Assembly: GCA_964447855.1 (NCBI GenBank)
Contig: CAYUUH010000001.1
Span: 369 to 64,368, forward strand
Direction of reading: 5' to 3'
Origin: an uncultured Methanosarcinales archaeon
GTDB lineage: Archaea; Nanobdellota; Nanobdellia; Woesearchaeales; JAHWIC01
DNA length: 64,000 nt
In this document: piece after piece, positions 1 through 64,000 of the stretch
How positions within the stretch are numbered: position 1 is the first letter of the stretch
Layout of the letters: each line of letters starts with the position of its first letter
The notes under the pieces: model-generated
The model's input: the letters and a program-made list of their open reading frames with translations, nothing else
What the model was told of the DNA's origin: nothing
The model's database searches: none
Translations under genes and position numbers: made by a program

Positions 1-266
1 AAGTGAGTTAAAGTATTCTTCTATGACATTAGCGAGGTCGTCAATGGGTGCTTGTAGTTCAGTACTTGTAACGCCAAAGTTTATATGTATTTCACTAGCG
101 AGATTACGTGCGTGTACGTGAGCATCACCAAAGAACGACTGATAACCCCGCTCAAAGTCCTTCTCCCCGTAAAGGTCAATACCATCTTCTATTAGTTCCA
201 TTAGGTCTGTATGGAAGCCTTCTCTTAGCCTTTTGGCGGTTTCTTTCTTAATGTGTTTTGATTTCA
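1..266 (-). CDS. hypothetical protein, N-terminal part only (gene continues beyond the window's left edge)
   Basis: Minus-strand open frame starting at ATG 266-264 and running to the window edge (own translation MKSKHIKKETAKRLREGFHTDLMELIEDG...). Absent from the ORF track because it is truncated. Confidence 0.45.
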
Positions 267-288
267 TAGCTTATAAAATTTATACCGA

Positions 289-296
289 CAAATGTA
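289..296 (-). promoter_or_regulatory. Bacteroides-type -7 box (TACATTTG) on the minus strand, about 20 nt upstream of the ATG at 266
   Basis: Reverse complement of caaatgta. A TTTG (caaa on + at 311-314) lies upstream. Confidence 0.35.
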
Positions 297-437
297 AAAT
301 GAATTTTTGACAAAAGCAAATAAAAAGAGAAATATTTACTAAAAGGGCATAGTTAGGGCTAATGTTTTGTCTTTTGGTTTCCTACTTTTGAAGTCTTTTA
401 ACCTTCCGTGAAAACCGTAGTAGAAGCCTCAAATCGT

Positions 438-545
438 TTCTCTCAGCTCTGGGTGGTGGATACAGCCCCCCTTACCCCCCAACCATAATTTTAATTGGGA
501 AGGCTCCACCACCCGTCGCCTCGCTTCACTTCATCTCGTCATCTA
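438..545 (-). repeat. Copy A of a diverged about 110-bp structured element (10-bp stem GGGTGGTGGA/TCCACCACCC at 451-514 enclosing a C6-rich loop). Copy B is at 49888-50003.
   Basis: Aligned by eye to 49888-50003. Shared CT-rich 5' flank, CCCCCC..CCCCCC loop and CGTCGC-TCG..CGCTTCA..TTCAT 3' flank. Stem sequences differ but stay perfectly complementary. Confidence 0.55.
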
Positions 546-846
546 TGTATTACTGCCATACATCAGCACCGAACGACCCTTGGGGCTCGATTACTAATGC
601 TTTTGATACCGTAGTAATTATGGTATTACGCTTATGGGGTGGTCTGGCGTACTCACTACCACCAAATAAAAAACCCATTAAGATGTATTTGGCATCAGAA
701 TGGGTGTATGGGGTAGGAGGGAATAGTTTATGTCTTGCATTTGATGTAAGAACGAAGCCGTAAGGCTCATGTCCCTCCCGTGAAAATCTACTGCAAATCT
801 AATCAATAAAATCATCAAATACAAATTTATTTAACATAAACTTCTG

Positions 847-854
847 CAAAGATA
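847..854 (-). promoter_or_regulatory. Minus-strand TTATCTTTG-type -7 box (distal leftward promoter)
   Basis: + strand caaagata at 847-854 is the reverse complement of tatctttg. caaa at 873-876 is a possible -33 element. Confidence 0.35.
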
Positions 855-903
855 AACAATATTTTTAATATGCAAAATATTATTAGTTTTATTTTAAAAA
901 ACT

Positions 904-933
904 TGCAAAAGTCAAAACTATTTACTATCTTTG
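904..933 (+). promoter_or_regulatory. Bacteroides-type promoter (TTG around -33 at 904-906; -7 box TATCTTTG at 926-933)
   Basis: acTTGcaaaagtcaaaactatttacTATCTTTGc. Predicted transcription start around 940-944. Confidence 0.5.
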
Positions 934-941
934 CAAAAGTG

Positions 942-1040
942 AGTTCATAATTTAATGGTTTTGCCCCGCCCGACAGTGGTTTTCATAGTTAGATTTAGGG
1001 TTTGAGTTTGATTTCATTACAATACGGGCGGGGTTTTTTT
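942..1040 (+). ncRNA. Candidate small structured RNA: promoter-proximal transcript closed by a 9-bp GC stem (963-972 / 1025-1033) and a U7 tract (1034-1040)
   Basis: Promoter immediately upstream. GCCCCGCCCG ... CGGGCGGGG TTTTTTT. No plausible ORF. Sits 100 nt upstream of a tRNA. Confidence 0.3.
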
Positions 1041-1145
1041 AACGGTTGAGTGTCGCAACTTCGGGGTCTAGGACGACATAGGGATCGCCTAACGGCAATG
1101 GTCTCGCCAAAGATGACCCTGCGGAAAGTTCTTTGTAACGATAAT

Positions 1146-1216
1146 AGTGAGGTGGAGAAGCGGTATCTCAAAAGGCTCATAACCTTTGGTCGGCAGTTCG
1201 ATTCTGCCCCTCGCCA
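1146..1216 (+). tRNA. tRNA-Met (anticodon CAT; elongator Met or Ile2 type)
   Basis: Hand-folded cloverleaf. Acceptor 1146-1152 pairs with 1209-1215. U8, D stem GAGA/TCTC with G18G19. Anticodon stem AAAGG/CCTTT with loop CUCAUAA. 4-nt variable loop. T stem GGCAG/CTGCC with loop TTCGATT. Discriminator A1216. CCA is not encoded. Position 1:72 is an A:C mismatch. Confidence 0.8.
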
Positions 1217-1312
1217 CAAAGGTAGCGGAATCCTTGACACCGCACTAGCGGGTTTGGACTGGGGTATCCCCGATCGCCCGCTAAAGTGAAAATTCTGTAA
1301 TACTCTATATAA

Positions 1313-1573
1313 ATGTATCTCGAACTGCAAGTTTACTGGGCAGAGGACGAATGGGAAAAGAAAGAAGACCTCGGAATGGATATCAAAACTGACCTAGGTA
1401 CTATCTTTATCAACACAGCTCATATAGTTGCTCACCACGAGAATGACGAAGGCGAAACCATGATCAGATTGGTGAACGGTGAATGTTTTAGAAGTCCAAT
1501 AGTACATAAGGACTTTAAAGACTTGCTTAATGAGCTTATCGCCACGATAGAGTTAAAACTTACAGATAATTAG
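1313..1573 (+). CDS. hypothetical small acidic protein
   Basis: 86-aa ORF downstream of the tRNA with no overlap with it. Followed by a bidirectional terminator. Confidence 0.4.
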   Translation: MYLELQVYWAEDEWEKKEDLGMDIKTDLGTIFINTAHIVAHHENDEGETMIRLVNGECFRSPIVHKDFKDLLNELIATIELKLTDN

Positions 1574-1793
1574 TTCTTTCATGTCGTTGTAGTGCTTTCC
1601 GCCCAAAGGTGGACAGAGAAACATCGGGGGTTGTCCGTGGTTTTACATTTTACACGGAGTTAGGTTCCTCCTCATTCATTACTCTGGGTTTCTGTTGATG
1701 TATAGTGGCTTCTTAGTCCCGTGGAAACCAAACATGCGAATTGCCTTGTAATACTCGGTACTTAAGAGACGCATGAGTGCGAAGACGAGCAAC

Positions 1794-1832
1794 AAAAAAG
1801 GGCAGTTCCATTCGGGCTGCCCTTAGTTTTTT
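1794..1832. terminator. Bidirectional intrinsic terminator (AAGGGCAG/CTGCCCTT stem flanked by an A-run and a T-run)
   Basis: aaaaaagggcagttccattcgggctgcccttagtttttt, between the convergent genes 1313-1573(+) and 1845-2867(-). Confidence 0.55.
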
Positions 1833-1844
1833 ATGCTGTGCTGA

Positions 1845-2867
1845 TTATAGTTCGTTCTGCCAGGTTCTAAGTAAGTCTCTTGCGGTAAGTAAGTCCTCGC
1901 ACCAAAAGCTACGACCATCGGGGTGGTATACAAAAGCACCCGATCCATTACCTACTGAATTAGCATAACCACACTCCCGCCCAAAGTTATCCCTAATCTT
2001 ATAAGTACTTAACAGCACAGCAAACCTTTTCTTTCCTTCTCTGATAAACGGACGGCAGAGAGTTGCTATGTGGGTATGTCCTGCACAGCCTACGTCAAAG
2101 TTAAGTCCTACTCTTTCCCATCCTACTTCTATTCCGTGCGTGGGGTTAAGAATACTTGAGTATTTCCATTTGTGTCTTACAAGCCATTTCTGCTCGTTAT
2201 CACCCCACTTAAGTGTAAAAAATATTTGAGCAGAGTCGTATAAGCAATGAGTTCCCTTAAGCCCTTCACGGATGAAGTCTATACCTGAAGCCTTGCTAGT
2301 CCAATTATTGTGGTTGCCCGACACCCAAAAGAGTATATTACCAGAGAGTTTCTTAAACAGCCACTCTAAGAATCTCGTTTCCATATCAAAGGTAGTCGGC
2401 TGTGCCTTTTGAATCCACTGTAACTTAGCATTAATAAAGTTATCAGTGTCATCGCCAAGGTTGCCTACATACATACCATCTGTTTCCGTTATGATGTTAA
2501 TATCTCTCTCTATGGCTTCATAGTCAGACTTACCCCCTCCATGGATATCTGAAAGGATAGCTAAGGCAAAGGGTCTATTAGGCATGGTAATAATCTGAGT
2601 TGCCTCATCTATGTTCTTTTGCTTGGCTCTTTCCCCTATCTTCTTTAGGTAGGGCATAATATCGCCTTCAAAGTTTACTCTTTCCTCGGCGGTTATCCCT
2701 TCTATCTTGGGTGCTTCTATCTTTTCCACCCACGAGTATTTACAATCCTTGCATGCGTATTGTTGGACTCGGTAGTTGTCTCTCGGCTTAGTACCGTCTT
2801 TTTTTACGTTAGTGCTTTGACATTTTTTACAAGCTGGCATCCTTATTTGTTTTGGTTTTACTTTCAA
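1845..2867 (-). CDS. Calcineurin-like metallophosphoesterase (Ser/Thr phosphatase family) with an N-terminal CxxC..CxxC zinc ribbon
   Basis: Motifs DIHGG, GNLGDDTDN, GNHN and GHTH in the canonical order. N-terminal CKKC...CKDC. Confidence 0.7.
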   Translation of the reverse strand: MKVKPKQIRMPACKKCQSTNVKKDGTKPRDNYRVQQYACKDCKYSWVEKIEAPKIEGITAEERVNFEGDIMPYLKKIGERAKQKNIDEATQIITMPNRPFALAILSDIHGGGKSDYEAIERDINIITETDGMYVGNLGDDTDNFINAKLQWIQKAQPTTFDMETRFLEWLFKKLSGNILFWVSGNHNNWTSKASGIDFIREGLKGTHCLYDSAQIFFTLKWGDNEQKWLVRHKWKYSSILNPTHGIEVGWERVGLNFDVGCAGHTHIATLCRPFIREGKKRFAVLLSTYKIRDNFGRECGYANSVGNGSGAFVYHPDGRSFWCEDLLTARDLLRTWQNEL

Positions 2868-3165
2868 CTAATCCACCATGAATCTCATCTTCTACCTTAT
2901 CTTTAAGATTATCGAAGAGTTCTTTAATTACAGCCTCTCGGCGGTCTCTGAATTTCTTGGCTTCGTCTTGCTTGACAAAGTAGCCGTCTTCACGTCCCTT
3001 ACGGTAGACATCGCAGAGAGTGTTAAAAATGATTCGCTGCGTAGGGTTAGTACTTACTATTCTATCTGCTACCATATTAAGGTATTCAGTAGGCATAGTA
3101 TATTTCCTCTTCTTTACAGGGGGCTCAATAGGAGGCTTAACTGTTTTCTTCTTGTTCTTGCTCAT
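2827..3165 (-). CDS. hypothetical Lys-rich protein
   Basis: 112-aa ORF in the leftward operon. Confidence 0.4.
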   Translation of the reverse strand: MSKNKKKTVKPPIEPPVKKRKYTMPTEYLNMVADRIVSTNPTQRIIFNTLCDVYRKGREDGYFVKQDEAKKFRDRREAVIKELFDNLKDKVEDEIHGGLVESKTKTNKDASL

Positions 3166-3418
3166 GATCGTTTTTTCTTAATTCTTTAAATATATCAATT
3201 TGCGCCATTTTTTTAAATGCGTTTTTTCTATCTTTGGGTGTCATTGTCATAAAAAATGATTGTGCTAAGAACTCATCTACCAACGAGGTATATCCAGTTT
3301 TAGAAGTACGTATAGCAGATTCCTTTGAAGCGTCTATTATAGACTGTCTGTATTTAGGGTCGTTATCAATTCTGTTTTGAATGGATAAATACTCCTTGTG
3401 GTCTTTAAATATTTTCAT
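3137..3418 (-). CDS. hypothetical protein
   Basis: 93-aa ORF overlapping its neighbours' ends. Confidence 0.4.
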   Translation of the reverse strand: MKIFKDHKEYLSIQNRIDNDPKYRQSIIDASKESAIRTSKTGYTSLVDEFLAQSFFMTMTPKDRKNAFKKMAQIDIFKELRKNDHEQEQEENS

Positions 3419-3656
3419 TATTTATTATGTTAATTTGATTATTTATAAAATCAGCCAGTTTAGAGGCGTTTTCAGCACTTAATATGACTTCGTTATAGGT
3501 TATATGCCCGCTAAAGAGAAACTTAATCCTACGCCATAAAGAATACCTTATAGGGGCATAGTAATAAACAACAAAGATAAACTCATCTTCATCGTCCCAA
3601 CGAGAGACACTTAATATTTCATTATTGCACTCGCAGGGGAGCTTTATATCTGTCAT
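3405..3656 (-). CDS. hypothetical protein
   Basis: 83-aa ORF, first gene of the leftward operon next to an AT-rich divergent region. Confidence 0.4.
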   Translation of the reverse strand: MTDIKLPCECNNEILSVSRWDDEDEFIFVVYYYAPIRYSLWRRIKFLFSGHITYNEVILSAENASKLADFINNQINIINNENI

Positions 3657-3854
3657 GTTTTTGATTTTGAGTGTAAAAGTAGAATTAATAATTGAGATTT
3701 CAAAACAAATACTAGAATATTTTCTCTTAAAAGTCTCTTTTAATGGAATAAATTATACAAATAGATACAAAAATGATGTTTTAGTGGAAAATATATGCAG
3801 AAAGATGTAAAAATATTTGGAGTTGTCAGATATAAATAATAATTTTGGCGTTAA

Positions 3855-4061
3855 ATGCAACAAAAAAGAACATCACTCGTAGAAAGCATAACAAACACAC
3901 TACTTGGCTTGGTAGTTAATTTTTTACTTAGTTTAGCGATATATCCTATTTTAGGAATCCCCGTAAGGCTACACCAGAACCTAATAATAGTAGTTATCTT
4001 TACGGGCACTTCAATTTTAAGAAACTACATAGTAAGAAGATATTTTAATGGAAATGATTAA
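3855..4061 (+). CDS. small membrane protein (2 predicted transmembrane segments)
   Basis: 68-aa hydrophobic ORF. Its stop overlaps the next start in an ATGA arrangement. Confidence 0.4.
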   Translation: MQQKRTSLVESITNTLLGLVVNFLLSLAIYPILGIPVRLHQNLIIVVIFTGTSILRNYIVRRYFNGND

Positions 4062-4824
4062 CGTAATATCGCTTGGCGCGGGGAAGCAGAGTAGTTATAT
4101 GCTACTTAACGCACTTGAAGGTAAATATAAATACAAACCCGACTTTGCCATATTTTCAGATACGGGATGTGAACCACAGTATGTGTATGACTATTTAGCT
4201 TGGTTGAGACCTTACGTATGGGATAAGTACAACTTTTACATAGAGATTGTATCAGCAGGTAATCTCATGACCGATGTGGTTGATTATGTAGATGGTAAAA
4301 AGAAGAGGGTTGCCATGCTACCACTTAAACTTGAAGATGGCGGTCTTGTAATGAGGCAATGTACGATGGATTATAAGATAGCACCACTAAGAAAACACCT
4401 GCAATCAATAAGAAACAAGCAGAGAGTACGGCTATGGATTGGCATATCCCTTGATGAAGCAGAGAGAATGAAGGATAGCCCCGTAAAGTATATAGAGCAT
4501 TGGTATCCATTGGTTGAAACACAAACACGAATAGACTCTATTGTAAATTGGTTTAAAGTTAATAATCTACGAGAACCAGGAAAGAGTGCTTGTCTTATAT
4601 GCCCATTTCACCATGATAATTATTGGAAAATATTTAAGAAGCAGTTTCCGTTGGAATTTGAAGAGGCGTGTAAGTTTGATGATAAAATAAGAAACTACCC
4701 AAATCTAAGAGCAAATACCTATTTGAGTTCGCAAAGAGTCCCACTAAGGGATATAGACTTTACACAAGAGGCAAGCCTATTCCCCGATCTCATTGAGGAA
4801 TGTCACGGTCTTTGTGGTTTATAG
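4048..4824 (+). CDS. PAPS reductase / PP-loop ATP pyrophosphatase family protein
   Basis: N-terminal VISLGAGKQSS matches the SGGxDS-like PP-loop of the PAPS_reduct family. C-terminal Cys pair CLICPFHH. Confidence 0.6.
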   Translation: MEMINVISLGAGKQSSYMLLNALEGKYKYKPDFAIFSDTGCEPQYVYDYLAWLRPYVWDKYNFYIEIVSAGNLMTDVVDYVDGKKKRVAMLPLKLEDGGLVMRQCTMDYKIAPLRKHLQSIRNKQRVRLWIGISLDEAERMKDSPVKYIEHWYPLVETQTRIDSIVNWFKVNNLREPGKSACLICPFHHDNYWKIFKKQFPLEFEEACKFDDKIRNYPNLRANTYLSSQRVPLRDIDFTQEASLFPDLIEECHGLCGL

Positions 4825-4866
4825 AAAATAATTATCAAAATATTTGCTTTTGTCGTTTTGTTGTTT

Positions 4867-4874
4867 TATCTTTG
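4867..4874 (+). promoter_or_regulatory. -7 box TATCTTTG
   Basis: ttttatctttgcgtaaaataaaaatATG. ATG at 4889. Confidence 0.45.
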
Positions 4875-4888
4875 CGTAAAATAAAAAT

Positions 4889-5083
4889 ATGGGACATTAT
4901 TCTGAGTGTTACGAGGAAGATACAAGAAAAGCGGCAGAATATAGAAATGAAGTCGCCACAAGAGCATTAAAGGAACTCACTAAAGACCTATCATTAGTTG
5001 ATAAGGAATTTTTAGTTAAAATAGTTGGCAACCTTGACCGCTTCAAGTCTATGTTTGGATTAATTAAATATTTTTGTGAATGA
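4889..5083 (+). CDS. hypothetical protein
   Basis: 64-aa ORF with a promoter box 15 nt upstream. Confidence 0.4.
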   Translation: MGHYSECYEEDTRKAAEYRNEVATRALKELTKDLSLVDKEFLVKIVGNLDRFKSMFGLIKYFCE

Positions 5084-5445
5084 AACAAAAAGATATTGAC
5101 AGAGAGTACCGCAAGTTCGCCCAAGAATGGCTCCCAAAGGTTATCGAAAGAGGGGTCTGCTTTCTAGAGAACATAAGGAACAAGAAAAAGGTCAAGGAAG
5201 AGGATTGGGATGTCATAAAGGCATATCACAGGCTTTACTACCTTGGTTACTGTGAGGAGTTCATTGTACCGTGGCAACCCCCGCAAAAGCAATCTAAACA
5301 AACTACAATATTTGACGCTATGACAGAAGAAGAAACAGACAGGATGGCAGTTGAAAAGGCTGAAAACGGAATTGGCGAGGATTTTGCAATAGAGTTACTC
5401 GAACCAATAATAGTAATACAAAATGACACTGATAAGGAAGTATAG
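5080..5445 (+). CDS. hypothetical protein
   Basis: 121-aa ORF, ATGA-coupled to the upstream ORF. Confidence 0.45.
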   Translation: MKQKDIDREYRKFAQEWLPKVIERGVCFLENIRNKKKVKEEDWDVIKAYHRLYYLGYCEEFIVPWQPPQKQSKQTTIFDAMTEEETDRMAVEKAENGIGEDFAIELLEPIIVIQNDTDKEV

Positions 5446-5731
5446 ATTCGGAGACTTGATGAACAGCGTGATGGACGATATGGGTATGCCCGACTTTTGG
5501 AACCCCGTAGGGAGTTCTACCTATAACGGGAGGTGGGTTGATACAGACAAATATGATGTAGTGCCTAAAAAACAGTGGTATGTAGAGCAGGTCAAGAGGA
5601 TTGAAGAGGAGTTGTTCACGCTAGAGCGCAGGAGAGATGCCACGCTAGAGTACTACGAAAATCAAAAGAAGAGCCTTCTAGAGAAGAAGGAGAGGCTTGA
5701 ACGAGAAAAAGGAAAACAAGAGGGTGGCTAG
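5423..5731 (+). CDS. hypothetical coiled-coil protein
   Basis: 102-aa ORF with a charged C-terminus. Terminator follows. Confidence 0.45.
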   Translation: MTLIRKYRFGDLMNSVMDDMGMPDFWNPVGSSTYNGRWVDTDKYDVVPKKQWYVEQVKRIEEELFTLERRRDATLEYYENQKKSLLEKKERLEREKGKQEGG

Positions 5732-5754
5732 ATAGATTGCCGTTGCAGAAAGAG

Positions 5755-5782
5755 GGCAGAACTAAAAATTCTGCCTTTTTTA
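5755..5782 (+). terminator. intrinsic terminator (GGCAGAA/TTCTGCC stem followed by a T-run)
   Basis: agagggcagaactaaaaattctgccttttttatttg. Confidence 0.5.
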
Positions 5783-5818
5783 TTTGTTTTTGTCAAATCT
5801 TTGTTTTACATTTGCCCT

Positions 5819-6859
5819 ATGGAATTGTCAATTTGCATCCCCTTTAAAAACGACTACGAGTTAATAGACTCAGTAGTAAAGAACATCATAGACACCGCCG
5901 AGAGTTATGACTACGAAATAATAGTCTATAACGATGGTAGTACCCAACCGTCAGGGAAACCCGAACAGTTGACATTAGACTACAAGAACACAAGGGTTAT
6001 CAATGCCTCGCAGTCCTTTGGCGTCGGCGCTGCGTTTGATAGATGTGTTGAGCAGGCAAAAGGCGAATACTTGATTTTGATGGGTTGTGACGTCTACGCC
6101 CACAAAGGTTGGCACACGAAAGTCTTAGAAGCCGTCAAGAGCAATCCTACTACTATCGGATGTGCAGTATGCGTAGGAGATAAACCAAAGGCTAACGGTA
6201 GTTTTACAAAGTACTACGGAGCAGACCTACTTATTAAAATGTCAAATGATGACCTTCCGCTTCATTCTAAGCTACGGGAACGCAAAGGTGGATACACAGA
6301 CCTATTTAGAGGGAAGTGGGCTGAGAAGCGAGGAAATGACGTTCCTTATGAAATCTCGTGCTTAATGGGAGCCTATTATTTTTGCACTAAAGAATGGTAT
6401 AACTACATTGGAGGATGGGATACGATAGCAGGTAAGCGTTATAGGGGTATATCTAATTGGGGACACACCGAACCCTACATCAGCGTAAAGTCTTACTTAT
6501 GTGGAGGGAACTGTATTATATTCCCAAATATAGAAGTCACGCACATCTTCAGTAGAATGGATGAATATATCACGGTAGGGCGAAGGAGACCTCACTTACA
6601 AAGGAGAAGCCTAGGTAAGGGGGGGAGAAGTGAATTTGATATGTGGTGGAACGCATTACTCATGGTCGAAACGATGGTTCTAAGCGAGTCAAGAAGAAAT
6701 CAGCTATACGACTTTGTTAATCTTGAATTGAACTTTAACGCAGCTCGCAATATGATAAAGAGAAATTATGAGTATGTGGAGTCGTTAAGGGAGCAGAACC
6801 GGCAAAAGTTTAAATACGATATTACCCTATTTGCAGAAAAATTTGGATGTAGGTTATGA
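5819..6859 (+). CDS. family 2 glycosyltransferase (GT-A fold)
   Basis: N-terminal LSICIPFKND...YEIIVYNDGST matches the GT2 signature. ATG at 5819 is preferred over the track's TTG at 5801. Confidence 0.6.
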   Translation: MELSICIPFKNDYELIDSVVKNIIDTAESYDYEIIVYNDGSTQPSGKPEQLTLDYKNTRVINASQSFGVGAAFDRCVEQAKGEYLILMGCDVYAHKGWHTKVLEAVKSNPTTIGCAVCVGDKPKANGSFTKYYGADLLIKMSNDDLPLHSKLRERKGGYTDLFRGKWAEKRGNDVPYEISCLMGAYYFCTKEWYNYIGGWDTIAGKRYRGISNWGHTEPYISVKSYLCGGNCIIFPNIEVTHIFSRMDEYITVGRRRPHLQRRSLGKGGRSEFDMWWNALLMVETMVLSESRRNQLYDFVNLELNFNAARNMIKRNYEYVESLREQNRQKFKYDITLFAEKFGCRL

Positions 6860-6868
6860 AAATATAAC

Positions 6869-6876
6869 TATCTTTG
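6869..6876 (+). promoter_or_regulatory. -7 box TATCTTTG
   Basis: aactatctttgtgg upstream of the HNH gene. Confidence 0.4.
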
Positions 6877-6968
6877 TGGAGGAATAGTCGGGTCTGATCA
6901 TCCGATGAAAAGGATAAGTGTCGAGTCCTTTCCTCCTTTTTTTCGACACAATACAAAACGACACAAGC

Positions 6969-7484
6969 ATGAAAGAAATTAAGTTAACAAGGGGAATGGT
7001 TGCATTAGTAGATGACCGGGATTATGACTTCTTAATACAATGGAAGTGGCATGCCAATCCTAGTACTACGAATGGATGTTTTTATGCAAGAAGAACAATT
7101 AGGGTGGGAAAGGGGGTTAAGCGTATTTATATGCATAGGCTTATTATGCAGGCAGATAGTGGCATAAAAGTGGATCATATAGATAGGAATGGGCTAAATA
7201 ATCAAAGATCAAACTTAAGATTGTGTACACGCCAACAAAATACCTTTAATACAAATAACCGCAAAAGGAAGTCCCCTTATAAGGGAGTAAGCAAAAAGGA
7301 GGACTATGATAGAAAAAAACCATGGAGAGCGTGTTTTAAGGCAAACGGAAAGCAAATGCTTTTTGGACATTTTGAAACAGAAATAGAGGCTGCCATTTGT
7401 TATGATATAAATGTCTTAAAGTTTAGAGGAGAGTTTGCTGTTTTAAATTTCCCTGAGAGATATAAAAATGGAGTATATGAATAA
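6969..7484 (+). CDS. HNH homing endonuclease with a C-terminal AP2 DNA-binding domain
   Basis: VDHIDRNGLNNQRSNLRLCTRQQN is an HNH motif. YKGVS...WRA...GHFETEIEAAICYD...FRGEFAVLNFP is an AP2 domain. Paralogous to 52755-53225. Start moved to ATG 6969 (MKEIKLTRG), which aligns with the paralog's N-terminus. Confidence 0.8.
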   Translation: MKEIKLTRGMVALVDDRDYDFLIQWKWHANPSTTNGCFYARRTIRVGKGVKRIYMHRLIMQADSGIKVDHIDRNGLNNQRSNLRLCTRQQNTFNTNNRKRKSPYKGVSKKEDYDRKKPWRACFKANGKQMLFGHFETEIEAAICYDINVLKFRGEFAVLNFPERYKNGVYE

Positions 7485-7491
7485 TAATTAC

Positions 7492-7499
7492 TATCTTTG
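7492..7499 (+). promoter_or_regulatory. -7 box TATCTTTG
   Basis: ttactatctttgtacttt. Confidence 0.4.
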
Positions 7500-7568
7500 T
7501 ACTTTAAATCCCTATTAACTTAGGGTTGAAATATTAAATATTAACTTTTTAAAGAAAGGACAAAGATC

Positions 7569-8081
7569 ATGTTTTTGCTCTCAGAGATTACCAAATGGAC
7601 AGATTCTAGGGATTCGTCAAAACGCACCCATAAGCGTGATATATGGGACTCGGGCTATAGATTGTTTCTATTAAACCCCAATAGGTTTAACTACATCAAG
7701 GTTCACGGGACGGGCAGTTCCTTTAAGTTCTCAGATAACCACAGAGACAGAAGAGAGGGAACTTCGTTTTTAATCAGTAATAGTACTGTTGCTGAAATTA
7801 CCACCGCCCATGACCTTCCGTTTCACAGCAATTTCATCACACTAAACTTCTATCCGAAAAATAATCCACATAAAACTCCCGTGGCGGTTACGACAGCAGT
7901 TGAGGACATTGCTTACTTCGACGATTACAATGACCCCAATCACCCAAATTGCGTTTGGATGATTTATAACGTCAAGGGGTTCAAGCGGATAGAGCAGTTA
8001 GTAGAAGGCACGCTTGAGAACATCTACGACAGACTTCTGACGGGGACAACAACTAGTACGACCACAACCGAGCAGAGATAA
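7569..8081 (+). CDS. hypothetical protein
   Basis: 170-aa ORF. Confidence 0.45.
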   Translation: MFLLSEITKWTDSRDSSKRTHKRDIWDSGYRLFLLNPNRFNYIKVHGTGSSFKFSDNHRDRREGTSFLISNSTVAEITTAHDLPFHSNFITLNFYPKNNPHKTPVAVTTAVEDIAYFDDYNDPNHPNCVWMIYNVKGFKRIEQLVEGTLENIYDRLLTGTTTSTTTTEQR

Positions 8082-8091
8082 TAACTAAGAC

Positions 8092-8577
8092 ATGGGCCCA
8101 GTAATATGTCAAATCGTTACTTGGAAGAGTAACCGACCAGAGAAGATGGTTGATAGAGCATGGGGGAACTACGTCATGCTTAACACCAACCGTATGTCAG
8201 ATATCTTAAATCTCGATAGTGGCAACACTAAGTTTAAGTATCTGCAAGCCCCTAACGATCATAGAAGCTCTTGGGATACCATAGAGACTACGACACCTAT
8301 AGCCCAACTAGAATCAGTGGCAGATACAGACCCAGACCACAAGTTCGGAGTATTCCCTATCTTTCCAACGCTTGATATTACGAGGGTGACTGTTGATACC
8401 CCCGTTGATACTGAGATAGATTGGGAGGACATCTGCATGGTTTATGGCACAGATAGGGATGTTACGCTAGGTGTATCTCACATGGTTTATTACACTAAAT
8501 CATGGAAGAGAGTTACAGTTATCATTAACTTGAGTATAAACGATGTTAATGAACTGTGGCACGATAATCCAGACTAA
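8092..8577 (+). CDS. hypothetical protein
   Basis: 161-aa ORF. Confidence 0.45.
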   Translation: MGPVICQIVTWKSNRPEKMVDRAWGNYVMLNTNRMSDILNLDSGNTKFKYLQAPNDHRSSWDTIETTTPIAQLESVADTDPDHKFGVFPIFPTLDITRVTVDTPVDTEIDWEDICMVYGTDRDVTLGVSHMVYYTKSWKRVTVIINLSINDVNELWHDNPD

Positions 8578-8646
8578 GCAACTCTTAAGATAGAATCTTT
8601 TTACCGACCCGCTATAGGAAACTTTAGCGGGTTTAATATTTATAGC

Positions 8647-8654
8647 TATCTTTG
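8647..8654 (+). promoter_or_regulatory. -7 box TATCTTTG
   Basis: tagctatctttgtgaaaac. ATG at 8673. Confidence 0.45.
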
Positions 8655-8672
8655 TGAAAACAAGAAAGAAAA

Positions 8673-9350
8673 ATGACCTTAGAAGACATTGACGGTAGTA
8701 GGTTTCTCTACGACCCCACAGCGAATGATTTAGTTAAGAGGCTGCAAGCCGATATTCCTGAGTTTGCTAACTATAAAGGAAAGATACCAAAGCAGAAGGT
8801 GTTCCAGTATATCATTCTGATGTATGACCCGTCATCCCCACTATGGCGAAATGTACTTGACTACTACGTGAGAAAGAGTACTTGCGCTGATATGGTTGGA
8901 TTTCAAAAGACCAAGGGGCAGTGGTCTAAAGAGGCAGAGGCTATTTTAATTGGAGAGGACTCGCAAGTGAACGACATGATAGTAGCCTACATAGCGCAAC
9001 TTGGGATGGTAGAGATGTATCAGCTTGTTGCATACCTTAGTCTACTTAGTTCTGAAACACGAAAGGCTATAGACTACAAAGGAGATAAGAACTCTATTGA
9101 CATCATCACTAAGACAGGAGATAAAATTAGGGAGCTGCTTAAAGTAGTGTTCAGGTCGGGGGAGTATGATGAGATAGCTCAGGTGCGCAAGGCTCTTTAT
9201 AGTAGACTTGAAAAAGAGAGGCTACGCATACGCCCAGAGGAAGTAGTTAGTATGATAAGTGAAGAAGGTGGACTCCCGCCAGAGTTTAATCCCTACGGTG
9301 ACTATAAAGTAGAAAAATCTAAGTTTGTTGGGGATGAAGCACCCTACTAA
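8673..9350 (+). CDS. hypothetical protein (by position could be a small terminase subunit; speculative)
   Basis: 225-aa ORF immediately upstream of, and overlapping, the 789-aa ORF. Confidence 0.35.
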   Translation: MTLEDIDGSRFLYDPTANDLVKRLQADIPEFANYKGKIPKQKVFQYIILMYDPSSPLWRNVLDYYVRKSTCADMVGFQKTKGQWSKEAEAILIGEDSQVNDMIVAYIAQLGMVEMYQLVAYLSLLSSETRKAIDYKGDKNSIDIITKTGDKIRELLKVVFRSGEYDEIAQVRKALYSRLEKERLRIRPEEVVSMISEEGGLPPEFNPYGDYKVEKSKFVGDEAPY

Positions 9351-11694
9351 TCAATACGAGCATCTATATAAGCCCGCTAAGAAGTGGGATGTTATCAATG
9401 ACGGAGACCCCGATTTAAAGAGTGTCTTTTTTAGCCTACCATCTCCGCCTAACTTAAAACTCATAGATGGCTATGGTTTGCATCCAGACGAACAATACTT
9501 CCGTAGAACTGAAGTACCCAAGAAACTATTGGAGTTAGAAGATAGGGCATTGGGTTTGCTATACGACATACAGAAGGGCAACAACCAGGAGGCTATTCAG
9601 GGATACAAACTGTACCTAAAGTATTGGGAGTTATTTGAGGCAGAGTCAGAACACTTAGAAAAAGAGATCGAATGGCTAAGAAAAACGTGGTGGCACAGGA
9701 CTGAAGGTTATTGGTTCTTTAATGATGGTCAGCCTACGTTCATCCCCCCAGAGTACTACGACTACCTTAACTTCTATTTTATTGCTGAATCAAAGTGCTA
9801 TCCCGAATATAGGGACGACATAAGAAGGAAGAATTGTTTTATTTGGTATTTAATGAATACTACTGAAACCTTTGCCGACATTCATGCCGAAACAGGTGAG
9901 GCACTAAAGGTTGATGGAAAGTATAAGATGTTAGACCTTGGCAGGCGTACCTTTCTGGGGGATATCGAGCCGAAAACGAGGAGGGTTGGTGCATCGCATG
10001 AGGGCATCCACTGTCTACTTGTAGGTGCTATGACACACGCATCACACTATGGGACTATCATATCTCTTGAGGGGCAAAACGCCAAAGCACTCTACGAACA
10101 AAAGTTACTACCCGCATGGGATACCTATCCAATGTGCCTTAAGCCAATGTGGGAAGGGAATAGAAAACCGAGTGTACTTAAGCTATCTGCACCGCCTAAT
10201 GTGTACCACGTTAAGGGACTCAATAGTTCCATATCGGTAACAGAGAGTGCGGGGGAGAAGAAGTCAGAAGGAAAGAGACTTAACAGAATACTTAGTGACG
10301 AAACTGGGAAGACGGAGGCTGCGGATGCGGCAGAGAGGCATCACGTAAACAAACTTACCATGTCAACTGGTATGGGTATTAACATTATTGAAGCTGCTTA
10401 TTGTAAGAATCCTTCAACGGTGGATGAGATGACAGCCGGTGGTATGGCTTACTACAAACTCTGTATGCTCTCTAACTTCTATAAGAGGGTTCCTGCACTA
10501 GGACAAACCCCCGAAGGACTTGCAAGGGTATTTTTACCCGCCTATAGGCGATTAGAGGGCTATATAGACCGTTTTGGCATGTCGGTGGTAGACACACCCA
10601 CAGAAAGACAAAAGAGGCTTACACCCCTATCTGTGTTCGCCATGAGTGGCATGGGCGCAAAGGAGATGCTACAACAGCAAAGGGATACTCTTTTAGCTGA
10701 CGGTTCTCCACAGGCTATGGAAGCGTACCGAAGTTTGAGAAGGAAATCTCCGTTTACTTGGGCTGAGTGTTGGTTAGGAACTAGCGGTAATGTGGGCTAT
10801 AACCTTGAGATAATAGATAAGCGACTTGGTGAGATAAATAGAATGAAGTCATTTAACAAACCGCCATATAAGGTTGGTTATTATTACAGGGAGAAGGGGG
10901 GTCAGCACGACAGAGTGCGATGGGCTAACGACCCGCAAAAGCCTAAATTCAGAGTATCTATGGAACTGCCGGATACCATGACTAACCGGATGACCATGAT
11001 GGAGATTTGGGACTACAGCAAGGGCAAGTTCGTACCTACCTACGCCCCGCTAGAGGGATACAGATTCACCATAGGAGCAGATAGCTTTAGAAATATTAAT
11101 AAGAACGACTATAAGAGCTTTATGAAACTTGGAGCGTCAGCGTCTAACTCTAGACAGTCTGATGGGGGTATCTGCATGATATGGGAGTATGATGATAGCG
11201 TTGATGGTGGTAAGCCCCGCAGAGATTGGCAAAGCGGCAGGGTAGTACTTACTTATAGATGGCGTCCCGCAACATGGGAAGAATACGTTGATGATGTGGT
11301 AATGGCTGCGCAATATTGGGGAGCAATGATATATCCTGAATACAACGTAGAGGCTATTGTAAGAGATATCTACGCTAAGGGCTACGGTGGTTACTTCATC
11401 TACGATATGGATATCCAGACAGGCAAGCCCAAACCAATGCCGGGAGTTTACACCACACCGGGGGTTCTGCAAGAAATGATAACCGACACTAAGGACTATA
11501 TAGAATTTCATGGGCATAACGAAAACCACGATGATCTGCTAAGTGAATTTAAGGGTCTTCAGGGGGTTGAATCGTTCACGCACATGGATTTGCACGTAGC
11601 ATTTGGCATGGCACGAAAGGGCAGTAAGTCCCGCCATAGGGATATAATGATGCAGGGGGATGGTGAGACTATGGTTATTGACGGTTTATTCTAA
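9334..11694 (+). CDS. large phage protein, possible terminase large subunit (unverified)
   Basis: 789 aa. A deviant Walker-A-like TRRVGAS sits near residue 215. Assignment rests on size and position only. Confidence 0.3.
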   Translation: MKHPTNQYEHLYKPAKKWDVINDGDPDLKSVFFSLPSPPNLKLIDGYGLHPDEQYFRRTEVPKKLLELEDRALGLLYDIQKGNNQEAIQGYKLYLKYWELFEAESEHLEKEIEWLRKTWWHRTEGYWFFNDGQPTFIPPEYYDYLNFYFIAESKCYPEYRDDIRRKNCFIWYLMNTTETFADIHAETGEALKVDGKYKMLDLGRRTFLGDIEPKTRRVGASHEGIHCLLVGAMTHASHYGTIISLEGQNAKALYEQKLLPAWDTYPMCLKPMWEGNRKPSVLKLSAPPNVYHVKGLNSSISVTESAGEKKSEGKRLNRILSDETGKTEAADAAERHHVNKLTMSTGMGINIIEAAYCKNPSTVDEMTAGGMAYYKLCMLSNFYKRVPALGQTPEGLARVFLPAYRRLEGYIDRFGMSVVDTPTERQKRLTPLSVFAMSGMGAKEMLQQQRDTLLADGSPQAMEAYRSLRRKSPFTWAECWLGTSGNVGYNLEIIDKRLGEINRMKSFNKPPYKVGYYYREKGGQHDRVRWANDPQKPKFRVSMELPDTMTNRMTMMEIWDYSKGKFVPTYAPLEGYRFTIGADSFRNINKNDYKSFMKLGASASNSRQSDGGICMIWEYDDSVDGGKPRRDWQSGRVVLTYRWRPATWEEYVDDVVMAAQYWGAMIYPEYNVEAIVRDIYAKGYGGYFIYDMDIQTGKPKPMPGVYTTPGVLQEMITDTKDYIEFHGHNENHDDLLSEFKGLQGVESFTHMDLHVAFGMARKGSKSRHRDIMMQGDGETMVIDGLF

Positions 11695-11734
11695 AATACT
11701 TCCTTAAATATTTGTTTTTCTCAAATATCTGTTT

Positions 11735-11742
11735 TATCTTTG
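11735..11742 (+). promoter_or_regulatory. -7 box TATCTTTG at the head of the small-gene block
   Basis: gttttatctttggtt. ATG at 11758. Confidence 0.45.
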
Positions 11743-11757
11743 GTTAAAATTACAGAG

Positions 11758-12036
11758 ATGAGTCACACGAGAGTTAAGGCAAAGTACATGGAAATTGGTG
11801 CTTACGGACGAGAAGAGTGGCATACTCTTTATTGTCATCATAATCATTCTTGCGACACTATATCTTTCTATGATGAAAAAGGAGAGTGTCTTTTAAGTTA
11901 TGGGGATACAGAGCATCCTAATATATTCGATGTTATGCAGAAGTTAGCAAGTCCCTTCGCGGGCACGTGGTGGGATAAACTTGAAGATGGGGTAGAGTTC
12001 TTAAATGAAGAAGACCGTAAAATACTTAAGTTATGA
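11758..12036 (+). CDS. hypothetical small protein
   Basis: First ORF of the ATGA-coupled small-gene block. Start taken at ATG 11758. Confidence 0.4.
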   Translation: MSHTRVKAKYMEIGAYGREEWHTLYCHHNHSCDTISFYDEKGECLLSYGDTEHPNIFDVMQKLASPFAGTWWDKLEDGVEFLNEEDRKILKL

Positions 12037-12275
12037 GTGCACTTTGGGATTACATGAGCAAAGAACATGGACTTAATCTCTTAGGTTCAGAGATAGACGA
12101 CATACTTGCTTTAGCGAGGCAAGAGATTGAGTTGCCAGAAATACATGAAGCACGTGAGGTGGCTGAGTCTATTCGTTATGGCTTTAAAAGTAGTAGTGAA
12201 GGTTGGTTTGGCTTTATAGAGGGTTTTAAGTATGCACTTCGTAAAGTACGTAATCCCTATCCTAAGCCGCTATGA
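12033..12275 (+). CDS. hypothetical small protein
   Basis: ATGA overlap with the upstream ORF. Confidence 0.4.
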   Translation: MSALWDYMSKEHGLNLLGSEIDDILALARQEIELPEIHEAREVAESIRYGFKSSSEGWFGFIEGFKYALRKVRNPYPKPL

Positions 12276-12493
12276 AAGAGAACCCACTACCAAGAATAGT
12301 GTCACCAGTACTTGATCAGATAAATCTCTTGTTTGAGCATAGGTTACATTGGGAAAAATTAAATCTACCAGAGGCGGAATACCGTGTAAGAGAACAAGAG
12401 TTCAATCGCATGCTAGATCATCGCATGGCTGTTATGAGGGATTTTATTTTTGTTTGGTATAAAACACAAAGTCATGACTATGAAGGACGCTAA
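12272..12493 (+). CDS. hypothetical small protein
   Basis: ATGA overlap. Confidence 0.4.
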   Translation: MKENPLPRIVSPVLDQINLLFEHRLHWEKLNLPEAEYRVREQEFNRMLDHRMAVMRDFIFVWYKTQSHDYEGR

Positions 12494-12689
12494 ATACCTA
12501 GATGTAATGCAGGGGATAGTGGAGGAAAATGAAGTAGCTATACCAATGCCCCTTAAAGATATGGTTAAGTTAGAAAAGGTAGTGTTATTAGAGTTATATG
12601 TACTCGCATTGGTTTCGAGGGAAACTTTAGTTTGTCAGTTAAAAGATGCGTGGGATACTATTGAACGACTAAAACATAATCAATTATGA
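12474..12689 (+). CDS. hypothetical small protein
   Basis: Start trimmed to an internal Met to limit overlap with the upstream ORF. Confidence 0.35.
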   Translation: MTMKDAKYLDVMQGIVEENEVAIPMPLKDMVKLEKVVLLELYVLALVSRETLVCQLKDAWDTIERLKHNQL

Positions 12690-12934
12690 TAAAGAGAATA
12701 ACGGTTGTGCCCATTCCTTCTGTAATGGGGATAGAGAAGAAAACGGAAGTTAGGATTGAAGATGAAAATAGCTATCAGTGGCGACATTCATTTTGTCACG
12801 ATGATATTGATTTTATAGGAAAACTCAATGAGGTGCTTGCAAGAGCCATTGATACCGTTAATGATGAGAAAAACCCGCATAAGGATTTAGCATGGATGGA
12901 CAGACAGTGGAAAAAACTAGATTCCATGGTATGA
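12686..12934 (+). CDS. hypothetical small protein
   Basis: ATGA overlap. Confidence 0.4.
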   Translation: MIKRITVVPIPSVMGIEKKTEVRIEDENSYQWRHSFCHDDIDFIGKLNEVLARAIDTVNDEKNPHKDLAWMDRQWKKLDSMV

Positions 12935-13134
12935 GAAAAATAAAGACAACACTTAAAGACCAAGAGTTTGCAAGTCTTACTCTTTCGATGGCAGGAGCTA
13001 TCGAAAACCGTTTTGAGTCAAACGATAAATTTAATGCGTATATGACCGATGCCACAGTTAGACATGAGCCCGCAAGTGGATTTGAGGTTTTTACACTGAG
13101 AGTTATTGTAACGAGAAAAGAAGCTAATGGATAA
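12931..13134 (+). CDS. hypothetical small protein
   Basis: Start at the internal ATG, which forms an ATGA with the upstream stop. Confidence 0.35.
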   Translation: MRKIKTTLKDQEFASLTLSMAGAIENRFESNDKFNAYMTDATVRHEPASGFEVFTLRVIVTRKEANG

Positions 13135-13402
13135 ACTTACGAAATGTGGTGTCTGTAACGGCACGGGTGTTTTACATAACCCTGACTATAGCCCCTGTTT
13201 TATGTGTAATGGCATAGGGATGGTATCTACTCCTATCATAACAGATGACGATGTTAAGTTGGCAATGAAACTTATTACTGACTCTCTATCAGTAGGCTTT
13301 CACGGTTCTCGTTATACCATAGACGTGGCACAAGCATTTCCGACCAAAGAAAGCGATTCTGTTTTAAATGTACATTGTTTAATACAAATAGAGAAGACAT
13401 GA
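13127..13402 (+). CDS. small zinc-finger protein (DnaJ-type CxxCxGxG x2)
   Basis: CGVCNGTG...CFMCNGIG. Confidence 0.45.
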   Translation: MDKLTKCGVCNGTGVLHNPDYSPCFMCNGIGMVSTPIITDDDVKLAMKLITDSLSVGFHGSRYTIDVAQAFPTKESDSVLNVHCLIQIEKT

Positions 13403-13608
13403 AAAATACCTATATCGAAAGGCTTCAATGCGCAAGGGGGTGTACTCCTATGTGCAGTGGATTTAAGGTAGTAGCAGGAATTGTTTTGAGCATGCAAAGG
13501 GAGATTGATACATTGAAACATAAACGGGATGAGTTACAATCTGTGATTAAGGATAAGTCTAATGAGATAAAAGAAATGAATAAAGCATACGAAGGACACG
13601 ATTTTTAA
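13399..13608 (+). CDS. hypothetical small coiled-coil protein
   Basis: ATGA-coupled internal start. Confidence 0.35.
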   Translation: MKNTYIERLQCARGCTPMCSGFKVVAGIVLSMQREIDTLKHKRDELQSVIKDKSNEIKEMNKAYEGHDF

Positions 13609-13611
13609 GAT

Positions 13612-13818
13612 ATGATAAAATGCCCCCATTGCGGAGAAACATGGTCTACCGAAGACCTTGAAAATATAGGCGATATTGGTTGTCCTTCTTGCAGAAGATG
13701 TTTTGACGTAGAGGACTTAACTGATGCTATTATGGAACAGTATATTGATGAAGATTACTTCGATAAATTTCGTCCACCAATGGATAAGTATTATAGAATG
13801 AAAGGGTTAATATCGTGA
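13612..13818 (+). CDS. small zinc-ribbon protein
   Basis: CPHCG...CPSCRRC. Confidence 0.45.
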   Translation: MIKCPHCGETWSTEDLENIGDIGCPSCRRCFDVEDLTDAIMEQYIDEDYFDKFRPPMDKYYRMKGLIS

Positions 13819-14102
13819 GTGAAAGAATATCCCCACAGCAGATAGTAGACGACTTTTTTCACGAGTATTGTGAAGGGCGTCTTGATAGAGAAGAGATGAC
13901 CAATGCTATTTTAACCTATGCAAGGCAGTATGCAGACGAAAGAGATGAATATAATATGGGTAATGGAGGTATAGACGGTGAATTTGGTTGTTATAACTGC
14001 ACCCATGTAGCGTTTTTAACGGCAGAAGTCGCAGAATGTGGTATCACACACGAGGAACATAAATGGGAGTACTCTTGTAATAAACACAAATTAATGTACT
14101 AA
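13815..14102 (+). CDS. hypothetical small protein
   Basis: GTG start overlapping the upstream stop. Confidence 0.35.
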   Translation: MSERISPQQIVDDFFHEYCEGRLDREEMTNAILTYARQYADERDEYNMGNGGIDGEFGCYNCTHVAFLTAEVAECGITHEEHKWEYSCNKHKLMY

Positions 14103-14362
14103 TGAAAGAAGAAATAGAAAAGATTTTAAAAGAGGTCTACTTTCACAAGGGGGTAAGTGATGAGTTTTTTGATTTAGCTTCTGATAAGATAGTGGAGTGT
14201 CTGGAATCTCCAGACGGATATTTTTTAAATGTTCTTGCGATGTTTGCATCCCGCTATAGCACTCATGACATGCCCGAATCATTCATGGAATGTAGGTATT
14301 ATATTCGTAGTCGTGGTATACTAAGGGATGTTTTGGCTGATTTAAAAGAAGAAACCGAATGA
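14102..14362 (+). CDS. hypothetical small protein
   Basis: 86-aa ORF. Confidence 0.4.
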   Translation: MKEEIEKILKEVYFHKGVSDEFFDLASDKIVECLESPDGYFLNVLAMFASRYSTHDMPESFMECRYYIRSRGILRDVLADLKEETE

Positions 14363-14607
14363 CAGATGCACGAGACATACAAGATTTCATTGAGTGGTAT
14401 TGGAAAGAGATAGACGGTAGGCCCTCAAGCGAATCGTCACTTACCATAGCGGAGTACTATATTGAAGATAAGCGAAAGGAACGGCATATGCGATTATATG
14501 GTATGGAAGAAATTACAAGAAAGATTAAATGCCCTAATTGTGGCAATCCGTCCGTAGCCGAATATGCTCCATGTTGCAGTCAAATATGTTGGTTAGACAG
14601 ACAATGA
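14359..14607 (+). CDS. small zinc-ribbon protein
   Basis: CPNCGN...CCSQIC. Confidence 0.45.
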   Translation: MTDARDIQDFIEWYWKEIDGRPSSESSLTIAEYYIEDKRKERHMRLYGMEEITRKIKCPNCGNPSVAEYAPCCSQICWLDRQ

Positions 14608-14801
14608 TTATGAATAGATTAGGTTCAAAAAACGACGAAAGGGATAGGGAACTCTTTACATTGGCTTCAATATTAAAAGATGTTATTATATCTAAGTATA
14701 GCGCAGAGCCAATATGGGAGAAACGCCTAAAGGACTTAGATAATATTCTACAGCACATAGTAGAAAGGAGATATGGACAACCAATGGATTATAAACCATG
14801 A
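14604..14801 (+). CDS. hypothetical small protein
   Basis: ATG 14604 forms an ATGA with the upstream stop. Confidence 0.4.
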   Translation: MIMNRLGSKNDERDRELFTLASILKDVIISKYSAEPIWEKRLKDLDNILQHIVERRYGQPMDYKP

Positions 14802-14995
14802 ACGCAGACATCAAAGGCGCATTAGAGCAAATCAACAAAAGCTACAAGGCGTTTACGCACAGAGACAGGTTTCTCAGTAAGGCAGACGTCAGAAGGGTTT
14901 TAGAGTACGGACTCGCCAAAGGCTATAAGACTACCGATGAACTAAAGGACGAAGAAGTTGATGCAATTTTAGGATGGCACTTTGAAATACGATAA
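14798..14995 (+). CDS. hypothetical small protein
   Basis: ATGA overlap. Confidence 0.4.
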   Translation: MNADIKGALEQINKSYKAFTHRDRFLSKADVRRVLEYGLAKGYKTTDELKDEEVDAILGWHFEIR

Positions 14996-14998
14996 GTT

Positions 14999-15211
14999 AT
15001 GAGTACATGGATTGACATAAAGAAGCAAGAGGACTTACAGTATTCCGAAGAGCAAAGGGGTATATGGAAAAACACGGTGCTCGCAGAAGAGTGTATTGAA
15101 GTCTTCATAGGAGAAGATTATAGTGGGAGTCATTACGTTTCAGTCCCCGTAAAGTTCATACTAAAGGTTTTGAGAGATAACAAGTATTACATTGAGGAAA
15201 TAATGGGATAA
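14999..15211 (+). CDS. hypothetical small protein
   Basis: Last ORF of the small-gene block. Confidence 0.4.
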   Translation: MSTWIDIKKQEDLQYSEEQRGIWKNTVLAEECIEVFIGEDYSGSHYVSVPVKFILKVLRDNKYYIEEIMG

Positions 15212-15451
15212 AATGATATATTTATTATTGGCAATATACCTATCGCCAATAATCTTCATGATATTGCTTGAAATAAGCAATGATGGAGATTGTAATCAGG
15301 CGTGGTAAAATTCAAGCAGGGGCGTATAGGCGTAATCCTACCGTAGAGATTAGGTTTTAAAATCCAAAGAATGACGGGAAAGAAAGACCAGTGGGTGAAA
15401 TTCCCCACCCTGCGAGAGACTGTAAGTGAGTTGAGTTGAAGAGTAGACTCC

Positions 15452-15486
15452 GCCACTCCCTAAAACGGGGTGGCATTTTTGTTTTT
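15452..15486 (+). terminator. intrinsic terminator (GCCACTCCC/GGGGTGGC stem followed by TTTTTGTTTTT)
   Basis: Lies 240 nt after the last small ORF and just before the promoter of the 783-aa gene. Confidence 0.55.
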
Positions 15487-15507
15487 CAGCCATTCCTAAA
15501 TAAGCAT

Positions 15508-15515
15508 TATCTTTG
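15508..15515 (+). promoter_or_regulatory. -7 box TATCTTTG within the conserved TTATCTTTGCATAAATAAAAG
   Basis: ATG at 15536. Confidence 0.5.
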
Positions 15516-15535
15516 CATAAATAAAAGCAAATTAG

Positions 15536-17887
15536 ATGTTGCCAATTTTATCACAGTACAAGGATAATGAATATTTCCGACCCAACGGCAATATAAATCC
15601 ACAAACAAAAGATTCTGAATATCACAAGCGATGGGCACAATACGTGTATTCTTTATGGATGAGGAACGCATGTGCTTGGGGGGTGGATGGTTATAATCGC
15701 TTTGCCGAGCTAAGGGCGTATTCCACGGGTAAACAAGATATTACCAAATATCAGACGTGGCTAAGTTCGGAAGTGAGCACCAACCAAAGTTCTACAATAG
15801 CAGTAGATTCTTTTGATAGCACTCCGCTTTCAAGGATTAGTAAGCGTGAAGGCTGGCTAAATATGCTTTGGGAGAACATTTCACCTTGTCCGATGATCCT
15901 TGAGGCACTCCATGGTCAGTTTGATGAACTAGACTACGACCTATACACAAATGTCATTGACGCCAATAGTAAGGATATTGAGGAGAATGAAGCCTACCAA
16001 AGACTTGTAGAGGGCATATTCAGAGATTGGCAGATAGAATACAAGCAGAAAGCAGGGATACCCGTAGACGAAGATACTTTCTATCCTAAGTCAATACAGG
16101 AGTTTGAAGCATTTAAGGCTCAGGACGGTTTTAAGCTGAACGTGGCACGGTCAATGCAGAAGTTACTGAGATATACCTTTGCGCTAAATCCTGGGGCATG
16201 GGATACCGTAACACGCAAGAAAATTATAGATGACATAATCTGTTTGGGTTATGCCGCCACGAGAGACTACTTTGATGCAGAAGACAGTAAGTTTAAGCAG
16301 AAGTGGATAGACCCCGCAAGGCTCGTAATGCAATACTCTAACGCCTATGACTATAATGATAGTGAGTATGCAGGATACTTTGAGTATTGGACAATATCGA
16401 ACCTTAAGCAGAAACTACCTGATGTAGACCCCGACAAATGGCTAAATCTAGCTAAGTCTTACGCAGGACAATACGGTAACTCTAATTGGGACGAGAAGTA
16501 CTCTAAACTTGACCCATCAACTTATATGTATGGCTATGACGGGTTTAAAGTACCTGTCTTTGAAACAGAATGGATAGACTGTGATAATAAGAAAAGAAAG
16601 TACTATAAGGATCGCTATGGGCGGGATCAAGTTAAGGATGTAGACTACAGCACTAAGGAGAAGACAACCCCGCAGAGCGAGATAAAAAACCTATCTGTAA
16701 GGCTTGTGAGAGAGTGTAAGTGGGTAGTGGGCACAGACTATTGCTTTGATTGGGGAGTGCTTAAGATGGCTTCTAGGAAGAACTATTCCAAGCCACAACT
16801 GACATTCCACGTAGAGCAGTTACTTCAGACCTCAATAGTAGAAAGGCTTATCCCTATTCTTGACCAGATAGAGATAACCTTCTTAAGGTATCAGAACTCA
16901 CTTGCTAAGATGGTAGAGAACGGCTATGCTGTTAATACTTCCATGCTTGGTAATGTGACTTTAGGCGGGAATAAGCTAAAACCGGCAGAGGTTATAAAGC
17001 TCTACAAACAAACAGGCTTCTTCTTGTATCAATACTCAGCAGGCACAGGACAATACACAGGGGGCGCAGCACTACCTATCAGCGAGATACCTGGTGGTAT
17101 GAAAAACCGAGTAGAGGAAACCATAAGAACCCTAGACATGTGGCTTGGTCAGATAAAGACACAGACGGGTATAGATGTTGTTGCCCTTAGTTCTCAGCCA
17201 CAGGCAGTAGATACAAGTGAAGGCGCACAAGAGACCATACAAATCACTCAGAACATATTTAAGACTATTACCAACGCTGTAAAAGAGATTAAGCAGAGTA
17301 CGGGCGAGAGTCTTATGAGAAGGATTCAGATAGGCGTAAGGAACTCTGATGTTATAAGGAAGGCTTATGCGGGCGTGATATCCAAGACAGACATGGATAC
17401 GCTTGTTATGATGGAGAGTGAGGGCGTGCAGTACGGGTTAAGTCTAAAAGCTAAACCCGACAGAAGGGCTAAACTAAGGTTTGAGAATTGGGTTAACCTT
17501 GCTTTACAGAACACGAGAGAGCAGAGACCGGGCATAGACCTTAACGATGCTATCTTCTTCATGAGTCAGTTAGAGAATGGAGCCGACATAAGTGAACTGG
17601 AAAAACAGTTACAATACACTATTGACAAGAACAAGCAGGAGGCAGCCGCCCAAAGCGAACAAATGATAGCATCACAAGGCGAACAGCAGAGACAGACAGA
17701 CGCACAAAAGGCACAGATAGAAATGGCTAAATTGCAAATGGAACAAGAGGGTAAGATAAAAGAAGAACTCATCAGGGGTGATATAAAAAATCAGCAGATG
17801 AATAAAGAGATTGTGAGAGATGTATATGCTTCGCTTGTAGAGAGTGCTAATGCAGAGAATGGTATTAACACTAGCATAAGGAGATAG
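15536..17887 (+). CDS. large structural protein, possible portal protein (unverified)
   Basis: 783 aa with a Q/E-rich helical C-terminus and a strong promoter. Assignment from size and context only. Confidence 0.35.
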   Translation: MLPILSQYKDNEYFRPNGNINPQTKDSEYHKRWAQYVYSLWMRNACAWGVDGYNRFAELRAYSTGKQDITKYQTWLSSEVSTNQSSTIAVDSFDSTPLSRISKREGWLNMLWENISPCPMILEALHGQFDELDYDLYTNVIDANSKDIEENEAYQRLVEGIFRDWQIEYKQKAGIPVDEDTFYPKSIQEFEAFKAQDGFKLNVARSMQKLLRYTFALNPGAWDTVTRKKIIDDIICLGYAATRDYFDAEDSKFKQKWIDPARLVMQYSNAYDYNDSEYAGYFEYWTISNLKQKLPDVDPDKWLNLAKSYAGQYGNSNWDEKYSKLDPSTYMYGYDGFKVPVFETEWIDCDNKKRKYYKDRYGRDQVKDVDYSTKEKTTPQSEIKNLSVRLVRECKWVVGTDYCFDWGVLKMASRKNYSKPQLTFHVEQLLQTSIVERLIPILDQIEITFLRYQNSLAKMVENGYAVNTSMLGNVTLGGNKLKPAEVIKLYKQTGFFLYQYSAGTGQYTGGAALPISEIPGGMKNRVEETIRTLDMWLGQIKTQTGIDVVALSSQPQAVDTSEGAQETIQITQNIFKTITNAVKEIKQSTGESLMRRIQIGVRNSDVIRKAYAGVISKTDMDTLVMMESEGVQYGLSLKAKPDRRAKLRFENWVNLALQNTREQRPGIDLNDAIFFMSQLENGADISELEKQLQYTIDKNKQEAAAQSEQMIASQGEQQRQTDAQKAQIEMAKLQMEQEGKIKEELIRGDIKNQQMNKEIVRDVYASLVESANAENGINTSIRR

Positions 17888-17889
17888 CC

Positions 17890-19179
17890 ATGCAAAATAG
17901 ACTAAGACATTCAGGAATGGGGTTTGGTTCTGCGCTGACGGTTGCATTGAAGAGTTCGTCATGGACTCCACCAACACCAGACGCATTATTTGACACACGT
18001 ACAGGATTAAGCATAAGTGATAGTATTGGAGGCCAAACTTTATCGATTGGTAATTTCCCTATGACTTTTATGCCGTCAACTGCCGGGACTGACTATTCTT
18101 TGTTTGAGCTTGATATGTTAGCTGAAGCAGAGCCGTCTGATTGGACTATATTAGTTTTAGTAAAACCTCATCCGTTTACAACAGAACAACGCATAGGATA
18201 TTTTCGATACCCTTTTGAGAGAAATTTGACCATACAGTTTTATATGCGTACAACTCCTGCATTAACTCCTAATACTCCATTTACTATACCCACAATTAGT
18301 GCTAAAACATGGACAGAGTGGCAGGCAATAGGATGGGGGCATAATTCGGCTGACAATACTCTAAAGTTAATATGGAATAGTATAATTCAAAGTAAATCTG
18401 ATAATGATGCAGCTTCTGCTAATCCACTGGCAGTTGTATCAATGCAGAACGAAGAGTATGAAAAATTTTATTGTCGTGGTGTATATGCTTTTAATAAGTT
18501 GCTTTCAGATGAAGAAATAGCTAATATAAGATTATATGGGATATTTCCATCAGATAGTAATGTGATTGTTTGCCCATGGTTGGATAGCGAGGATGCTAAA
18601 TTAATGACTAACGGGTATCCATCTGCATTTCAAGATCATTGGGACGGAATAAAAAAATACAAAGGAAAGGGAACTCCTACATCAGCAGTGGAGAGAGGAT
18701 GGTATAATCAAGCAGGTGCAAGACCACCAACTGATCCGTATTCTGCAAGAGATAGTTTATTGACAGGTGCTTATCTTCTTTATAAGGGTTATACAAGACA
18801 GGGAATAAATGTAATCCCCTATAAAACAGATGGTACTAAAGGTTCATGGACTGCCGATGCTGATGATATAGATTATCCTGCAACTTCTGTAATTCATAAC
18901 ATGGCAGATTCATTTATTGATTTTAGCGGGATAACCGATGCTAGTATTAAGGCTTTATTTGATAAGACGAACAGAACTTACTGGAAGGCATCTATTGAGT
19001 CAACTGATTATTATTCGGCGGGTGCTTATCTGTGGCATCCCTCACAGTTAATCAGGGAGTTCATTGAGGTTCATGCTGAAACAGGACACGCTAATCACAT
19101 ATTTTCTTCAATAAGAACATCAAATGGTGTGGTTACTGGTATAAGCGCAATAAGGGTTTATAAAACAAATATTGTATAA
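17890..19179 (+). CDS. carbohydrate-binding-like protein (lectin/LamG-like N-terminal part, discoidin/F5-8-C-like C-terminal part)
   Basis: 429-aa Gly/Thr/Trp-rich β-type composition. C-terminal YLW..SQ...I.V.....I..IR pattern. Confidence 0.35.
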   Translation: MQNRLRHSGMGFGSALTVALKSSSWTPPTPDALFDTRTGLSISDSIGGQTLSIGNFPMTFMPSTAGTDYSLFELDMLAEAEPSDWTILVLVKPHPFTTEQRIGYFRYPFERNLTIQFYMRTTPALTPNTPFTIPTISAKTWTEWQAIGWGHNSADNTLKLIWNSIIQSKSDNDAASANPLAVVSMQNEEYEKFYCRGVYAFNKLLSDEEIANIRLYGIFPSDSNVIVCPWLDSEDAKLMTNGYPSAFQDHWDGIKKYKGKGTPTSAVERGWYNQAGARPPTDPYSARDSLLTGAYLLYKGYTRQGINVIPYKTDGTKGSWTADADDIDYPATSVIHNMADSFIDFSGITDASIKALFDKTNRTYWKASIESTDYYSAGAYLWHPSQLIREFIEVHAETGHANHIFSSIRTSNGVVTGISAIRVYKTNIV

Positions 19180-20362
19180 AATGGCAAATAAAGATACGGT
19201 AGAATCAACATATAATTGCCTTGTGACAAGAAAAAAGGCATACTTATTATTAGTTGGTGGTGATGGTTTGGTGTGTGGTTATCATACAGCAAACGCTAAT
19301 ATGACAGCAGCGGACTTTGCTTTGTATGCCACAGGCGTAGCAACAGATCCAGGAACAGACATTGAGGGCTTTAACATAAACAAAGGCTATAGGTTTGATG
19401 GTCATTGGATGTCGTCGAAACAAATAAATATTTACGAGTTTAAATATCTTAGACCTAATAAATGGAAAAGCAAAATGGGTTCATTTGCAACGGGTGACAC
19501 ATTGCTTGATCCATGTATTCCTTTTTTGGTTGATGGAACAGATAATGGCTACTTTTCTGATGGTACTTTATTTGTTCATCCTTACTGCAATCTTGATACT
19601 TACATAGTAAATGCAGAAGCTACTGACACATGGAGTACAGGCGATACAAATGGATGGCTTTACAGGGCTATGGGGGAATGGGATTATAGTATCAGGTATC
19701 TTGAATTGTTAGGCTATGAAGTTACCGTAATAGGTTTATTGTTCGGGACTATTGCAAACGGTGCTACCGGATCATCTACGCCTGCCGTATATACGGCAGA
19801 AGCAGAAGCAATATTGGCAGCGATAAGAGCTAAATACGGTGCAAATTTACCAGCAGTTTGGGTTACAACTGCATCTCAAACAGGAGCAAGGGCAATAGCT
19901 TATAGAGATGGGATAGTTGCAATATCAGATACTTACCTTTCAGTTTTTGATGATCTTGTTCATTGTAGATCAGCCGTTCCGCCATATTTAAGAACTAAAT
20001 CAGTTGTAAATATGGGCAAGTTTATAGAGTCATGGATAATTAAACATAGATCAGGTTTGAATTTACCAGTTGTTTCAGATGTAGCAATAACTGGTACTTT
20101 GGAGGTAGGTGAAGTCATTGCTCCATCCTATACGTTTACAGGAGGTACGGAAGGAGACAGTAATTATATACTTTTAAGAGCTGATAATAATGCAGGTTTA
20201 AACGAGACGTTTGTGCAAACATATCAGAGAGGTGAAACGATTACTCTTGGTGCTATATCAGGAAAGTACATAAAGTTTATAGTTACTCCGGTACAGACAA
20301 CTAATCCAAAGATAGGAGTAGCTGTTAGAAATGCAAATTGGGAGGGGCCAGTTGGTGCTTAG
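19172..20362 (+). CDS. hypothetical structural or accessory protein with Ig-like C-terminal repeats
   Basis: 396 aa. Confidence 0.35.
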   Translation: MYKMANKDTVESTYNCLVTRKKAYLLLVGGDGLVCGYHTANANMTAADFALYATGVATDPGTDIEGFNINKGYRFDGHWMSSKQINIYEFKYLRPNKWKSKMGSFATGDTLLDPCIPFLVDGTDNGYFSDGTLFVHPYCNLDTYIVNAEATDTWSTGDTNGWLYRAMGEWDYSIRYLELLGYEVTVIGLLFGTIANGATGSSTPAVYTAEAEAILAAIRAKYGANLPAVWVTTASQTGARAIAYRDGIVAISDTYLSVFDDLVHCRSAVPPYLRTKSVVNMGKFIESWIIKHRSGLNLPVVSDVAITGTLEVGEVIAPSYTFTGGTEGDSNYILLRADNNAGLNETFVQTYQRGETITLGAISGKYIKFIVTPVQTTNPKIGVAVRNANWEGPVGA

Positions 20363-20437
20363 TTGCTATGGAGATCAACTCACCTAAAATAGTTGTTAAA
20401 ATATTTGGATAATTGAAATATATGTTTTTACTTTGCT

Positions 20438-21361
20438 GTGAAATCAAACAGTAAAGCAATGAAAACATTCAGTGAAATCCTAGTACCGTTTCTTTCTGAG
20501 AAGGAAATCCAGCTAAAGAAGAAAAGCCTAAACGCATATAAGAATCAAACTAAAGTCTTTTGCGAGTGGCTGAACAGTCAAGGAAAACTTGATATCTCAA
20601 TTTGCGACATCAAGGAAGAAGAAGTATCGCAGTTCTTTCTTTACCTTGCGAGGGACAAAGACCTTGACCGTCCAACCTGTCAGAAGTACTACATAAGCAT
20701 TAAGTCAGTATTTTACTATGCTAAGAAGCGCAAGGAGATAACAGAACTGCCGTTTGACTTAGTGGTGTTCCCGTCAAAGAAAAGGGACTGCTCGGCACAG
20801 CTAATCCCGCAAGAGGCTATGAAGCTATTGTTTGAAGACATAAAAGAGAACGACTATCAACTCTTTCTAGCTTGCATGATTGAGTACTACTGCTTCATAA
20901 GGCCAGGTAATGAGATGAGAAACCTTAAGCCCACAAACTTTGATTTAAAGAGTGGCACGATACGCATTGACGCCTCGATAGCTAAGAATAAGAGAGCAAG
21001 AACAGTTACCATGCCCACACAGTTAATAGAGTACTGTAAAGAGTATGGAATAGATAAGGAGAACAGTAACCGCTATGTCTTTGGATGCAATAGGTACTTC
21101 GATACAAAGCCGGTATCAGAGAACATGCTAAGGTATAGATTTAATAGATTCAGGGATAAGCATAATATAAGCAAGGGGGTTAAGCTCTATAGTTTTAAGC
21201 ACCAAGGATGCACCACGCTTCACCAAACAAGGCTAGTATCTACCTTCGACCTGATGACACAGCTTGGGCATAGCAATCTTACAAGCACACAACACTACCT
21301 AAAGAAGGTGGCGGGTAATATTAACAGTGAGATAAGGAATAATTTTCCAAGTCCTATATAA
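20438..21361 (+). CDS. tyrosine recombinase / phage integrase family (XerC/D-like size)
   Basis: N-terminal SAM-like domain. AKNKRARTVTMP box, LGHSNLTSTQHYLKKV C-terminal box with the catalytic Tyr. The HxxR box reads KHQGC, so the second catalytic Arg appears to be absent. Confidence 0.6.
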   Translation: MKSNSKAMKTFSEILVPFLSEKEIQLKKKSLNAYKNQTKVFCEWLNSQGKLDISICDIKEEEVSQFFLYLARDKDLDRPTCQKYYISIKSVFYYAKKRKEITELPFDLVVFPSKKRDCSAQLIPQEAMKLLFEDIKENDYQLFLACMIEYYCFIRPGNEMRNLKPTNFDLKSGTIRIDASIAKNKRARTVTMPTQLIEYCKEYGIDKENSNRYVFGCNRYFDTKPVSENMLRYRFNRFRDKHNISKGVKLYSFKHQGCTTLHQTRLVSTFDLMTQLGHSNLTSTQHYLKKVAGNINSEIRNNFPSPI

Positions 21362-21365
21362 TTCT

Positions 21366-21373
21366 TATCTTTG
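21366..21373 (+). promoter_or_regulatory. -7 box within TTATCTTTGCATAAAATAAG
   Basis: 17 nt upstream of ATG 21390. Confidence 0.5.
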
Positions 21374-21389
21374 CATAAAATAAGTTATT

Positions 21390-21632
21390 ATGGCAAATGC
21401 CCAAGAGAGACTCAAGGTGTTCGAGAATATTATAGCAAGGGTTGGGCTTGATGGCCCTGTCTTGGAAGAGTACAGTAAAGCAATGTCCACCTTGAATGGT
21501 TTACAGACCATGACTGAGATGACACCACCGCCAATGCCTCCGCAAGGTCAAAATATGACAAATACGCCACAATTACCCCCGAATGGCACTACGATACCGC
21601 CAATGGGTAGTAATGGCTCTATGATGCCTTAA
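21390..21632 (+). CDS. small Pro/Met-rich protein
   Basis: 80 aa, with own promoter and terminator. Confidence 0.4.
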   Translation: MANAQERLKVFENIIARVGLDGPVLEEYSKAMSTLNGLQTMTEMTPPPMPPQGQNMTNTPQLPPNGTTIPPMGSNGSMMP

Positions 21633-21657
21633 AATCGCTTAAAATAGCATTATATTA

Positions 21658-21688
21658 AACCACTCTTAACGGGGTGGTTTTTCTGTTT
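21658..21688 (+). terminator. intrinsic terminator (AACCAC/GTGGTT stem followed by a T-run)
   Basis: aaccactcttaacggggtggtttttctgtttt. Confidence 0.5.
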
Positions 21689-21712
21689 TAAAACGATATT
21701 AAATATTATATT

Positions 21713-21720
21713 TATCTTTG
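21713..21720 (+). promoter_or_regulatory. -7 box within TTTATCTTTGCATAAAATAAG
   Basis: Upstream of ATG 21752. Confidence 0.5.
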
Positions 21721-21751
21721 CATAAAATAAGAGAAAGAAAAATTATAGATT

Positions 21752-22885
21752 ATGGCATTTGAACACATGAACACAACGCCACCGGCAGACTTAGTTCCTC
21801 CTGTGGCAGATAATAGTCAGGTAACACCTCCTGCTGAAGTGACACCCCCTGTGGTTGGGACGCCTCCCGCAGAGCCAACACCCCCGCAAGAGCCTAAGCC
21901 AGACGAGTTCTTTGAGACATTTAAGAAACGTTACAACGCAGAAGTAAAGAGTGACGATGAGATTAAGGAGCTTTTCTCCCTTAAGGGTAAGGTAGGAGAG
22001 TATGAGACTAAGCTCAAAGATTACGATGAACTGAAAACAGGCGTTGAAAAATATAAAAAAGAATTGGAAGACACGAAGACCTCTTATATGAGTGATCTTC
22101 TTGCTAAACCACTCTTAAAGCAAGCCTTTGTTGCGTCACAACTGCAAGAGAAGCACCCAAACTTGGATAAGGATGTCCTAGCTGAACTTGCGATGTCAGA
22201 CATTGACAAAATGGGAGATTTAGAGGTTATCGCACGGGAGCGTAAACTGAGAGTACCCAAAGCGTCAATAGAAAACCTAAAGGCTGTCATAAGAAAAGAG
22301 ATAGGCGTAGATGCTGATCAGTCCGAAAGTGAATGGTCTGACCTAGCAAACACCGAACTCGCTATTAAGGCAGCAGACGCAAGAGAAAAGGTCAAACAGT
22401 TACTTAGCGGTATTGAACTACCGAAAGTAGTTACTAAAGAAGAAAGAGATAGGCTCGCCAACGAAAGTCTTACGGATAAGACCAAGAGAGCAGAACCCTT
22501 CAAAGAAATCTTTAGCAAGTTTGATGCTTATAAGAACGGAGACTTTGAATTTGCAGTCCCCGATGAGTTTAAAGCCAAAGTACCTGAAATCTTTAAAGGA
22601 ATGTTTATTGATGGAGGGGTAGAGATAAATGAGGCGAATCTGGCAACGGCAGAACTAATCAAGAAAGCCCTCTTTGTAGAGGAATACCTGCCAAAGATGC
22701 TTGAGGTGAGAGATAAACTTACCGAAGCAAGGATAAAGGCAGAGTACGATAAGTTAGTGCATAACGATACGCCACCAAATACAGCTACGGCAGCAGACAA
22801 TCAGACAGGGGGGGCAGACCCGAATCGCCCAAGTGTTAGTAAGTTCTTCCAAGACCAAACAGGCAATAGAGCTACTAAACTTTAA
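21752..22885 (+). CDS. scaffolding-like protein (Pro/Thr-rich N-terminus, acidic coiled coil)
   Basis: 377 aa immediately upstream of the capsid-like gene. Composition is typical of scaffold proteins. Confidence 0.4.
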   Translation: MAFEHMNTTPPADLVPPVADNSQVTPPAEVTPPVVGTPPAEPTPPQEPKPDEFFETFKKRYNAEVKSDDEIKELFSLKGKVGEYETKLKDYDELKTGVEKYKKELEDTKTSYMSDLLAKPLLKQAFVASQLQEKHPNLDKDVLAELAMSDIDKMGDLEVIARERKLRVPKASIENLKAVIRKEIGVDADQSESEWSDLANTELAIKAADAREKVKQLLSGIELPKVVTKEERDRLANESLTDKTKRAEPFKEIFSKFDAYKNGDFEFAVPDEFKAKVPEIFKGMFIDGGVEINEANLATAELIKKALFVEEYLPKMLEVRDKLTEARIKAEYDKLVHNDTPPNTATAADNQTGGADPNRPSVSKFFQDQTGNRATKL

Positions 22886-22901
22886 AAACATTTAAAAACA
22901 C

Positions 22902-24353
22902 ATGTCAACAATAACACTCGGAACTATTAGTTCCACAACTAACAACCAGCGTTACGGATATTCATTTGATAGTATCTATAACACCATGCTGAAGCCACAG
23001 ATTTATGGCGACTATATCAAGTATTATGGCAAAGGAGTAGGACTCCTTGAAATGGCTTACCTCGCAGGGACAACTGTTAATATAGCAGGTTCGTCCAAGA
23101 CTGTATGGGAAGAAGGTTCACTGACCAAACTCGTTAAGTTGAATGGTGCTATCGCAGCCGCAGCCGCAGGTGCAGATATTACCTTCTCCTTGGATGCTGC
23201 TGAATTTGATGCTAACCACGCATCTTATCTTAACACCCACGATCAGATTGTTATCCCTGCTGAGTATATTGAAGAAGGTGGCGTTCCCGCTACAATTCCT
23301 CATCTCTACCAGGTAACAGGAAACGATGGTGGAGTAGATGCCGCTAGAGTTTATACAGCAAGACCTCTCTTAGTTACTACTGAACTTGCAGTTGCAGTTC
23401 CCGATGATACCGAACTTATGGTAACAGGTGGTAACTACGCCCTCGAAAGCGCAGGAGGTTATGTTAAGTCAAGCGGATGGTATTCAAGAACCTTCTACAA
23501 CTCAATCAAAAAACACGATTGGGCTATCGGAGGTGGAACACAGAGCAACCAGAGGTACTACGAAGAACTGCGTGGCGGTGGAACAGGTATCCTTTCCAAA
23601 CTGACCATGGAAGCTGACTACTGGCTTGATAAATACATCAACGATGAGATATTCCTTGGCTTGGGTGTTACCAACACAACCCTGACCATGAACAACAGGA
23701 ACTCCGTTGCAGTACCCGTAGCAGGAACAGTGGGTGTGCTTCGCCACCTAGAGCAGAGAGCTATGAGGCAGTACTACACAGCCGCATATCAGATGTCAGA
23801 CTTTGACGATATCAAAGACCTTCTTCAGTCACAGGGCGTAACAGAGAGAAACGTAGCTTTCCTCATGGGTTCAAGCCTCTACAAGCAGGTAGAAAACAGC
23901 GGTCTTGACTTCATCAAGGAATTTAGTGGTGGAACAGACCTCATGAAGACCCTCGGTGATATCAACGTAGCTTTTAGGGCAATCAATAAGAACGGTGTTT
24001 ACACCATGTTCAAAGAACTGCCTTCACTGAGCGACCCAACAGCCTACGGAGCAGAAGCCTTCAATGACTACTTCAAGGATTGGGGTATGATTGTACCGGA
24101 GGTTGATGTAACCGTCAAAGGTAGTCTTGAGTCACCTGAGTCATTCAAACTTAGGAACCTGACAATGGGATTCAAGTCATATAACGGTGAGAACCGCACA
24201 AGGGTAGTTAAAGACATACCGAGTATGGCAGGACAGGGGAATGTTGCCGTCGACAATTACGACGACAGCCGCGGCTCGATGCTTAGTGAGTTCAGTCTCA
24301 TATTCAATAAGGTTAACCAGTGTATCATGGTTCAGAACGATAATATCTTATGA
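22902..24353 (+). CDS. putative major capsid protein
   Basis: 483 aa directly after the scaffold-like gene, followed by a strong GC-stem terminator. Inferred from context. Confidence 0.45.
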   Translation: MSTITLGTISSTTNNQRYGYSFDSIYNTMLKPQIYGDYIKYYGKGVGLLEMAYLAGTTVNIAGSSKTVWEEGSLTKLVKLNGAIAAAAAGADITFSLDAAEFDANHASYLNTHDQIVIPAEYIEEGGVPATIPHLYQVTGNDGGVDAARVYTARPLLVTTELAVAVPDDTELMVTGGNYALESAGGYVKSSGWYSRTFYNSIKKHDWAIGGGTQSNQRYYEELRGGGTGILSKLTMEADYWLDKYINDEIFLGLGVTNTTLTMNNRNSVAVPVAGTVGVLRHLEQRAMRQYYTAAYQMSDFDDIKDLLQSQGVTERNVAFLMGSSLYKQVENSGLDFIKEFSGGTDLMKTLGDINVAFRAINKNGVYTMFKELPSLSDPTAYGAEAFNDYFKDWGMIVPEVDVTVKGSLESPESFKLRNLTMGFKSYNGENRTRVVKDIPSMAGQGNVAVDNYDDSRGSMLSEFSLIFNKVNQCIMVQNDNIL

Positions 24354-24377
24354 GTTTAATACTTAGATAGTTACAAA

Positions 24378-24408
24378 GGGCGGTTAGAAATATCCGCCCT
24401 TTTATTTT
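24378..24408 (+). terminator. intrinsic terminator (GGGCGG/CCGCCC stem followed by TTTTATTTTG)
   Basis: agggcggttagaaatatccgcccttttattttg. Confidence 0.6.
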
Positions 24409-24462
24409 GTAAATCCAATTGTTGTTTTTATATTTGTGAAATAATAATTAAAAATTTAAACC

Positions 24463-24744
24463 ATGTCAAAACAACAAGATGCATTTAAAAGGTGTGATGA
24501 GATAAGCGATGAGCTTGAAGTTTTTTTTAATAGCTTATCTAAAAAGAATAAAAGAGAAATAGGAAAACTGATCTGCGGTCATATAGCTACGCTTTCGGCA
24601 GACCTTGACAAAAATATCTTTGATCCACTAAAGGTATTAAGTGAGGCGCAGAAAGACCTACAAGCTATCATAGCGGAAGAAGTAGATGGTCAGATAGAGA
24701 AGGAATTACTAGATTATGTTAATAAAACTAAGGATCAAAAATAA
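24463..24744 (+). CDS. hypothetical protein
   Basis: 93-aa ORF. Confidence 0.4.
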   Translation: MSKQQDAFKRCDEISDELEVFFNSLSKKNKREIGKLICGHIATLSADLDKNIFDPLKVLSEAQKDLQAIIAEEVDGQIEKELLDYVNKTKDQK

Positions 24745-24748
24745 TTCT

Positions 24749-24756
24749 TATCTTTG
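24749..24756 (+). promoter_or_regulatory. -7 box TATCTTTG
   Basis: attcttatctttgcactg. ATG at 24784. Confidence 0.45.
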
Positions 24757-24783
24757 CACTGAAAAACAAAAACAAGAAAGAAA

Positions 24784-25854
24784 ATGCTATTACTCGATTC
24801 TGTTCCTCTGAATTTAGAGGACATCAACGATCCAAAGGCAAAGCACTACGAATTTGCCAAGGAGTACAATAACACGATTGCTTATCTCCACGACAACTAC
24901 AAGAACGGCTACATCCGCTTTAAGAGGCTGGGTGCAGTCACGTACACTAAGGGGGCTGACGAAAGGGGTAATGAGATACCTAAGATGGCAGAACCCGTAA
25001 GACCATGGCGCATACCGCTATCTGCATCGGCAGTAACAGGCAATAAGGGGAAACATTACTGGTCATGTTGCATGAGCACGCCAGAGCCTAAAGCTAATGG
25101 ACTATGGGATATGGGCAGAACAAAGTCTATGTCTATTAAGGAGGATATCTTAGTTAATATAAATGAGAATCCCGACCTAGCTTTCTTCCTTTATAAGATA
25201 ACCCCCTTTGTAAGAAGGGGACTTATTAAGATTGTAGACCCAAAACTCGACGACGAGACACTTGGTTCGGCAGAAAGAGAACTTACAGAAAGAAAGTACG
25301 CTGTATGGAATATGCTTGGTGATGAGACTAAGCTAAGGACTATGGCGAGGGCTTACGGCATGAACGCTGTGGACTCAATGCAGCCTAACGCTATCAGGAA
25401 GGCACTTGAGGAGTTACTTGAGAGAAATGATAAGGCTAAGAGGCAGAATCCTGCTATTAAGGGCACTAAAGAGTTCATTGAGGAGATGAAGGTCACAGAC
25501 AGCTTGCTACTTAGAAACTTCATGCAGAAGGCTATTGACGACAAGAAACTGACATGGAAGGGCGATGGCAGGTGGAAGATAGGTGAGAAGATCGTATGTC
25601 AAGTTCCCTCGCAGGAGACTCTGAGAAGGAATGATTATCTATGCAACTGGCTCATGGCAGGGAATAACACTGATAAGCTGAAAGAGTTTATCGTTGACCT
25701 AGTAGATAAGGATTACCTTGACACGATACCTGATACCAAAGACGGACGGAAAGAATGGGAGTGGTTCGCTGGTATAGCAGGTATCACCACGGTAGCAAAA
25801 AAGACAGGAGAGATTAAAGATTTTGTCTATAAGACCTTTTGTCCCCTCGGGTAG
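24784..25854 (+). CDS. hypothetical virion-module protein
   Basis: 356-aa ORF followed by a terminator. Confidence 0.45.
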   Translation: MLLLDSVPLNLEDINDPKAKHYEFAKEYNNTIAYLHDNYKNGYIRFKRLGAVTYTKGADERGNEIPKMAEPVRPWRIPLSASAVTGNKGKHYWSCCMSTPEPKANGLWDMGRTKSMSIKEDILVNINENPDLAFFLYKITPFVRRGLIKIVDPKLDDETLGSAERELTERKYAVWNMLGDETKLRTMARAYGMNAVDSMQPNAIRKALEELLERNDKAKRQNPAIKGTKEFIEEMKVTDSLLLRNFMQKAIDDKKLTWKGDGRWKIGEKIVCQVPSQETLRRNDYLCNWLMAGNNTDKLKEFIVDLVDKDYLDTIPDTKDGRKEWEWFAGIAGITTVAKKTGEIKDFVYKTFCPLG

Positions 25855-25890
25855 GGGAATTTTCTGACGGCAGAGGCCGCTCTTGTTTTG

Positions 25891-25920
25891 CCCCCGACTT
25901 CGGTCGGGGTTTTGTGTTTT
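25891..25920 (+). terminator. intrinsic terminator (CCCCGAC-TTCG-GTCGGGG followed by TTTTGTGTTTT)
   Basis: cccccgacttcggtcggggttttgtgtttt. Confidence 0.6.
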
Positions 25921-25941
25921 CAGACATTCATAAATAAGAGT

Positions 25942-25949
25942 TATCTTTG
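25942..25949 (+). promoter_or_regulatory. -7 box TATCTTTG
   Basis: gagttatctttgcattg. Confidence 0.45.
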
Positions 25950-26032
25950 CATTGGGATAGCTAAGGTTGATCTCTTAGCGATAAGGACATGCCAACATCC
26001 TTCCCCATCTTTTTAGTTGGCGTAATTAAATT

Positions 26033-26920
26033 GTGGCAAATATGAGAATTGGATTCGTTTATTTGATAATGTCTATTGTTAGACCAGATAGGTGTTATGT
26101 GGGCAGTTCTGTAGATTTGAGAGATAGGTGGAGTGGTCATAGGAGGAAACTTGCATTACAACAACATCATTCAGTAAAACTACAGAGGCATTTTAATAAG
26201 CATGGGTTGGATGATTTAATCTTTATAGTTATTGAAAAGATAGATGTTTTTAATCTTAATGATTTAATAAGGGTAGAGCAGTTTTATATTGATTTATTAA
26301 AACCTTACTTCAATATGTCTCCTACTGCGGGGAGTAATAAAAATTTGGAGCTTACACAAGAGCAGAGAGATAAGATGAACAAAAAACCGGTGTCTTTAGA
26401 GACAAGAGAAAAACAAAGACAGGCTAAATTAGGTAAAAAAAGAGGTTCTCCATCAGAAGAAACCAGAAGAAAAATGAGGGAAAGTAATCTAGGGAGGAAA
26501 GTAAGCCCTGAGACCATTTTAAAACTATCTGAGTCTCATAAGGGCAAGAAACCAACAAAAGAACAGATAGAGAAAAACAGACTTTCTAATACGGGGAAGA
26601 AACAGAAAATAGAGTCTGTCGCAAAAACACTGCTAACAAAAGAAGGGATAGAGCATACTGATGAAAATATAAATATAATGATATTGCGTATTTTAGAAAA
26701 AAGGGAGAGTAAAAAGAATAAAAGAAGTGCAGAGGAAATAAATAAAAGGAAAAGTGAGATATTAAAAAAATATTTCATAGAACATCCAGAGGCTCGTGAT
26801 CATTTAAGCAAGATACAGAAGGGGAGAAAAATGTCCGATAAGGCTATTGAAAACATGAAAATAGGACAAAAGACAAGGAGGGATAAGGAAAGGCTAAATA
26901 GGGAAAATGGTGTTATTTAA
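26033..26920 (+). CDS. GIY-YIG homing endonuclease with tandem NUMOD3-like DNA-binding repeats
   Basis: GFVYLI...CYVGSSVDLRDRWSGH is the GIY-YIG signature. Repeated T.E.R.K...G motifs follow. Paralog of 34305-35000. Confidence 0.75.
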   Translation: MANMRIGFVYLIMSIVRPDRCYVGSSVDLRDRWSGHRRKLALQQHHSVKLQRHFNKHGLDDLIFIVIEKIDVFNLNDLIRVEQFYIDLLKPYFNMSPTAGSNKNLELTQEQRDKMNKKPVSLETREKQRQAKLGKKRGSPSEETRRKMRESNLGRKVSPETILKLSESHKGKKPTKEQIEKNRLSNTGKKQKIESVAKTLLTKEGIEHTDENINIMILRILEKRESKKNKRSAEEINKRKSEILKKYFIEHPEARDHLSKIQKGRKMSDKAIENMKIGQKTRRDKERLNRENGVI

Positions 26921-26928
26921 AAAGGTAG

Positions 26929-26936
26929 TATCTTTG
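26929..26936 (+). promoter_or_regulatory. -7 box TATCTTTG
   Basis: ggtagtatctttgtgaaa. ATG at 26952. Confidence 0.45.
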
Positions 26937-26951
26937 TGAAAAATAAAGCAA

Positions 26952-27698
26952 ATGTCGCTTATATCAGATGTATATTTATTGTTACTCGATGAGATAAGGA
27001 CGGATTCTCGGTCTCTCTCTTGTGATATTGGAACATTTAATCGCCTCATCAGGCTCGTTAACCAAGAGCTATATGATCAATATGTAAAGGACTTCGAGAG
27101 TGGTCAGGAGAGTTCAGACACGCTAGGTTTCTTGAAGGTTCATAACTACTCTTTGGCTCTCACAGCAGGGGTAGCCACACTACCTTCAAGCTACGAAAGA
27201 CTAATAGGCAAACCAAGGATACTTAACGGTGCTACTTATCAGAAGGTTGATGTGGTGAGTACTTATGAGCAGGCGTGCAGAGATGAAGATTACCTTACAC
27301 AGTCAACAGTTACTAATCCTACGGCTACCATAGGTGGTGTAGACGGGCTAGGAAGTGTACAGATAAGAGTATATCCCACTACAACTACAAATGTATGGAT
27401 AGACTACCTTAGAACGCTTACAGTGCCTCTATTGGACTACTACACGGATGATACAACCTTAGTTACTACATTTCTTGAGGCATCTACCACTTACAGTTTG
27501 GCTTCGGGTACTACTTACAGGACGGGGACGGCAGGTGGCGCAGGTGTTTCGGTAGCAAGTGCTACGGTAGACCTGAAGTGGGGTGAGAGTGACATTGCAT
27601 TGATTCTGACTAAGCTAATCAACAGACTAGCGAAGCAACTCCCTGATGAGTTACTATTACAGCAGTCAAATATGGAACAAGCAAAATCTGAGGCATGA
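26952..27698 (+). CDS. hypothetical virion protein
   Basis: 248 aa. Confidence 0.4.
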   Translation: MSLISDVYLLLLDEIRTDSRSLSCDIGTFNRLIRLVNQELYDQYVKDFESGQESSDTLGFLKVHNYSLALTAGVATLPSSYERLIGKPRILNGATYQKVDVVSTYEQACRDEDYLTQSTVTNPTATIGGVDGLGSVQIRVYPTTTTNVWIDYLRTLTVPLLDYYTDDTTLVTTFLEASTTYSLASGTTYRTGTAGGAGVSVASATVDLKWGESDIALILTKLINRLAKQLPDELLLQQSNMEQAKSEA

Positions 27699-28318
27699 TA
27701 AAACAAGAAATTAGATCGGCTGTAAAGAACGCATTAAAACGCTACGATAAGGTTGCAACGTATCACGATAAGGTGCTTGACAATGCTTGTGAGATAGTGC
27801 GTAACATCATGCTTAACGAGGTATTCAGGATGAGTCCTCACTCACTACAAAGGTTTACTGTTGGTTATGGTTATGCAACACCTTTGACTATTTCATCTGA
27901 AGCCTCTAGCGGGATTTACTACACTACCTTACCGGAAAATATAGTTTACTTTCCAGATAGAGCCTCTGGGGTGCGCAGGGTAGCAACAGCTACACAGACA
28001 GGCACGAAGTTTTTCCCTATGGATCAGAGAGAATGGGATTTGGCTATGACAGGACTGTATGTTAACGTGGTTAAGGATAAAGTAGGTTATATTGTCACGC
28101 CCACGAGAGTTGAATACTTTGGTATGACAGGTACTATACTTAGCGATGGTGTGAGGATGGATTGTATAATTCCGTTTAGTGAATACGCTGAGACAGATGT
28201 AGTACTCTACCCCGAACACACTCTTGAGGACGGCAGTGGATATATAGAAAGAATAGTTAATTTTCTAAAGGATAAACCTCCTGTGGATTTATTGGATAAC
28301 GGAAAAGACTCTGAATAA
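27695..28318 (+). CDS. hypothetical virion protein
   Basis: 207 aa, ATGA-coupled. Confidence 0.4.
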   Translation: MIKQEIRSAVKNALKRYDKVATYHDKVLDNACEIVRNIMLNEVFRMSPHSLQRFTVGYGYATPLTISSEASSGIYYTTLPENIVYFPDRASGVRRVATATQTGTKFFPMDQREWDLAMTGLYVNVVKDKVGYIVTPTRVEYFGMTGTILSDGVRMDCIIPFSEYAETDVVLYPEHTLEDGSGYIERIVNFLKDKPPVDLLDNGKDSE

Positions 28319-29028
28319 TGGCAACAAACGCACTCGTAAGTATAAATTCTATCGTAGACGCATATCTTTTCAAATTTGAATTACCTCTTGATAGGGCGTG
28401 GATATACACTCAGCATGCCTGTGATGCAGTAAGAGAACTACACCTTTATGACCTTCCTAACTTAGTCACAGAGAAAGTAAGTGTTAGTTCGCTTGGGATT
28501 ATCGAACTTCCTGCGGATTGCCTTGGTGTCAATGGTCTTTACAAGTTTGTTGACGGAGTTAAATGGCAGTTCACCCAGAGAGATGACATAATCGTTACAA
28601 CAACTACTACAGGTGGCACAGAAGGGCAGGACGAAGATTATGGAGAGGGAGAAGCACTCAAAGACCCTAAGACAGATACCTATGGAGGCGTTGGTGGTGT
28701 AAACGACTACTACTATAAGGTTGATTGGAAAGCAAGGAGGATATTTGTTGAGGGCACAACCAGCGATACAGTCGTTTTAGAGTATGTTACAAGCGGTATC
28801 GAGACTTCGGGCACTACTTATGTCCCCGACTTCTGTACGCCCGTCATAGACGCTTATTTGAACTGGAAGATGTGTTTCCTTGAGCCTAGGCTAGAGAGAT
28901 ACGCCTCCGAAAGAGAAAAGAGTTATCTTAATACAGAGAATAGAGTAAGAAATCTTATAAATGCAATGGATTATAACCAGTGGAGAGACCTGTTCTTATC
29001 ACTGACAACCGTTGCGCCCCTGAGATAA
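28318..29028 (+). CDS. hypothetical virion protein
   Basis: 236 aa, coupled to its neighbours. Confidence 0.4.
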   Translation: MATNALVSINSIVDAYLFKFELPLDRAWIYTQHACDAVRELHLYDLPNLVTEKVSVSSLGIIELPADCLGVNGLYKFVDGVKWQFTQRDDIIVTTTTTGGTEGQDEDYGEGEALKDPKTDTYGGVGGVNDYYYKVDWKARRIFVEGTTSDTVVLEYVTSGIETSGTTYVPDFCTPVIDAYLNWKMCFLEPRLERYASEREKSYLNTENRVRNLINAMDYNQWRDLFLSLTTVAPLR

Positions 29029-29029
29029 A

Positions 29030-32000
29030 ATGAGCAATATAATTGACCACCTTCCGCTAACTGACTTCGGGTTAGATTTTGATCAAGCTCCAAGGTATAT
29101 TTCCAAAGGAGATTCAAGATATAATTTGAATGTTCTTAAAGGAGAAGACTCTTACTTTGGCGAGCTCACTAATCTAAAGGGTAACAGGAAGGTCACGTAC
29201 GAACTTGGTGATTCAAATGCTTACTTTGTTGCGTGGAGTTGTTATGATCCACTGACCCGCTATGTGTACGCATACATATTTTCACAGCCCTATGATGTAA
29301 GCGGTTCTGGTGATTATGAGTACGATAATAGGTTTATTCGCTTCGGGGAAGATGATGAAATAATTACTACTCTTTTTTACGACACAAAGAACTATTTCGG
29401 AGTAGACCCTAATATAAGAGTTAAGGATTCATTTGTAATAGGAGACTGGCTATTCTATAACCCACAGACAAGCGAACCAAAGATTATAGACCTTACGAGG
29501 ATTTATAACTATACGACCTATGCGGCTTATGATGCTACACTTACTTATACCTATGGACAGAGAGTTACTTACTTTGGTGGGCTGTTCCTTGCAGATGAGG
29601 CAGTAGCGATAGGCGAAGACCCTGTAAACTACGACAGTAAGTGGACTCGCATAGGAGATAGTTACCAGTTTGGTACAGACATAGAGTTTGACAGTGAGTT
29701 CAGGTATGCTTTTAATCAGATAAAACACATCCCTGTTTACCGTCCTATATGTGCTTACGCTACGGATGCCGATAAGAACGCAAATAACGTGCGTGGTAAG
29801 CTCTTTAGGTTCTCGCACAGGTATAAGTACTTTGACAATAGTTATTCACGCTACGGGGCTTATTCTGACGTTACATTGCCACAATATGACGAGTATTATA
29901 ATGGCGAAGTACCAGGAGACCTTGATACATTTAACTGTATTGATGTAAAGATACCCCTTCACTCAGCAGCCCTCGTAAAAGAGATAGAGATAATATTTCA
30001 GGAGACAGGTGGAGATTGGAAGCAAGCTAAGATAATAAACAGACAGGATATTACTTTACTTGACCAGCTTTATTATACTTATAGATTCTATAATACAGAT
30101 TCAGCCTTTATTCAGATAGATGATGACCATTTCACTGAGCCCTATGATGCACTTCCGAGGTTTGCAAATTCAATGGAGATCATCAATAAGAATATCTTGG
30201 CTTTCGGTGGCGTCACAGAAGGGTTTTATAATCTTGATAAGAACGATATAGATGTTACTCTCACACCTGAAATGGAAACAATATCTATCTCAGAATCACA
30301 ACAAACAGGCGGAAGGCGAAGGGATAATATTGCGGAGGGAGATTGGGTTTTAACACCAACAAGTACGGGTTGGCAGATTACGCTTACACCTAATTCATGG
30401 TTCACTGGTGGCGGTTGGGCTCTCGGAGACGTCTATGTATTAACCTTTAACGGCAAGAGCGTTACCTATACATTACAGGCAGCAGACGTTCTTAACTTAG
30501 CGGGTTTTTGTGCAGCTATAGGTGGTGTATTTAGCACAAACTTCCCAACGGTTAATTCAGGATATGGAACAACTACGGTTTATGTATTATCGGAAAATAC
30601 AGATGGTGTTCAGACTCCGATTAATATTAGCATATCAACATTATATGAACCTAGTGGTGTATCGGAGGTAGCTCTTACAAAGGCTACCGGATTTAAGACA
30701 GGTGCGTGGCATCCATTCTGTATATTCTACTATGATGAGGCTATGCGTAGGTGGGATGCACAGACAAGTAAGGATCATCCCGATGGTATAGTACCTTACT
30801 CAGCAGACGGGACAACAGTTTACATTCCTATGTTTGGAGAGTATTCACCGAATGATGGGCTATTGAATCATAGGTGGATTATTAATTGGAGTTTAAATCA
30901 TCTTCCCCCTAGCGAGGCTAAGTGGTGGAGGTGGGGTTATGCAGGTAACGCACTATGCTCACAATTTGTTCAGTATATCGTAGAAGACATCCAAGATGAA
31001 TCTCCATGGACTAAGTTAGATATTACCCCTCTTCAAACCTTAAAAACAACAACTGAGGGTACATGGAATCAATTTCCGCAGTCAATAATAGAACCTTATC
31101 AGTGGCAAAAGGGAGATAGGGTAAGGGTAATAACAGAGGCAGCTTCAGCAAATGATATAGGTGCTGTTATAGATGGTGTTTATGACTATGAAATTTTAAA
31201 GTATGATGATACTACGGTAGAGGGTGAGTATTGGGTATATGTTCAGGACTTTGATTATGCTGCTATTAGTGCAGGGGTACAAACCTTAGTTGAAATATAC
31301 ACTCCTAAAAAGACAGATGTTGCAAGAGACTTCTACGAGTTTGGTGAGTTAATGCCAATAATCAGGGATGCAGATAATGTTTTAGTACATGGCTGCGGTG
31401 CTATAGGAACACAGAACCAAGATACGACCACAGGAGACCCCGTTACAGGCGTTTTTACGGCAGGAGACGTGTATCATATACTCAGGACGCCATCTTATGC
31501 TATTGACACCGTAGAGGGCTATTTCCATGAGTCACAGTGGTACTCTGATTTCTATGCTAGTGATGATTGGGATAAAGGCAGACCTGGGGTAGAGACAAAC
31601 TTTGGCGAAAGGTATCTTAACATAGTAAGACACTCAAAACAGTACTTACAAAATACTTTGATTAATGGTCTTTCAACCTTTTGGGGCGATACCGACTATA
31701 AGGAACTGAATGATGTCTTTGGTGATATTTTGAGGATAATTGAGAACGGAGACACGCTAAAGGTCTATCAGAGGAAGAAGCCAAGCTCTATCTTGATTGG
31801 TAGGACTGAGTATGTGGATATGGAGGGAAATCCTAATATAGTTCAGACCAGCGAAAGAGTACTTGGTGCAATAAGATATTCAACTACAAACTACGGTACA
31901 GAGTTCCCTGAGAGTATAACAAAGAATAACAGGTACGTCTACGGCTTTGACATCTATAACGGCGTCATGTGGAGAGATTCGGCTAATGGAATTTTCCCTA

Positions 32001-33883
32001 TAAGTGGTAAGTACGAGTCAGCAGACGGTGGTAACTACAAGATGGAGACTTACTTCAAACAGAAGGCTAAGGACTTACTTGTATCGGGCATTAACGGTGT
32101 AGATGTAGAAACTGTTTGGGACGAGAGGCATAAGAACCTATATGTTATCTTTAAAGACTTAGTCACAGAGGCTAACGATGAGGCTATCATGTTCCATGAG
32201 CCATCTAACAGGTGGATATGCTTCACTAACATGGATCAGACACCCGAAGAGGGTTGGACTCAGATGATTCAGTTAGAATGGTCTATACTGCAAGGGTTTA
32301 CAAGTGGTTATACTGTAGATTTTAATGAGGATACTTATTTCTATGAGTTTGGCATCACAGCACCACCCGATGTAAGGAGAATTGAGGAGGAGCAAGAATT
32401 AGGAGTTGCTGTACTTGAACCCACCATAGTTATAGACTGTGATGTATCAGCAGATTTACTTACCATTAGTACAACGCCTATGCCATGGGATGCTATACTT
32501 ACTCCTTACATAAGTGCATCTCCTCCTAATATGGCATTTACGGCAGCAGAGAGTGGCTTGGCAAGCAAACAAGATGTCACTGTCTTATGTAGTCCTTCTA
32601 CTTGTACTATCAGTGCAGTACCCTTGGATGCTGGTGTACCTTGGCTGACTATACTTGATGTTAGTGGTAACTCATTATCAGTAGGTAGTGTTATAACAAG
32701 CGGTCAGGTACTTCGGGTTTATCCTACTAATATTAGTTTAGGCGGTGCTCTATCGGGTAGTTTAACTTTTACCAATACCTATAGTAATTCTGACTCTGTT
32801 TCAATAACAAGGGCAGCAGCACTTTCTAGTCCTACGGTTAGGGTTCTCGCAAATGGTTCTGCATCTAATGTATTGACAGATGTAATGGGTAGTGGTATAT
32901 GCTCACCTGGCGCAACAACCGTTGATGTTATCTTTACTTGTGATAATACAGAGCTATCGGGTGCATCAGCATATATGGTGTATGCTTCTGCAATTATAAA
33001 GGACAGTCAGTATGGTTCTACTGTTGGAACAGGATCGGGATATGGAGCAGCAACAGATATTGCAGGGGGAACTATAACTATTGATAATTTAAGTGCAGCA
33101 GTACTGAGTGGTTATTGGGTTTATGTATATCTCATTAGCTATGGTTCAGGTTCGGGAGTTGCTGATTTAACTGTCAGTGCAGACCTTAATACTCTGTCTA
33201 TAGCACCTAACGCCCTTACACCACTACAACCTACTGTCTTTATAACAGTTGTTAGTCCTAGTGCGCCAGCACTTCAGTGGGCAGCAGCAGATACGACCAC
33301 ACAGAACTTCTCTATAGATACGGGAGATGCTGTTCAGACAAGGGTATCTTATGCACCAACTTGGATAACAATACTTGATAGTGGAGGCAATGACTTAAAA
33401 GGAGGTCATTACATTATAGATGAAGAGGTTTGTACAATGAACCCAACCAATGCTAACTTAGGCGGGCAACTAGACGATACCGTTACCTTTGTTAATGAGA
33501 TGGGTGATACCAATACCATTACAGTAAGACATCTCGCAGCAGGGGCGGGGGTAGTGCCTATAACTCTTTCAATTAGCGATACCGCAGGGGATGGGATTAC
33601 AGATGACACTACCGATTTAGCCTTTAAAACGGGCGTAAGTAGACAAGCTACCTTAACAGACGCTACGGCACTCATAGATTTAAGGGCTACTTTTGACAGC
33701 CCTCTATACGGAGAAGGTGGCTATTATCGGGTTTATTGGTATGCTACAAAAGATAGTATCTTTGCAGGACGAGGAGACTTCCCATATTGGGATGAATTAG
33801 AAGTGAATGTACAACTAGTGTTAGATGCAGTAGCAAGTACGTCAGATACGATAGTAATTTATTTTGCAGGTAATTATATTTAA
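29030..33883 (+). CDS. large fibre or tail-associated structural protein
   Basis: 1617 aa, Gly/Ser/Thr/Tyr-rich with β-repeat character. Sits within the tail module. Confidence 0.5.
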   Translation: MSNIIDHLPLTDFGLDFDQAPRYISKGDSRYNLNVLKGEDSYFGELTNLKGNRKVTYELGDSNAYFVAWSCYDPLTRYVYAYIFSQPYDVSGSGDYEYDNRFIRFGEDDEIITTLFYDTKNYFGVDPNIRVKDSFVIGDWLFYNPQTSEPKIIDLTRIYNYTTYAAYDATLTYTYGQRVTYFGGLFLADEAVAIGEDPVNYDSKWTRIGDSYQFGTDIEFDSEFRYAFNQIKHIPVYRPICAYATDADKNANNVRGKLFRFSHRYKYFDNSYSRYGAYSDVTLPQYDEYYNGEVPGDLDTFNCIDVKIPLHSAALVKEIEIIFQETGGDWKQAKIINRQDITLLDQLYYTYRFYNTDSAFIQIDDDHFTEPYDALPRFANSMEIINKNILAFGGVTEGFYNLDKNDIDVTLTPEMETISISESQQTGGRRRDNIAEGDWVLTPTSTGWQITLTPNSWFTGGGWALGDVYVLTFNGKSVTYTLQAADVLNLAGFCAAIGGVFSTNFPTVNSGYGTTTVYVLSENTDGVQTPINISISTLYEPSGVSEVALTKATGFKTGAWHPFCIFYYDEAMRRWDAQTSKDHPDGIVPYSADGTTVYIPMFGEYSPNDGLLNHRWIINWSLNHLPPSEAKWWRWGYAGNALCSQFVQYIVEDIQDESPWTKLDITPLQTLKTTTEGTWNQFPQSIIEPYQWQKGDRVRVITEAASANDIGAVIDGVYDYEILKYDDTTVEGEYWVYVQDFDYAAISAGVQTLVEIYTPKKTDVARDFYEFGELMPIIRDADNVLVHGCGAIGTQNQDTTTGDPVTGVFTAGDVYHILRTPSYAIDTVEGYFHESQWYSDFYASDDWDKGRPGVETNFGERYLNIVRHSKQYLQNTLINGLSTFWGDTDYKELNDVFGDILRIIENGDTLKVYQRKKPSSILIGRTEYVDMEGNPNIVQTSERVLGAIRYSTTNYGTEFPESITKNNRYVYGFDIYNGVMWRDSANGIFPISGKYESADGGNYKMETYFKQKAKDLLVSGINGVDVETVWDERHKNLYVIFKDLVTEANDEAIMFHEPSNRWICFTNMDQTPEEGWTQMIQLEWSILQGFTSGYTVDFNEDTYFYEFGITAPPDVRRIEEEQELGVAVLEPTIVIDCDVSADLLTISTTPMPWDAILTPYISASPPNMAFTAAESGLASKQDVTVLCSPSTCTISAVPLDAGVPWLTILDVSGNSLSVGSVITSGQVLRVYPTNISLGGALSGSLTFTNTYSNSDSVSITRAAALSSPTVRVLANGSASNVLTDVMGSGICSPGATTVDVIFTCDNTELSGASAYMVYASAIIKDSQYGSTVGTGSGYGAATDIAGGTITIDNLSAAVLSGYWVYVYLISYGSGSGVADLTVSADLNTLSIAPNALTPLQPTVFITVVSPSAPALQWAAADTTTQNFSIDTGDAVQTRVSYAPTWITILDSGGNDLKGGHYIIDEEVCTMNPTNANLGGQLDDTVTFVNEMGDTNTITVRHLAAGAGVVPITLSISDTAGDGITDDTTDLAFKTGVSRQATLTDATALIDLRATFDSPLYGEGGYYRVYWYATKDSIFAGRGDFPYWDELEVNVQLVLDAVASTSDTIVIYFAGNYI

Positions 33884-33894
33884 TAACAGATAAG

Positions 33895-34305
33895 ATGGCA
33901 AGCAGGATTCCAAAGGAAGTTAAGTTAGAGATTGTAACAAGATGGCTTCCAGCAACAGAACCAACATGGAAAGTTGCATTATTTTTAAGCACAAGCAACT
34001 GTAATACTGACGGTGTGTTACTCTATTCGGCATGTACTAATGAGGTAGCATCAGGTGGAGGTTATACTACCGCAGGAGAAACACTGACAGGTAGGGCAGT
34101 AGCGTACATAGAAACCACCAATGCTAGAATAGATGCTGATGACACACCATGGACTTCAGCTACATTCACCGCTAGGTATGCAGTTGTATACGAAACAGCA
34201 ACAAGCAAGATAAGGGCGGTGTATGACTTTCTTGCAGATAAGTCGGTGACGGGTGGAACTTTCACTATACAGTGGAACGCATCGGGATTATGTAAAATAA
34301 GTTAA
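33895..34305 (+). CDS. hypothetical protein
   Basis: 136 aa. Confidence 0.4.
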   Translation: MASRIPKEVKLEIVTRWLPATEPTWKVALFLSTSNCNTDGVLLYSACTNEVASGGGYTTAGETLTGRAVAYIETTNARIDADDTPWTSATFTARYAVVYETATSKIRAVYDFLADKSVTGGTFTIQWNASGLCKIS

Positions 34306-35000
34306 TGGCTTACGATAGAATATCTGGTATTTATCAAATTAAATCGGTGATTTACCCCGAAAGAATCTATATTGGTAGTGCTGTTGATTTTCGTAAGCGG
34401 TGGAGAGAACATAAATTGGACTTAAGAAAGGGGCAGCATAAGAATCCCATATTACAAAACCATGTGAATAAGTATGGGATTGGCGACCTTATTTTCTCTA
34501 TTACGGAGGAGTGTTCTCGTGAGTCCCTTTTAGACAGAGAGCGTTATTATATAAAACTACTTGATCCCTTTTTTAATATATTAAAAGATGATATTACCCG
34601 CCCCACCGATCTTTCTGGGGAAAAGAATCCTTTTTATGGGAAACATCATACAGATGAAACAAAGGCTATATTAAGAGAACTTAAAACAGGGACACGTCAT
34701 ACTGAGGAAACAAAAAGAAAGTTTAGCGAAGATAGAAAAGGTCATAGACCTTATGGAATGTCCATCGAAGGGAGAAAAAGTGTTGGTGAAAAAAATAAAG
34801 TTCATATGAATGAGTTTTATCAGACCGAAGCGGGGATAGATTATAAGAAACGACTCCCAGATATAGCGAGAGAGATTAGAAAGATGGACACAGAGGAGAC
34901 CAAGCAAAAAAGGGCAGATTCCATAAAAAAAACTTATAAAAAAAAGGCTATTGGTAAGTTAATATCTGTTTTATTAGAAATTAAGGGGGTCGTAGTATGA
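34305..35000 (+). CDS. GIY-YIG homing endonuclease with NUMOD3-like repeats (second copy)
   Basis: SGIYQIKSVIYPERIYIGSAVDFRKRWREH. GEKNPFYGKHHTDETK...TGTRHTEETKRKFSE. Confidence 0.75.
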   Translation: MAYDRISGIYQIKSVIYPERIYIGSAVDFRKRWREHKLDLRKGQHKNPILQNHVNKYGIGDLIFSITEECSRESLLDRERYYIKLLDPFFNILKDDITRPTDLSGEKNPFYGKHHTDETKAILRELKTGTRHTEETKRKFSEDRKGHRPYGMSIEGRKSVGEKNKVHMNEFYQTEAGIDYKKRLPDIAREIRKMDTEETKQKRADSIKKTYKKKAIGKLISVLLEIKGVVV

Positions 35001-36445
35001 TTAAAGATAACGCATTAAGGTCTAGTACGTTTTACATGGATGCAGATGACGTATGCCATGTTCTTATTGATAACGAGACAGGGGATGCGTTAACGGTACA
35101 GCTATGGAATGAAACCATCAACCAAGTAGAGGCAGGGATACCAGACCCGCCAATAGCACTAGAATCTCTGTTTGTAGATGAAACGAGCTTTGTTGCCTAT
35201 TGGAGAGAATTATCTACTGACCTGACAAGTCTTTTTTACCTTGATGTTTCTACCGACCCTAACTTTGGGTCTTTCGTCACGGGTTATAACCAAAAGGAAG
35301 TTTCTTATTTCCCGCTAGTGGAAGAACTAACTATTCATACTACTTATTATTGGAGAGTAAGGGCTAGTGGTAGAAACGAAGTGGGTTATTCAGACTATTC
35401 TAATGTAATGAGCGTCTATACAGACACACCCACGCCTCTTCCTGCTGAGGTAACAATAGGTACACAGACTTGGAAAACAACCAACGTAGATGATTACATT
35501 AATAAGTTTGAGGATTATTTCTTGCCGTCAAAAGATGAGGTTACAGAGCTAGGTACTTACTTTGGAGCACCTTACAGCATGGGAGACCCTATTTATATTT
35601 GGAGCTCATCCGAGAGTGCGGCAACTAAGGCTTGGGCGTTGAATCTTGATGACGCTGTTTGGTATGAACTCGATAAGTCAAATACTTCACCATATATATT
35701 CCCATGTAGGTCTTATATTTCATCTGATGTTCTTAACATAGGTGACACAGGGGAGGCGAATGGCATTATATTTTATGTTATAGATAATGGTGATACCACT
35801 TATACTTATTATGAGTTATTTAACTCTGCTTATGAGCAGACTGATACTAAGCCTGATACAGGAGCATGGAGTAATATTAGTCTTGTAATAGGTACTACGG
35901 GGACTGCTATTGGAGATGGTGCGGCAAATACAACAGCAATAATAGGGCAGGTAGGTCACACAGTAAGTGCAGCCTATTACTGTGATCATTATATAACATC
36001 AGACGAAAAAGCACCTAACGCAGGCACGAGAGAGGCAGATAGAGTTAAGTATGGTGCTTTATATTCCTTTGCACAGATAGCAGATGTTGAAACGGCTAAT
36101 CCAGGTTATCATGTACCGACAGATGCAGAATGGACTACGCTTACCGATTACCTTGGTGGTCTTACTGCTGCTGGTGGAGCGTTGAAAGAAGATGGTTACG
36201 GCTATTGGATATACCCTAACACAGGAGCAACTAATAGCAGTGGGTTCTACGCAAGAGGTGGGGGTGCTTATATAGTAACAGGCGGTATAGGGAGATATAA
36301 TGTGGGTTATTGGCTTACGGCAACAGAATCAAGCGGGACTACATATTACTCAAGAAGGATGCAGTATAGTGATGGCGTAGTGAATAGGTTCTCTACTGCG
36401 ACTAAGGCTACTGATTATATGTCTATAAGACTAATTAAAGACTAA
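34997..36445 (+). CDS. receptor-binding / tail-fibre protein with an FN3-like domain and a C-terminal Fibrobacter succinogenes major paralogous domain
   Basis: YYWRVRASGRNEVGYSDYSNVMSVYT is FN3-like. YHVPTDAEWTTLTDYLGG...GYWIYPNTGATNSSGFYARGGGAY matches the TIGR02145-type domain. Confidence 0.5.
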   Translation: MIKDNALRSSTFYMDADDVCHVLIDNETGDALTVQLWNETINQVEAGIPDPPIALESLFVDETSFVAYWRELSTDLTSLFYLDVSTDPNFGSFVTGYNQKEVSYFPLVEELTIHTTYYWRVRASGRNEVGYSDYSNVMSVYTDTPTPLPAEVTIGTQTWKTTNVDDYINKFEDYFLPSKDEVTELGTYFGAPYSMGDPIYIWSSSESAATKAWALNLDDAVWYELDKSNTSPYIFPCRSYISSDVLNIGDTGEANGIIFYVIDNGDTTYTYYELFNSAYEQTDTKPDTGAWSNISLVIGTTGTAIGDGAANTTAIIGQVGHTVSAAYYCDHYITSDEKAPNAGTREADRVKYGALYSFAQIADVETANPGYHVPTDAEWTTLTDYLGGLTAAGGALKEDGYGYWIYPNTGATNSSGFYARGGGAYIVTGGIGRYNVGYWLTATESSGTTYYSRRMQYSDGVVNRFSTATKATDYMSIRLIKD

Positions 36446-37041
36446 TGGCAAGGCAAATAGACTTAACGGCACTTAACCCAGGAGCACACTACATTGTGAT
36501 AGGCTTTGATTCGGGAGAGTCAGGCACATTCAATTTACAGGTGTGGATAACTCGCTATGGGAAGAGAATGGTGGACGTATGCCAAGCCATGTCGTTGAAC
36601 TTCATATCCTTCATGGGTGGCGACCTATGGATTCATAATGACGATGACGTAGACAGATGTAACTTATTTGAGGAGAAGAGAGACTGTATCGTTGGCGTTG
36701 TAACCAATGAGCAGCCAATGACCATAAAGTTACTTGACAGTGTTGATATACACTCTAATGATAGGTGGGAGATAACGAGTATAACTATACCGGCGACACT
36801 GAACCACCCAAATGGAATGAGTAGTAAGTTACCTCTTGAGCAGTTTAAGAAGCGTGCTGGCGTATGGCAGGCTCACTTTCTTAGAAACATGAAGAGTACA
36901 AACGACACAGCAAGGACGATAGATGCTATTAGAGGTGAAGAACTCAAAGGAGCTGTTGCTTTACTCACTTTAAAGAATACGAGCAACGATCAGGTAAGTC
37001 TGTTTAAGGTCAGTGTTTATGAGACCTCAGCGAGGGTATAG
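36445..37041 (+). CDS. hypothetical tail-module protein
   Basis: 198 aa. Confidence 0.4.
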   Translation: MARQIDLTALNPGAHYIVIGFDSGESGTFNLQVWITRYGKRMVDVCQAMSLNFISFMGGDLWIHNDDDVDRCNLFEEKRDCIVGVVTNEQPMTIKLLDSVDIHSNDRWEITSITIPATLNHPNGMSSKLPLEQFKKRAGVWQAHFLRNMKSTNDTARTIDAIRGEELKGAVALLTLKNTSNDQVSLFKVSVYETSARV

Positions 37042-37079
37042 AATAAAATGGTAACTTTGTAACAATATAATAACGACAA

Positions 37080-37679
37080 ATGAGTGCATTATTAGCAGGG
37101 GCATTACTTAGCGGAGGTTCAGCACTCTTGCAGGGCATATTCGGTGCAGCGCAAGCAGCTAAAGGTAATAAAGGCTTTAACAGAGCCATGGCTAACCGTC
37201 CTACATACGAGATACCCGATGAGTATAAGAATATTCTTGCTCAGTATCAGCAAGCACAGGCAGGTAATATGCCAGGATATGAGCAGACGCTATCACAGAT
37301 AGGACAGGCAGGGGCTAGGGCTAGGGGTTCTGCCGAGAGAGGTGCTATAAGCTCTGCTTCTTACGGTGCTCAGGTAGGTAATCTCTATCAGAAAGAACTA
37401 GACGCTATACAGAACCTTGGTGTTAAACAAGAAGAGTACAAGACTTCAATGCTTGACAGGGTAGCACAGGCACGGGGACAGTTAGGACAGCAGAAAGAAC
37501 AGCAGTTCAATCTAAATCAGTTTGTTCCTTGGCAGACAGAGGCTAATAGGTACGGAGAGATGAAGAAACAAGGTACTGAGAACTTATTTGGTGCTATACA
37601 GGGCGGAGTGAAAAATTTTAGTGACCTCCTCGGGACAAAATTTTATCAGGAAGCACTGACGAAACTACAAAAGACTTAA
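37080..37679 (+). CDS. hypothetical Gln/Ala-rich protein with a hydrophobic N-terminus
   Basis: 199 aa. Confidence 0.4.
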   Translation: MSALLAGALLSGGSALLQGIFGAAQAAKGNKGFNRAMANRPTYEIPDEYKNILAQYQQAQAGNMPGYEQTLSQIGQAGARARGSAERGAISSASYGAQVGNLYQKELDAIQNLGVKQEEYKTSMLDRVAQARGQLGQQKEQQFNLNQFVPWQTEANRYGEMKKQGTENLFGAIQGGVKNFSDLLGTKFYQEALTKLQKT

Positions 37680-37682
37680 TAG

Positions 37683-39017
37683 ATGGCAGATATCCTTTAT
37701 ACAGGTCGTGGTTTAGCGGCAAAGCTACCTGAAACAGGCAATACCATGCAAGGTCTTGTTAACTTTGTAGCTAGGGCTGAGGAAACGAAATTCAATGTGT
37801 TTCAGAAGAACAAGGATGCCTTCATGAAGATGACGGATGTAGACCCTGTAATGTTCTTAACAACAGCAAACCAAGAAGCACAAGCAAAGCTATTAGACGA
37901 CTTTAATAAAGAAGCAGCACAGATTTATAAGAACTCTGGTGGGTTTCCCTCTATGGAAGAGATGCAACAGATACAGGCTAAGAAGAACTACCTTGTGTCT
38001 GAGCAACAGAAGATGCAAGCTGACATGGAACAGGTCTTACTTGAGAAGGAAGTCATAGAGAAAGATAACGGAGTCAACTATGACCCACAAGAGTGGTATC
38101 AAAAGAAATATCAACCCTATATAGAGACAGGTAAATGGGATAAGACACCCATGGTTAAAAGAGCCAAGCCTATTGAGTCTGTTTTTAGAGGTAAAGTCAC
38201 TGGTGCGGGAGCTTATGAAGAACCTGACCCCGATAATCCCTCTAGATTACGTCAAACAAGCGCAAGCAAGAAAGATGTCGCCGTGAGAATAGCAGACACC
38301 ATCTTTGCAGATGAGTCCGTTAAAAGGCATGCTTTAGAGGAATGGAGGACATTGCCCGATTCAGAGAAAGAGCAGTATCTTAATGATGCCAATGGTGATG
38401 GCATGATTTCCGATGAAGAAAGGCAGCAAGGTGATGTACTTGTTAAAAGTCTTGACAACCCTATAATCAAATCTTACGTAGATAAGCATTGGGCAAATCT
38501 TGTTGATGTTAGGTTTACTAATAAGCAGAGACCCGCAAGTACGGGATCAGGTAAACCTACTATTTCTGATATAATAGGAGAGAAACGTGACATTGATCCT
38601 ATGTATGGGAATATAAGTAGACCTAACATCTATTCCCTTGGTGGAGACATGGCTATTACTGATATTCCTACTGCGGGTGCGAAGTTACTTGACGATACTG
38701 GTTCTTACGACTATAATCTGAGAGGAAATCCCGCAAAGGCATTTCTTAAAGACTACGATGCAGATAGAAATACTGTTATAGTTCAAGTTCCTTCAAAAGA
38801 CCCTGTTTCGGGAATAGACACAAAACAGCTAGTAGAAGTCCCCGTAAAGAATATATTAAGTAAAGTAAAGGATATTAAGGTGGTGGTTAATGGTGTTACT
38901 ACAACTATAGGTGCTTTGGTAGGAACGACAACAGCGACTAAGCCATCTTTCTTAGAATGGAAGAAGATTTCAGGTAATGAGAATAAGACCTTCAAAGACT
39001 ATACAGATGCCAGATAA
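37683..39017 (+). CDS. hypothetical virion protein
   Basis: 444 aa. Confidence 0.4.
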   Translation: MADILYTGRGLAAKLPETGNTMQGLVNFVARAEETKFNVFQKNKDAFMKMTDVDPVMFLTTANQEAQAKLLDDFNKEAAQIYKNSGGFPSMEEMQQIQAKKNYLVSEQQKMQADMEQVLLEKEVIEKDNGVNYDPQEWYQKKYQPYIETGKWDKTPMVKRAKPIESVFRGKVTGAGAYEEPDPDNPSRLRQTSASKKDVAVRIADTIFADESVKRHALEEWRTLPDSEKEQYLNDANGDGMISDEERQQGDVLVKSLDNPIIKSYVDKHWANLVDVRFTNKQRPASTGSGKPTISDIIGEKRDIDPMYGNISRPNIYSLGGDMAITDIPTAGAKLLDDTGSYDYNLRGNPAKAFLKDYDADRNTVIVQVPSKDPVSGIDTKQLVEVPVKNILSKVKDIKVVVNGVTTTIGALVGTTTATKPSFLEWKKISGNENKTFKDYTDAR

Positions 39018-42000
39018 GATATCCGAATTATACCAAGTCATTCCACAAGGAGCGTTCAAGGACGAGAATGAGTTCCGTAGTTATGTTACAGATGAAAATA
39101 AGCTAAAGGAGTTCTATTCTTTATTGCCACAGGGTTCATTTAAGGATGAGGGTGAATTTGTCGGATACTTTGGCGAAGGCTTAAAAAAAAAACAATTTTC
39201 TGTACAAGATTCTCTCTCTCCTGCGTCTGGCAAAGAGGAAATGTCATTCTTGGACGCATCAGGAAAGCCCTTAACTCCACAACAACCATTACCATCGGCT
39301 GAGAAGCCTAAAGAAAGCGGGTTTGTTCGGTTTCATAAAGATTTAGCAAGATCATTAGGTTCTGCGTCCCTAAGAGCTTTAGGCGGGATTACGGGAATAC
39401 CACAGTTTGCCAATAGAACCGTTTCTTCCTTCACCACAAGACCAATTATCAAGGCTATGGGGGGAACTGATGAGGATGCACGTCTCTATGCTGATGCGGT
39501 AATGGCAGCAACTCCATTAGGACAGGCGTCAGTAGGTGGTGAGCAAACCCAACAAAGGTTAAATAAAGAGGCTCAAAAGATTGAGGCTAAGATAAAGCCT
39601 ATTGAGGGTAATATAGTTAAAAATATCCAAGAGGGAGATTATGGGCAAGCAGGTGAACAGCTCGCAAGAGGGGTTGTTCAGTCATTACCGTATCTAGCTA
39701 TGACATTCGCCACATCAGGATATGGAACACCCGCCGTACTTGGGACTATAGGAGCTACGGCAGCTTCTCAGCAGTATAGTGAGTTAGATGATAAAGTTCC
39801 CGAAGGAAAGAAAATAGTTAATTCATGGCTCTATGGGGGATTTGAGGCAGCAGGTGAGTTATTTACGGCTAGTTTAGCTGATGGTATAAAACTCGCATTT
39901 AAAAGCGGATTAAGTGACGTAGCTAAGGATAATCTTATTAAGGGGGCTTCCAAAACCATTTCTAAGGCATTTTTAGGAGAGGGAGCATCAGAGGCAGCCA
40001 CACAGATAGGTCAGAACCTTACTGATATAGTAACAGGGACAGCACCGGAACGAAAGTTATTTGATAATGTTATTGATGCTGCTCTTATTGGGGGAGTATC
40101 GGGCGGTGGACTTGGGACACTTCAGATAGGTGCTTCACTTACGGGAAGAGCAATGGCGTCCGATAAAGAGGTTAAGCAAGTACAAGATAACGTCAATCAG
40201 CAAAAAGTCTTAATAGACCAAATAGACCAAACAGATAGTGACCCTGTAAAGAACGCACTCAAAAGAAGTATAAAAGACTTAAGGGTGCAGGCTGATGAGG
40301 TTATGGATACTAACTATGAGTTAGCCACTAAACTCTCTCCTGAAAAACAAGCACAAGTAGCAGAACTTTACTCGGTTTGGAATGAATTACAGTCAAAAAT
40401 TGACAATAAAGAAGTCATAGAGCAAGAAATTCCCGCTTTAGAAAATACCATTAAGGGAATTAAGGATCAAATTCAGGGCATCAAGGATGATTTGGTTACT
40501 CAGTTAGAAGAAGAAGCTAGGGCAAAGGAAAGCGGAGAACCCGTAAAAAAAGAAACAACCGCAGAACCTAAGGAGGTGGTGGCAGAACCAACAGTAGAAC
40601 AAACCGAAACTCCTATTGAGAAACCACAAAAAGCACCCTATATTGAAATTAATTCAGAAAATATTAGCGAAATTGAAAATAATGAATTAACTTCGCTTCG
40701 TGAACAGGGTGCAACAGAAGAAGAAATAGCATCCGTACAAGAGAATGTAAACTTAATAAAAGAATATCTAGATGAGCTACAAAGACCTGATAGAGAAGAA
40801 GGCGCAGGAGGCGAGGGAGTACTTCGCACAGAAGGACAAGAAAACATTGGAGGCATTACCGAAGCAGAAACAGGAGGAGATGTTAGCGCATATCCAACAG
40901 TTTTGGCAGGAAGAAGAGAGCTCAACAGAGCAGCCAAGTTAACCCCTGAAGAACAAGTTACACAAAGGCTTGCTCCTACAGGAGAGAAATCTAATCTCTC
41001 TGACAAAAACTTTGACTTAGTGCGCACACCGGAGTTCAAGGCTCGGTTTGGTGATTGGCAGAAAGGCGAAGGTAGTCTAGTCCTTGATAGAAATGGAGAG
41101 CCGATGGTGGTCTATCATGGTGCACCTCAGATTTACCCCGAAGGTGTAGACCCACAAAAGACAGCATCAAAGAAATCTTACTTTACAGGGAATAAAGAGG
41201 CAGCTAGAGTTTATGCTCGGTTTAGAAATAAACAACCTGTTATCTATGAAGGTTTCCTTGTAGTGAATGAGTCTGACCTAGAACAAGGTAATCAGATTGA
41301 TAAGCTACCCGGATTTGAAGATACCCACCAAGAATATCTTACGACAAGAAAAGAGCAGTTCATCCCTACAAAGATAACTAAGGTGGGAAAAGTAAAGAAG
41401 GAAAAGAAGGAAGAAACCGCCCAAAGCGAAGATTCTACAGTACCATTAGTAACTGATAAGAAAGTAGAAGACTTTAGCGGGGAACAGCCAAGCATCCTTA
41501 ATCAAGAAACTGATTTACTTGGGAGTCCAAAAGAAGAATGGATGGAGGATTTCTATGATAAGACAGCAAAGAATATCCTAGGGGAATTTAATGGGGATTA
41601 TGCAAGGGCTCGTGAAAATGCAAAGATGAGAGAGGCTTCTTATGCGCTTACCAATAATCAAGGTGTTGCTGATGTTATAAATAAAAGAATAGCTGATAAG
41701 AAAATACAAGTTGAAAAGGCACTTAAAGATGGTAAGTTTCAGAAAGCCATAGCCGATGGCCGCATGACCGCCAATGATGCCAAGACTATTATTGAAAGTG
41801 CGGGACTTGAAGTGCCAAGTGATATTATTGAGACACAGCCCCAAGAGTCTGTTCAAAAACCAACAGAGGTCACAGAAGAGGAACAAGTACCTATTATTGA
41901 ACAAACGGAGTCAAAAGAAGCAATTTCAGCCCCGATAACCGAAGACCAAGGTAAAATACCACCGCCACCACAAAAGCCCGTTAAAGAGGCTGAAAATGCG

Positions 42001-45000
42001 CCAGAAGAGAAAACTCGCACAAGAGAGATCGGCGCAAAGGTTGTAGAGAGTGCAAATGTCAAGCAAGAGGTTAAAGATGCCTTGTTAGAGAATGGCATAG
42101 ACTACGTTCCGAGGGGACAGAAATATACGCTATCAGAACTACAGGAGATAGTTGATATGTTCTCTACCAATGAAGATGGTCTTGATAAGTTAGCACAGAC
42201 GGTCTATGATGTTAAAAACGATATTAAGGGTGATACGAGGATAACTCTTAATGTCTATATAGCCGATAAGTATTCTAAGTTACTTGATGAGGCTACCGAC
42301 CCCAAGACAAGAGAAAAATATCGGAATAAACTAGCAGATGCCTTTATTTTTGGACAGGAGTTTGCTACGGAAGCAGGGCAAACAGTAGAGGCACTAAAGA
42401 GGTGGAGAGAACTTCTTAGTAGAGACCCCGAATCAATTATTGCCATAAGGAAACGTCAGCAGTCTAAATATAATGAGTTTGCCTTAGCGGGTATGGAAGC
42501 AGATATTAAATCCGCTAAAGAGATACTTGACTCTATTGTTAATACCGATGAGTTTAAGCAGATAATAGAATCAGAGGTAAACAAAGAGATAGATAAGATA
42601 GCTAATAAGAAGTATGGTGAGGTAGATAAGAAGAAGATTAATGATTTCTTTGACGGGCTTCTTGTTAAGAACGATAAGGCTTTTGATGCTACGGTAGGTA
42701 TTCCTATTGCTGTTTATAACGGAGCTGTACTTGTTATTAAGAAAGCAGTATTGGCTGGCGTAGATGTAACTAACGCTATAAAGCAAGCAGTAGATTACAT
42801 AGACGAGTGGTATAAGAAGAACTATGCCGAGGGTAAGATACCTTCTCCTGAGTGGAATAAGGACGACTACATGGCTCAAATGGACAAACAACTTAAGCCA
42901 CTGAGCAAGAAAGTCAAGAAAGTTAAGCATAAAGTTACTAAAGCGGTAGAGGATAGTTTAGTTGATAAGATTTACGCTAAGATGTCTACTGCGACTAAAC
43001 CACAACTTAGACGCCTCGTAAGGGAATATATAGCCACACTAGATACTGAAGGAGCAATAAGTGAGCAGAGATTTAAAGATTTATTTGCTAAAGCTATAGG
43101 TCTTGACGTATTAACGGCAGAGGATGAACAGAAGATAAGAGAAACAGCCTTGTCGCTAAAGAACTCTACCAAGGTTGCGGAAAAACTCGTTGCGAAATTT
43201 AAAGAACTCGTTGCAGAGACAGACAATGCTAAGATTAAGCAATTAGAAGAAGAAGTTAAGGTACTTAAGAAAGAGGCTAACAAAGCTAAGTTTGAGGCAC
43301 TAAAGGCTGCAAGGAAACTTGACGGACTGATGACGGATAAGGCTACGTTAGGCAGTACGCTTCATACCTTAATACAGGGTAACTTACTTACAGTGCAGTC
43401 CATGGTGAGTAACGTAGTTGGTAACGCTGTATTCTTGCCGGTAAGAAATCCTTCTTATATGGTTGCTAGTGGACTTGATTTTATAGTTTCTAAGTTATCT
43501 TCAGCATACACTCCACTACTCCAAGACCCATGGGTTAAAGCTAATCCGAGAGTACGAAGGTTAATTGAAAGTCTACCAACACCAAGTAGAGAGTATGACT
43601 ATTTTGCTTCAGTGAGAGGATATTGGTATGGTATGCCTAAGGGATTAGAGGAAGGTATAAGGCAGATATGGGCGGGTACGTTACCTGAAGATCAGTATCA
43701 GCAGTATATTGGACAGGGACTTAATCCATGGAAGGCAGCGTTAAGGCTAAGAGACCAATTAACGGGCAAAGAACAGATAGCTTTTGATACTGCTATGGCT
43801 AACTTCCTTGAAGCATTTCCTACTACCTATATGGCGGAGGGTTTCTTTAGGACACTTAACCTTGGTGATAAGCCATTCAGAAGGGCAGCAGAGAGGTCTA
43901 GGCTTGAAGAACTTGCATCCCTAAAAGGTTTAAAAGGCAATCAAAGAGCATCTTTTATAAATAATCCCGACCCCGATTCAGTAGAGGAGGCACGTAAAGC
44001 AGGGGATGTAGCGGTATATCAGCAAGACACTGTTATTTCTGAGATGTTTTCTTGGCTTAATAAGAGGATAAACAGAGTTGCTGCACAGAAGGCTACAAAG
44101 AGAACGTCAGTCATTGTTTCTACCGTTGGGGCATTACTTAAGGCAACACAAGCACCCTACGTTAAAACGCCTGTAAACCTTATTGGAGAGGCAGTGGATT
44201 ACTCTATACCATCTCTATCTCTTTTCAGGGCTTTATATTACGCCAAGGAAGGCAATAAGAGAAAGTCTTACGAATATTTTGGCAAGGCAGCAGTAGGTTA
44301 CATGCTTATGAACATAGCTTTTTTCCTTATAAAAGAAGGATTACTCAGCCCTCCAACAGATGACGATGAGAAGATAAGACAAGCACAGTATGACGCCAAA
44401 CCTGGATATAGCCTAAACCTTGACGCACTTTGGAGAAGGATTGATCCGTTTGATAACGCCAAAGGTAACTCTGAGTGGAAGGATAAAGATCAGGTTATGA
44501 ATATTCAGAGGTTGGGTGTGTTTTCTATGATACTTATGGGTATGTCTAAAGCCTATGCCGAACTACCTCCTGATGAGATGCAAAAAGAAATAACCTTTCA
44601 ACAAAAGGGGGAGTATGGACTTAGGATGATACCAACAGTAGTGGGTGCTTCATTAGAACAGTCTTTCTTATCAGGAACAGCATCGGGTATCAAGGCTTTC
44701 ACAGAAGGTGGCCCTGCATTTGACAGATGGGCTATAAGCACCTCTAAAGCACTCTCGGCAGTAATCTATCCCAATACACTTGCACAGATAAGTCAGGTAT
44801 TCTTTGACGATAACTACATACGTGAGGTTAAGGATATGTATAGCCGTGATGAGAAGTTTAAGAAACAGATCATCAATACCTTTAAGGATAGAACATTCAT
44901 GGGTAAGGACTTACCCGCTAAGATTACTCTTTGGGGCGAGAAGGTTAATAGAGTACCCGAAGGAGAGTCGTGGGCACACGTAATGTTTGATGTAACAAGG

Positions 45001-45642
45001 TCGGTAGAGTACCAAAAGAGTTCCTTTGGCGTGAGAATGTTCGAGTGGTGGGAGAGATATCGTTTCATTGACGAAACAGAAGCTAAGAAGATATTACCAT
45101 CTATTCCGAGTGCTACTAATACAGTGGGATGGGACGATAGAAATATGACATCTAAAGAGGTTGAAGAGTTTCAGATAGCGGTAGGTCAGAGAAGAAAATC
45201 ATACGTGGAGAACATAATGAACTCAGCCGAGTGGCAAGATATGTCTGATGAGGATAAGATAGTTGAACTTGAAAGAATTTATCGCACTCAGGCGTCTAAG
45301 GTAAAAGCCGGTATGTTCATGCTAGACGTTATTAAGGCAGACAATAAAGTGTTTAAGTTCCTTGACGAGAATGACCTTATACCAATACCAACAAAGACTG
45401 TTACTATAAAACACCAAAGAGATAAGACAAAGCTCGACCCTGAGCAGACAGCAGAATACTATTCTAATGTTCAGAGACATTTTGTAGAGAGAATAAATAA
45501 CTCAGGATTAGCCGAGAGAGAACTAACCGATGACGAAAAGAGCAAGGAAAGGTTGATTAAGCAGGTTAATGGTCATTGGGACAGAGCAAAAGAAATAGCA
45601 AGCAGGGATTGGATTACTTCTAAAATCAGGACAACTAAATAA
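38977..45642 (+). CDS. giant virion-associated protein (candidate ejected cargo or tape-measure-like protein)
   Basis: 2221-aa uninterrupted ORF. N-terminal tandem LxxxxPQGxFKDExEF repeats, an acidic coiled-coil centre and a large α/β C-terminal region. No polymerase motifs recognised. Confidence 0.55.
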   Translation: MRIRPSKTIQMPDKISELYQVIPQGAFKDENEFRSYVTDENKLKEFYSLLPQGSFKDEGEFVGYFGEGLKKKQFSVQDSLSPASGKEEMSFLDASGKPLTPQQPLPSAEKPKESGFVRFHKDLARSLGSASLRALGGITGIPQFANRTVSSFTTRPIIKAMGGTDEDARLYADAVMAATPLGQASVGGEQTQQRLNKEAQKIEAKIKPIEGNIVKNIQEGDYGQAGEQLARGVVQSLPYLAMTFATSGYGTPAVLGTIGATAASQQYSELDDKVPEGKKIVNSWLYGGFEAAGELFTASLADGIKLAFKSGLSDVAKDNLIKGASKTISKAFLGEGASEAATQIGQNLTDIVTGTAPERKLFDNVIDAALIGGVSGGGLGTLQIGASLTGRAMASDKEVKQVQDNVNQQKVLIDQIDQTDSDPVKNALKRSIKDLRVQADEVMDTNYELATKLSPEKQAQVAELYSVWNELQSKIDNKEVIEQEIPALENTIKGIKDQIQGIKDDLVTQLEEEARAKESGEPVKKETTAEPKEVVAEPTVEQTETPIEKPQKAPYIEINSENISEIENNELTSLREQGATEEEIASVQENVNLIKEYLDELQRPDREEGAGGEGVLRTEGQENIGGITEAETGGDVSAYPTVLAGRRELNRAAKLTPEEQVTQRLAPTGEKSNLSDKNFDLVRTPEFKARFGDWQKGEGSLVLDRNGEPMVVYHGAPQIYPEGVDPQKTASKKSYFTGNKEAARVYARFRNKQPVIYEGFLVVNESDLEQGNQIDKLPGFEDTHQEYLTTRKEQFIPTKITKVGKVKKEKKEETAQSEDSTVPLVTDKKVEDFSGEQPSILNQETDLLGSPKEEWMEDFYDKTAKNILGEFNGDYARARENAKMREASYALTNNQGVADVINKRIADKKIQVEKALKDGKFQKAIADGRMTANDAKTIIESAGLEVPSDIIETQPQESVQKPTEVTEEEQVPIIEQTESKEAISAPITEDQGKIPPPPQKPVKEAENAPEEKTRTREIGAKVVESANVKQEVKDALLENGIDYVPRGQKYTLSELQEIVDMFSTNEDGLDKLAQTVYDVKNDIKGDTRITLNVYIADKYSKLLDEATDPKTREKYRNKLADAFIFGQEFATEAGQTVEALKRWRELLSRDPESIIAIRKRQQSKYNEFALAGMEADIKSAKEILDSIVNTDEFKQIIESEVNKEIDKIANKKYGEVDKKKINDFFDGLLVKNDKAFDATVGIPIAVYNGAVLVIKKAVLAGVDVTNAIKQAVDYIDEWYKKNYAEGKIPSPEWNKDDYMAQMDKQLKPLSKKVKKVKHKVTKAVEDSLVDKIYAKMSTATKPQLRRLVREYIATLDTEGAISEQRFKDLFAKAIGLDVLTAEDEQKIRETALSLKNSTKVAEKLVAKFKELVAETDNAKIKQLEEEVKVLKKEANKAKFEALKAARKLDGLMTDKATLGSTLHTLIQGNLLTVQSMVSNVVGNAVFLPVRNPSYMVASGLDFIVSKLSSAYTPLLQDPWVKANPRVRRLIESLPTPSREYDYFASVRGYWYGMPKGLEEGIRQIWAGTLPEDQYQQYIGQGLNPWKAALRLRDQLTGKEQIAFDTAMANFLEAFPTTYMAEGFFRTLNLGDKPFRRAAERSRLEELASLKGLKGNQRASFINNPDPDSVEEARKAGDVAVYQQDTVISEMFSWLNKRINRVAAQKATKRTSVIVSTVGALLKATQAPYVKTPVNLIGEAVDYSIPSLSLFRALYYAKEGNKRKSYEYFGKAAVGYMLMNIAFFLIKEGLLSPPTDDDEKIRQAQYDAKPGYSLNLDALWRRIDPFDNAKGNSEWKDKDQVMNIQRLGVFSMILMGMSKAYAELPPDEMQKEITFQQKGEYGLRMIPTVVGASLEQSFLSGTASGIKAFTEGGPAFDRWAISTSKALSAVIYPNTLAQISQVFFDDNYIREVKDMYSRDEKFKKQIINTFKDRTFMGKDLPAKITLWGEKVNRVPEGESWAHVMFDVTRSVEYQKSSFGVRMFEWWERYRFIDETEAKKILPSIPSATNTVGWDDRNMTSKEVEEFQIAVGQRRKSYVENIMNSAEWQDMSDEDKIVELERIYRTQASKVKAGMFMLDVIKADNKVFKFLDENDLIPIPTKTVTIKHQRDKTKLDPEQTAEYYSNVQRHFVERINNSGLAERELTDDEKSKERLIKQVNGHWDRAKEIASRDWITSKIRTTK

Positions 45643-45646
45643 GAGT

Positions 45647-45654
45647 TATCTTTG
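45647..45654 (+). promoter_or_regulatory. -7 box TATCTTTG
   Basis: gagttatctttgtaaac. ATG at 45683. Confidence 0.45.
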
Positions 45655-45682
45655 TAAACATAAACGCAAATAGCAATAAGCA

Positions 45683-46252
45683 ATGGCACAATTAACATTT
45701 ACAATCGCAGACGGTCAGATAACCGTAGGCAGCGCAGGTAGAACATACGACTACGCATCAACAGATTACAGGGCAAAGGCATGGAGGAATGGATCACGCA
45801 ATGGCGTAAAGATTTATCCTACCTTTAACGGGGATGAGAACTCCCCAAGGTGGAGTACAGACAACTACACAGAGTGGGCATTAAACATTGACGGGGTGGC
45901 TTATTCTGCCGCAAGTGTTGATGATTTTGTAGAAGCCTTCAATGCTGCAACAGGCACTAATGTAGGCTACAACACTCAGTACTGTCAGCACATACTCTCA
46001 GACCATCTTCCTCTTGATACAAGTGTAGCAACAGCGATAACAGATATAGCTAAGGCGGGGTATGTAACCATAACCGCTAATGCAGATAACACAGGGGTAG
46101 TTTACGTTGGTGACTTGAACGTGGACAACGACAGTTATAACCTCGCAGCAGCGTCAAGTGTATTCATGGAACTTGATGACCTGTCAAAGATTTACTGTTA
46201 TGCTTCTGAGGCATCTCAGTCGGTAGATATTTTAGGTGGATGGAAGTACTAA
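45683..46252 (+). CDS. hypothetical protein
   Basis: 189 aa. Confidence 0.4.
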   Translation: MAQLTFTIADGQITVGSAGRTYDYASTDYRAKAWRNGSRNGVKIYPTFNGDENSPRWSTDNYTEWALNIDGVAYSAASVDDFVEAFNAATGTNVGYNTQYCQHILSDHLPLDTSVATAITDIAKAGYVTITANADNTGVVYVGDLNVDNDSYNLAAASSVFMELDDLSKIYCYASEASQSVDILGGWKY

Positions 46253-46272
46253 ACTCTTAACCATTAACACGC

Positions 46273-46854
46273 ATGGCAGAGTTTACACAAGACTATAAAG
46301 ACCTTATTAACGAAAGGTTTGACGGGTTAGCGAAACTAATGAACGCTAGACTTGAAAATATTGAGGATAAGATTGAGCGTACATTAGAACAAGCAACAAA
46401 GACCAATAGCAGGGTTAATCACTTAGAAGATGACGTTATAGAGTTAGAGAAGAAGGTTGATGAAGCTATCATAGAAGCACATCATGTCATAGATACGAGA
46501 TCAACTAACTGTCCAAACCTACCAAGGATAGAATCAATGGAAAAAGAGGTTAGAACTATTGGAGATTGGAAGACAGCAGAGATAGCCATAGAGGAAAAGG
46601 AAAAACACAGGATAGATACGTTCTTTAAGAAGTATGGAGCATTAGTAGCAACGGTTCTTATGCTGGCAACTCTTTTCTTTGGTGGGCGCAACATGAGAAA
46701 GATAAACACCGATATGTCCACTATAAAATCAGAGATGATGCTTCAAAACGAGATGATGTTAGATGGTGGGGGTGCCGACTATATAAAGAATAGAACTCGT
46801 GGCGCAAAACTTGATACATTAAACATAGATTCTGTAAAAGATGGGAACAATTAA
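46273..46854 (+). CDS. coiled-coil protein with one transmembrane segment (candidate lysis-associated or membrane protein)
   Basis: 193 aa. Hydrophobic segment GALVATVLMLATLFFGG. Confidence 0.35.
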   Translation: MAEFTQDYKDLINERFDGLAKLMNARLENIEDKIERTLEQATKTNSRVNHLEDDVIELEKKVDEAIIEAHHVIDTRSTNCPNLPRIESMEKEVRTIGDWKTAEIAIEEKEKHRIDTFFKKYGALVATVLMLATLFFGGRNMRKINTDMSTIKSEMMLQNEMMLDGGGADYIKNRTRGAKLDTLNIDSVKDGNN

Positions 46855-47019
46855 AGACCTTTGGGAAAAGTTTAAGAGACTCACTAAGAGCCTTATTTTC
46901 ATTTGGAGTTTTCCCGCCATAGCACTAACACTATTACTTATCTTCCCTAGTAGGTTCTTAGTGTTCTTGTTTCTTGGGATATGGACATTAGCACTAATCT
47001 TTAACACGGATGAGGACTG
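46843..47019 (+). CDS. 58-aa two-transmembrane protein (holin or antiholin candidate), not in the ORF track
   Basis: Own translation MGTIKDLWEKFKRLTKSLIFIWSFPAIALTLLLIFPSRFLVFLFLGIWTLALIFNTDED. Overlaps the neighbouring stop and start. Confidence 0.3.
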
Positions 47020-47195
47020 ATGATTTTCCATATCCTGAATGTGAGAACTGCTGGACTTTAGCGGACTGCAAGCACGCAGAGAAGGGTATCGGTCTTGAAT
47101 CAGAGTTACCGCCCGACAACTGTCCTAAGCCTATGGTTATCATGAGAAGGACTATGCACAAGAGAAAGTTAGATAGAAATAAAAGATATTCATAA
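47010..47195 (+). CDS. hypothetical small Cys-containing protein
   Basis: 61 aa. Confidence 0.3.
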   Translation: MRTDDFPYPECENCWTLADCKHAEKGIGLESELPPDNCPKPMVIMRRTMHKRKLDRNKRYS

Positions 47196-47635
47196 TGTTA
47201 TACCGACCGCAGTTTTTCCACTTGACGGAACTCGTCTGTAAAGAAGTGTACGAGAAGTATGGTGATATGGCTTACCTGTTCTTAGATGAGAAAATTGTCA
47301 TCACAATAGATCAGATAAGGCGTATGCTGAATAAGCCTATTACTATTAATAACTGGTACGAAGGTGGTCAGTTTAGCCAAAGAGGATTAAGGTGTAATAC
47401 CTGTTCCCTCGTAAAGGAAAAGACATTAAAGAATCAGTTATACCTTTCTGCCCATGTGTTAGGACTAGCGGTAGACTTTAATGTTCAGGGAATGACTGAT
47501 GGTGAGGTGGCGATATGGATAGCTTACAATAAGGACAAGCTACCTTATAACATGAGAATAGAAAGAGACACGGTGGGATGGACTCATCTTGACTGCTTCA
47601 ATAACGGCAATAAATTAACTTTTTTCAATCCCTAA
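47195..47635 (+). CDS. endolysin, peptidase M15 family (zinc D-Ala-D-Ala carboxypeptidase / L-Ala-D-Glu peptidase fold)
   Basis: SAHVLGLAVDF (SxHxxGxAxD) and GWTHLD zinc-ligand motifs. Flanked by small transmembrane ORFs. Confidence 0.65.
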   Translation: MLYRPQFFHLTELVCKEVYEKYGDMAYLFLDEKIVITIDQIRRMLNKPITINNWYEGGQFSQRGLRCNTCSLVKEKTLKNQLYLSAHVLGLAVDFNVQGMTDGEVAIWIAYNKDKLPYNMRIERDTVGWTHLDCFNNGNKLTFFNP

Positions 47636-47637
47636 TT

Positions 47638-47865
47638 ATGTTATCATTAGAAAACTTAAAGAAACCATCAGACAGAAAGTGGAAGGCAGTAGCAGACTTC
47701 TTTCTTTACTCGCTTCCCCTCTATCTTGGTGTGATATTAGCCCTACCTTTAGCAGACAATACCAAGGTATGGATAAACTTTGGTATAAGCATGGCTATTG
47801 TAACACTGAAAAGTTTGTCAAAGTTCACAACTGAAGAAGCAAAACAAGATGGCAATAACGGTTAA
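47638..47865 (+). CDS. holin-like two-transmembrane protein
   Basis: 75 aa with two hydrophobic helices, directly after the endolysin. Confidence 0.4.
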   Translation: MLSLENLKKPSDRKWKAVADFFLYSLPLYLGVILALPLADNTKVWINFGISMAIVTLKSLSKFTTEEAKQDGNNG

Positions 47866-48568
47866 AACACGTACAATAGTCATAGGAATCATTTTAAGCC
47901 TATTTCTGACATTCTTTGGTGGATGGTACTATGGATACATCCGAGAGAAGAAAGCCTCTCAAATCGCACAGGAAAGCCTTAAAACAGAGATTCAGAAGCT
48001 ATCAGTCCAAATCAACGATACAGAGTATCAACTGACCAAGACCGAACAAGAACTTATCACCGAAAGACAGTTACGCAAGCAAGATATCATTGACAAGGAA
48101 ACTCTCAGAGCGATAAATGTTAAGCACGTCACAGAAATATCTAAGTTGAAGTTCAGAATAGATACTTTGCTTGAAGATGTCAACCACAATGGCAATATAA
48201 TCATAGTAAGAGATACTGTTGTAACTCAGTTGTCGCAAAAAGCGATCCTACTGCCATTCAGCTTTGCAAAGAAAGATAAATGGCTTGACCTTAAGGGGAT
48301 GTTTGATGACAACGGTAAGCTAGGCGTGGACTTAAAAATGGACATGGAAGTTGATGTCATTACCGGAACAGCTAAGTCAGGCGAGAGAACTGTGAATATA
48401 TTGACAGACAATACCTATATCGGCGTTATTGGCGTGAGATCGTATAAGACAGATGTAGAGAAGCCCAAACGATGGGGTATTGGGCCTAGTCTGGGATATG
48501 CCGTTTGTCGGAACGGATTGTCGCCATTTGTCGGAGTCAGTGTTTCATATTCGCTGATACAATTCTAA
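47849..48568 (+). CDS. spanin-like protein (N-terminal transmembrane segment, coiled coil, β-rich C-terminus)
   Basis: 239 aa. Last gene of the rightward block. Confidence 0.3.
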   Translation: MAITVKTRTIVIGIILSLFLTFFGGWYYGYIREKKASQIAQESLKTEIQKLSVQINDTEYQLTKTEQELITERQLRKQDIIDKETLRAINVKHVTEISKLKFRIDTLLEDVNHNGNIIIVRDTVVTQLSQKAILLPFSFAKKDKWLDLKGMFDDNGKLGVDLKMDMEVDVITGTAKSGERTVNILTDNTYIGVIGVRSYKTDVEKPKRWGIGPSLGYAVCRNGLSPFVGVSVSYSLIQF

Positions 48569-48586
48569 AATAGATTAAAAGCGATA

Positions 48587-48610
48587 GGGGCTGATTTTCG
48601 CCCCTTTTTG
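48587..48610. terminator. intrinsic terminator at the convergence point (GGGGC/GCCCC stem followed by TTTTTG)
   Basis: ggggctgattttcgcccctttttg. Confidence 0.5.
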
Positions 48611-48668
48611 CATACATTACCTCTTTGGAGGCTTCCTTTTTCCGCATCCCATGGCTTTAAGTATTTAG

Positions 48669-49751
48669 TTATTTAATATACTCACTATCACTCCCCACTG
48701 AGTTAATCATTAAATGCACATCAAAGGATAGCACCGGAACAGATGCGTTACCTCCTGTGTTGTAAGGACAAGCACCCGCAAACTCTGTACTAGCATTTGT
48801 CGTATCCCTATATATTCTGAATTGAACTATATCTGATAGTGTTGTCCCTACGGGGACTGCTATTGCTGCTGCGTCAGATATCTGATGTATAGTTCCCGAT
48901 GTATATGGGAATATTAGGTCTGTACACTTTAGCTTAGTCCATGCCGTAGTCTTGGCACTACCGTTCTTCTGCCATCTATATTCTAGAAGTAGATTAGGTG
49001 TATAGTTCTTAGCTTGAAACCAGTGTATGTGAGGGTATATTGACGCTGTTAAGTCTCTGTCGTGGTTTAACTGAACATTCTTATAAAGGAAGTCTGCAAG
49101 TGCGGGGTTTACATTATAAGTAGCGTTATAAACAAGGTCTACTGTAGACTCTGCAAGGTTTATAGATACACCTGCTCCGTTAGACTGTAAGCCGAGTGCG
49201 TCCCCTAATTCATCACGCCATGGTCTTGCGTCTCCCGCCATAGTCTGATGACCATTGCTGTTTATATCTGTATAATTAACGCTAGTACCAAATCTCCCAC
49301 CCGTGGCAGTTATTGAATGAGTGCCAAGGTCTACATTCTGTAATGCACCCGTGTAAGGGACGTAGCCTATTCCACTGTCATCCCCTGAAAAGACTAACTC
49401 AAGAACTGTAGATATTAGTCCATTACCTGATTCTAATGCTACTCCTACTTTAAGATAAGGGTTATCTGCTGATTTAGCTATCTTACAAGTACCAAGACTT
49501 ACGTTGTCATTGCTCTTTGCCCCTCGTAATATATCATCCTTCAAGGTGTTGCCCTGAACTAAGACTTTAGCGGTGTCTCCTATGGTAGCTATCTTGCACT
49601 TTTGGCGGTATGGAACGGCTTCGGTCACACAGCCTATAGCACGGCTTGAATTAGGGATAGTGTACTCAAACGCATTGGGATTGGAACTTGATATCGAAAC
49701 CAAAGCCCCGACACGGCTCACAGATTTGGTATTATTGATGAGTGTTATCAT
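48669..49751 (-). CDS. fibre-like structural protein (Gly/Ser/Thr/Asn-rich)
   Basis: 360 aa with β-type composition, transcribed leftward. Confidence 0.45.
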   Translation of the reverse strand: MITLINNTKSVSRVGALVSISSSNPNAFEYTIPNSSRAIGCVTEAVPYRQKCKIATIGDTAKVLVQGNTLKDDILRGAKSNDNVSLGTCKIAKSADNPYLKVGVALESGNGLISTVLELVFSGDDSGIGYVPYTGALQNVDLGTHSITATGGRFGTSVNYTDINSNGHQTMAGDARPWRDELGDALGLQSNGAGVSINLAESTVDLVYNATYNVNPALADFLYKNVQLNHDRDLTASIYPHIHWFQAKNYTPNLLLEYRWQKNGSAKTTAWTKLKCTDLIFPYTSGTIHQISDAAAIAVPVGTTLSDIVQFRIYRDTTNASTEFAGACPYNTGGNASVPVLSFDVHLMINSVGSDSEYIK

Positions 49752-49887
49752 TGGTACAAAGATAAGGCTTTTTGGCGACAGCGCATAGCTCCCCCTAAAG
49801 CCTAACTTGATTGCTGATTAGTTTATTCTGTTGTCTGTGTTATAGTTTATTGTGTTACTGATCGGTGGTCTTAGGCGGGTCACTCGC

Positions 49888-50003
49888 TCACTCCTCTCTC
49901 TGGGTTGGTAGATTGCCCCCCAAACCCCCCACAGAGATTATTCTGTAGGAGCTACCAACCCGTCGCTTCGTCGTTTCGCTTCATTATTCCCGTCGTGTCA
50001 TTC
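49888..50003 (-). repeat. Copy B of the structured element (10-bp stem GGGTTGGTAG/CTACCAACCC at 49902-49961)
   Basis: See copy A at 438-545. Lies 140-250 bp upstream of the start codon at 49751. Confidence 0.55.
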
Positions 50004-50265
50004 TGCGGTTACACGCCCCCACTACCAATCTCACCGAGCCTATAGACTAATACTTTTCATACGTGATTCTAAATTCCGTAACCTCAGTTATGATGACTTA
50101 TGCTTGCTGAGGACAATAAGCCCCATCTAAAAAGGGTGAGTCCCTAAGAAGAAGGGCTCAGAGTTAATGTTACGCAGAGGTAAGTATTAACACCTTCTCC
50201 TTTACGGGACTCGTGTTTTTTAAATCTTTGCTTTCTTGGTAACATAACTCTGAGTTAAATCACCA

Positions 50266-50273
50266 CAAAGATA
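50266..50273 (-). promoter_or_regulatory. Minus-strand TTATCTTTG -7 box
   Basis: + strand caaagata within ccacaaagataagc. Confidence 0.4.
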
Positions 50274-50296
50274 AGCATTATTTTTAATATGTATTT

Positions 50297-50545
50297 TTAC
50301 TCACTATTGGGGCGAACATAAAGGACATCTTCTTTCATATAGTACGTCCCTTTTGGGTGCGTATGCCTAACAACATAGGCAGCGATACTTATAGCAATTA
50401 AAGCAATCACAACACAGGTACGGGTGAGTTTCTTCTTACATATAGCACAGGCAAAGTAGTAAAACATAAGTGTTACGCCCGCTAAAGATAGAGCCACTAA
50501 AGCCCATCTTAGAATAATATGATATAGAAGAGATAAGTCGTTCAT
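50297..50545 (-). CDS. small integral membrane protein (3 transmembrane segments)
   Basis: 82 aa, hydrophobic. Confidence 0.4.
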   Translation of the reverse strand: MNDLSLLYHIILRWALVALSLAGVTLMFYYFACAICKKKLTRTCVVIALIAISIAAYVVRHTHPKGTYYMKEDVLYVRPNSE

Positions 50546-50961
50546 CTATTTATCAAGTGTAACTTAACTGAAACTCTATCATACCCTTCATGGAAATAAG
50601 GTAGATCAATAGAGTGAGAGCATAGGTGTTCATATCTAAACTCAAGTCTTTTGACGGCATAGGCTACTCCAATCTTGTACTCTGACTGCAAAGGCTGATA
50701 CTCCACGAAAGAATAAGGCTTAATGTACGTTTTTAAGTCCGTGTAAAGCACTACTCCTTTATAGTTAGCTGATACTTCTAAGGTAGAGAACATAGTATTC
50801 TTAAAGTGAGCTATAGCCGTTGGTGCGTTGTACTGATAGATACTGACATATCTATCCTCGTAGCCCGCCTCAATAGATGAGTTGAGGTAAACCTGGCAGT
50901 AAATATTCTGTGATATTAGTACTGTGAGTACGACTATTGCGATATTTTTAATGGTTTTCAT
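50542..50961 (-). CDS. secreted β-rich protein with an N-terminal signal peptide
   Basis: MKTIKNIAIVVLTVLISQNIYC signal sequence. Alternating aromatic pattern. Confidence 0.4.
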   Translation of the reverse strand: MKTIKNIAIVVLTVLISQNIYCQVYLNSSIEAGYEDRYVSIYQYNAPTAIAHFKNTMFSTLEVSANYKGVVLYTDLKTYIKPYSFVEYQPLQSEYKIGVAYAVKRLEFRYEHLCSHSIDLPYFHEGYDRVSVKLHLINR

Positions 50962-51003
50962 AAGTCAAATGTAAAACACATATTTGACATTTCCAAATTT
51001 ATT

Positions 51004-51189
51004 TCAAGAAATATTGTATGTGATGCCATAATGTCTGCATATTTCTTTAGCATCCACGCCAAAGTTAGCACTTATAAGATTAACTATTCTTTCATTAAGA
51101 AGGTTAAAGGCATGTAGGTCGTCCATAAAGCTAACTATTTTCTCTTCTTCTGTCATTTTGGTGTTCCTTTCTCTTGTATGCGTTTCCAA
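51004..51189 (-). CDS. hypothetical small acidic protein
   Basis: 61 aa. Confidence 0.3.
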   Translation of the reverse strand: METHTRERNTKMTEEEKIVSFMDDLHAFNLLNERIVNLISANFGVDAKEICRHYGITYNIS

Positions 51190-51731
51190 ACATCTGATAT
51201 TCTTACCTCAAATTCATGAGAGACACTCTTAAAGCCTGTTAAGTTCTTTCCGTGGTACTGATAATCCTCATAATCTAGACTTAGCTTTAGAAGCTCTAAA
51301 TAGAGTCTGTAATCAACTTTCCCTTCTGTCTTGAACTGTGCCTTCCAAAGTCTTTCTAGTAGCGTAGAAACGTCTTGTACCTGCTGAGAAGTGTAAAGCA
51401 AGGTAATATTCCCATCAAGCACCCAATTACGAAGGTTATCCACGGTAATGTCATCCTCCACGCTAAAGACATTATCCTTCTTAAAAAAGTAAAGGCTATC
51501 TACTGAGTGTGGTGCTGCTAGTCTTATATAATACCGTTTAACATTAGGATCATAAAGAGTATAGTAAAGAAAGCGTATAGGCTCTAGGTTTTCCTTTAGC
51601 AGTTTTGTCACTCTACCTTTTAGCGTGTAGAAAGCAAGTACTGAGAAGCACTTTACGGGGATGTAGCCTTCTTCCTTCGCATCGGAAAGGTCATTGAAGT
51701 AGCGAAAGTCATTGCTGTCCTTGTGGATCAT
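51153..51731 (-). CDS. hypothetical protein
   Basis: 192 aa. Confidence 0.4.
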   Translation of the reverse strand: MIHKDSNDFRYFNDLSDAKEEGYIPVKCFSVLAFYTLKGRVTKLLKENLEPIRFLYYTLYDPNVKRYYIRLAAPHSVDSLYFFKKDNVFSVEDDITVDNLRNWVLDGNITLLYTSQQVQDVSTLLERLWKAQFKTEGKVDYRLYLELLKLSLDYEDYQYHGKNLTGFKSVSHEFEVRISDVWKRIQEKGTPK

Positions 51732-52753
51732 GGCTTCAGCAGTACTTGTTCGACATATTCCTTATACGATAAGAATTTAAAGTCTGCGCTGTTCTTGAAA
51801 CCTTCTGTGACAAGCATCTTACCCTCGGGCTTATGGTAGTCATAAAGGAACGCTGTCTGCATGTGATTCTCAAACTTCTTCCAGTCAAGGTCTGTCAAGT
51901 CCCACTTATAAAGGGTGTAACTCGGATTCGCTCTCCAATTTGACGGTGCGTAGTTATATACGTCATCCACCTTTATGTCGGGGAAGTTCTGCTCTACTGC
52001 TAACTTGGCTGCCTGTAACTGCACTTTGTTCGACAGAAAGAATCCTTTAGATTCTTTATCAAAGAAATTACCCTTAAAGTCAATAAGTAGCACCTTATCC
52101 ACCTTTTGTTCCGTGGTAACATCCTTATATCTCGGTCTTCCCACGTTTGCCCCTCTTTGATAAGTGCCATCTTGTATTTGTGTTTTAGTTTTTACCGTTA
52201 CTGTCATTTTAGCCAATAGGTCAATAGTCATCGCTATGTACTCCCCGCTAGAGAAATCACGATAGACCAACTGAGCTTCTATTAGTAAAGGTCTTAAGTT
52301 ATAATCTTCCTGGAACTTTAAGAAGGCAAGTACGTCCTTAGATGGCATGTTGTGACTACCGCCATACTCGGTTACTATCTTCTGCATAGCATCTAACTTA
52401 GCCTGTTCAATGCCTTTCTTAAACATAATATCTCCATGCACTGCATGTTCGAGAGTTCCGTACTCAGATGATATGTTAAGTAGGTGACGCCAGTTAGGGT
52501 TATCCTCTTTCCACTTCATTAGACGTCTTGTTTCTTCGTTAGGCAGTACTTTATCAATGATAGTGGTGATACCGGCAGCAACAACTACTTCATTTTCGGG
52601 CTTAAAGAAGTAAAAGCGGTTTCCGAGTTTGTCGTCGAAGCGTGAGACAATATACTTAGGCTTTAGTGTGCTATCACTGTACTCCGCCCATTGGTTTACC
52701 ACAAAGGAACTGCCTTGAATTATCTCTTTAATAGATTTTGTCTTCTTCTTCAT
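51728..52753 (-). CDS. hypothetical protein (possible PD-(D/E)xK-type nuclease; weak)
   Basis: Track ORF 51728-52849 trimmed to the internal Met (MKKKTKSIKEI) to remove a 95-nt overlap with the HNH gene. VLLIDFKGN D..K motif. Confidence 0.4.
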   Translation of the reverse strand: MKKKTKSIKEIIQGSSFVVNQWAEYSDSTLKPKYIVSRFDDKLGNRFYFFKPENEVVVAAGITTIIDKVLPNEETRRLMKWKEDNPNWRHLLNISSEYGTLEHAVHGDIMFKKGIEQAKLDAMQKIVTEYGGSHNMPSKDVLAFLKFQEDYNLRPLLIEAQLVYRDFSSGEYIAMTIDLLAKMTVTVKTKTQIQDGTYQRGANVGRPRYKDVTTEQKVDKVLLIDFKGNFFDKESKGFFLSNKVQLQAAKLAVEQNFPDIKVDDVYNYAPSNWRANPSYTLYKWDLTDLDWKKFENHMQTAFLYDYHKPEGKMLVTEGFKNSADFKFLSYKEYVEQVLLKP

Positions 52754-52754
52754 A

Positions 52755-53225
52755 TTACTTGAAATTAAGGTTCGCAAATTCTCCGTGTATTTTAAACGCA
52801 ACTGCGTCTGCGGCTCTCGCAGCTTCCTCCTCTGTCTCAAAATAACCAAGCCAAATCTGTTTCCCGTCTATCCCTCTTATTTTTGCACATACTTTCCCAT
52901 TATCATAAGTCACATACCTATAACCGGAAGCCCCCGTAGGCTTTGAGTTAGCTGAATTTTGTTTGCGTGTACAATTTCTTAAATTAGATTTTTGGTTATT
53001 AAGCCCATTATGATCAATGTGGTCAACGACCATATTATTCGGGGTATTCATAATTAACCTGTGCATCCATACAGCACTCCATACTCCATTCGGACAAATA
53101 TTTCTAACTACATAAAACCCTCCCCCTGCGTCTAATCGTGCAAACCACTTCCATTGCATCAAAAAATCATAATCTTCATCATCAACCAATGCAAACTGCC
53201 CTCTGTTAAGTTTAATTTTCTTCAT
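52755..53225 (-). CDS. HNH-AP2 homing endonuclease (paralog of 6969-7484)
   Basis: MKKIKLNRGQFALVDDEDYDF...VDHIDHNGLNNQKSNLRNCTRKQN...YFETEEEAARAADAVAFKIHGEFANLNF. Confidence 0.8.
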   Translation of the reverse strand: MKKIKLNRGQFALVDDEDYDFLMQWKWFARLDAGGGFYVVRNICPNGVWSAVWMHRLIMNTPNNMVVDHIDHNGLNNQKSNLRNCTRKQNSANSKPTGASGYRYVTYDNGKVCAKIRGIDGKQIWLGYFETEEEAARAADAVAFKIHGEFANLNFK

Positions 53226-53985
53226 TATGTCGTTTTAAAATCATTGATATTCGTCTACGTGGACAAACCCAGTACTGTTTACCATTATCCCACAGTCCTG
53301 TCTGAGATAATCTTTCAAGGTAAAATAAAGCAGTCTTCTTGTCAAACAAAACCTCATCACCAATCCTTAAATCTTCGATATGGCTGTATTCAGTTCTAAT
53401 ATACGCTTTAGGGGCGTCGCCTATGAAAGTGATAATTCCCCTTGACTTATCTATTTGAGTGTCAGAAAACGCATCTAAATGGCTTTGTTTGGCAAAATAT
53501 ACGGGTTCACACAGGACAAAGCCGTTCAACATACCCGTTACTGTCTTTTTAGTCGGAGGAACTGCCCATTTATTGACATAGACTTCACGCTTGTAGCAAT
53601 AACAGTCAGCGTAGGGTACTGATTTATATAATTCACCTTCGCAAATCAACTGAACTGAATTTTTCGCCTCCAGCAATGAAAACCAAACCATATCATCTTC
53701 AACTAAATCTATGGTCGTTTCCCAATCTATACTCTTTGGGTCTTCGGGGTTGAAGTAAAGACCATGAGGCACTTTTGCCACGTAACCTATATTCTCTGCT
53801 AGGTTCGCTGAGTGGCTGTCATCGCCCTCCGCAAAAACCTCATCCTCCCGAAAGCCGATTACGACTCCCGCATTGGTACGCAACCCCTCAGCCCTGCGAG
53901 TGATTTTAATCAGCACATGGTTAAGAGGTATCTCTGCCCTCTCAAGTTCTTCTCTGGTTATTTCAATCTGTGGTCTTGTTGGCAT
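53212..53985 (-). CDS. hypothetical protein
   Basis: 257 aa. Confidence 0.4.
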   Translation of the reverse strand: MPTRPQIEITREELERAEIPLNHVLIKITRRAEGLRTNAGVVIGFREDEVFAEGDDSHSANLAENIGYVAKVPHGLYFNPEDPKSIDWETTIDLVEDDMVWFSLLEAKNSVQLICEGELYKSVPYADCYCYKREVYVNKWAVPPTKKTVTGMLNGFVLCEPVYFAKQSHLDAFSDTQIDKSRGIITFIGDAPKAYIRTEYSHIEDLRIGDEVLFDKKTALFYLERLSQTGLWDNGKQYWVCPRRRISMILKRHNEEN

Positions 53986-54262
53986 CTTTTTCTATATTAG
54001 TATAACATTCTACCACATCGGTATAATTTCCACCCATTCTGTCTGATACAAAAATAAGGTTTATGTGATCGCATCTATAACAGTATTGTACAATAGTCCA
54101 TGGTTCACTAGGGAGAATGACATTATTCTTAGTATCATCGCAATATGCGCAATGTTTACTACGCCTGCCAAAGTCCATATCTACTGCCTTGTCTAATTTA
54201 AAATTACCCTTAATTTCAAGCCAGTGTATCCTTTTACTTTCAAGGAATTTTCGTATTGTCAT
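53963..54262 (-). CDS. small Cys-rich (zinc-finger-like) protein
   Basis: CAYCDD...CYRCDH. Confidence 0.35.
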   Translation of the reverse strand: MTIRKFLESKRIHWLEIKGNFKLDKAVDMDFGRRSKHCAYCDDTKNNVILPSEPWTIVQYCYRCDHINLIFVSDRMGGNYTDVVECYTNIEKDANKTTD

Positions 54263-54494
54263 CTTCTTTCTTTATTTCTCTATAAAACAATTCACAATCA
54301 TCTGTAAAAGCAAAGTTATGAGTAAGACCTTCTTCAAAGGTTACTGTAATCCTTTTATTTCTTAGGGTGATCTTTTGTGGGGTCAATAACTGACCATCTA
54401 TCCACCCTTCTGAGCCTATGGTGTACTGCATGTACCTCGGTACGCCTTCTTCTGTCTGACTTTTGTCAAATTTTATGCGGTAGAGCTCTTTCAT
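54240..54494 (-). CDS. hypothetical small protein
   Basis: 84 aa. Confidence 0.35.
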   Translation of the reverse strand: MKELYRIKFDKSQTEEGVPRYMQYTIGSEGWIDGQLLTPQKITLRNKRITVTFEEGLTHNFAFTDDCELFYREIKKEDDNTKIP

Positions 54495-54668
54495 AACTCA
54501 GAGAACCAAATAAAAAGTCTTTCAAAAGTATCATCGCCTTCATCCCATGGATTAGCTATTGCGTAAAGCAACTGATATCCTGTATAAATCACCGCAGGTA
54601 TTATCCATATAGGGAATAAACATACCACGATAAGAACAATTAGTGTTTTTAAGTGCTTGTTCATAATG
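54495..54668 (-). CDS. 57-aa membrane protein, not in the ORF track
   Basis: Own translation MNKHLKTLIVLIVVCLFPIWIIPAVIYTGYQLLYAIANPWDEGDDTFERLFIWFSEL. Its start overlaps the stop of 54661-55350 and its stop overlaps the start of 54240-54494 (ATGA). Confidence 0.3.
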
Positions 54669-55350
54669 ATTTAAGTATTAGTTTTTCCTCCTCCGAAAGT
54701 ATATCATAAAACAACTTAGCATCTACTTCTTGTCTTTTTTTGAATACATTGAAGCTATTTAAGTTCTCTCTTGTCTTAACATCTACTATTATGTCTGAAA
54801 TTATGGCTTTAGTGGGCGCATGCTTAACGATCTCCTGCTGTGCCATAGCATCCATACCCCAACCTTTTGCTACTCTCCAAAGCGTCCATCCTGCCTCGTC
54901 AAGTATTCTCTTACTGACTGTTTTGCCTATACCGAGTAGAGCCTTACCTTGTAGTCTGACCATCTTACCCTTATCCCTGCCTTGCCCTGAGTAGAAATAA
55001 GCACTCTCTGTACCTATAAGGTCTATGCCTTTCTCTACTTGTTCAAGTGTTTTAAGGTAGTACTGTGTAGAGATTACATCGTCACTGCCCAATATCATAA
55101 CAGCATCAGCACATATAACTTCTCTCATGTAGTACATTGCGTGATTCCACTTCATACTCACTGGTTCATTAGGTCGTGTGACATGAGCAACACTCATTGA
55201 AAGGCAGAGGTTCTTGTCTTCTTCTCCCGACACAACACAGGCGGGGACAAAGATTTGGGTCTCCCTACGGATGCGCTGTATCTGTGCGAGCCAAAGACTA
55301 AGTATCTTTCGCCTTCCGTGGTTAATGGTTATGATGCCGAGGGACTTCAT
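54661..55350 (-). CDS. hypothetical protein, possibly a nucleotide-diphospho-sugar transferase fold
   Basis: 229 aa at the downstream end of the glycan cluster. Confidence 0.3.
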   Translation of the reverse strand: MKSLGIITINHGRRKILSLWLAQIQRIRRETQIFVPACVVSGEEDKNLCLSMSVAHVTRPNEPVSMKWNHAMYYMREVICADAVMILGSDDVISTQYYLKTLEQVEKGIDLIGTESAYFYSGQGRDKGKMVRLQGKALLGIGKTVSKRILDEAGWTLWRVAKGWGMDAMAQQEIVKHAPTKAIISDIIVDVKTRENLNSFNVFKKRQEVDAKLFYDILSEEEKLILKSL

Positions 55351-55685
55351 GATATCATTTCTGCAAGTTCAAATAACTCACGACACTCGTTAGCAAAATA
55401 TTCTTTATTTATTCGACTCTTTAATTCGCTAAGAGGATAACCCACAAACTTTACTCTCTCACACGGCCCAAAACAAGAGCAATGTCCCATATCATGCAGG
55501 TCATATAAGCTATCTCGCCTCATTAATAATTGACCACTCCCCTCGTAGGGCGCAGTAGAGTACCAATACCATATCTCATCAAGGTCTAAATCCTTTAGGC
55601 CATTGAGGTCATACTCGTCAAGAGTAGATAGCTCTCCGTATGCTTGATAGCCGTAAGGAAGTTTATTTAAGTAATGTATTTCCAT
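55347..55685 (-). CDS. hypothetical protein
   Basis: 112 aa. Confidence 0.35.
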   Translation of the reverse strand: MEIHYLNKLPYGYQAYGELSTLDEYDLNGLKDLDLDEIWYWYSTAPYEGSGQLLMRRDSLYDLHDMGHCSCFGPCERVKFVGYPLSELKSRINKEYFANECRELFELAEMIS

Positions 55686-55742
55686 AGCTTTAAGTTTTGA
55701 TTACACTGACAAATGTAAAACAGATAAATGAGAAATCCAAAT

Positions 55743-56390
55743 TTATTTTAAGAAATCTTTTATAATATCGTCATGGAGTTTATACGATTTGGTCATTCCC
55801 CATATTGTTTCTTTAGGACTTAGGTAGCCTACTATGCCCGCTCTATGCCCTGCAACCATAAGTTTGACTCCTTGCCGATGACAGGCACGGCTGAATAAGA
55901 CGTCAGCCATATTCGGATGAGGAAAATCTTGCATTGATAATTTGACCATTGATGTATCGAAGCAGAGAACCCCCGTTCCTGCGATGTCTATGACATGATC
56001 CCCGACCACAGAATTTAAGCATCTGTAGTTCTCTTTGAAGTATTTGAAGCCTCTCGGAGGTCGGTCATACCTTTTACCGTGCAGTGACACCGGACAGTTG
56101 TATTGAGCAACCTTCTCCCGCAAGAGCGAAAAGAACTCATCAGTATAAACTAGATCGTCATCACAAATGAAGACTAATCCTTCGACTTCATTGATAAACT
56201 CAAACTTATGAGCGTCTCCCTTACTATTGTCACACATCTTGAAAGTCACATTTGGAATGTCAAGTTCAGGAACAACAGCGTAGTTATTTAAAGCCACATA
56301 GATATGGTCTACATGAGGGGATATTGACTGCAATACAACAGGCAATAGGTTTCTTCTGTTTCCAAGGCTTGCTAAGTGTGCTGTTATCAT
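55743..56390 (-). CDS. glycosyltransferase (GT-A-like, DxD motif ICDDDL)
   Basis: 215 aa. Confidence 0.45.
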   Translation of the reverse strand: MITAHLASLGNRRNLLPVVLQSISPHVDHIYVALNNYAVVPELDIPNVTFKMCDNSKGDAHKFEFINEVEGLVFICDDDLVYTDEFFSLLREKVAQYNCPVSLHGKRYDRPPRGFKYFKENYRCLNSVVGDHVIDIAGTGVLCFDTSMVKLSMQDFPHPNMADVLFSRACHRQGVKLMVAGHRAGIVGYLSPKETIWGMTKSYKLHDDIIKDFLK

Positions 56391-57001
56391 CGGTGCATCA
56401 TACTACTATAATGTTCATCCTGAATAGTTATCAATGATTCCTTGACCTGGTAGAAGTGGAAGCCTTGTCTATTTAGCTTTCTGCTTATGTATGCACCCAC
56501 TCCGCTACTGCCTCTTATCTGACCATTAACCCTGTGTAGTGGTGGTATAACGCCCACCATAGCAAAGAACTTATCCTCGCAAAGAAAGCACATGTCCACC
56601 CATCCTGTCTGCCATACATTACCCTTATCAACGGGTAACATCCTTGTCCAACAAGACTGTCCTAGCCTATCCATATAGAGGTTTAAGCATATCTTTTGCC
56701 GGTCTTCAATGCCTTCCAATATCTCTATTGCCTTTGCAATTTGCGAATCGCAAACAAGGAAGTCATCAGGTATCATAAAGTAATAATTAGCCTGTGGTCT
56801 ATGCCTCCAAAGCATATTCACAAGTTTCCAATAGCCCAACTTACCAAGGTGTTGCTTAGGGTTGATATTAAGAGCCCCACTAATGCTATAATTATTCCCA
56901 TCATGTGCTACTATAACTTCTCCTAGTCCCTGTAAAGAATTAACAAGTCTTTGACAGGACTCTTGTCGGTTATAGGTCGTTATGAGGAAAGCTATGTCCA
57001 T
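56387..57001 (-). CDS. family 2-like glycosyltransferase
   Basis: AFLITTYNRQES and IPDD motifs. Confidence 0.5.
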   Translation of the reverse strand: MDIAFLITTYNRQESCQRLVNSLQGLGEVIVAHDGNNYSISGALNINPKQHLGKLGYWKLVNMLWRHRPQANYYFMIPDDFLVCDSQIAKAIEILEGIEDRQKICLNLYMDRLGQSCWTRMLPVDKGNVWQTGWVDMCFLCEDKFFAMVGVIPPLHRVNGQIRGSSGVGAYISRKLNRQGFHFYQVKESLITIQDEHYSSMMHR

Positions 57002-58245
57002 ATCTTAAGTGCGTCTTTATTATAATCATCTACATCTAGAGACACCTGCTCCCTTAGTGCCATATATCTTTCCTTTGGTATCTTGGGGCAAAAGTAATTA
57101 TGTGGACTTTGGTGGGAAAACAACGACATATCATAAGTATCATTGATTAGTCCCATAGCCTTTACCTCATCAAAAAGATCAGTTCCTTTATATGGAGTGA
57201 AAAAACTGAGTGTTATTCTAAATGGTTTCAGTGATTTAACAAAGGCTATTGATTCAAGTATAGAATCTTCTGTGTCATAGGGAAACCCTATAATCATATA
57301 TGCCTTCCATTGTACTTTATGTTTATTAAGTATTTCAGATGCTCTCATAAAATCACGGGTAGTCTCTCCCTTTTGAATAGCCTTAAGTGTTTCATTATCC
57401 CCGCTTTCTATACCCAAACTCATTTGTCCACACCCAGAGTTTTTCATCATCTGTACCATCTCGTCTGTGATAGAATCTGCACGTGTATCACACCTCCATA
57501 AGGCAGGGATATAATATTTAGAGCAGAACTCTACAAGACGCTTCTTATTTGCCGTAAATGTTTCATCCCAAAATGTAAAGTAATCAGACCCGAAGGAAAA
57601 ATGAACGTGTTTCATCTCTTCGAGTATTCTGTCTATTGACTTATAGGTAACTTTTCTATTCCACATAATCTTAGATGCACAAAAGGAACATCTAAAAGGG
57701 CATCCCCTTGTAGATAGAACATGTGCATAGCCATTAGGCGAATAAGTATCTAACAACAAGTCATAGTTTGGAAATGGGGTTTCGTCAAGATTCTTTAATC
57801 TCCCCCCATGGGATTCATATTCACCTCGAAAGACATCTACCCCATCGGGATAGACACTAGGTTCATTAGAAGGATGGTTCCCCCCCACTATCACAGGAAT
57901 ATTCCGACTCTTTGATATGTCAATAATTTTTAATGCAGATTGAAATTTTACATTAAGCACATTAATCCCAATTCTATCGGGGTATATATCATCAATAACA
58001 TTAACTAATTCTTGCCAAATATGGTGTTGTGGGTTATGGAGTGCATCACGGTAGATGTCATAATGGTTGGCTCTCTCAGAATATCCCGCATAATGTACAT
58101 TTTGCCCCACCTCCATATTCTTAATATAAACATCATCTCCGTCTGATGACATCTGTGACCCCACCGCTAAGAGAGATAAGGGGACATAATCTTGCTCCAA
58201 TCCTAAAAAACGATAAAACGGGGGGTTAATAAGAAGTGTTTTCAT
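56992..58245 (-). CDS. cobalamin-binding-domain (class B) radical SAM enzyme
   Basis: CPFRCSFC is a CxxxCxxC cluster. An N-terminal B12-binding-like Rossmann segment precedes it. Confidence 0.7.
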   Translation of the reverse strand: MKTLLINPPFYRFLGLEQDYVPLSLLAVGSQMSSDGDDVYIKNMEVGQNVHYAGYSERANHYDIYRDALHNPQHHIWQELVNVIDDIYPDRIGINVLNVKFQSALKIIDISKSRNIPVIVGGNHPSNEPSVYPDGVDVFRGEYESHGGRLKNLDETPFPNYDLLLDTYSPNGYAHVLSTRGCPFRCSFCASKIMWNRKVTYKSIDRILEEMKHVHFSFGSDYFTFWDETFTANKKRLVEFCSKYYIPALWRCDTRADSITDEMVQMMKNSGCGQMSLGIESGDNETLKAIQKGETTRDFMRASEILNKHKVQWKAYMIIGFPYDTEDSILESIAFVKSLKPFRITLSFFTPYKGTDLFDEVKAMGLINDTYDMSLFSHQSPHNYFCPKIPKERYMALREQVSLDVDDYNKDALKIWT

Positions 58246-58246
58246 T

Positions 58247-59311
58247 CTAACATCCTAAAACAAGCCTTATGACGGTATCTGATACATTATCTTTTTTATA
58301 ATCAGGCAATACTTCCCATCTCATAAATAAGTTCTTAATATTATGATAAGACCTTAGTATAGTTGGTGTATCTGTACCCGCAAGAATAAGAGAACCATTC
58401 TCTGTCAATTCTTGTCTCTCCGTGGTATTTCTAAGCACTATGCACGGCACTCCGAATAAAGAACACTCCTCTGGTACTGTACCTGAATCAGTAAAGACAA
58501 GACTTGCATATTTCTCAAGTTTAACAAAATCAAAGAATCCGAGTGGTTCAATAATCTGAATATTGGGGTGTAGTTCTATCCCGTTAGCATTAAGTCTGTC
58601 TTTTGACCTTGGATGAAGCGGATAGATTATCTTATTATTTTCAGCTATGTAGTTAATCGCTTTAAATATACTCTCAGTCCTCGTAGGGTTATCAACATTA
58701 TCGGCACGGTGAAGCGTCAGTAATATGTAATCTTTATGGTGAAGCGTCAATTTACCGAGAATAGAGCTATTATCAATACTTAAGGAGTAATAATCAAGCA
58801 CCTCTTTAATCGGATTACCTATCTTAAATGTTTTGTTCTTTGAATACCCTTCTCTTATCAGATTGTCATAAGAGTTATCTGTGTATGGTAGGTTGTAATA
58901 AGAGTGTGAATCAATAATCCTTCTATTGGTTTCTTCTGGAACATCTAAATCATAACACCTATTACCCGCCTCAAGGTGAATAACCTTAATCTTACGTTTG
59001 GTTGCAAGAATTGATAGAAGTCCTGAATTGGTATCGCCAAGGGTAACTATCTTCTCTGGCATGAACTCATTAAGTATCTTCTCTAACTCGGCGAAACCAT
59101 TACTAAGGAAAGCACCCAAAGATTGCTGTTGACTAAAAATATAGTCAGCCTTTCTTATTTTGAGTTCTGAAAAGAACAAGTCACTAAGGCGTGTATCGAA
59201 GTTCTGATTAGTAAAAAGTAGCTTATGGTCACAGACGTTATCTAGCTTTCTGATTATAATAGAAAGTCTAATAAGTTCTGGGCGTGTGCCGACAATAGTT
59301 AAAACCCTCAT
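58247..59311 (-). CDS. UDP-N-acetylglucosamine 2-epimerase family (WecB / FnlC / WbvD-like, non-hydrolysing)
   Basis: MRVLTIVGTRPELIRLSIIIRKLD N-terminal signature. 354 aa. Confidence 0.7.
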   Translation of the reverse strand: MRVLTIVGTRPELIRLSIIIRKLDNVCDHKLLFTNQNFDTRLSDLFFSELKIRKADYIFSQQQSLGAFLSNGFAELEKILNEFMPEKIVTLGDTNSGLLSILATKRKIKVIHLEAGNRCYDLDVPEETNRRIIDSHSYYNLPYTDNSYDNLIREGYSKNKTFKIGNPIKEVLDYYSLSIDNSSILGKLTLHHKDYILLTLHRADNVDNPTRTESIFKAINYIAENNKIIYPLHPRSKDRLNANGIELHPNIQIIEPLGFFDFVKLEKYASLVFTDSGTVPEECSLFGVPCIVLRNTTERQELTENGSLILAGTDTPTILRSYHNIKNLFMRWEVLPDYKKDNVSDTVIRLVLGC

Positions 59312-60330
59312 AAGCCTAAGTCTTGTTTGATAATGTCTAAACCCAAGAGCATAGCCTTAGTTTCTTCAAGAGTAAGTCTCTTTGTGTTATGAGACGTGTA
59401 CTCTACCTCTTGTTCGTTATTTCCTTCAACAAAGTACTTGGCGTAGTTTAGGTCTCTTGTGTCTGAAAAAATCCTGTAGTAAATGCCTATATCAGCCGAG
59501 TTTGCCATTTCTTCCGCATTTAAGAGCGTTTCAAAGAGTTTCTCCCCGTGTCTAGTACCTATCACCCGAATTGGGTTAGATACGCCATAAACGCTTAAAA
59601 TAGCCTCTGCGAGGGTTTGTATTGTACAGGCAGGTGCTTTATGTACAAAGGTATCTCCATTACCACCATTCTCATAAGCATAAACAACAAGGTCAACAGC
59701 CTCTTCAAGTGTCATCATAAACCTCGTCATGTCGGGATTGGTTATGGTCAGCGGTCTACCCTCTTTTATCTGTTTAATAAAAAGTGGAATAACAGAACCC
59801 CTTGACGCCATCACATTGCCATACCTAGTTGCACAGAAAGATATTCCTTCGGGAAGGTTTCTAGACTTAGCTAGCATAACCCTCTCTGCAAGTGCCTTTG
59901 TCATACCCATAGCTGATGATGGATAACACGCCTTATCCGTTGAAAGGACTATTACTTTGTTGACACTGTTTTTAATTGCAGAGTCAAGCACATTCTCAGT
60001 GCCTATAATATTAGTCTTAACCGCCTCGATAGGGAAGAACTCACAGGATGGTACTTGCTTTAGTGCGGCAGCATGAAAGACAAAATCAACACCTTTCATA
60101 GCTTCATCAACACTACGGAGACTTCTTACATCACCTATGTAGTATTTTATCTTTGGGTTATTATACTGCCACCTGATATCTTCTTGTTTCTTCTCGTCCC
60201 TGCTAAAGATGCGAATCTCTTTAAGGTCAGAGTTTAAAAATCTATCGAGTACGGCATTGCCAAATGAACCCGTACCCCCTGTAATGAGCAATACTCTATC
60301 TTTGAACATTCCTTTTGAATAAGTTAACAA
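59308..60330 (-). CDS. UDP-GlcNAc 4,6-dehydratase/5-epimerase, CapE/FnlA/WbvB family
   Basis: ILITGGTGSFGNAVL...EIRIFSRDEKKQ...HAAALKQVPSCEFFPIEAVKTNIIGTENVL. Confidence 0.8.
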   Translation of the reverse strand: MLTYSKGMFKDRVLLITGGTGSFGNAVLDRFLNSDLKEIRIFSRDEKKQEDIRWQYNNPKIKYYIGDVRSLRSVDEAMKGVDFVFHAAALKQVPSCEFFPIEAVKTNIIGTENVLDSAIKNSVNKVIVLSTDKACYPSSAMGMTKALAERVMLAKSRNLPEGISFCATRYGNVMASRGSVIPLFIKQIKEGRPLTITNPDMTRFMMTLEEAVDLVVYAYENGGNGDTFVHKAPACTIQTLAEAILSVYGVSNPIRVIGTRHGEKLFETLLNAEEMANSADIGIYYRIFSDTRDLNYAKYFVEGNNEQEVEYTSHNTKRLTLEETKAMLLGLDIIKQDLGL

Positions 60331-60535
60331 ACCAACCTAATATTGGGGTTGCCCCCATGGGTCTTACACCCATATTATAATGTCTACATTCCTCGCATGG
60401 GGTAAGTAGTGTCATTCCAGATGTATCAACCTCTGTGCAGTCAAGCATCTCTCCCACATGAGGACATGTGTTGCAGTTCTCCGAGTTCATAAGCCCACAA
60501 TAGGCTTCGCAATAAGTAGAGTACGGACATTTCAT
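60296..60535 (-). CDS. small Cys-rich ORF between the reductase and dehydratase genes (uncertain)
   Basis: 79 aa with 9 Cys. Spans an otherwise 200-bp gap. Confidence 0.2.
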   Translation of the reverse strand: MKCPYSTYCEAYCGLMNSENCNTCPHVGEMLDCTEVDTSGMTLLTPCEECRHYNMGVRPMGATPILGWFVNLFKRNVQR

Positions 60536-61350
60536 AGCTTATAGTTTTTTTGTTCAACAATCTGATCATATATTGACGGTATATCAAATAATAGTGGGTA
60601 TTTAGACGAAAGAGTTCTGTCACAAAAGATAGCATCTTTTTCTACAATCCGATTCCCTAGTTTATAAACATCATTAATAATACTCACAAGCTGTGCCTTA
60701 CTTACGGAGTCGGGCGAAAAGACGTGTCTCGTACCATGAAAGAAGAAATACTCGCTGATTATCTTCTCACATATCTTAGCAAACTGTAAACATGTAATGC
60801 CATTCCAAAAATGGTTAGTATAGCCTGTTATTGTGGTATTTTCGTGCGACCTAACCCACTCAAGCAGATCGCTACAGTTATTGGTAGTCTCTCCAATAAT
60901 AGAAGTTCTTATCACGGTACAGTTCTGTGGTTCACCAAGAGACTTACTAAGTCCATAGATAGAAACCTCATTCTTAACGCTATCCTCATTATAATTACCG
61001 TCCTTCCCCGTGTAAACACAATCAGTTGTTATATGAATCATGTTTGCGCCTACTTCTTCACAGTAATCGGCAAGTATCCTTGGAAACAAAGAATTAGCAA
61101 TAAGAAAATCACTGTCAGGACATACTCTCTTATTAGTAATACCAATGCAGTTTATGACAACATCTCCCTGTTTAATATTAAGCCAATCAAGTTGGTTATG
61201 CAAGCCCTGTGTATCGAGGACATTAAGTTGTTTCCTTGTTACCGGCTCAGACCTTTTTAAGTAAGAGTGGACATATCTGCCCAACATCCCTTTAGCTCCT
61301 AAAACAAATGTTCTATTTCTCATTTCCTGTTTTATATTCTGATTGACCAA
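60532..61350 (-). CDS. RmlD/WbvR-like NAD(P)H-dependent 4-keto-6-deoxysugar reductase
   Basis: VLGAKGMLG Rossmann motif, YGLSKSLGE YxxxK motif, RTSII. Confidence 0.6.
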   Translation of the reverse strand: MVNQNIKQEMRNRTFVLGAKGMLGRYVHSYLKRSEPVTRKQLNVLDTQGLHNQLDWLNIKQGDVVINCIGITNKRVCPDSDFLIANSLFPRILADYCEEVGANMIHITTDCVYTGKDGNYNEDSVKNEVSIYGLSKSLGEPQNCTVIRTSIIGETTNNCSDLLEWVRSHENTTITGYTNHFWNGITCLQFAKICEKIISEYFFFHGTRHVFSPDSVSKAQLVSIINDVYKLGNRIVEKDAIFCDRTLSSKYPLLFDIPSIYDQIVEQKNYKL

Positions 61351-62014
61351 TGCCTATGTTTACTGCGTACTCATCGTCTATTAAAACTGCTGTGCGATAA
61401 CCTAATCTATGGTAGGCTTCTCCTATTGCATACTCCTTATGCCAAATAGTAGGTTTACTCCACGAACCCGTATATCTTATATCCGAGTAAGGCGCTACCT
61501 TTTTATAGTCTGAGAGGCGTTTTAAGCCACAAGCAGTAGCGAACCCATGCCAACCATTATCGTAGCCTTCAAAGCCCTTAAATATGTTTTCTGAGGCAAG
61601 CCTAAAAGGAACGCCATAAGCAACAAACACATCCTTGTCCATTGGGTGATTATTATAGTCTTTAAGCCACACTTCCTCTATCTCTGCACGTTGCCTCATA
61701 ATAGCCAAAGACTTCTCAATAAATTCACCCCTTGTAACCATCCAATCATCTTCACAATGAAAAAAATATTCTGTTTTAATATGAGCATAACCGAGGTCAA
61801 TACTTTTCATCAGCCCGACATTCTCTTTATTTAAAACAAGGGTAAAGTCGGGATAAGACTCCTTAAGTTGAAGGTGGATATCCTCGTCTGCCGAGTCATT
61901 TACAATGATTATTTCAGATATTGGATAGTTATTATGATCAATAAAGGCATCTATTGTACGCCTTAATAATCCTATCCTTCTGCAAGAAAAAAATATAGCT
62001 GTTACTGGTTCCAT
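61313..62014 (-). CDS. glycosyltransferase (GT2-like: IIIVNDSAD, CEDDW)
   Basis: 233 aa. Confidence 0.45.
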   Translation of the reverse strand: MEPVTAIFFSCRRIGLLRRTIDAFIDHNNYPISEIIIVNDSADEDIHLQLKESYPDFTLVLNKENVGLMKSIDLGYAHIKTEYFFHCEDDWMVTRGEFIEKSLAIMRQRAEIEEVWLKDYNNHPMDKDVFVAYGVPFRLASENIFKGFEGYDNGWHGFATACGLKRLSDYKKVAPYSDIRYTGSWSKPTIWHKEYAIGEAYHRLGYRTAVLIDDEYAVNIGIGQSEYKTGNEK

Positions 62015-62105
62015 ATTTATTAATAAATTAAGTCTCTATTGTATGGTATTTCATACATTACTTACTGATTTCGTATTTAATGTATCAAATATCAGTCTAT
62101 TTTTA

Positions 62106-63083
62106 TTAGTAACGTCTGTTTTTCTGCCACTCATAGGCTGATTTCAATATCTCGTCCAGTCCTCTCTTGGGCGTCCATCCAAGTAAAGACTTTGCCTTAG
62201 TTGAGTTAGAAACAATCTCTGACGGGTCTCCCTTGCGTGGGGGGGCTATTGTATAAATAATCTTCTTGCCTGTCATCTGTTCTACTGCATGTATGATTTC
62301 AAACACACTATATCCCTGCTCATGTCCTAAGTTGTAGATTTGATTCTTGACATCTTCATTGTGCATCTTAGCCATGGCAAGAAGGTGTGCATCTGCAATA
62401 TCAAGTACATGGAAGTAGTCTCTAATTCCCGTCCCATCCCTTGTTGGAAATTTATCTCCATAAACTACAAGTGGTTTGTCGTTGTAGATAGCCTTCCTTA
62501 CAACCTGGGGGATAAGATGCGTTTCTTCCCTTCTCGCCTCGCCATGTCTTTCTGATGCTCCTGCCACGCAGAGATAACGGAATATAATATAGTTAAGGTC
62601 ATAAGCCACGCTAAGGTCTCTCAGTATTTGCTCTACCATTAACTTAGAAGTTCCATAGGGGCAAATAGGTATCTGCGGATGGTTCTCATCCATGGGATTG
62701 TATTGTGGCTCTCCAAACACTGCTGCCGTAGAAGTAAATATTATATTCTTAACCTTATGCTTAACCATGTGGTGTAAGAGGGTAAGCGTCTGTGCCGTAT
62801 TATTGTGGTAATAAAGACATGGATTAACAACAGAATTAGATACATGAGCAGATGCCGCCAAATGAATGACAAAATCTATCTTATACTCTCCGAATACCCA
62901 ATTCAAAACATTAGGATTAGCAAAGTTCTCTTTAAAAAACAAAGCCCTATTATCTACCGCCTCTTTATTACCAGTACTGAGATCATCAAGCACAATAACG
63001 GAGAAACCGCTTTGGATTAAAACCTCTGTGACTACTGAACCTATGTAGCCTCCACCACCTGTGATTAAGACTTTTTTCTTCAT
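62106..63083 (-). CDS. UDP-hexose 4-epimerase, GalE/Gne family
   Basis: VLITGGGGYIGS...YGTSKLMVEQILRDL. Confidence 0.75.
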   Translation of the reverse strand: MKKKVLITGGGGYIGSVVTEVLIQSGFSVIVLDDLSTGNKEAVDNRALFFKENFANPNVLNWVFGEYKIDFVIHLAASAHVSNSVVNPCLYYHNNTAQTLTLLHHMVKHKVKNIIFTSTAAVFGEPQYNPMDENHPQIPICPYGTSKLMVEQILRDLSVAYDLNYIIFRYLCVAGASERHGEARREETHLIPQVVRKAIYNDKPLVVYGDKFPTRDGTGIRDYFHVLDIADAHLLAMAKMHNEDVKNQIYNLGHEQGYSVFEIIHAVEQMTGKKIIYTIAPPRKGDPSEIVSNSTKAKSLLGWTPKRGLDEILKSAYEWQKNRRY

Positions 63084-63625
63084 AACTTATTAAAGCATAA
63101 AATTGTGTTAGAAAACCAAGGTAGTGTACTATGTGACCTGAGTAACGTAGATGTTTTCGCATCATAAGTAAACCCACGCTTCTCTACCTCTGATATAACA
63201 TAATCGTTATTCTGGCAGTTTACATGACCTGTTCCTCCCTGACCAACAATAGCCCAACTCATACATATATGTCTTGATGCTGACTTGCAAATATTGTCAA
63301 TAAATACCTGCTCGTATTCTTTTGGGATGTGTTCTCCCACCTCAAGGCATAAGATAAGTTCAAAAAGACCAACATCAGTAGGTATAGAGAAGTCTCTTAC
63401 GCTACATTGACCATTAGTTATCTGAGATGTAAGGGGATTCCCGTCAAAACCAACACAAAAGATACCATGATCGAGAAAAAACTTAGTATAACTGCCATCA
63501 CCGCATCCTATATCAACTATTGAATTAACATCATAGGCTTGCATTATAGCGTAATTTAGGCTTTTATCCCACATGTGGGTTTTAATTTCGTCTTCTGAAG
63601 TCCAGTAACCGTGGTCGTGTATCAT
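63080..63625 (-). CDS. class I SAM-dependent methyltransferase
   Basis: VDIGCGDGSYT (motif I). Confidence 0.6.
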   Translation of the reverse strand: MIHDHGYWTSEDEIKTHMWDKSLNYAIMQAYDVNSIVDIGCGDGSYTKFFLDHGIFCVGFDGNPLTSQITNGQCSVRDFSIPTDVGLFELILCLEVGEHIPKEYEQVFIDNICKSASRHICMSWAIVGQGGTGHVNCQNNDYVISEVEKRGFTYDAKTSTLLRSHSTLPWFSNTILCFNKL

Positions 63626-63645
63626 CGAATATTTTATTTAAGTTA

Positions 63646-64000
63646 TTATAGTTCATCATACAAAGGTAGACTTCTTATGTATTCCGAATTATTTATTAAG
63701 CAAGATGGACGTTCTTTCATATAATTAGCCGGATTAAGGTCGTTATAAAGGTAGATAACCTCTTCGATAAACTTGGTATGTTTTGCACCTGCCATCTCAA
63801 GCATAGGATACATAAATGATTGGTCAGTAGCCCCAACAAGATAATTTCCTACTGTATCACGTAAATCCTTATCTTCAATCTTATCCCACAACCACTTTTT
63901 CCATGTCTTAAGGTGGCTTGTTCTCCATGCCCCACTTCTGCGATAAGTCCTGTGGTCAGGGATTGGGGTGCAATAATTATGATAAGTATGGCTCATTGGC
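63646..64000 (-). CDS. hypothetical protein, probably the C-terminal part of a longer gene running off the window
   Basis: Open minus-strand frame to the window edge. Confidence 0.3.
   Translation of the reverse strand, partial: PMSHTYHNYCTPIPDHRTYRRSGAWRTSHLKTWKKWLWDKIEDKDLRDTVGNYLVGATDQSFMYPMLEMAGAKHTKFIEEVIYLYNDLNPANYMKERPSCLINNSEYIRSLPLYDEL

Follow-up and report, generated by a model that had tools for sequence, protein, structure and literature searches.

A nucleotide-sugar and glycosyltransferase block in the genome of an uncultured tailed phage, with a conserved core downstream of an exchanged cassette

The window, i.e., the whole 64-kb stretch of DNA that was analysed, carried a sugar-nucleotide and glycosyltransferase block on the minus strand at 54.5-64 kb. 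Every gene of the block listed in the initial annotation was recovered from the ORF list at the same position and on the same strand. The block, the features to which it leads, and one glycosyltransferase gene outside it were as follows:

5801-6859, plus strand: additional GT2 outside the block, 352 aa (PF00535 9e-19; PHROG 'GtrB-like' 6e-9)
48586-48605, no strand: bidirectional intrinsic terminator
52755-53225, minus strand: HNH-AP2 homing endonuclease (HNH_3 3e-7, AP2 6e-6)
53212-53985, minus strand: GroES/Cpn10-like co-chaperonin, 257 aa (PF00166 in six homologues)
54240-54494, minus strand: conserved core protein, 84 aa (positional homologues in L003, L114-L116, L118, L123, L124)
54491-54664, minus strand: hydrophobic small ORF, 57 aa (ATGA-coupled on both sides)
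54661-55350, minus strand: GT229, core glycosyltransferase, predicted GT-A fold (AF2 model pLDDT 94.7, Foldseek)
55347-55685, minus strand: 112-aa ORF (ORF list)
55743-56390, minus strand: GT215, core glycosyltransferase (heparosan synthase B GlcNAc-transferase domain 8vh7, 2e-14, PDB sequence)
56387-57001, minus strand: GT204, core glycosyltransferase, predicted GT-A fold (AF2 model pLDDT 92.1, Foldseek)
56992-58245, minus strand: B12-binding-domain radical SAM enzyme, 417 aa (Radical_SAM 1.4e-22; B12-binding 7e-8)
58247-59311, minus strand: CapG/FnlC/WbvD-type UDP-6-deoxy-L-HexNAc 2-epimerase, 354 aa (Epimerase_2 4e-79)
59308-60330, minus strand: CapE/FnlA/WbvB-type UDP-GlcNAc 4,6-dehydratase/5-epimerase (Polysacc_synt_2 4e-100, Polysacc_syn_2C)
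60296-60535, minus strand: candidate Cys-rich 79-aa ORF between reductase and dehydratase (ATGA overlap with the reductase stop codon)
60532-61350, minus strand: RmlD-type NAD(P)H reductase, 272 aa (RmlD_sub_bind 2.7e-17, N-terminal 145 residues only)
61313-62014, minus strand: GT2, 233 aa (PF00535 6e-9)
62106-63083, minus strand: GalE-type UDP-hexose 4-epimerase, 325 aa (TIGR01179 GalE equivalog 367 bits, cut-off 262)
63080-63625, minus strand: class I SAM methyltransferase, 181 aa (Methyltransf_23 4e-6, exactly at cut-off)
63646-64000, minus strand: GT2, C-terminal 117 aa of a 240-aa protein (gene runs off the window)

Pfam, NCBIfam and PDB matches bore out the earlier assignments of the dehydratase, reductase, 2-epimerase, GalE, radical SAM enzyme and methyltransferase. 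The top NCBIfam model of the dehydratase was FnlA (501 bits, 1.3e-150; under the curated cut-off of 730), and its closest solved structures were FnlA 4j2o (4e-137) and CapE (7e-134); its true start is likely the internal ATG at 60309. The 2-epimerase, whose gene shares an ATGA overlap with the dehydratase gene, cleared the TIGR00236 cut-off and had CapG 7ya2 as its top solved structure (3e-77, versus 1e-32 for E. coli WecB). PDB matches of the reductase were RmlD reductases (best 3e-11). We infer that it is a WbvR/Mg535-like 3-epimerase/4-reductase, RmlD-type as those enzymes are and unlike the CapF/FnlB type, and its true start is probably the internal ATG at 61323. Among 80 bacterial FnlA loci, only 11 encoded such a reductase, always directly beside FnlA and at 33-35% identity, and a reductase homologue also adjoined FnlA in phage contig L010. 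Bacterial genomes, chiefly MAGs of Bacteroidota and Bacillota, had homologues of the dehydratase clustered with any reductase and 2-epimerase homologues that were detected. GalE additionally matched Pfam Epimerase at 7e-53. This enzyme set, with its RmlD-type reductase, fits the UDP-2-acetamido-2,6-dideoxy-L-hexose product proposed initially. The pathway had been called unusual in bacteriophages, which held for GenBank phage records, although parts of it recur in uncultured IMG/VR phage contigs.

Five GT-A glycosyltransferases were identified in the block by Pfam, PDB sequence matches and AF2 models with Foldseek, where four or five had been listed initially. Together with the GT2 at 5801-6859 and one further GT2 just past 64 kb, the phage total is at least seven. 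The GT2 at the window end was complete on Logan contig L001 (PF00535) and shared 54-56% identity with the GT2 encoded immediately upstream of the radical SAM gene in both L002 and L004; identity to the corresponding GT2 in L003 was 41-42%. The GT2 at 61313-62014 was 63% identical to an L003 gene. GT215, which we take to be CAZy GT45, also matched KfiA by PDB sequence (1.5e-8), and was 61-74% identical to its counterparts in L114-L116 and 37-41% in L003 and L006. Neither GT204 nor GT229 had a Pfam or PHROG match; on their predicted models both are GT-A enzymes. Foldseek PDB matches of GT204 included POMGnT1 (7e-9), B4GALNT1, KfiA, ppGalNAc-Ts and TarP, and those of GT229 included WrtF (9e-9), AvpGT, BcsA, RmlT, TarP and EXTL2; such fold matches fail to separate protein, lipid-linked, teichoic-acid and nucleoside acceptors. 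GT204 had 189 metagenomic homologues and 65-66% identity in L115 and L116. GT229 had 74-87% identity in L114-L116, with an invariant segment G88-S89-D90-D91 that was read as a DxD-like motif. The core transferases had no homologue among 50,697 GenBank phage records. The GT2 at 5801-6859 adjoins a first HNH-AP2 gene and the terminase module, and its L006 orthologue lies directly after a GroES-like gene.

The B12-binding domain of the radical SAM enzyme scored 32.8 bits, narrowly above the cut-off of 32.1. This enzyme carries a CxxxCxxC motif, was 72-74% identical to proteins of phage contigs L002-L004, and had HpnJ, PhpK, BchE and AprD4 as its nearest NCBIfam models, all far under cut-off. The methyltransferase matched PHROG methyltransferase families at about 4e-4 and was 51% identical to the product of the gene adjoining the radical SAM gene in L003; another methyltransferase probably lies just past 64 kb, where a SAM-binding motif was recognised by eye only. 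The 79-aa candidate ORF had no family match and no homologue in the fetched loci. The 112-aa ORF, preceded by a 57-nt gap with two TAnnTTTG motifs (55710, 55738), had no credible family match in Pfam or PHROG.

The block is phage DNA rather than host DNA, as had been proposed, and belongs to a tailed-phage genome of about 73 kb with Bacteroidota-type promoters. Phage markers in the window included terminase and portal genes (terminase relatives were found in Flavobacterium and Cellulophaga podophages), an ORF matching a crAss muzzle-protein domain, and a tyrosine integrase that was also encoded in the relatives L114 and L118. A PAPS-reductase-like gene was seen at 4048-4824. The TAnnTTTG promoter motif was enriched, in agreement with the Bacteroidota host assumed earlier. 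At the junction between phage genes and block, a composition break, tRNA or att site had been named as a sign of host DNA, and none appeared. The tetranucleotide correlation between cassette and structural region was 0.93 (self chunks, 0.92-0.96) and the RSCU correlation 0.92, with no composition or codon-usage break in the block by these comparisons. No tRNA was detected in the block, the sole tRNA lying at 1.1 kb, and the genes at 52.7-55.7 kb overlap without interruption, leaving no intergenic room for an att site.

Gene overlaps lead from the block into the GroES-like head chaperonin, the HNH-AP2 endonuclease and the tail-fibre-like gene. Of the junctions as first described, the ATGA-type overlaps and the 57-aa ORF stood; the gapless arrangement did not, as three short gaps lie within the block (55686-55742, 62015-62105 and 63626-63645), and the genes are overlapping or coupled instead of translationally fused. 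One homologue of the GroES-like protein was named co-chaperonin GroES by its source; the gene serves in phage morphogenesis and is coupled directly to the cassette. The only strong terminator, at 48.6 kb, follows the tail-fibre-like gene and has the most G-C pairs (5) among terminator-like hairpins in 47-64 kb. It sits between the convergent ends of the rightward structural module and of the leftward unit, which extends from the cassette to the tail-fibre-like gene.

The core order GT204-GT215-GT229-84aa-GroES-like was kept in eight related uncultured phage contigs; relatives with core plus cassette were L003, L006, L114-L116, L118 and L122-L124. In relatives reaching that far, only small ORFs separated the GroES-like gene from the GT229 homologue that precedes it. 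The tail-fibre-like gene, coupled to the cassette, had a conserved N-terminus in relatives. Upstream of the core, every relative bore a different sugar cassette. These cassettes contained 5-9 glycosyltransferases, aminotransferases, acyl-chain enzymes, ATP-grasp enzymes and several methyltransferases, as well as KAS-III, MaoC, SDR and HAD genes; the acyl-chain genes adjoined FdtA, DegT and acetyltransferase genes, and the L116 cassette included a MazZ-like PF04447 gene. The block exemplifies an arrangement shared across the lineage, with a cassette that is freely exchanged and, downstream of it, a core that is conserved.

A host polysaccharide locus beside a prophage, or an assembly chimera, was largely refuted by the phage context in relatives together with the uniform composition, and is extremely improbable. 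Three features would suit such an origin: the dehydratase reaches 71% identity to Bacteroidales homologues, the cluster runs past the end of the window and an integrase is present. However, separate assemblies of different samples had core and cassette embedded among phage genes; these included L122 and L123, where the upstream cassette boundary is visible and phage genes occur on the far side too. Logan contig L001, also independent, reproduces 62.1-65.8 kb exactly.

The initial annotation had noted no Wzx, Wzy or priming transferase, and this absence extended to all loci scanned: none of these domains was found in the block (Pfam/NCBIfam) or in the 2.2 kb past the window end, and none occurred in the relatives' cassettes. 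Polytopic membrane proteins were likewise absent from the block and from the relatives' cassettes, and no cassette enzyme of the block had a hydrophobic stretch of the kind seen in transmembrane helices. ThyA, TET/JBP and C5-methyltransferase domains were absent from the 52 other window ORFs and from the relatives' gene tables or locus scans. For the phage itself these absences cover the 64-kb window and, for Wzx, Wzy and priming transferases, the 2.2 kb past it; of a genome presumed to measure 73 kb, some 7 kb lies outside view and could hold a ThyA/TET homologue or membrane components.

Tentatively, we favour a cytoplasmic, late-expressed glycan-assembly system in which the core would build the inner and the cassette the outer part of a glycan, most likely on a virion protein. 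Coupling to the head co-chaperonin and tail-fibre-like genes points to a virion glycan, as do the exclusively soluble enzymes and the lack of DNA-precursor enzymes among the genes found.

The soluble transferases might instead remodel the host cell envelope, acting on undecaprenyl-phosphate-linked O-antigen or capsule intermediates and using the host priming transferase, flippase and polymerase/ligase. Infected or lysogenised cells would then show a new glycan, leading to superinfection exclusion, decoy debris or serotype conversion. The integrase makes lysogenic surface conversion possible, the GT2 at 5801-6859 matches the PHROG 'GtrB-like O-antigen conversion', and the hypervariability among relatives recalls O-antigen/CPS loci. 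Close homologues of the three sugar-pathway enzymes cluster in bacterial genomes, clusters whose status as polysaccharide loci, in which soluble glycosyltransferases work on undecaprenyl-linked acceptors, is taken from named characterised clusters rather than from annotation here. TarP, among the fold matches of GT229 and GT204, is a prophage-encoded soluble GT-A enzyme modifying wall teichoic acid, according to 10.1101/2023.12.21.572611. Envelope remodelling is nevertheless rather unlikely: all cassettes, in the window and in relatives, are without a membrane protein, flippase, polymerase, ligase or priming transferase, and at least seven glycosyltransferases would be expected to construct an entire glycan, not to modify an existing one. 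Nor is the cassette a separate moron, as it overlaps the head co-chaperonin gene, has no terminator between it and the tail-fibre-like gene, and is fully phage-like in composition.

DNA hypermodification would place a mono- to oligosaccharide, from sugar donors made by the phage itself, on hydroxylated or hydroxymethylated pyrimidines, shielding phage DNA from restriction and other nucleases. Phage BGCs with GT-A and GT-B enzymes add mono-, di- and trisaccharides to 5hmC, some of them near terminase or structural genes (10.1101/2023.12.21.572611), and in RB69 and DLP3, which have genes for UDP-arabinose biosynthesis, the DNA contains polyarabinosylated 5-hydroxycytosine (PMC13326640). The extra GT2 adjoining the terminase, the PAPS-reductase-like gene and the MazZ-like gene of L116 also speak for this function. 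Yet the known routes depend on a homologue of thymidylate synthase, or on a C5-methyltransferase with 5mYOX, none of which was found in the 64-kb window or the relatives' scanned loci, and the cassettes far exceed any described DNA glycan pathway in size, which makes this function improbable.

Quite improbable, too, is a free or lipid-anchored glycoconjugate, e.g., a glycolipid or small glycosylated metabolite made during infection. The nearest radical SAM models (HpnJ, PhpK, AprD4 and a ladderane-lipid enzyme) act on small molecules or lipids, the nucleoside glycosyltransferase AvpGT was among the GT229 fold matches, and KAS-III, MaoC, SDR and HAD genes occur in relatives. However, the neighbours of the relatives' acyl-chain genes (FdtA, DegT and acetyltransferase) complete a set characteristic of glycans with N-acylated amino sugars, no scaffold-forming enzyme was found, and the conserved three-transferase core favours a common macromolecular acceptor.

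For the favoured virion glycan, the enzyme steps follow from homology to characterised enzymes, and acceptor and assembly, the weakest step, from context. The FnlA/CapE-type enzyme would convert UDP-GlcNAc to a 4-keto-6-deoxy-L intermediate, the RmlD-type reductase would convert this to UDP-L-RhaNAc, and the CapG/WbvD-type epimerase would yield UDP-L-QuiNAc, while GalE would provide a 4-epimerised UDP-hexose or UDP-HexNAc. Soluble GT-A transferases would join these sugars into an oligosaccharide, which the methyltransferase(s) and B12-radical SAM enzyme may tailor by O-/C-methylation or another radical step. On an acceptor encoded by the phage, the three core transferases would make an invariant inner part of the glycan, to which the variable cassette would add a lineage-specific outer part, in the cytoplasm and, judging by gene order only, late in infection. 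With a virion protein as acceptor, progeny particles would bear a variable glycan coat.

Capsid and tail-tube glycosylation in mycobacteriophages, as cited in PMC12619734, offers a precedent. The Megavirus Mg534-536 cluster is the nearest analogue. In Megavirus chilensis the same three-enzyme pathway, with glycosyltransferases, glycosylates virion fibrils, including with 4-OMe-L-RhaNAc, and glyco-gene clusters vary among Mimivirus clades (PMC9614988). The phage relatives, which keep three core transferases and exchange the sugar genes, recall the way in which giant viruses vary their virion glycans.

All ORFs named in the initial annotation were recovered at their positions on the minus strand. 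The sugar-nucleotide enzymes were:

58247-59311, minus strand: CapG/FnlC/WbvD-type 2-epimerase (TIGR00236, 241.5 bits; cut-off 210)
59308-60330, minus strand: CapE/FnlA/WbvB-type dehydratase/5-epimerase (Polysacc_synt_2 PF02719, 4e-100; C-terminal PF08485, 3e-18)
60532-61350, minus strand: RmlD-type reductase, 272 aa (RmlD_sub_bind, 2.7e-17; PDB RmlD structures, best 3e-11)
62106-63083, minus strand: GalE UDP-hexose 4-epimerase (TIGR01179, 367 bits; cut-off 262)

The CapE/FnlA/WbvB-type assignment of the dehydratase was supported alike by its Pfam domains, its best NCBIfam model and its nearest PDB structures. The best model was FnlA (TIGR04130; 1.3e-150 and 501 bits, below the 730-bit equivalog cut-off), 200 bits ahead of PseB, and the nearest structures were A. 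baumannii FnlA and S. aureus CapE (~1e-135 to 1e-137). By homology, this enzyme would convert UDP-GlcNAc to a 4-keto-6-deoxy-L intermediate. The proposed 2-epimerase passed the non-hydrolysing model and was much nearer to CapG (7ya2, 3e-77), its closest solved structure, than to E. coli WecB (1e-32). The 4-epimerase likewise passed the curated GalE equivalog model.

The type of reductase bears on the predicted pathway product. The RmlD/WbvR-like label rested on an RmlD domain, PDB RmlD matches and homologues beside FnlA; this adjoining position was seen in 11 bacterial loci and also in the phage contig L010. The CapF/WbjC-type reductase model NF047837 did not match the 272-aa protein. Its RmlD-like fold, length of ~270 aa and FnlA-type neighbour point to a WbvR/Mg535-type enzyme. 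Among 80 bacterial FnlA loci, a CapG-type epimerase was found in 67 and an RmlD-like reductase resembling that of the window in only 11. Homology to the characterised pathways of V. cholerae O37 (WbvB/R/D) and Megavirus (Mg534/535/536; PMC9614988) supports a predicted route from UDP-GlcNAc through the 4-keto-6-deoxy-L intermediate and UDP-L-RhaNAc to UDP-L-QuiNAc.

The remaining enzymes of the block, and one further glycosyltransferase (GT) outside it, were:

54661-55350, minus strand: GT229, core GT (predicted structure, pLDDT 94.7; GT-A Foldseek matches)
55743-56390, minus strand: GT215, core GT (matches the KfiA/heparosan-synthase (B) GlcNAc-transferase domain)
56387-57001, minus strand: GT204, core GT (predicted structure, pLDDT 92.1; GT-A Foldseek matches)
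56992-58245, minus strand: B12-binding radical SAM enzyme (PF02310, 32.8 bits, cut-off 32.1; PF04055, 81 bits)
61313-62014, minus strand: GT233, GT2 family by Pfam
63080-63625, minus strand: small class I SAM methyltransferase (Pfam score at threshold)
63646-64000, minus strand: GT240, 240-aa GT2 by Pfam, running off the window end
5801-6859, plus strand: additional GT2, 352 aa, the sixth GT in the window

Where four or five GT-A glycosyltransferases had been anticipated, the block contained five, assigned to the GT-A fold by Pfam GT2 (GT233 and GT240), by the KfiA/heparosan-synthase match (GT215) or by predicted structure (GT229 and GT204). For GT229 and GT204, sequence-only searches (Pfam, PHROGs, NCBIfam and PDB phmmer for both; profile-based for GT229 as well) gave either no match or spurious ones, armadillo repeats appearing among the matches. 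High-confidence structure predictions resolved both as GT-A enzymes (Foldseek matches of 1e-8 to 1e-9). Fold matches in PDB and BFVD did not discriminate the type of acceptor. Neither protein had a tblastn match in 50,697 GenBank phage records. The 352-aa GT2 adjoined the first HNH-AP2 endonuclease gene, upstream of the terminase, and is probably part of the same system because its orthologue in the related contig L006 directly follows the GroES-like gene.

The radical SAM enzyme was of the cobalamin type, as annotated, combining a B12-binding domain with a radical SAM core that has the CxxxCxxC motif CPFRCSFC. All NCBIfam subfamily models (methylase, HpnJ, AprD4 and others) scored far under their cut-offs, the best being HpnJ (109 vs 578 bits). 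The enzyme was 72-74% identical in other phage contigs with otherwise different cassettes, and the methyltransferase, GT233 and GT240 were also present in other phage contigs. A Logan contig overlapping the window end continued for a further 1.8-2.2 kb, in which lay the remainder of GT240, one more GT2 and a 175-aa protein bearing a SAM-binding motif. In the proposed scheme, the soluble GTs would join the sugars of these nucleotides into an oligosaccharide, to be modified by the methyltransferases and by the B12-radical SAM enzyme.

As the initial annotation had stated, export genes were missing. No Pfam domain of a priming transferase, flippase/Wzx, Wzy, ligase or ABC exporter was found in the block, in the 1.8-2.2 kb beyond it or in eight related cassettes, with ~7 kb of the genome unseen. 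Polytopic membrane proteins were absent from the block and the 1.8-2.2 kb beyond the window, and no cassette enzyme of the window or its relatives had a transmembrane-type hydrophobic segment. Within the sequence covered, the block does not have the gene set of a Wzx/Wzy- or ABC-dependent O-antigen or capsule locus.

The block is phage DNA. The window came from a tailed phage with a terminase and a portal; one ORF matched the crAss muzzle-protein domain, and the terminase was a distant relative of Flavobacterium and Cellulophaga podophage terminases. One 72,964-bp NCBI record, probably the whole genome, carried three proteins identical to ORFs of the window. In total, ~12 kb of this ~73-kb phage was given over to glycan synthesis. 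Other features of the window were:

1146-1217, plus strand: tRNA-Met (CAT), near the window start in a region rich in TAnnTTTG motifs
6918-7484, 52755-53225, 26033-26920 and 34305-35000: homing endonucleases, two HNH-type and two GIY-YIG/NUMOD3
20438-21361, plus strand: tyrosine integrase, inside the structural module between portal-proximal genes and probable capsid genes
48669-49751, minus strand: tail-fibre-like protein, 360 aa, last gene of the cassette's leftward unit
53212-53985, minus strand: GroES/Cpn10-like protein, 257 aa, a co-chaperonin and morphogenesis gene

That the block is a host locus, or was attached to phage DNA by a chimeric assembly, is essentially excluded. No composition or codon-usage break was seen, the cassette fitting the structural module as well as module chunks fit each other (tetranucleotide and codon usage); the same leftward unit held phage genes; and the block held no tRNA, the sole one being at 1.1 kb. 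The block had been described as running without any intergenic gap: ATGA-type overlaps were present, and three gaps of 57, 91 and 20 nt lay inside it. The strongest terminator-like hairpin in 47-64 kb was bidirectional and located at 48586-48605, at the convergence of the leftward unit with the rightward structural module. The leftward unit contained the GroES-like co-chaperonin, the HNH-AP2 endonuclease at 52755-53225 and the tail-fibre-like protein. By context, the cassette was coupled to the genes of the head co-chaperonin and of the tail-fibre-like protein. The endonuclease had been noted previously, and its AP2 domain was the only one that Pfam confirmed. The tail-fibre-like protein had a conserved N-terminal ~125 aa (63-80% identity in relatives L114 and L116) and an unrelated C-terminus, a pattern suggestive of a tail fibre or receptor-binding protein.

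Several side observations concern these genes. Some relatives had, in addition, a Cpn10 gene of normal size (90 aa) at the far cassette border (L114 424-696; L122 2347-2619), and in L123 a GIY-YIG gene was inserted within the sugar cassette. The 257-aa protein was considered as glycan acceptor and dropped because it is GroES-like. Pfam matches among 52 further window ORFs included ART-PolyVal (ADP-ribosyltransferase of polyvalent proteins), crAss_MUZ_C, Fib_succ_major, IG_AIR9 and DUF6808. A 258-aa ORF at 4048-4824 (plus strand) matched PHROG 424 'phosphoadenosine phosphosulfate reductase' (8e-38) and had no Pfam match; PAPS-reductase-like proteins are sometimes tied to nucleic-acid modification.

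The Bacteroidota -7 promoter motif TAnnTTTG was enriched (87 observed vs 62 +/- 7 expected), which supports a Bacteroidota host; a sigma-70 promoter scan was at or under shuffle expectation. The octamer TATCTTTG, a TAnnTTTG variant, was located a few to ~90 nt upstream of many gene starts, for example at 6869, 7492, 8647, 11735, 15508, 21713, 24749, 26929 and 45647 (plus strand) and at 49757 and 50266 (minus strand). TAnnTTTG sites within the glycan block were at 55710 and 55738, both in the 57-nt gap, and at 63661.

Searches seeded with the core GTs, the radical SAM enzyme and the GroES-like protein recovered relatives. These were uncultured contigs from IMG/VR (L003, L006, L118) and Logan/ENA (L114-L116, L122-L124). 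The core order GT204, GT215, GT229, 84-aa protein and GroES-like protein was kept in the relatives, and the closest of them also shared the next 341-aa and 192-aa genes. The cassette upstream of the core differed in every contig:

Cassette content of related uncultured phage contigs
L003: GT32, GT2, GT10, two FkbM methyltransferases, radical SAM enzyme, methyltransferase
L006: GDP-mannose dehydratase, GT10-like gene
L114: GT25, GT32, GT11, UDP-glucose dehydrogenase
L115: methyltransferase, GT11, GT25, GT32, GT10, epimerase
L116, L123, L124: KAS-III, MaoC, acetyltransferase, FdtA, DegT, GT2
L122: GT11, GT6, GT2, DegT, epimerases
L118 and remaining L006 and L003 ORFs (combined scan): DegT, WbqC, TPP-dependent and ATP-grasp enzymes

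Both L122 and L123 reached past the upstream cassette border, which abutted small phage genes. Within the L116 sugar cassette, a 101-aa PF04447 protein (dATP/dGTP pyrophosphohydrolase, MazZ-like) was encoded at 7228-7533. Among the core-bearing contigs compared, the FnlA/reductase/CapG trio and GalE were found only in the window. Parts of the pathway recurred in two unrelated IMG/VR phage contigs: L010 carried a GT, an RmlD-like reductase and an FnlA-like gene beside a tape-measure gene, and L007 a CapG-like gene, FnlA, a methyltransferase and a multidomain GT. The pathway had been called unusual in bacteriophages. This held for GenBank phage records, where FnlA and CapG matches occurred only in unannotated records that look host-contaminated, and did not extend to IMG/VR. 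Two such records, OR849864.1 and OR844989.1 ('Staphylococcus phage SA ... Kay', e.g. SA 1298 Kay), had CapE- and CapG-like matches ~1 kb apart, the spacing expected for the S. aureus cap operon, and look like host DNA in phage-labelled assemblies. The phage collection searched also contained two bacterial WGS records. Megablast of 54-64 kb against GenBank phages gave no match, an exact 51-mer from the window end was absent from IMG/VR and JGI contigs, and exact-protein matches to window ORFs in contig collections were confined to short Logan contigs. The literature search returned nothing specific on this phage lineage or on such cassettes in Crassvirales or Flavobacteriia phages.

Three acceptors were weighed for the predicted glycan. 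The first is the DNA of the phage itself, glycan hypermodification of which has precedents in other phages. The defining precursor enzymes were not found here: ThyA, TET/JBP (5mYOX) and C5 DNA methyltransferase were absent from the window ORFs and the relatives' scanned loci (Pfam over ORFs of at least 70 aa, at E<=1e-3 for the 52 further window ORFs and E<=0.01 for cassette and neighbouring ORFs, with ~7 kb of the genome unseen). No enzyme was found that would make an acceptor base. The second is the host surface, which the phage would remodel. Two findings fit this reading: the 352-aa GT2, which matched a 'GtrB-like' PHROG, and the integrase, which is 44% identical to one located elsewhere in L114 and suggests a possibly temperate phage.

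The third, a virion protein, is favoured because the enzymes are all soluble, because the cassette is coupled to morphogenesis genes in a late-type organisation, because a conserved core is combined with a variable periphery and because giant viruses offer an exact precedent. A speculative candidate for an O-glycan acceptor is a 170-aa protein with no Pfam, PHROG or PDB match. It is encoded upstream of the terminase (7569-8081, plus strand) and ends in a C-terminal poly-Thr/Ser tail, TGTTTSTTTTEQR, which was kept in L003 (12825-13373) and L006 (13645-14223) and absent from the adjacent paralogue at 8092-8577. The window phage and its relatives may, with rather more doubt than confidence, represent a widespread uncultured lineage of Bacteroidota phages with a serotype-like virion glycan. 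In this reading a structural protein would be primed by the three soluble GT-A enzymes of the core, and horizontally exchanged cassettes would add strain-specific rare-sugar outer glycans (here L-RhaNAc/L-QuiNAc with methyl or radical-SAM tailoring).

Among giant viruses of eukaryotes, glycan synthesis that is virus-encoded and host-independent is well documented; the known phage cases are a few mycobacteriophages, with glycans on virion proteins, and DNA hypermodification. Such machineries are therefore not new, and the core GTs are new to GenBank phage records. A conserved core with a swappable cassette usually signifies O-antigen or capsule serotypes; here it occurred without any export component. 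A virion coat would be a tailed-phage counterpart of the Mimivirus and chlorovirus glycan machineries and would imply that the phage surface is under diversifying selection, imposed for instance by host glycan-binding defences, grazers or mucus/immune recognition. It would also make the diversity of phage-surface glycans genetically accessible in a Gram-negative system, and would supply soluble GTs acting on rare 6-deoxy-L-HexNAc sugars as well as a B12-radical SAM enzyme. A glycan on the host envelope or DNA would instead be an unusually large example of either kind. All three outcomes are directly testable given a cultured relative or an expressed cassette.

The closest viral comparison is Megavirus chilensis, in which Mg534-Mg535-Mg536 encode a 4,6-dehydratase/5-epimerase, an RmlD-like reductase (Mg535, 270 aa) and a WbvD-like 2-epimerase yielding UDP-L-RhaNAc and UDP-L-QuiNAc, and 4-OMe-L-RhaNAc is present on the virion (PMC9614988). 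Glyco-clusters in the genus Mimivirus are clade-specific and vary in content between related viruses (PMC9614988). The window shared the three-step pathway, its clustering with several GTs and the variation between relatives. The Mg534 structure (4tqg) matched the window dehydratase at 1.4e-50; bacterial FnlA/CapE were far closer, at 1e-137. Megavirus is a giant virus with fibrils and a eukaryotic host, whereas the window belongs to a ~73-kb tailed phage of Bacteroidota whose cluster adds GalE, the B12-radical SAM enzyme and the conserved three-GT core. In Megavirus, glycosylation of the virion has been proven; for the window phage it is inferred.

Bacterial counterparts are WbvB/WbvR/WbvD of V. 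cholerae O37, WbjB/C/D of P. aeruginosa O11 and CapE/F/G of S. aureus, which reportedly make UDP-6-deoxy-L-HexNAc products (Kneidinger et al., 2003; PMC9614988). The window had a homologous dehydratase and 2-epimerase with the same predicted products and, as in 11 of the 80 bacterial loci, an RmlD-type reductase beside FnlA; the CapF/FnlB-type reductase of the L-FucNAc route was absent. These bacterial pathways belong to Wzx/Wzy- or ABC-dependent loci that also encode priming transferases and export proteins, neither of which was found in the window block.

Mycobacteriophage glycosylation systems are said to include methyltransferases as well, with few GTs and neither a complete rare-sugar pathway nor a radical SAM enzyme. 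Their phage-encoded GTs reportedly act in the cytoplasm on virion proteins (Freeman et al., 2023), the capsid and tail-tube subunits carrying the glycans at their C-terminal ends (PMC12619734), which the window phage would resemble. Their hosts are Actinobacteria, and no sequence relationship was seen: the core GTs of the window were without a tblastn match in the 50,697 phage records. Phage DNA hypermodification clusters also encode several GT-A enzymes, sometimes with sugar-nucleotide genes and sometimes close to the terminase or to genes of the structural module (Pyle et al., 2023/2024; Lee et al., 2026). In those clusters a ThyA homologue, or a C5-MT with 5mYOX, makes the acceptor base, a step with no counterpart found in the window; the cassettes of the window lineage were bigger and chemically more varied.

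Follow-up and report, generated by a model that had tools for sequence, protein, structure and literature searches.

A compact class-B-type radical SAM protein within a recurrent glycosyltransferase module of uncultured phages

The window, which is the whole 64,000-nucleotide stretch analysed here, covers 64 kb of a ~73-kb contig. It is the genome of a phage that is distantly related to Flavobacterium/Cellulophaga podophages and has a crAss-like domain. A tyrosine recombinase is encoded within its structural module. A single, tightly packed block on the minus strand holds the genes for a radical SAM (rSAM) protein and a small class I SAM methyltransferase (MTase) together with those for GalE, a GT2 glycosyltransferase, a reductase, a dehydratase and a 2-epimerase. 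The co-location of the rSAM and MTase genes with sugar genes is far beyond chance. The first-pass annotation had claimed an rSAM ORF at 56992-58245 with the motif CPFRCSFC, which the translation, a Pfam Radical_SAM match and an AlphaFold (AF2) model confirm, and a separate class I methyltransferase at 63080-63625, which is supported by a Methyltransf_23 match and a fold model. It had also deduced a tailored, specialised glycan from these two enzymes in a sugar-cluster setting; both genes do lie in the cluster and the deduction is reasonable. What it missed was the phage: the cluster belongs to a phage genome and not to a cellular polysaccharide locus. Transmembrane segments were found in none of the cluster proteins, and scanning for promoters and terminators between 54 and 64 kb returned fewer sites than shuffled sequence.

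The rSAM gene (56992-58245, minus strand) starts with ATG and encodes a compact, class-B-type protein of 417 amino acids. Pfam identifies a Radical_SAM domain (PF04055, 81 bits, E 1.4e-22, aa 178-335, cutoff 29.5) and, marginally, a B12-binding domain (PF02310, 32.8 bits against a gathering cutoff of 32.1, E 7e-8, aa 58-144). In the AF2 model (pLDDT 92.7, pTM 0.90) a five-strand Rossmann domain is followed by a partial TIM barrel and then by a long C-terminal helix. Such a layout, a B12-binding-type Rossmann domain joined to a radical SAM core, is the class B architecture. The N-terminal Rossmann domain (aa 1-145, 57811..58245, assigned from Pfam and the model) contains a family-specific insertion (Y52, G54, Y55, R58 ... 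W77). The translation and the homolog alignment place after its beta-4 the sequence VGGNHP (57871..57888), a COG1032-type 'GG.H.t' motif in which G121, G122 and H124 are invariant among the homologs. With 20 invariant residues, this domain is conserved as strongly as the core (0.67 versus 0.71), which argues that it is functional. The partial TIM-barrel core (aa 171-345, 57211..57735, delimited by Pfam, alignment and the model) contains CPFRCSFC (aa 182-189, 57679..57702), the CxxxCxxC motif for a [4Fe-4S] cluster. Its three cysteines, C182, C186 and C189, are invariant across 48 homologs with pairwise identities of 47-93%, as are the core motifs WRCDTRAD, SxGxE and WKxY. In one homolog (P0094) an intein sits exactly at C186, and the presence of an intein in the Fe-S motif suggests that the enzyme is under strong selection in these phages. 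Neither a SPASM domain nor a Cys-rich C-terminus was found by Pfam and homolog conservation.

The remaining genes of the block, all on the minus strand, point to nucleotide-sugar synthesis and glycan assembly. The C-terminal part of a 240-residue GT2 glycosyltransferase (63646..64000, located by tblastn) runs off the window end; a contig that overlaps this end (L026) carries the full gene and one further GT2. Orthologs of the 240-residue GT2 lie directly upstream of the rSAM gene in five phage loci, and tblastn gives 55% identity to the rSAM-abutting genes in L005, L006, L016 and L022. UDP-glucose 4-epimerase GalE is encoded at 62106..63083 (TIGR01179, 367 bits, cutoff 262), and a second GT2 of 233 aa at 61313..62014 (Pfam Glycos_transf_2, 36.5 bits), the ortholog of which adjoins the MTase in phage L017 with 63% identity. 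Three lineage-specific genes follow. The first, at 60532..61350, encodes an RmlD-like 4-keto reductase of 272 aa (RmlD_sub_bind, 63 bits); its PDB matches are exclusively of the RmlD type, with none to CapF, and its sole NCBIfam match is rmlD (59 bits). The second, at 59308..60330, probably encodes a CapE/FnlA-type UDP-GlcNAc 4,6-dehydratase/5-epimerase; it scores 501 bits with TIGR04130, below the cutoff of 730, and 460 bits to FnlA (4j2o) and 449 bits to CapE. The third, at 58247..59311, encodes a non-hydrolysing UDP-HexNAc 2-epimerase of the WecB/FnlC type (TIGR00236, 241.5 bits, cutoff 210), and its ORF ends one base ahead of the rSAM start codon. The UDP-L-FucNAc pathway (FnlA/FnlB/FnlC, or CapE/CapF/CapG) has a two-domain CapF/FnlB-type reductase, in place of which we found the RmlD-like enzyme. 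This pattern presumably fits the WbvB/WbvR/WbvD route to UDP-L-RhaNAc/L-QuiNAc.

Three further minus-strand ORFs lie beyond the rSAM gene. A 204-aa ORF (56387..57001) overlaps the rSAM stop codon and has a weak match to the glycosyltransferase model TIGR04440 (E 0.005); from its DxD-like 'PDD' motif it is possibly a GT-A-fold glycosyltransferase, and no homolog of it was found in the other rSAM loci. The 215-aa (55743..56390) and 229-aa (54661..55350) ORFs have no Pfam, NCBIfam or PHROG match. They may likewise adopt a GT-A fold, as their respective 'CDDD' and 'GSDD' motifs hint. Both are kept in the syntenic phage L017, the former downstream of the module with 41% identity to 9737-10390 and the latter with 38% identity to 10687-11385.

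The MTase (63080..63625, minus strand, 181 aa) matches Methyltransf_23 exactly at the cutoff (27.0 bits, E 4e-6), contains the motifs DxGCG and GQGGxGHVN and is modelled with a class I MTase fold (AF2, pLDDT 94.4). The fold is that of a generic small-molecule MTase (ChlM, NmbA and NodS, TM 0.6-0.7), and the sequence has marginal matches only in the PDB. No nucleic-acid-recognition domain is present. It is 51% and 33% identical to the MTases of L007 and L008, both of which adjoin the rSAM gene. An ortholog occurs within the locus in 6 of 11 distinct phage rSAM loci and directly abuts the rSAM gene in five of them; in the window the two genes are ~5 kb apart. Several of the remaining phage loci have unrelated MTase types, and the MTase family is also paired with GTs where a phage has no rSAM, so that the rSAM-MTase pairing is not obligate. 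A role of the MTase as a cofactor-recycling partner of the rSAM was considered and rejected, since its family accompanies GTs in those rSAM-less phages.

Searches with the rSAM protein returned 353 homologs at E<=1e-5. Its own clade is tight (47-76% identity) and was present only on phage-like or viral contigs in the searches made. The best match among 185,579 cellular species genomes is 36% identical, with no prophage copies detected, while viral contigs match at 47-74%; from these identities the clade appears to be virus-restricted. Against GenBank phages, megablast with the 10-kb cluster gave no match and tblastn with the rSAM only ~23-25% core matches, to Streptomyces phage SF3 and one faecal phage, so these searches found no cultured model phage with the gene. 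PHROGs holds no family for the rSAM or the three orphan ORFs, and our literature search found no cobalamin rSAM that has been characterised from either a polysaccharide locus or a phage GT cluster. The closest cellular relatives share ~30% identity, are ~490-510 (~505) aa long and come from polysaccharide loci, where they adjoin MTases. Those of Chloroflexi (L013) and Omnitrophota (L012) lie in Wzx/Wzy/GT loci with class I MTases alongside. The B12-binding scores of these relatives are strong (62-81 bits, 81 bits in Chloroflexi), and the N-terminal domain of the phage protein aligns with the B12-binding domain of the Chloroflexi relative. Two sampled members of the uncharacterised B12-rSAM family are found in cellular polysaccharide loci.

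Glycosyltransferases of the GT2, GT25, GT11, GT10 and GT1 families surround the rSAM gene in all 11 distinct phage loci with a clade member. The recurrent module consists of one or more soluble GTs, the rSAM and usually a small class I MTase. In L017, GT2, rSAM, MTase and GT2 genes are contiguous, with no Fnl genes, and the minimal modules of L007, L008, L017, L018 and L020 contain no SDR or reductase. By tblastn, none of the 10 other distinct phage rSAM loci has the dehydratase, the reductase or the 2-epimerase. These three genes are therefore a lineage-specific add-on and not dedicated partners of the rSAM, contrary to an earlier proposal that tied the enzyme to them. Since it is not tied to this trio, co-expression with the dehydratase, reductase and epimerase is probably aimed at the wrong substrate. 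The fitting partners are the conserved GT2 and the MTase, and not the CapE-type, RmlD-type and 2-epimerase enzymes. In L002-L004 the rSAM gene adjoins a thymidylate kinase gene, and a gene for a 461-aa Thy1 (ThyX-family) protein lies among the sugar genes.

Which chemistry the rSAM carries out was approached through its family placement. More than 100 rSAM structures resemble its model at E<=1e-3, over the full length in the case of OxsB, TsrM, CysS, TokK and MgmA. None of the NCBIfam subfamily cutoffs is reached. The scores and cutoffs are 109/578 for HpnJ, 106/600 for PhpK, 102/481 for BchE, 101/750 for ApyD, 80/575 for Sden_1168, 73/500 for AprD4 (NF033070), 68/360 for QCMT, 51/450 for BzaD, 47/650 for HpnR and 25/700 for KedN5. 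The matches to HpnJ, PhpK, BchE, QCMT and other class B subfamilies cover the core alone, and a profile of aa 1-165 found nothing significant in the PDB, matching no solved cobalamin domain. Families outside class B that had been named as alternatives are not matched, as the HemZ model gives 37 bits against a cutoff of 321, the HemN fold aligns with a TM of ~0.35 and a SPASM domain is missing. A MiaB-like methylthiotransferase (fold TM 0.64) was also ruled out, because the N-terminal domain lacks conserved auxiliary-cluster cysteines. The first-pass annotation had gone further and called the protein a cobalamin enzyme of a class that typically C-methylates or otherwise modifies unactivated carbons. 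The class B architecture stands, whereas cobalamin dependence and methylase activity do not follow from it, with the non-methylating AprD4 as the closest solved structure and no subfamily cutoff reached. Cobalamin binding has no universal sequence motif, and domains of this kind occur without cobalamin in AprD4 and ArsL (PMC12931638).

A less likely reading is a cobalamin-independent, AprD4-like sugar enzyme that transfers no methyl group and uses its Rossmann domain for structure or substrate binding. Such an enzyme would abstract hydrogen at a vicinal diol to give a keto-deoxy sugar, or would catalyse epimerisation, oxidation or an HpnJ-like ring contraction. AprD4 ranks first in the PDB with phmmer (70 bits), with the family profile (107 bits versus 62 for QCMT, over the rSAM core) and with Foldseek (TM 0.75/0.70, E 4e-20), and the conserved C241, C252 and C272 align with cysteines of AprD4 and not of QCMT. 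The marginal B12-binding score points the same way, and the weak, faint or missing B12-binding match in several homologs speaks against a cobalamin-dependent methylase. The top NCBIfam match, HpnJ, also favours the AprD4-like reading, being annotated as hopanoid-biosynthesis-associated and listed among non-methylating or unknown transformations (PMC12931638). HpnJ and BchE, both non-methylating, score as high as methylases, which speaks against a methylase. According to the same 2026 review, non-methylating enzymes sit inside the B12-rSAM network, and methylating and non-methylating members are inseparable by sequence or structure (PMC12931638). However, the AprD4 model scores far below its cutoff and below PhpK, BchE and ApyD, and since HpnJ, PhpK and BchE have no PDB structure, the rank of AprD4 is partly a sampling effect. 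The sequence likeness to AprD4 is restricted to the core, and the cellular relatives have strong B12-binding scores. Moreover, the AprD4 route requires the reductase AprD3 (PMC5461906), whereas the minimal modules encode no reductase. We consider this alternative unlikely.

Methylation is the most likely chemistry of the rSAM, and it fits the minimal GT-MTase-rSAM modules because it needs no partner enzyme. Every characterised group in the B12-rSAM network includes C-methyltransferases, and GenK, GenD1, Fms7 and MoeK5 provide precedents on sugars (PMC12931638). Architecture, fold, membership of a clade confined to phage or viral contigs in these searches, linkage to GTs and MTases and independence of the Fnl-type genes are observed; that the rSAM acts on a sugar, binds cobalamin and transfers a methyl group, and which acceptor receives the glycan, we infer. 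Our leading reading, to which we give nearly even chances, is that the rSAM is a compact, phage-adapted class B member within a recurrent glycan-tailoring module and most probably C-methylates a sugar. A bolder version, in which it is the first viral cobalamin-dependent rSAM and places a radical-derived sugar modification (a C-methyl or other branch) on a phage-assembled virion-protein or DNA glycan, is doubtful.

If the C-methylation reading is right, the [4Fe-4S] cluster on C182, C186 and C189 would reductively cleave SAM to a 5'-deoxyadenosyl radical. The radical would take a hydrogen from an unactivated sugar carbon, either in a common nucleotide-sugar or, more likely, in the growing oligosaccharide. 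Methylcobalamin on the N-terminal Rossmann domain would then donate a methyl group, and a C-methyl (branched or chain-extended) sugar is the most probable outcome. The class I MTase may independently add an O- or N-methyl group. In this lineage only, the CapE-type dehydratase, the RmlD-type reductase and the 2-epimerase would produce a 2-acetamido-2,6-dideoxy-L-hexose, probably of the L-RhaNAc/L-QuiNAc type rather than L-FucNAc, and GalE would supply UDP-Gal. At least four GT2 enzymes would build the glycan on an acceptor in the cytoplasm, for which a virion protein is the most plausible candidate.

The target of the glycan could also lie elsewhere. The module may remodel a host surface polysaccharide (O-antigen, capsule or Bacteroidota protein O-glycan) during infection or lysogeny, with the rSAM tailoring a sugar and the host providing lipid-linked intermediates, flippase and polymerase, and the result would be superinfection exclusion or receptor change. 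The Wzx/Wzy-type loci of the nearest cellular relatives, GT families typical of LPS/LOS and the tyrosine recombinase are consistent with this possibility, and GT-rich regions of pelagiphages, also with radical SAM cassettes, have been interpreted likewise (PMC7029224). However, the window ORFs include no priming transferase, flippase, polymerase or GtrA/B-type membrane component, and the recombinase lies within the structural module. The clade is found in 0 of 185,579 cellular genomes, with no prophage copies detected, and giving over 10 kb of a 73-kb genome to seroconversion would be unusual. Remodelling of the host surface seems quite unlikely. Hypermodification of phage DNA by the whole module, in which a GT-built glycan on a modified pyrimidine is tailored by the rSAM and the MTase against host nucleases, is improbable: phage GT clusters do put mono- to tri-saccharides on 5hmC or 5hoC with enzymes that resemble those of LPS and teichoic acid (10.1101/2023.12.21.572611; PMC13326640), all module enzymes are soluble, and thymidylate kinase and Thy1 genes accompany the module in L002-L004, but a Pfam scan of the 81 window ORFs found no pyrimidine handle enzyme in 64 kb of the ~73-kb contig (no ThyA/ThyX homolog, TET/2OG dioxygenase, DNA C5-methyltransferase or dNMP kinase), the small MTase resembles small-molecule MTases and lacks a nucleic-acid-recognition domain, and at least six GTs together with GT10, GT11 and GT25 (usually fucosyl/galactosyl transfer) suggest a glycan larger than those known on DNA.

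If the rSAM does tailor a phage-assembled glycan, radical SAM chemistry would join the viral glycosylation repertoire of giant viruses, mycobacteriophages and T-even-type DNA, and a function would be assigned to a compact clade that is peripheral in a family with more than 10,000 uncharacterised B12-rSAM clusters. Decoration of virions or phage DNA would add a large group of uncultured phages to the known cases of virus-encoded glycosylation. Were the enzyme cobalamin-dependent, host corrinoid supply would condition glycan decoration in uncultured phages of aquatic and sediment bacteria. At 417 aa, the rSAM would also be a small, tractable class B scaffold for mechanistic and structural work.

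The phage rSAM belongs to a known enzyme class, of which it is an uncharacterised variant. It shares the N-terminal B12-binding-type Rossmann domain, the CxxxCxxC core and a setting of sugar genes or GTs with GenK, GenD1/GntE, Fms7 and MoeK5, which act on unactivated sugar carbons. All of these are cellular enzymes of antibiotic pathways and typically of larger size, whereas the phage protein has 417 aa and no linker subdomain. AprD4 (PDB 6FD2), the 1,2-diol dehydratase of apramycin biosynthesis, has the same two-domain layout in 457 aa, acts on a carbohydrate and shares the W-x-C-[DE]-T-R-x-D core motif and the three extra cysteines. In contrast, no sequence similarity is detectable between the N-terminal domains, and AprD4 binds no cobalamin and works with AprD3, to which the phage rSAM has no equivalent conserved partner. 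The cellular B12-binding rSAMs of L013 and L012 are homologous to the phage protein along its whole length (hhalign probability 100, 34% identity). They have its Rossmann-domain insertion (GY..R..Y..Y...H.vW.E) and, like it, are encoded among GTs and class I MTases. They are likewise uncharacterised. They keep a linker subdomain of ~30 residues that the phage clade has lost, their B12-binding scores are far above that of the phage protein, and their loci encode Wzx and Wzy for export, machinery that is missing from the phage.

Among viral glycosylation systems, no cobalamin-type rSAM is described in the literature examined. Glycosylation of phage DNA needs a handle-making enzyme, and the window has none. 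Glycosylation of giant-virus capsids, mycobacteriophage virions and phage DNA reportedly relies on the viruses' own nucleotide-sugar enzymes, soluble GTs and MTases, as is seen here, and the glycan is built independently of the host export machinery, as we propose for this phage (PMC9614988).

The radical SAM protein (rSAM; window 56992-58245, minus strand) is called as an ORF of 417 residues. It matches the Pfam Radical_SAM profile with 81 bits (E 1.4e-22) and the B12-binding profile with 32.8 bits (E 7e-8), the latter barely exceeding the gathering score of 32.1. Its translation carries CPFRCSFC at residues 182-189 (57679-57702, minus strand). An AlphaFold2 model built with an alignment of 48 homologs is confident (pLDDT 92.7, pTM 0.90) and shows a five-strand Rossmann domain (residues 1-145) that a short linker joins to a partial TIM barrel, with a long helix at the C terminus. 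The N-terminal domain contains 20 invariant residues and is conserved nearly as well as the core (majority frequency 0.67 vs 0.71), which argues that it is functional and not vestigial. The methyltransferase (MTase; 63080-63625, minus strand; 181 residues) matches Methyltransf_23 with 27 bits, exactly at the cutoff (E 4e-6), and its model is a class I methyltransferase (pLDDT 94.4). The ORFs, Pfam scores and models confirm what the first-pass annotation had observed, a radical SAM protein with CPFRCSFC and a B12-binding-like segment, and a separate methyltransferase. Beyond the cluster ligands, Cys241, Cys252 and Cys272 of rSAM are 92-100% conserved. One homolog of 693 residues (P0094, 59% identical) carries an intein of ~273 residues exactly within CxxxCxxC (...GCPYR / intein / CKFCAS). 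The site corresponds to window ~57690, and the second cluster cysteine (Cys186) takes the +1 extein position. The usual targets of inteins are the best-conserved sites of strongly selected genes. Inteins or LAGLIDADG elements also invade further genes of related phage contigs (L008 4862-7138; L007 16920-20213), one of which encodes a GT1 glycosyltransferase adjoining the MTase-rSAM pair.

A word-indexed search returned 353 rSAM homologs. More than 100 homolog clusters are 50-76% identical to rSAM, nearly all of 410-420 residues, and a scan of IMG/VR with rSAM gave ten loci at 47-74% identity. Among 185,579 bacterial and archaeal species, one genome each, the best match is at most 36% identical. 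Within these searches, the clade of rSAM is thus tight and confined to phage or viral contigs. In an exhaustive profile search this compact clade condenses into a few clusters at 50% identity, at the edge of a huge family of ~490-500-residue proteins (10,271 clusters at E<=1e-30). The phage clade aligns over its full length with a 507-residue Chloroflexi member (hhalign probability 100, 34% identity). They have in common a Rossmann-domain insertion, GY..R..Y..Y...H.vW.E, and a GG.H.t...GE.E motif; the phage proteins lack a linker subdomain of ~30 residues present in the Chloroflexi member. The cellular relatives, from an Omnitrophota and a Chloroflexi MAG, have B12-binding scores of 62-81 bits and are located in Wzx/Wzy/GT/SDR polysaccharide loci, directly beside class I methyltransferases. 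The recurrence of this setting in the two cellular relatives examined suggests that the association with glycan loci and methyltransferases predates the phage clade.

The window is a phage genome. Genes for a large terminase, a portal and giant virion proteins are on its plus strand; two of the giant proteins have 1617 (29030-33883) and 2221 residues (38977-45642). A crAss-virus muzzle C-terminal domain and an ART-PolyVal ADP-ribosyltransferase domain occur among the structural ORFs. The terminase shares ~23% identity with its counterparts in Flavobacterium and Cellulophaga podophages, suggesting a Bacteroidota host, and no GenBank phage is similar to the window at the DNA level. A 482-residue virion-module protein (34997-36445, plus strand) has a C-terminal Fib_succ_major domain (61 bits) and is possibly a receptor-binding protein or tail-fibre tip. 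Amid the virion structural module, flanked by the portal region on one side and putative capsid genes on the other, lies a tyrosine recombinase (20438-21361, plus strand; Phage_integrase 56 bits) with N-terminal SAM-like domains. The load of homing endonucleases is unusually high, with two GIY-YIG/NUMOD3, one HNH_3 and one HNH protein matching PHROG families (26033-26920 and 6918-7484, plus strand; 52755-53225, minus strand; and one further GIY-YIG/NUMOD3 ORF). A tRNA-Met (CAT) is close to the left end (1146-1217, plus strand).

From MTase to rSAM, the window encodes GalE (367 bits vs a cutoff of 262), a GT2 (61313-62014) and an RmlD-like reductase, both by profile match, a CapE/FnlA-type dehydratase/5-epimerase (TIGR04130, 501 bits; FnlA structure 4j2o, 460 bits) and a WecB-type 2-epimerase (241 bits vs a cutoff of 210). 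The genes overlap or abut, and a single base separates the 2-epimerase stop from the rSAM start. The reductase has no match to CapF-type reductases in NCBIfam or the PDB. A CapE-type enzyme, an RmlD-type enzyme and a 2-epimerase presumably make up a WbvB/WbvR/WbvD-like pathway, which points to UDP-L-RhaNAc/UDP-L-QuiNAc rather than UDP-L-FucNAc as the probable product of this branch. The phage has at least four confirmed GT2 enzymes: that at 61313-62014, one at 5801-6859 and two past the window edge, one of them partly inside; three orphan ORFs have DxD-like motifs. The GT2 at 5801-6859 (352 residues, 68.5 bits) is encoded on the plus strand, opposite to the main sugar cluster and a long way from it, and its gene shortly precedes that of the terminase.

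Genetic linkage was compared across eleven distinct phage loci, and rSAM is among glycosyltransferases in all of them. Five loci encode a GT2 orthologous to the partial window-edge ORF; it is directly upstream of rSAM in L005, L016 and L017; in the window the distance is ~5 kb, and in L001 it follows several kb downstream. GT11 occurs in four loci, and GT25 and UDP-galactopyranose mutase in three each. A gene for an MTase homolog directly abuts rSAM in L017 (51% identity to the window MTase), L007 (~50-51%), L018 (46%) and L008 (~31-33%), and in L020 the abutting 385-residue ORF has a C-terminal methyltransferase domain. Several of the remaining phage loci have methyltransferases of other types. 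At its smallest, the module is GT-MTase-rSAM (L008/L009). The link is looser on the MTase side, MTase homologs being found with glycosyltransferases on phage contigs that lack rSAM. A second, non-B12 radical SAM protein of ~370 residues is near the B12-type protein in three phage and two cellular loci (L007 13362-14471; L023 6603-7739; L025 5781-6938; Omnitrophota locus L012 11497-12492, where it has a SPASM domain).

Homologs of the window's CapE-type dehydratase, RmlD-like reductase and 2-epimerase are absent from all other phage rSAM loci. The syntenic relative L017 has a contiguous GT2-rSAM-MTase-GT2 arrangement, after which homologs of four window ORFs follow (55743, 54661, 54240 and 53212). 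Together these observations indicate that the 6-deoxy-HexNAc genes are a lineage-specific insertion that now lies between MTase and rSAM. Of the first-pass interpretation, the class B architecture and a tailoring role remain plausible; this comparison contradicts a functional link between rSAM and the three 6-deoxy-HexNAc enzymes. The L001 contig (Logan SRR7134660_7449) carries a ~17-kb glycan island of at least 18 genes (4696-21260). It encodes the compact rSAM and a second B12-type one of 504 residues, glycosyltransferases (GT1, GT4, GT25, GT7C and two copies each of GT10 and GT2), UDP-galactopyranose mutase, APS kinase, a sulfotransferase, a Methyltransf_21 protein and a CMP-sugar synthetase. 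The gene content implies that its glycan would be sulfated and heavily tailored.

In silico evidence cannot decide between methylating and non-methylating chemistry. NCBIfam matches cover only the core, are far under every curated cutoff and assign rSAM to no characterised subfamily; non-methylating families (HpnJ 109 bits, BchE 102, AprD4 73) interleave with methylating ones (PhpK 106, ApyD 101, Sden_1168 80, QCMT 68). The best PDB match is AprD4 (70 bits with the single sequence); with the family profile it scores 107 bits, and the glutamine C-methylase QCMT/MgmA 62. Foldseek gives TM 0.75/0.70 for AprD4 and 0.53-0.67 for the true cobalamin enzymes TsrM, CysS, MgmA, OxsB and TokK. The N-terminal domain profile alone matches no solved protein. 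AprD4 and ArsL have Rossmann-like domains yet do not bind cobalamin, and neither sequence nor structure tells methylating from non-methylating members (2026 review, PMC12931638). AprD4 acts on an aminoglycoside sugar, which it deoxygenates as a 1,2-diol dehydratase, and depends on a reductase of its own, AprD3 (PMC5461906). The phage rSAM has no conserved reductase partner, and its cellular relatives have strong B12-binding domains. For these two reasons we favor cobalamin-dependent C-methylation of a sugar, at somewhat short of an even chance. The same two points weigh against a cobalamin-independent dehydration, epimerisation or rearrangement of a sugar, which we consider rather unlikely, although the B12 score of the phage clade is marginal and Cys241, Cys252 and Cys272 align with cysteines of AprD4 and the Chloroflexi relative, not of QCMT. 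Action on other substrates takes the remainder of our estimate.

No cluster protein has a transmembrane segment, and searches of the window turned up no flippase, polymerase, priming transferase or GtrA/B component. A virion protein is the most plausible glycan acceptor. Next in plausibility, the module may remodel a glycan on the host surface by way of the host's own lipid-linked intermediates. DNA ranks third: phage DNA glycosylation requires an enzyme providing a pyrimidine-hydroxyl handle, either a ThyA-family hm/ho-dCMP synthase or a C5-methyltransferase with TET (10.1101/2023.12.21.572611; PMC13326640), and none is encoded by the 81 window ORFs scanned, with ~9 kb of the contig outside the window. 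In its favor, rSAM in L002 adjoins thymidylate kinase. In this lineage (L002-L004, 9187-14495) a 461-residue Thy1 (ThyX-family) gene is embedded among DegT, SDR and GT2 genes, which might connect this lineage with hypermodification of DNA bases.

Our literature search found no description of a viral cobalamin-type radical SAM protein in a glycan cluster, and no cultured phage was found with rSAM or a close MTase homolog. Hypervariable regions of aquatic phages have been noted to contain "radical SAM cassettes" and glycosyltransferases (PMC7029224). By its sequence, rSAM is a radical SAM superfamily member with class B architecture outside every characterised subfamily. What is new is a compact clade, within these searches on phage or viral contigs only, that is linked to glycan modules. 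As far as sequence and model indicate, rSAM would work most like the sugar C-methylases GenK, GenD1, Fms7 and MoeK5, or like AprD4.
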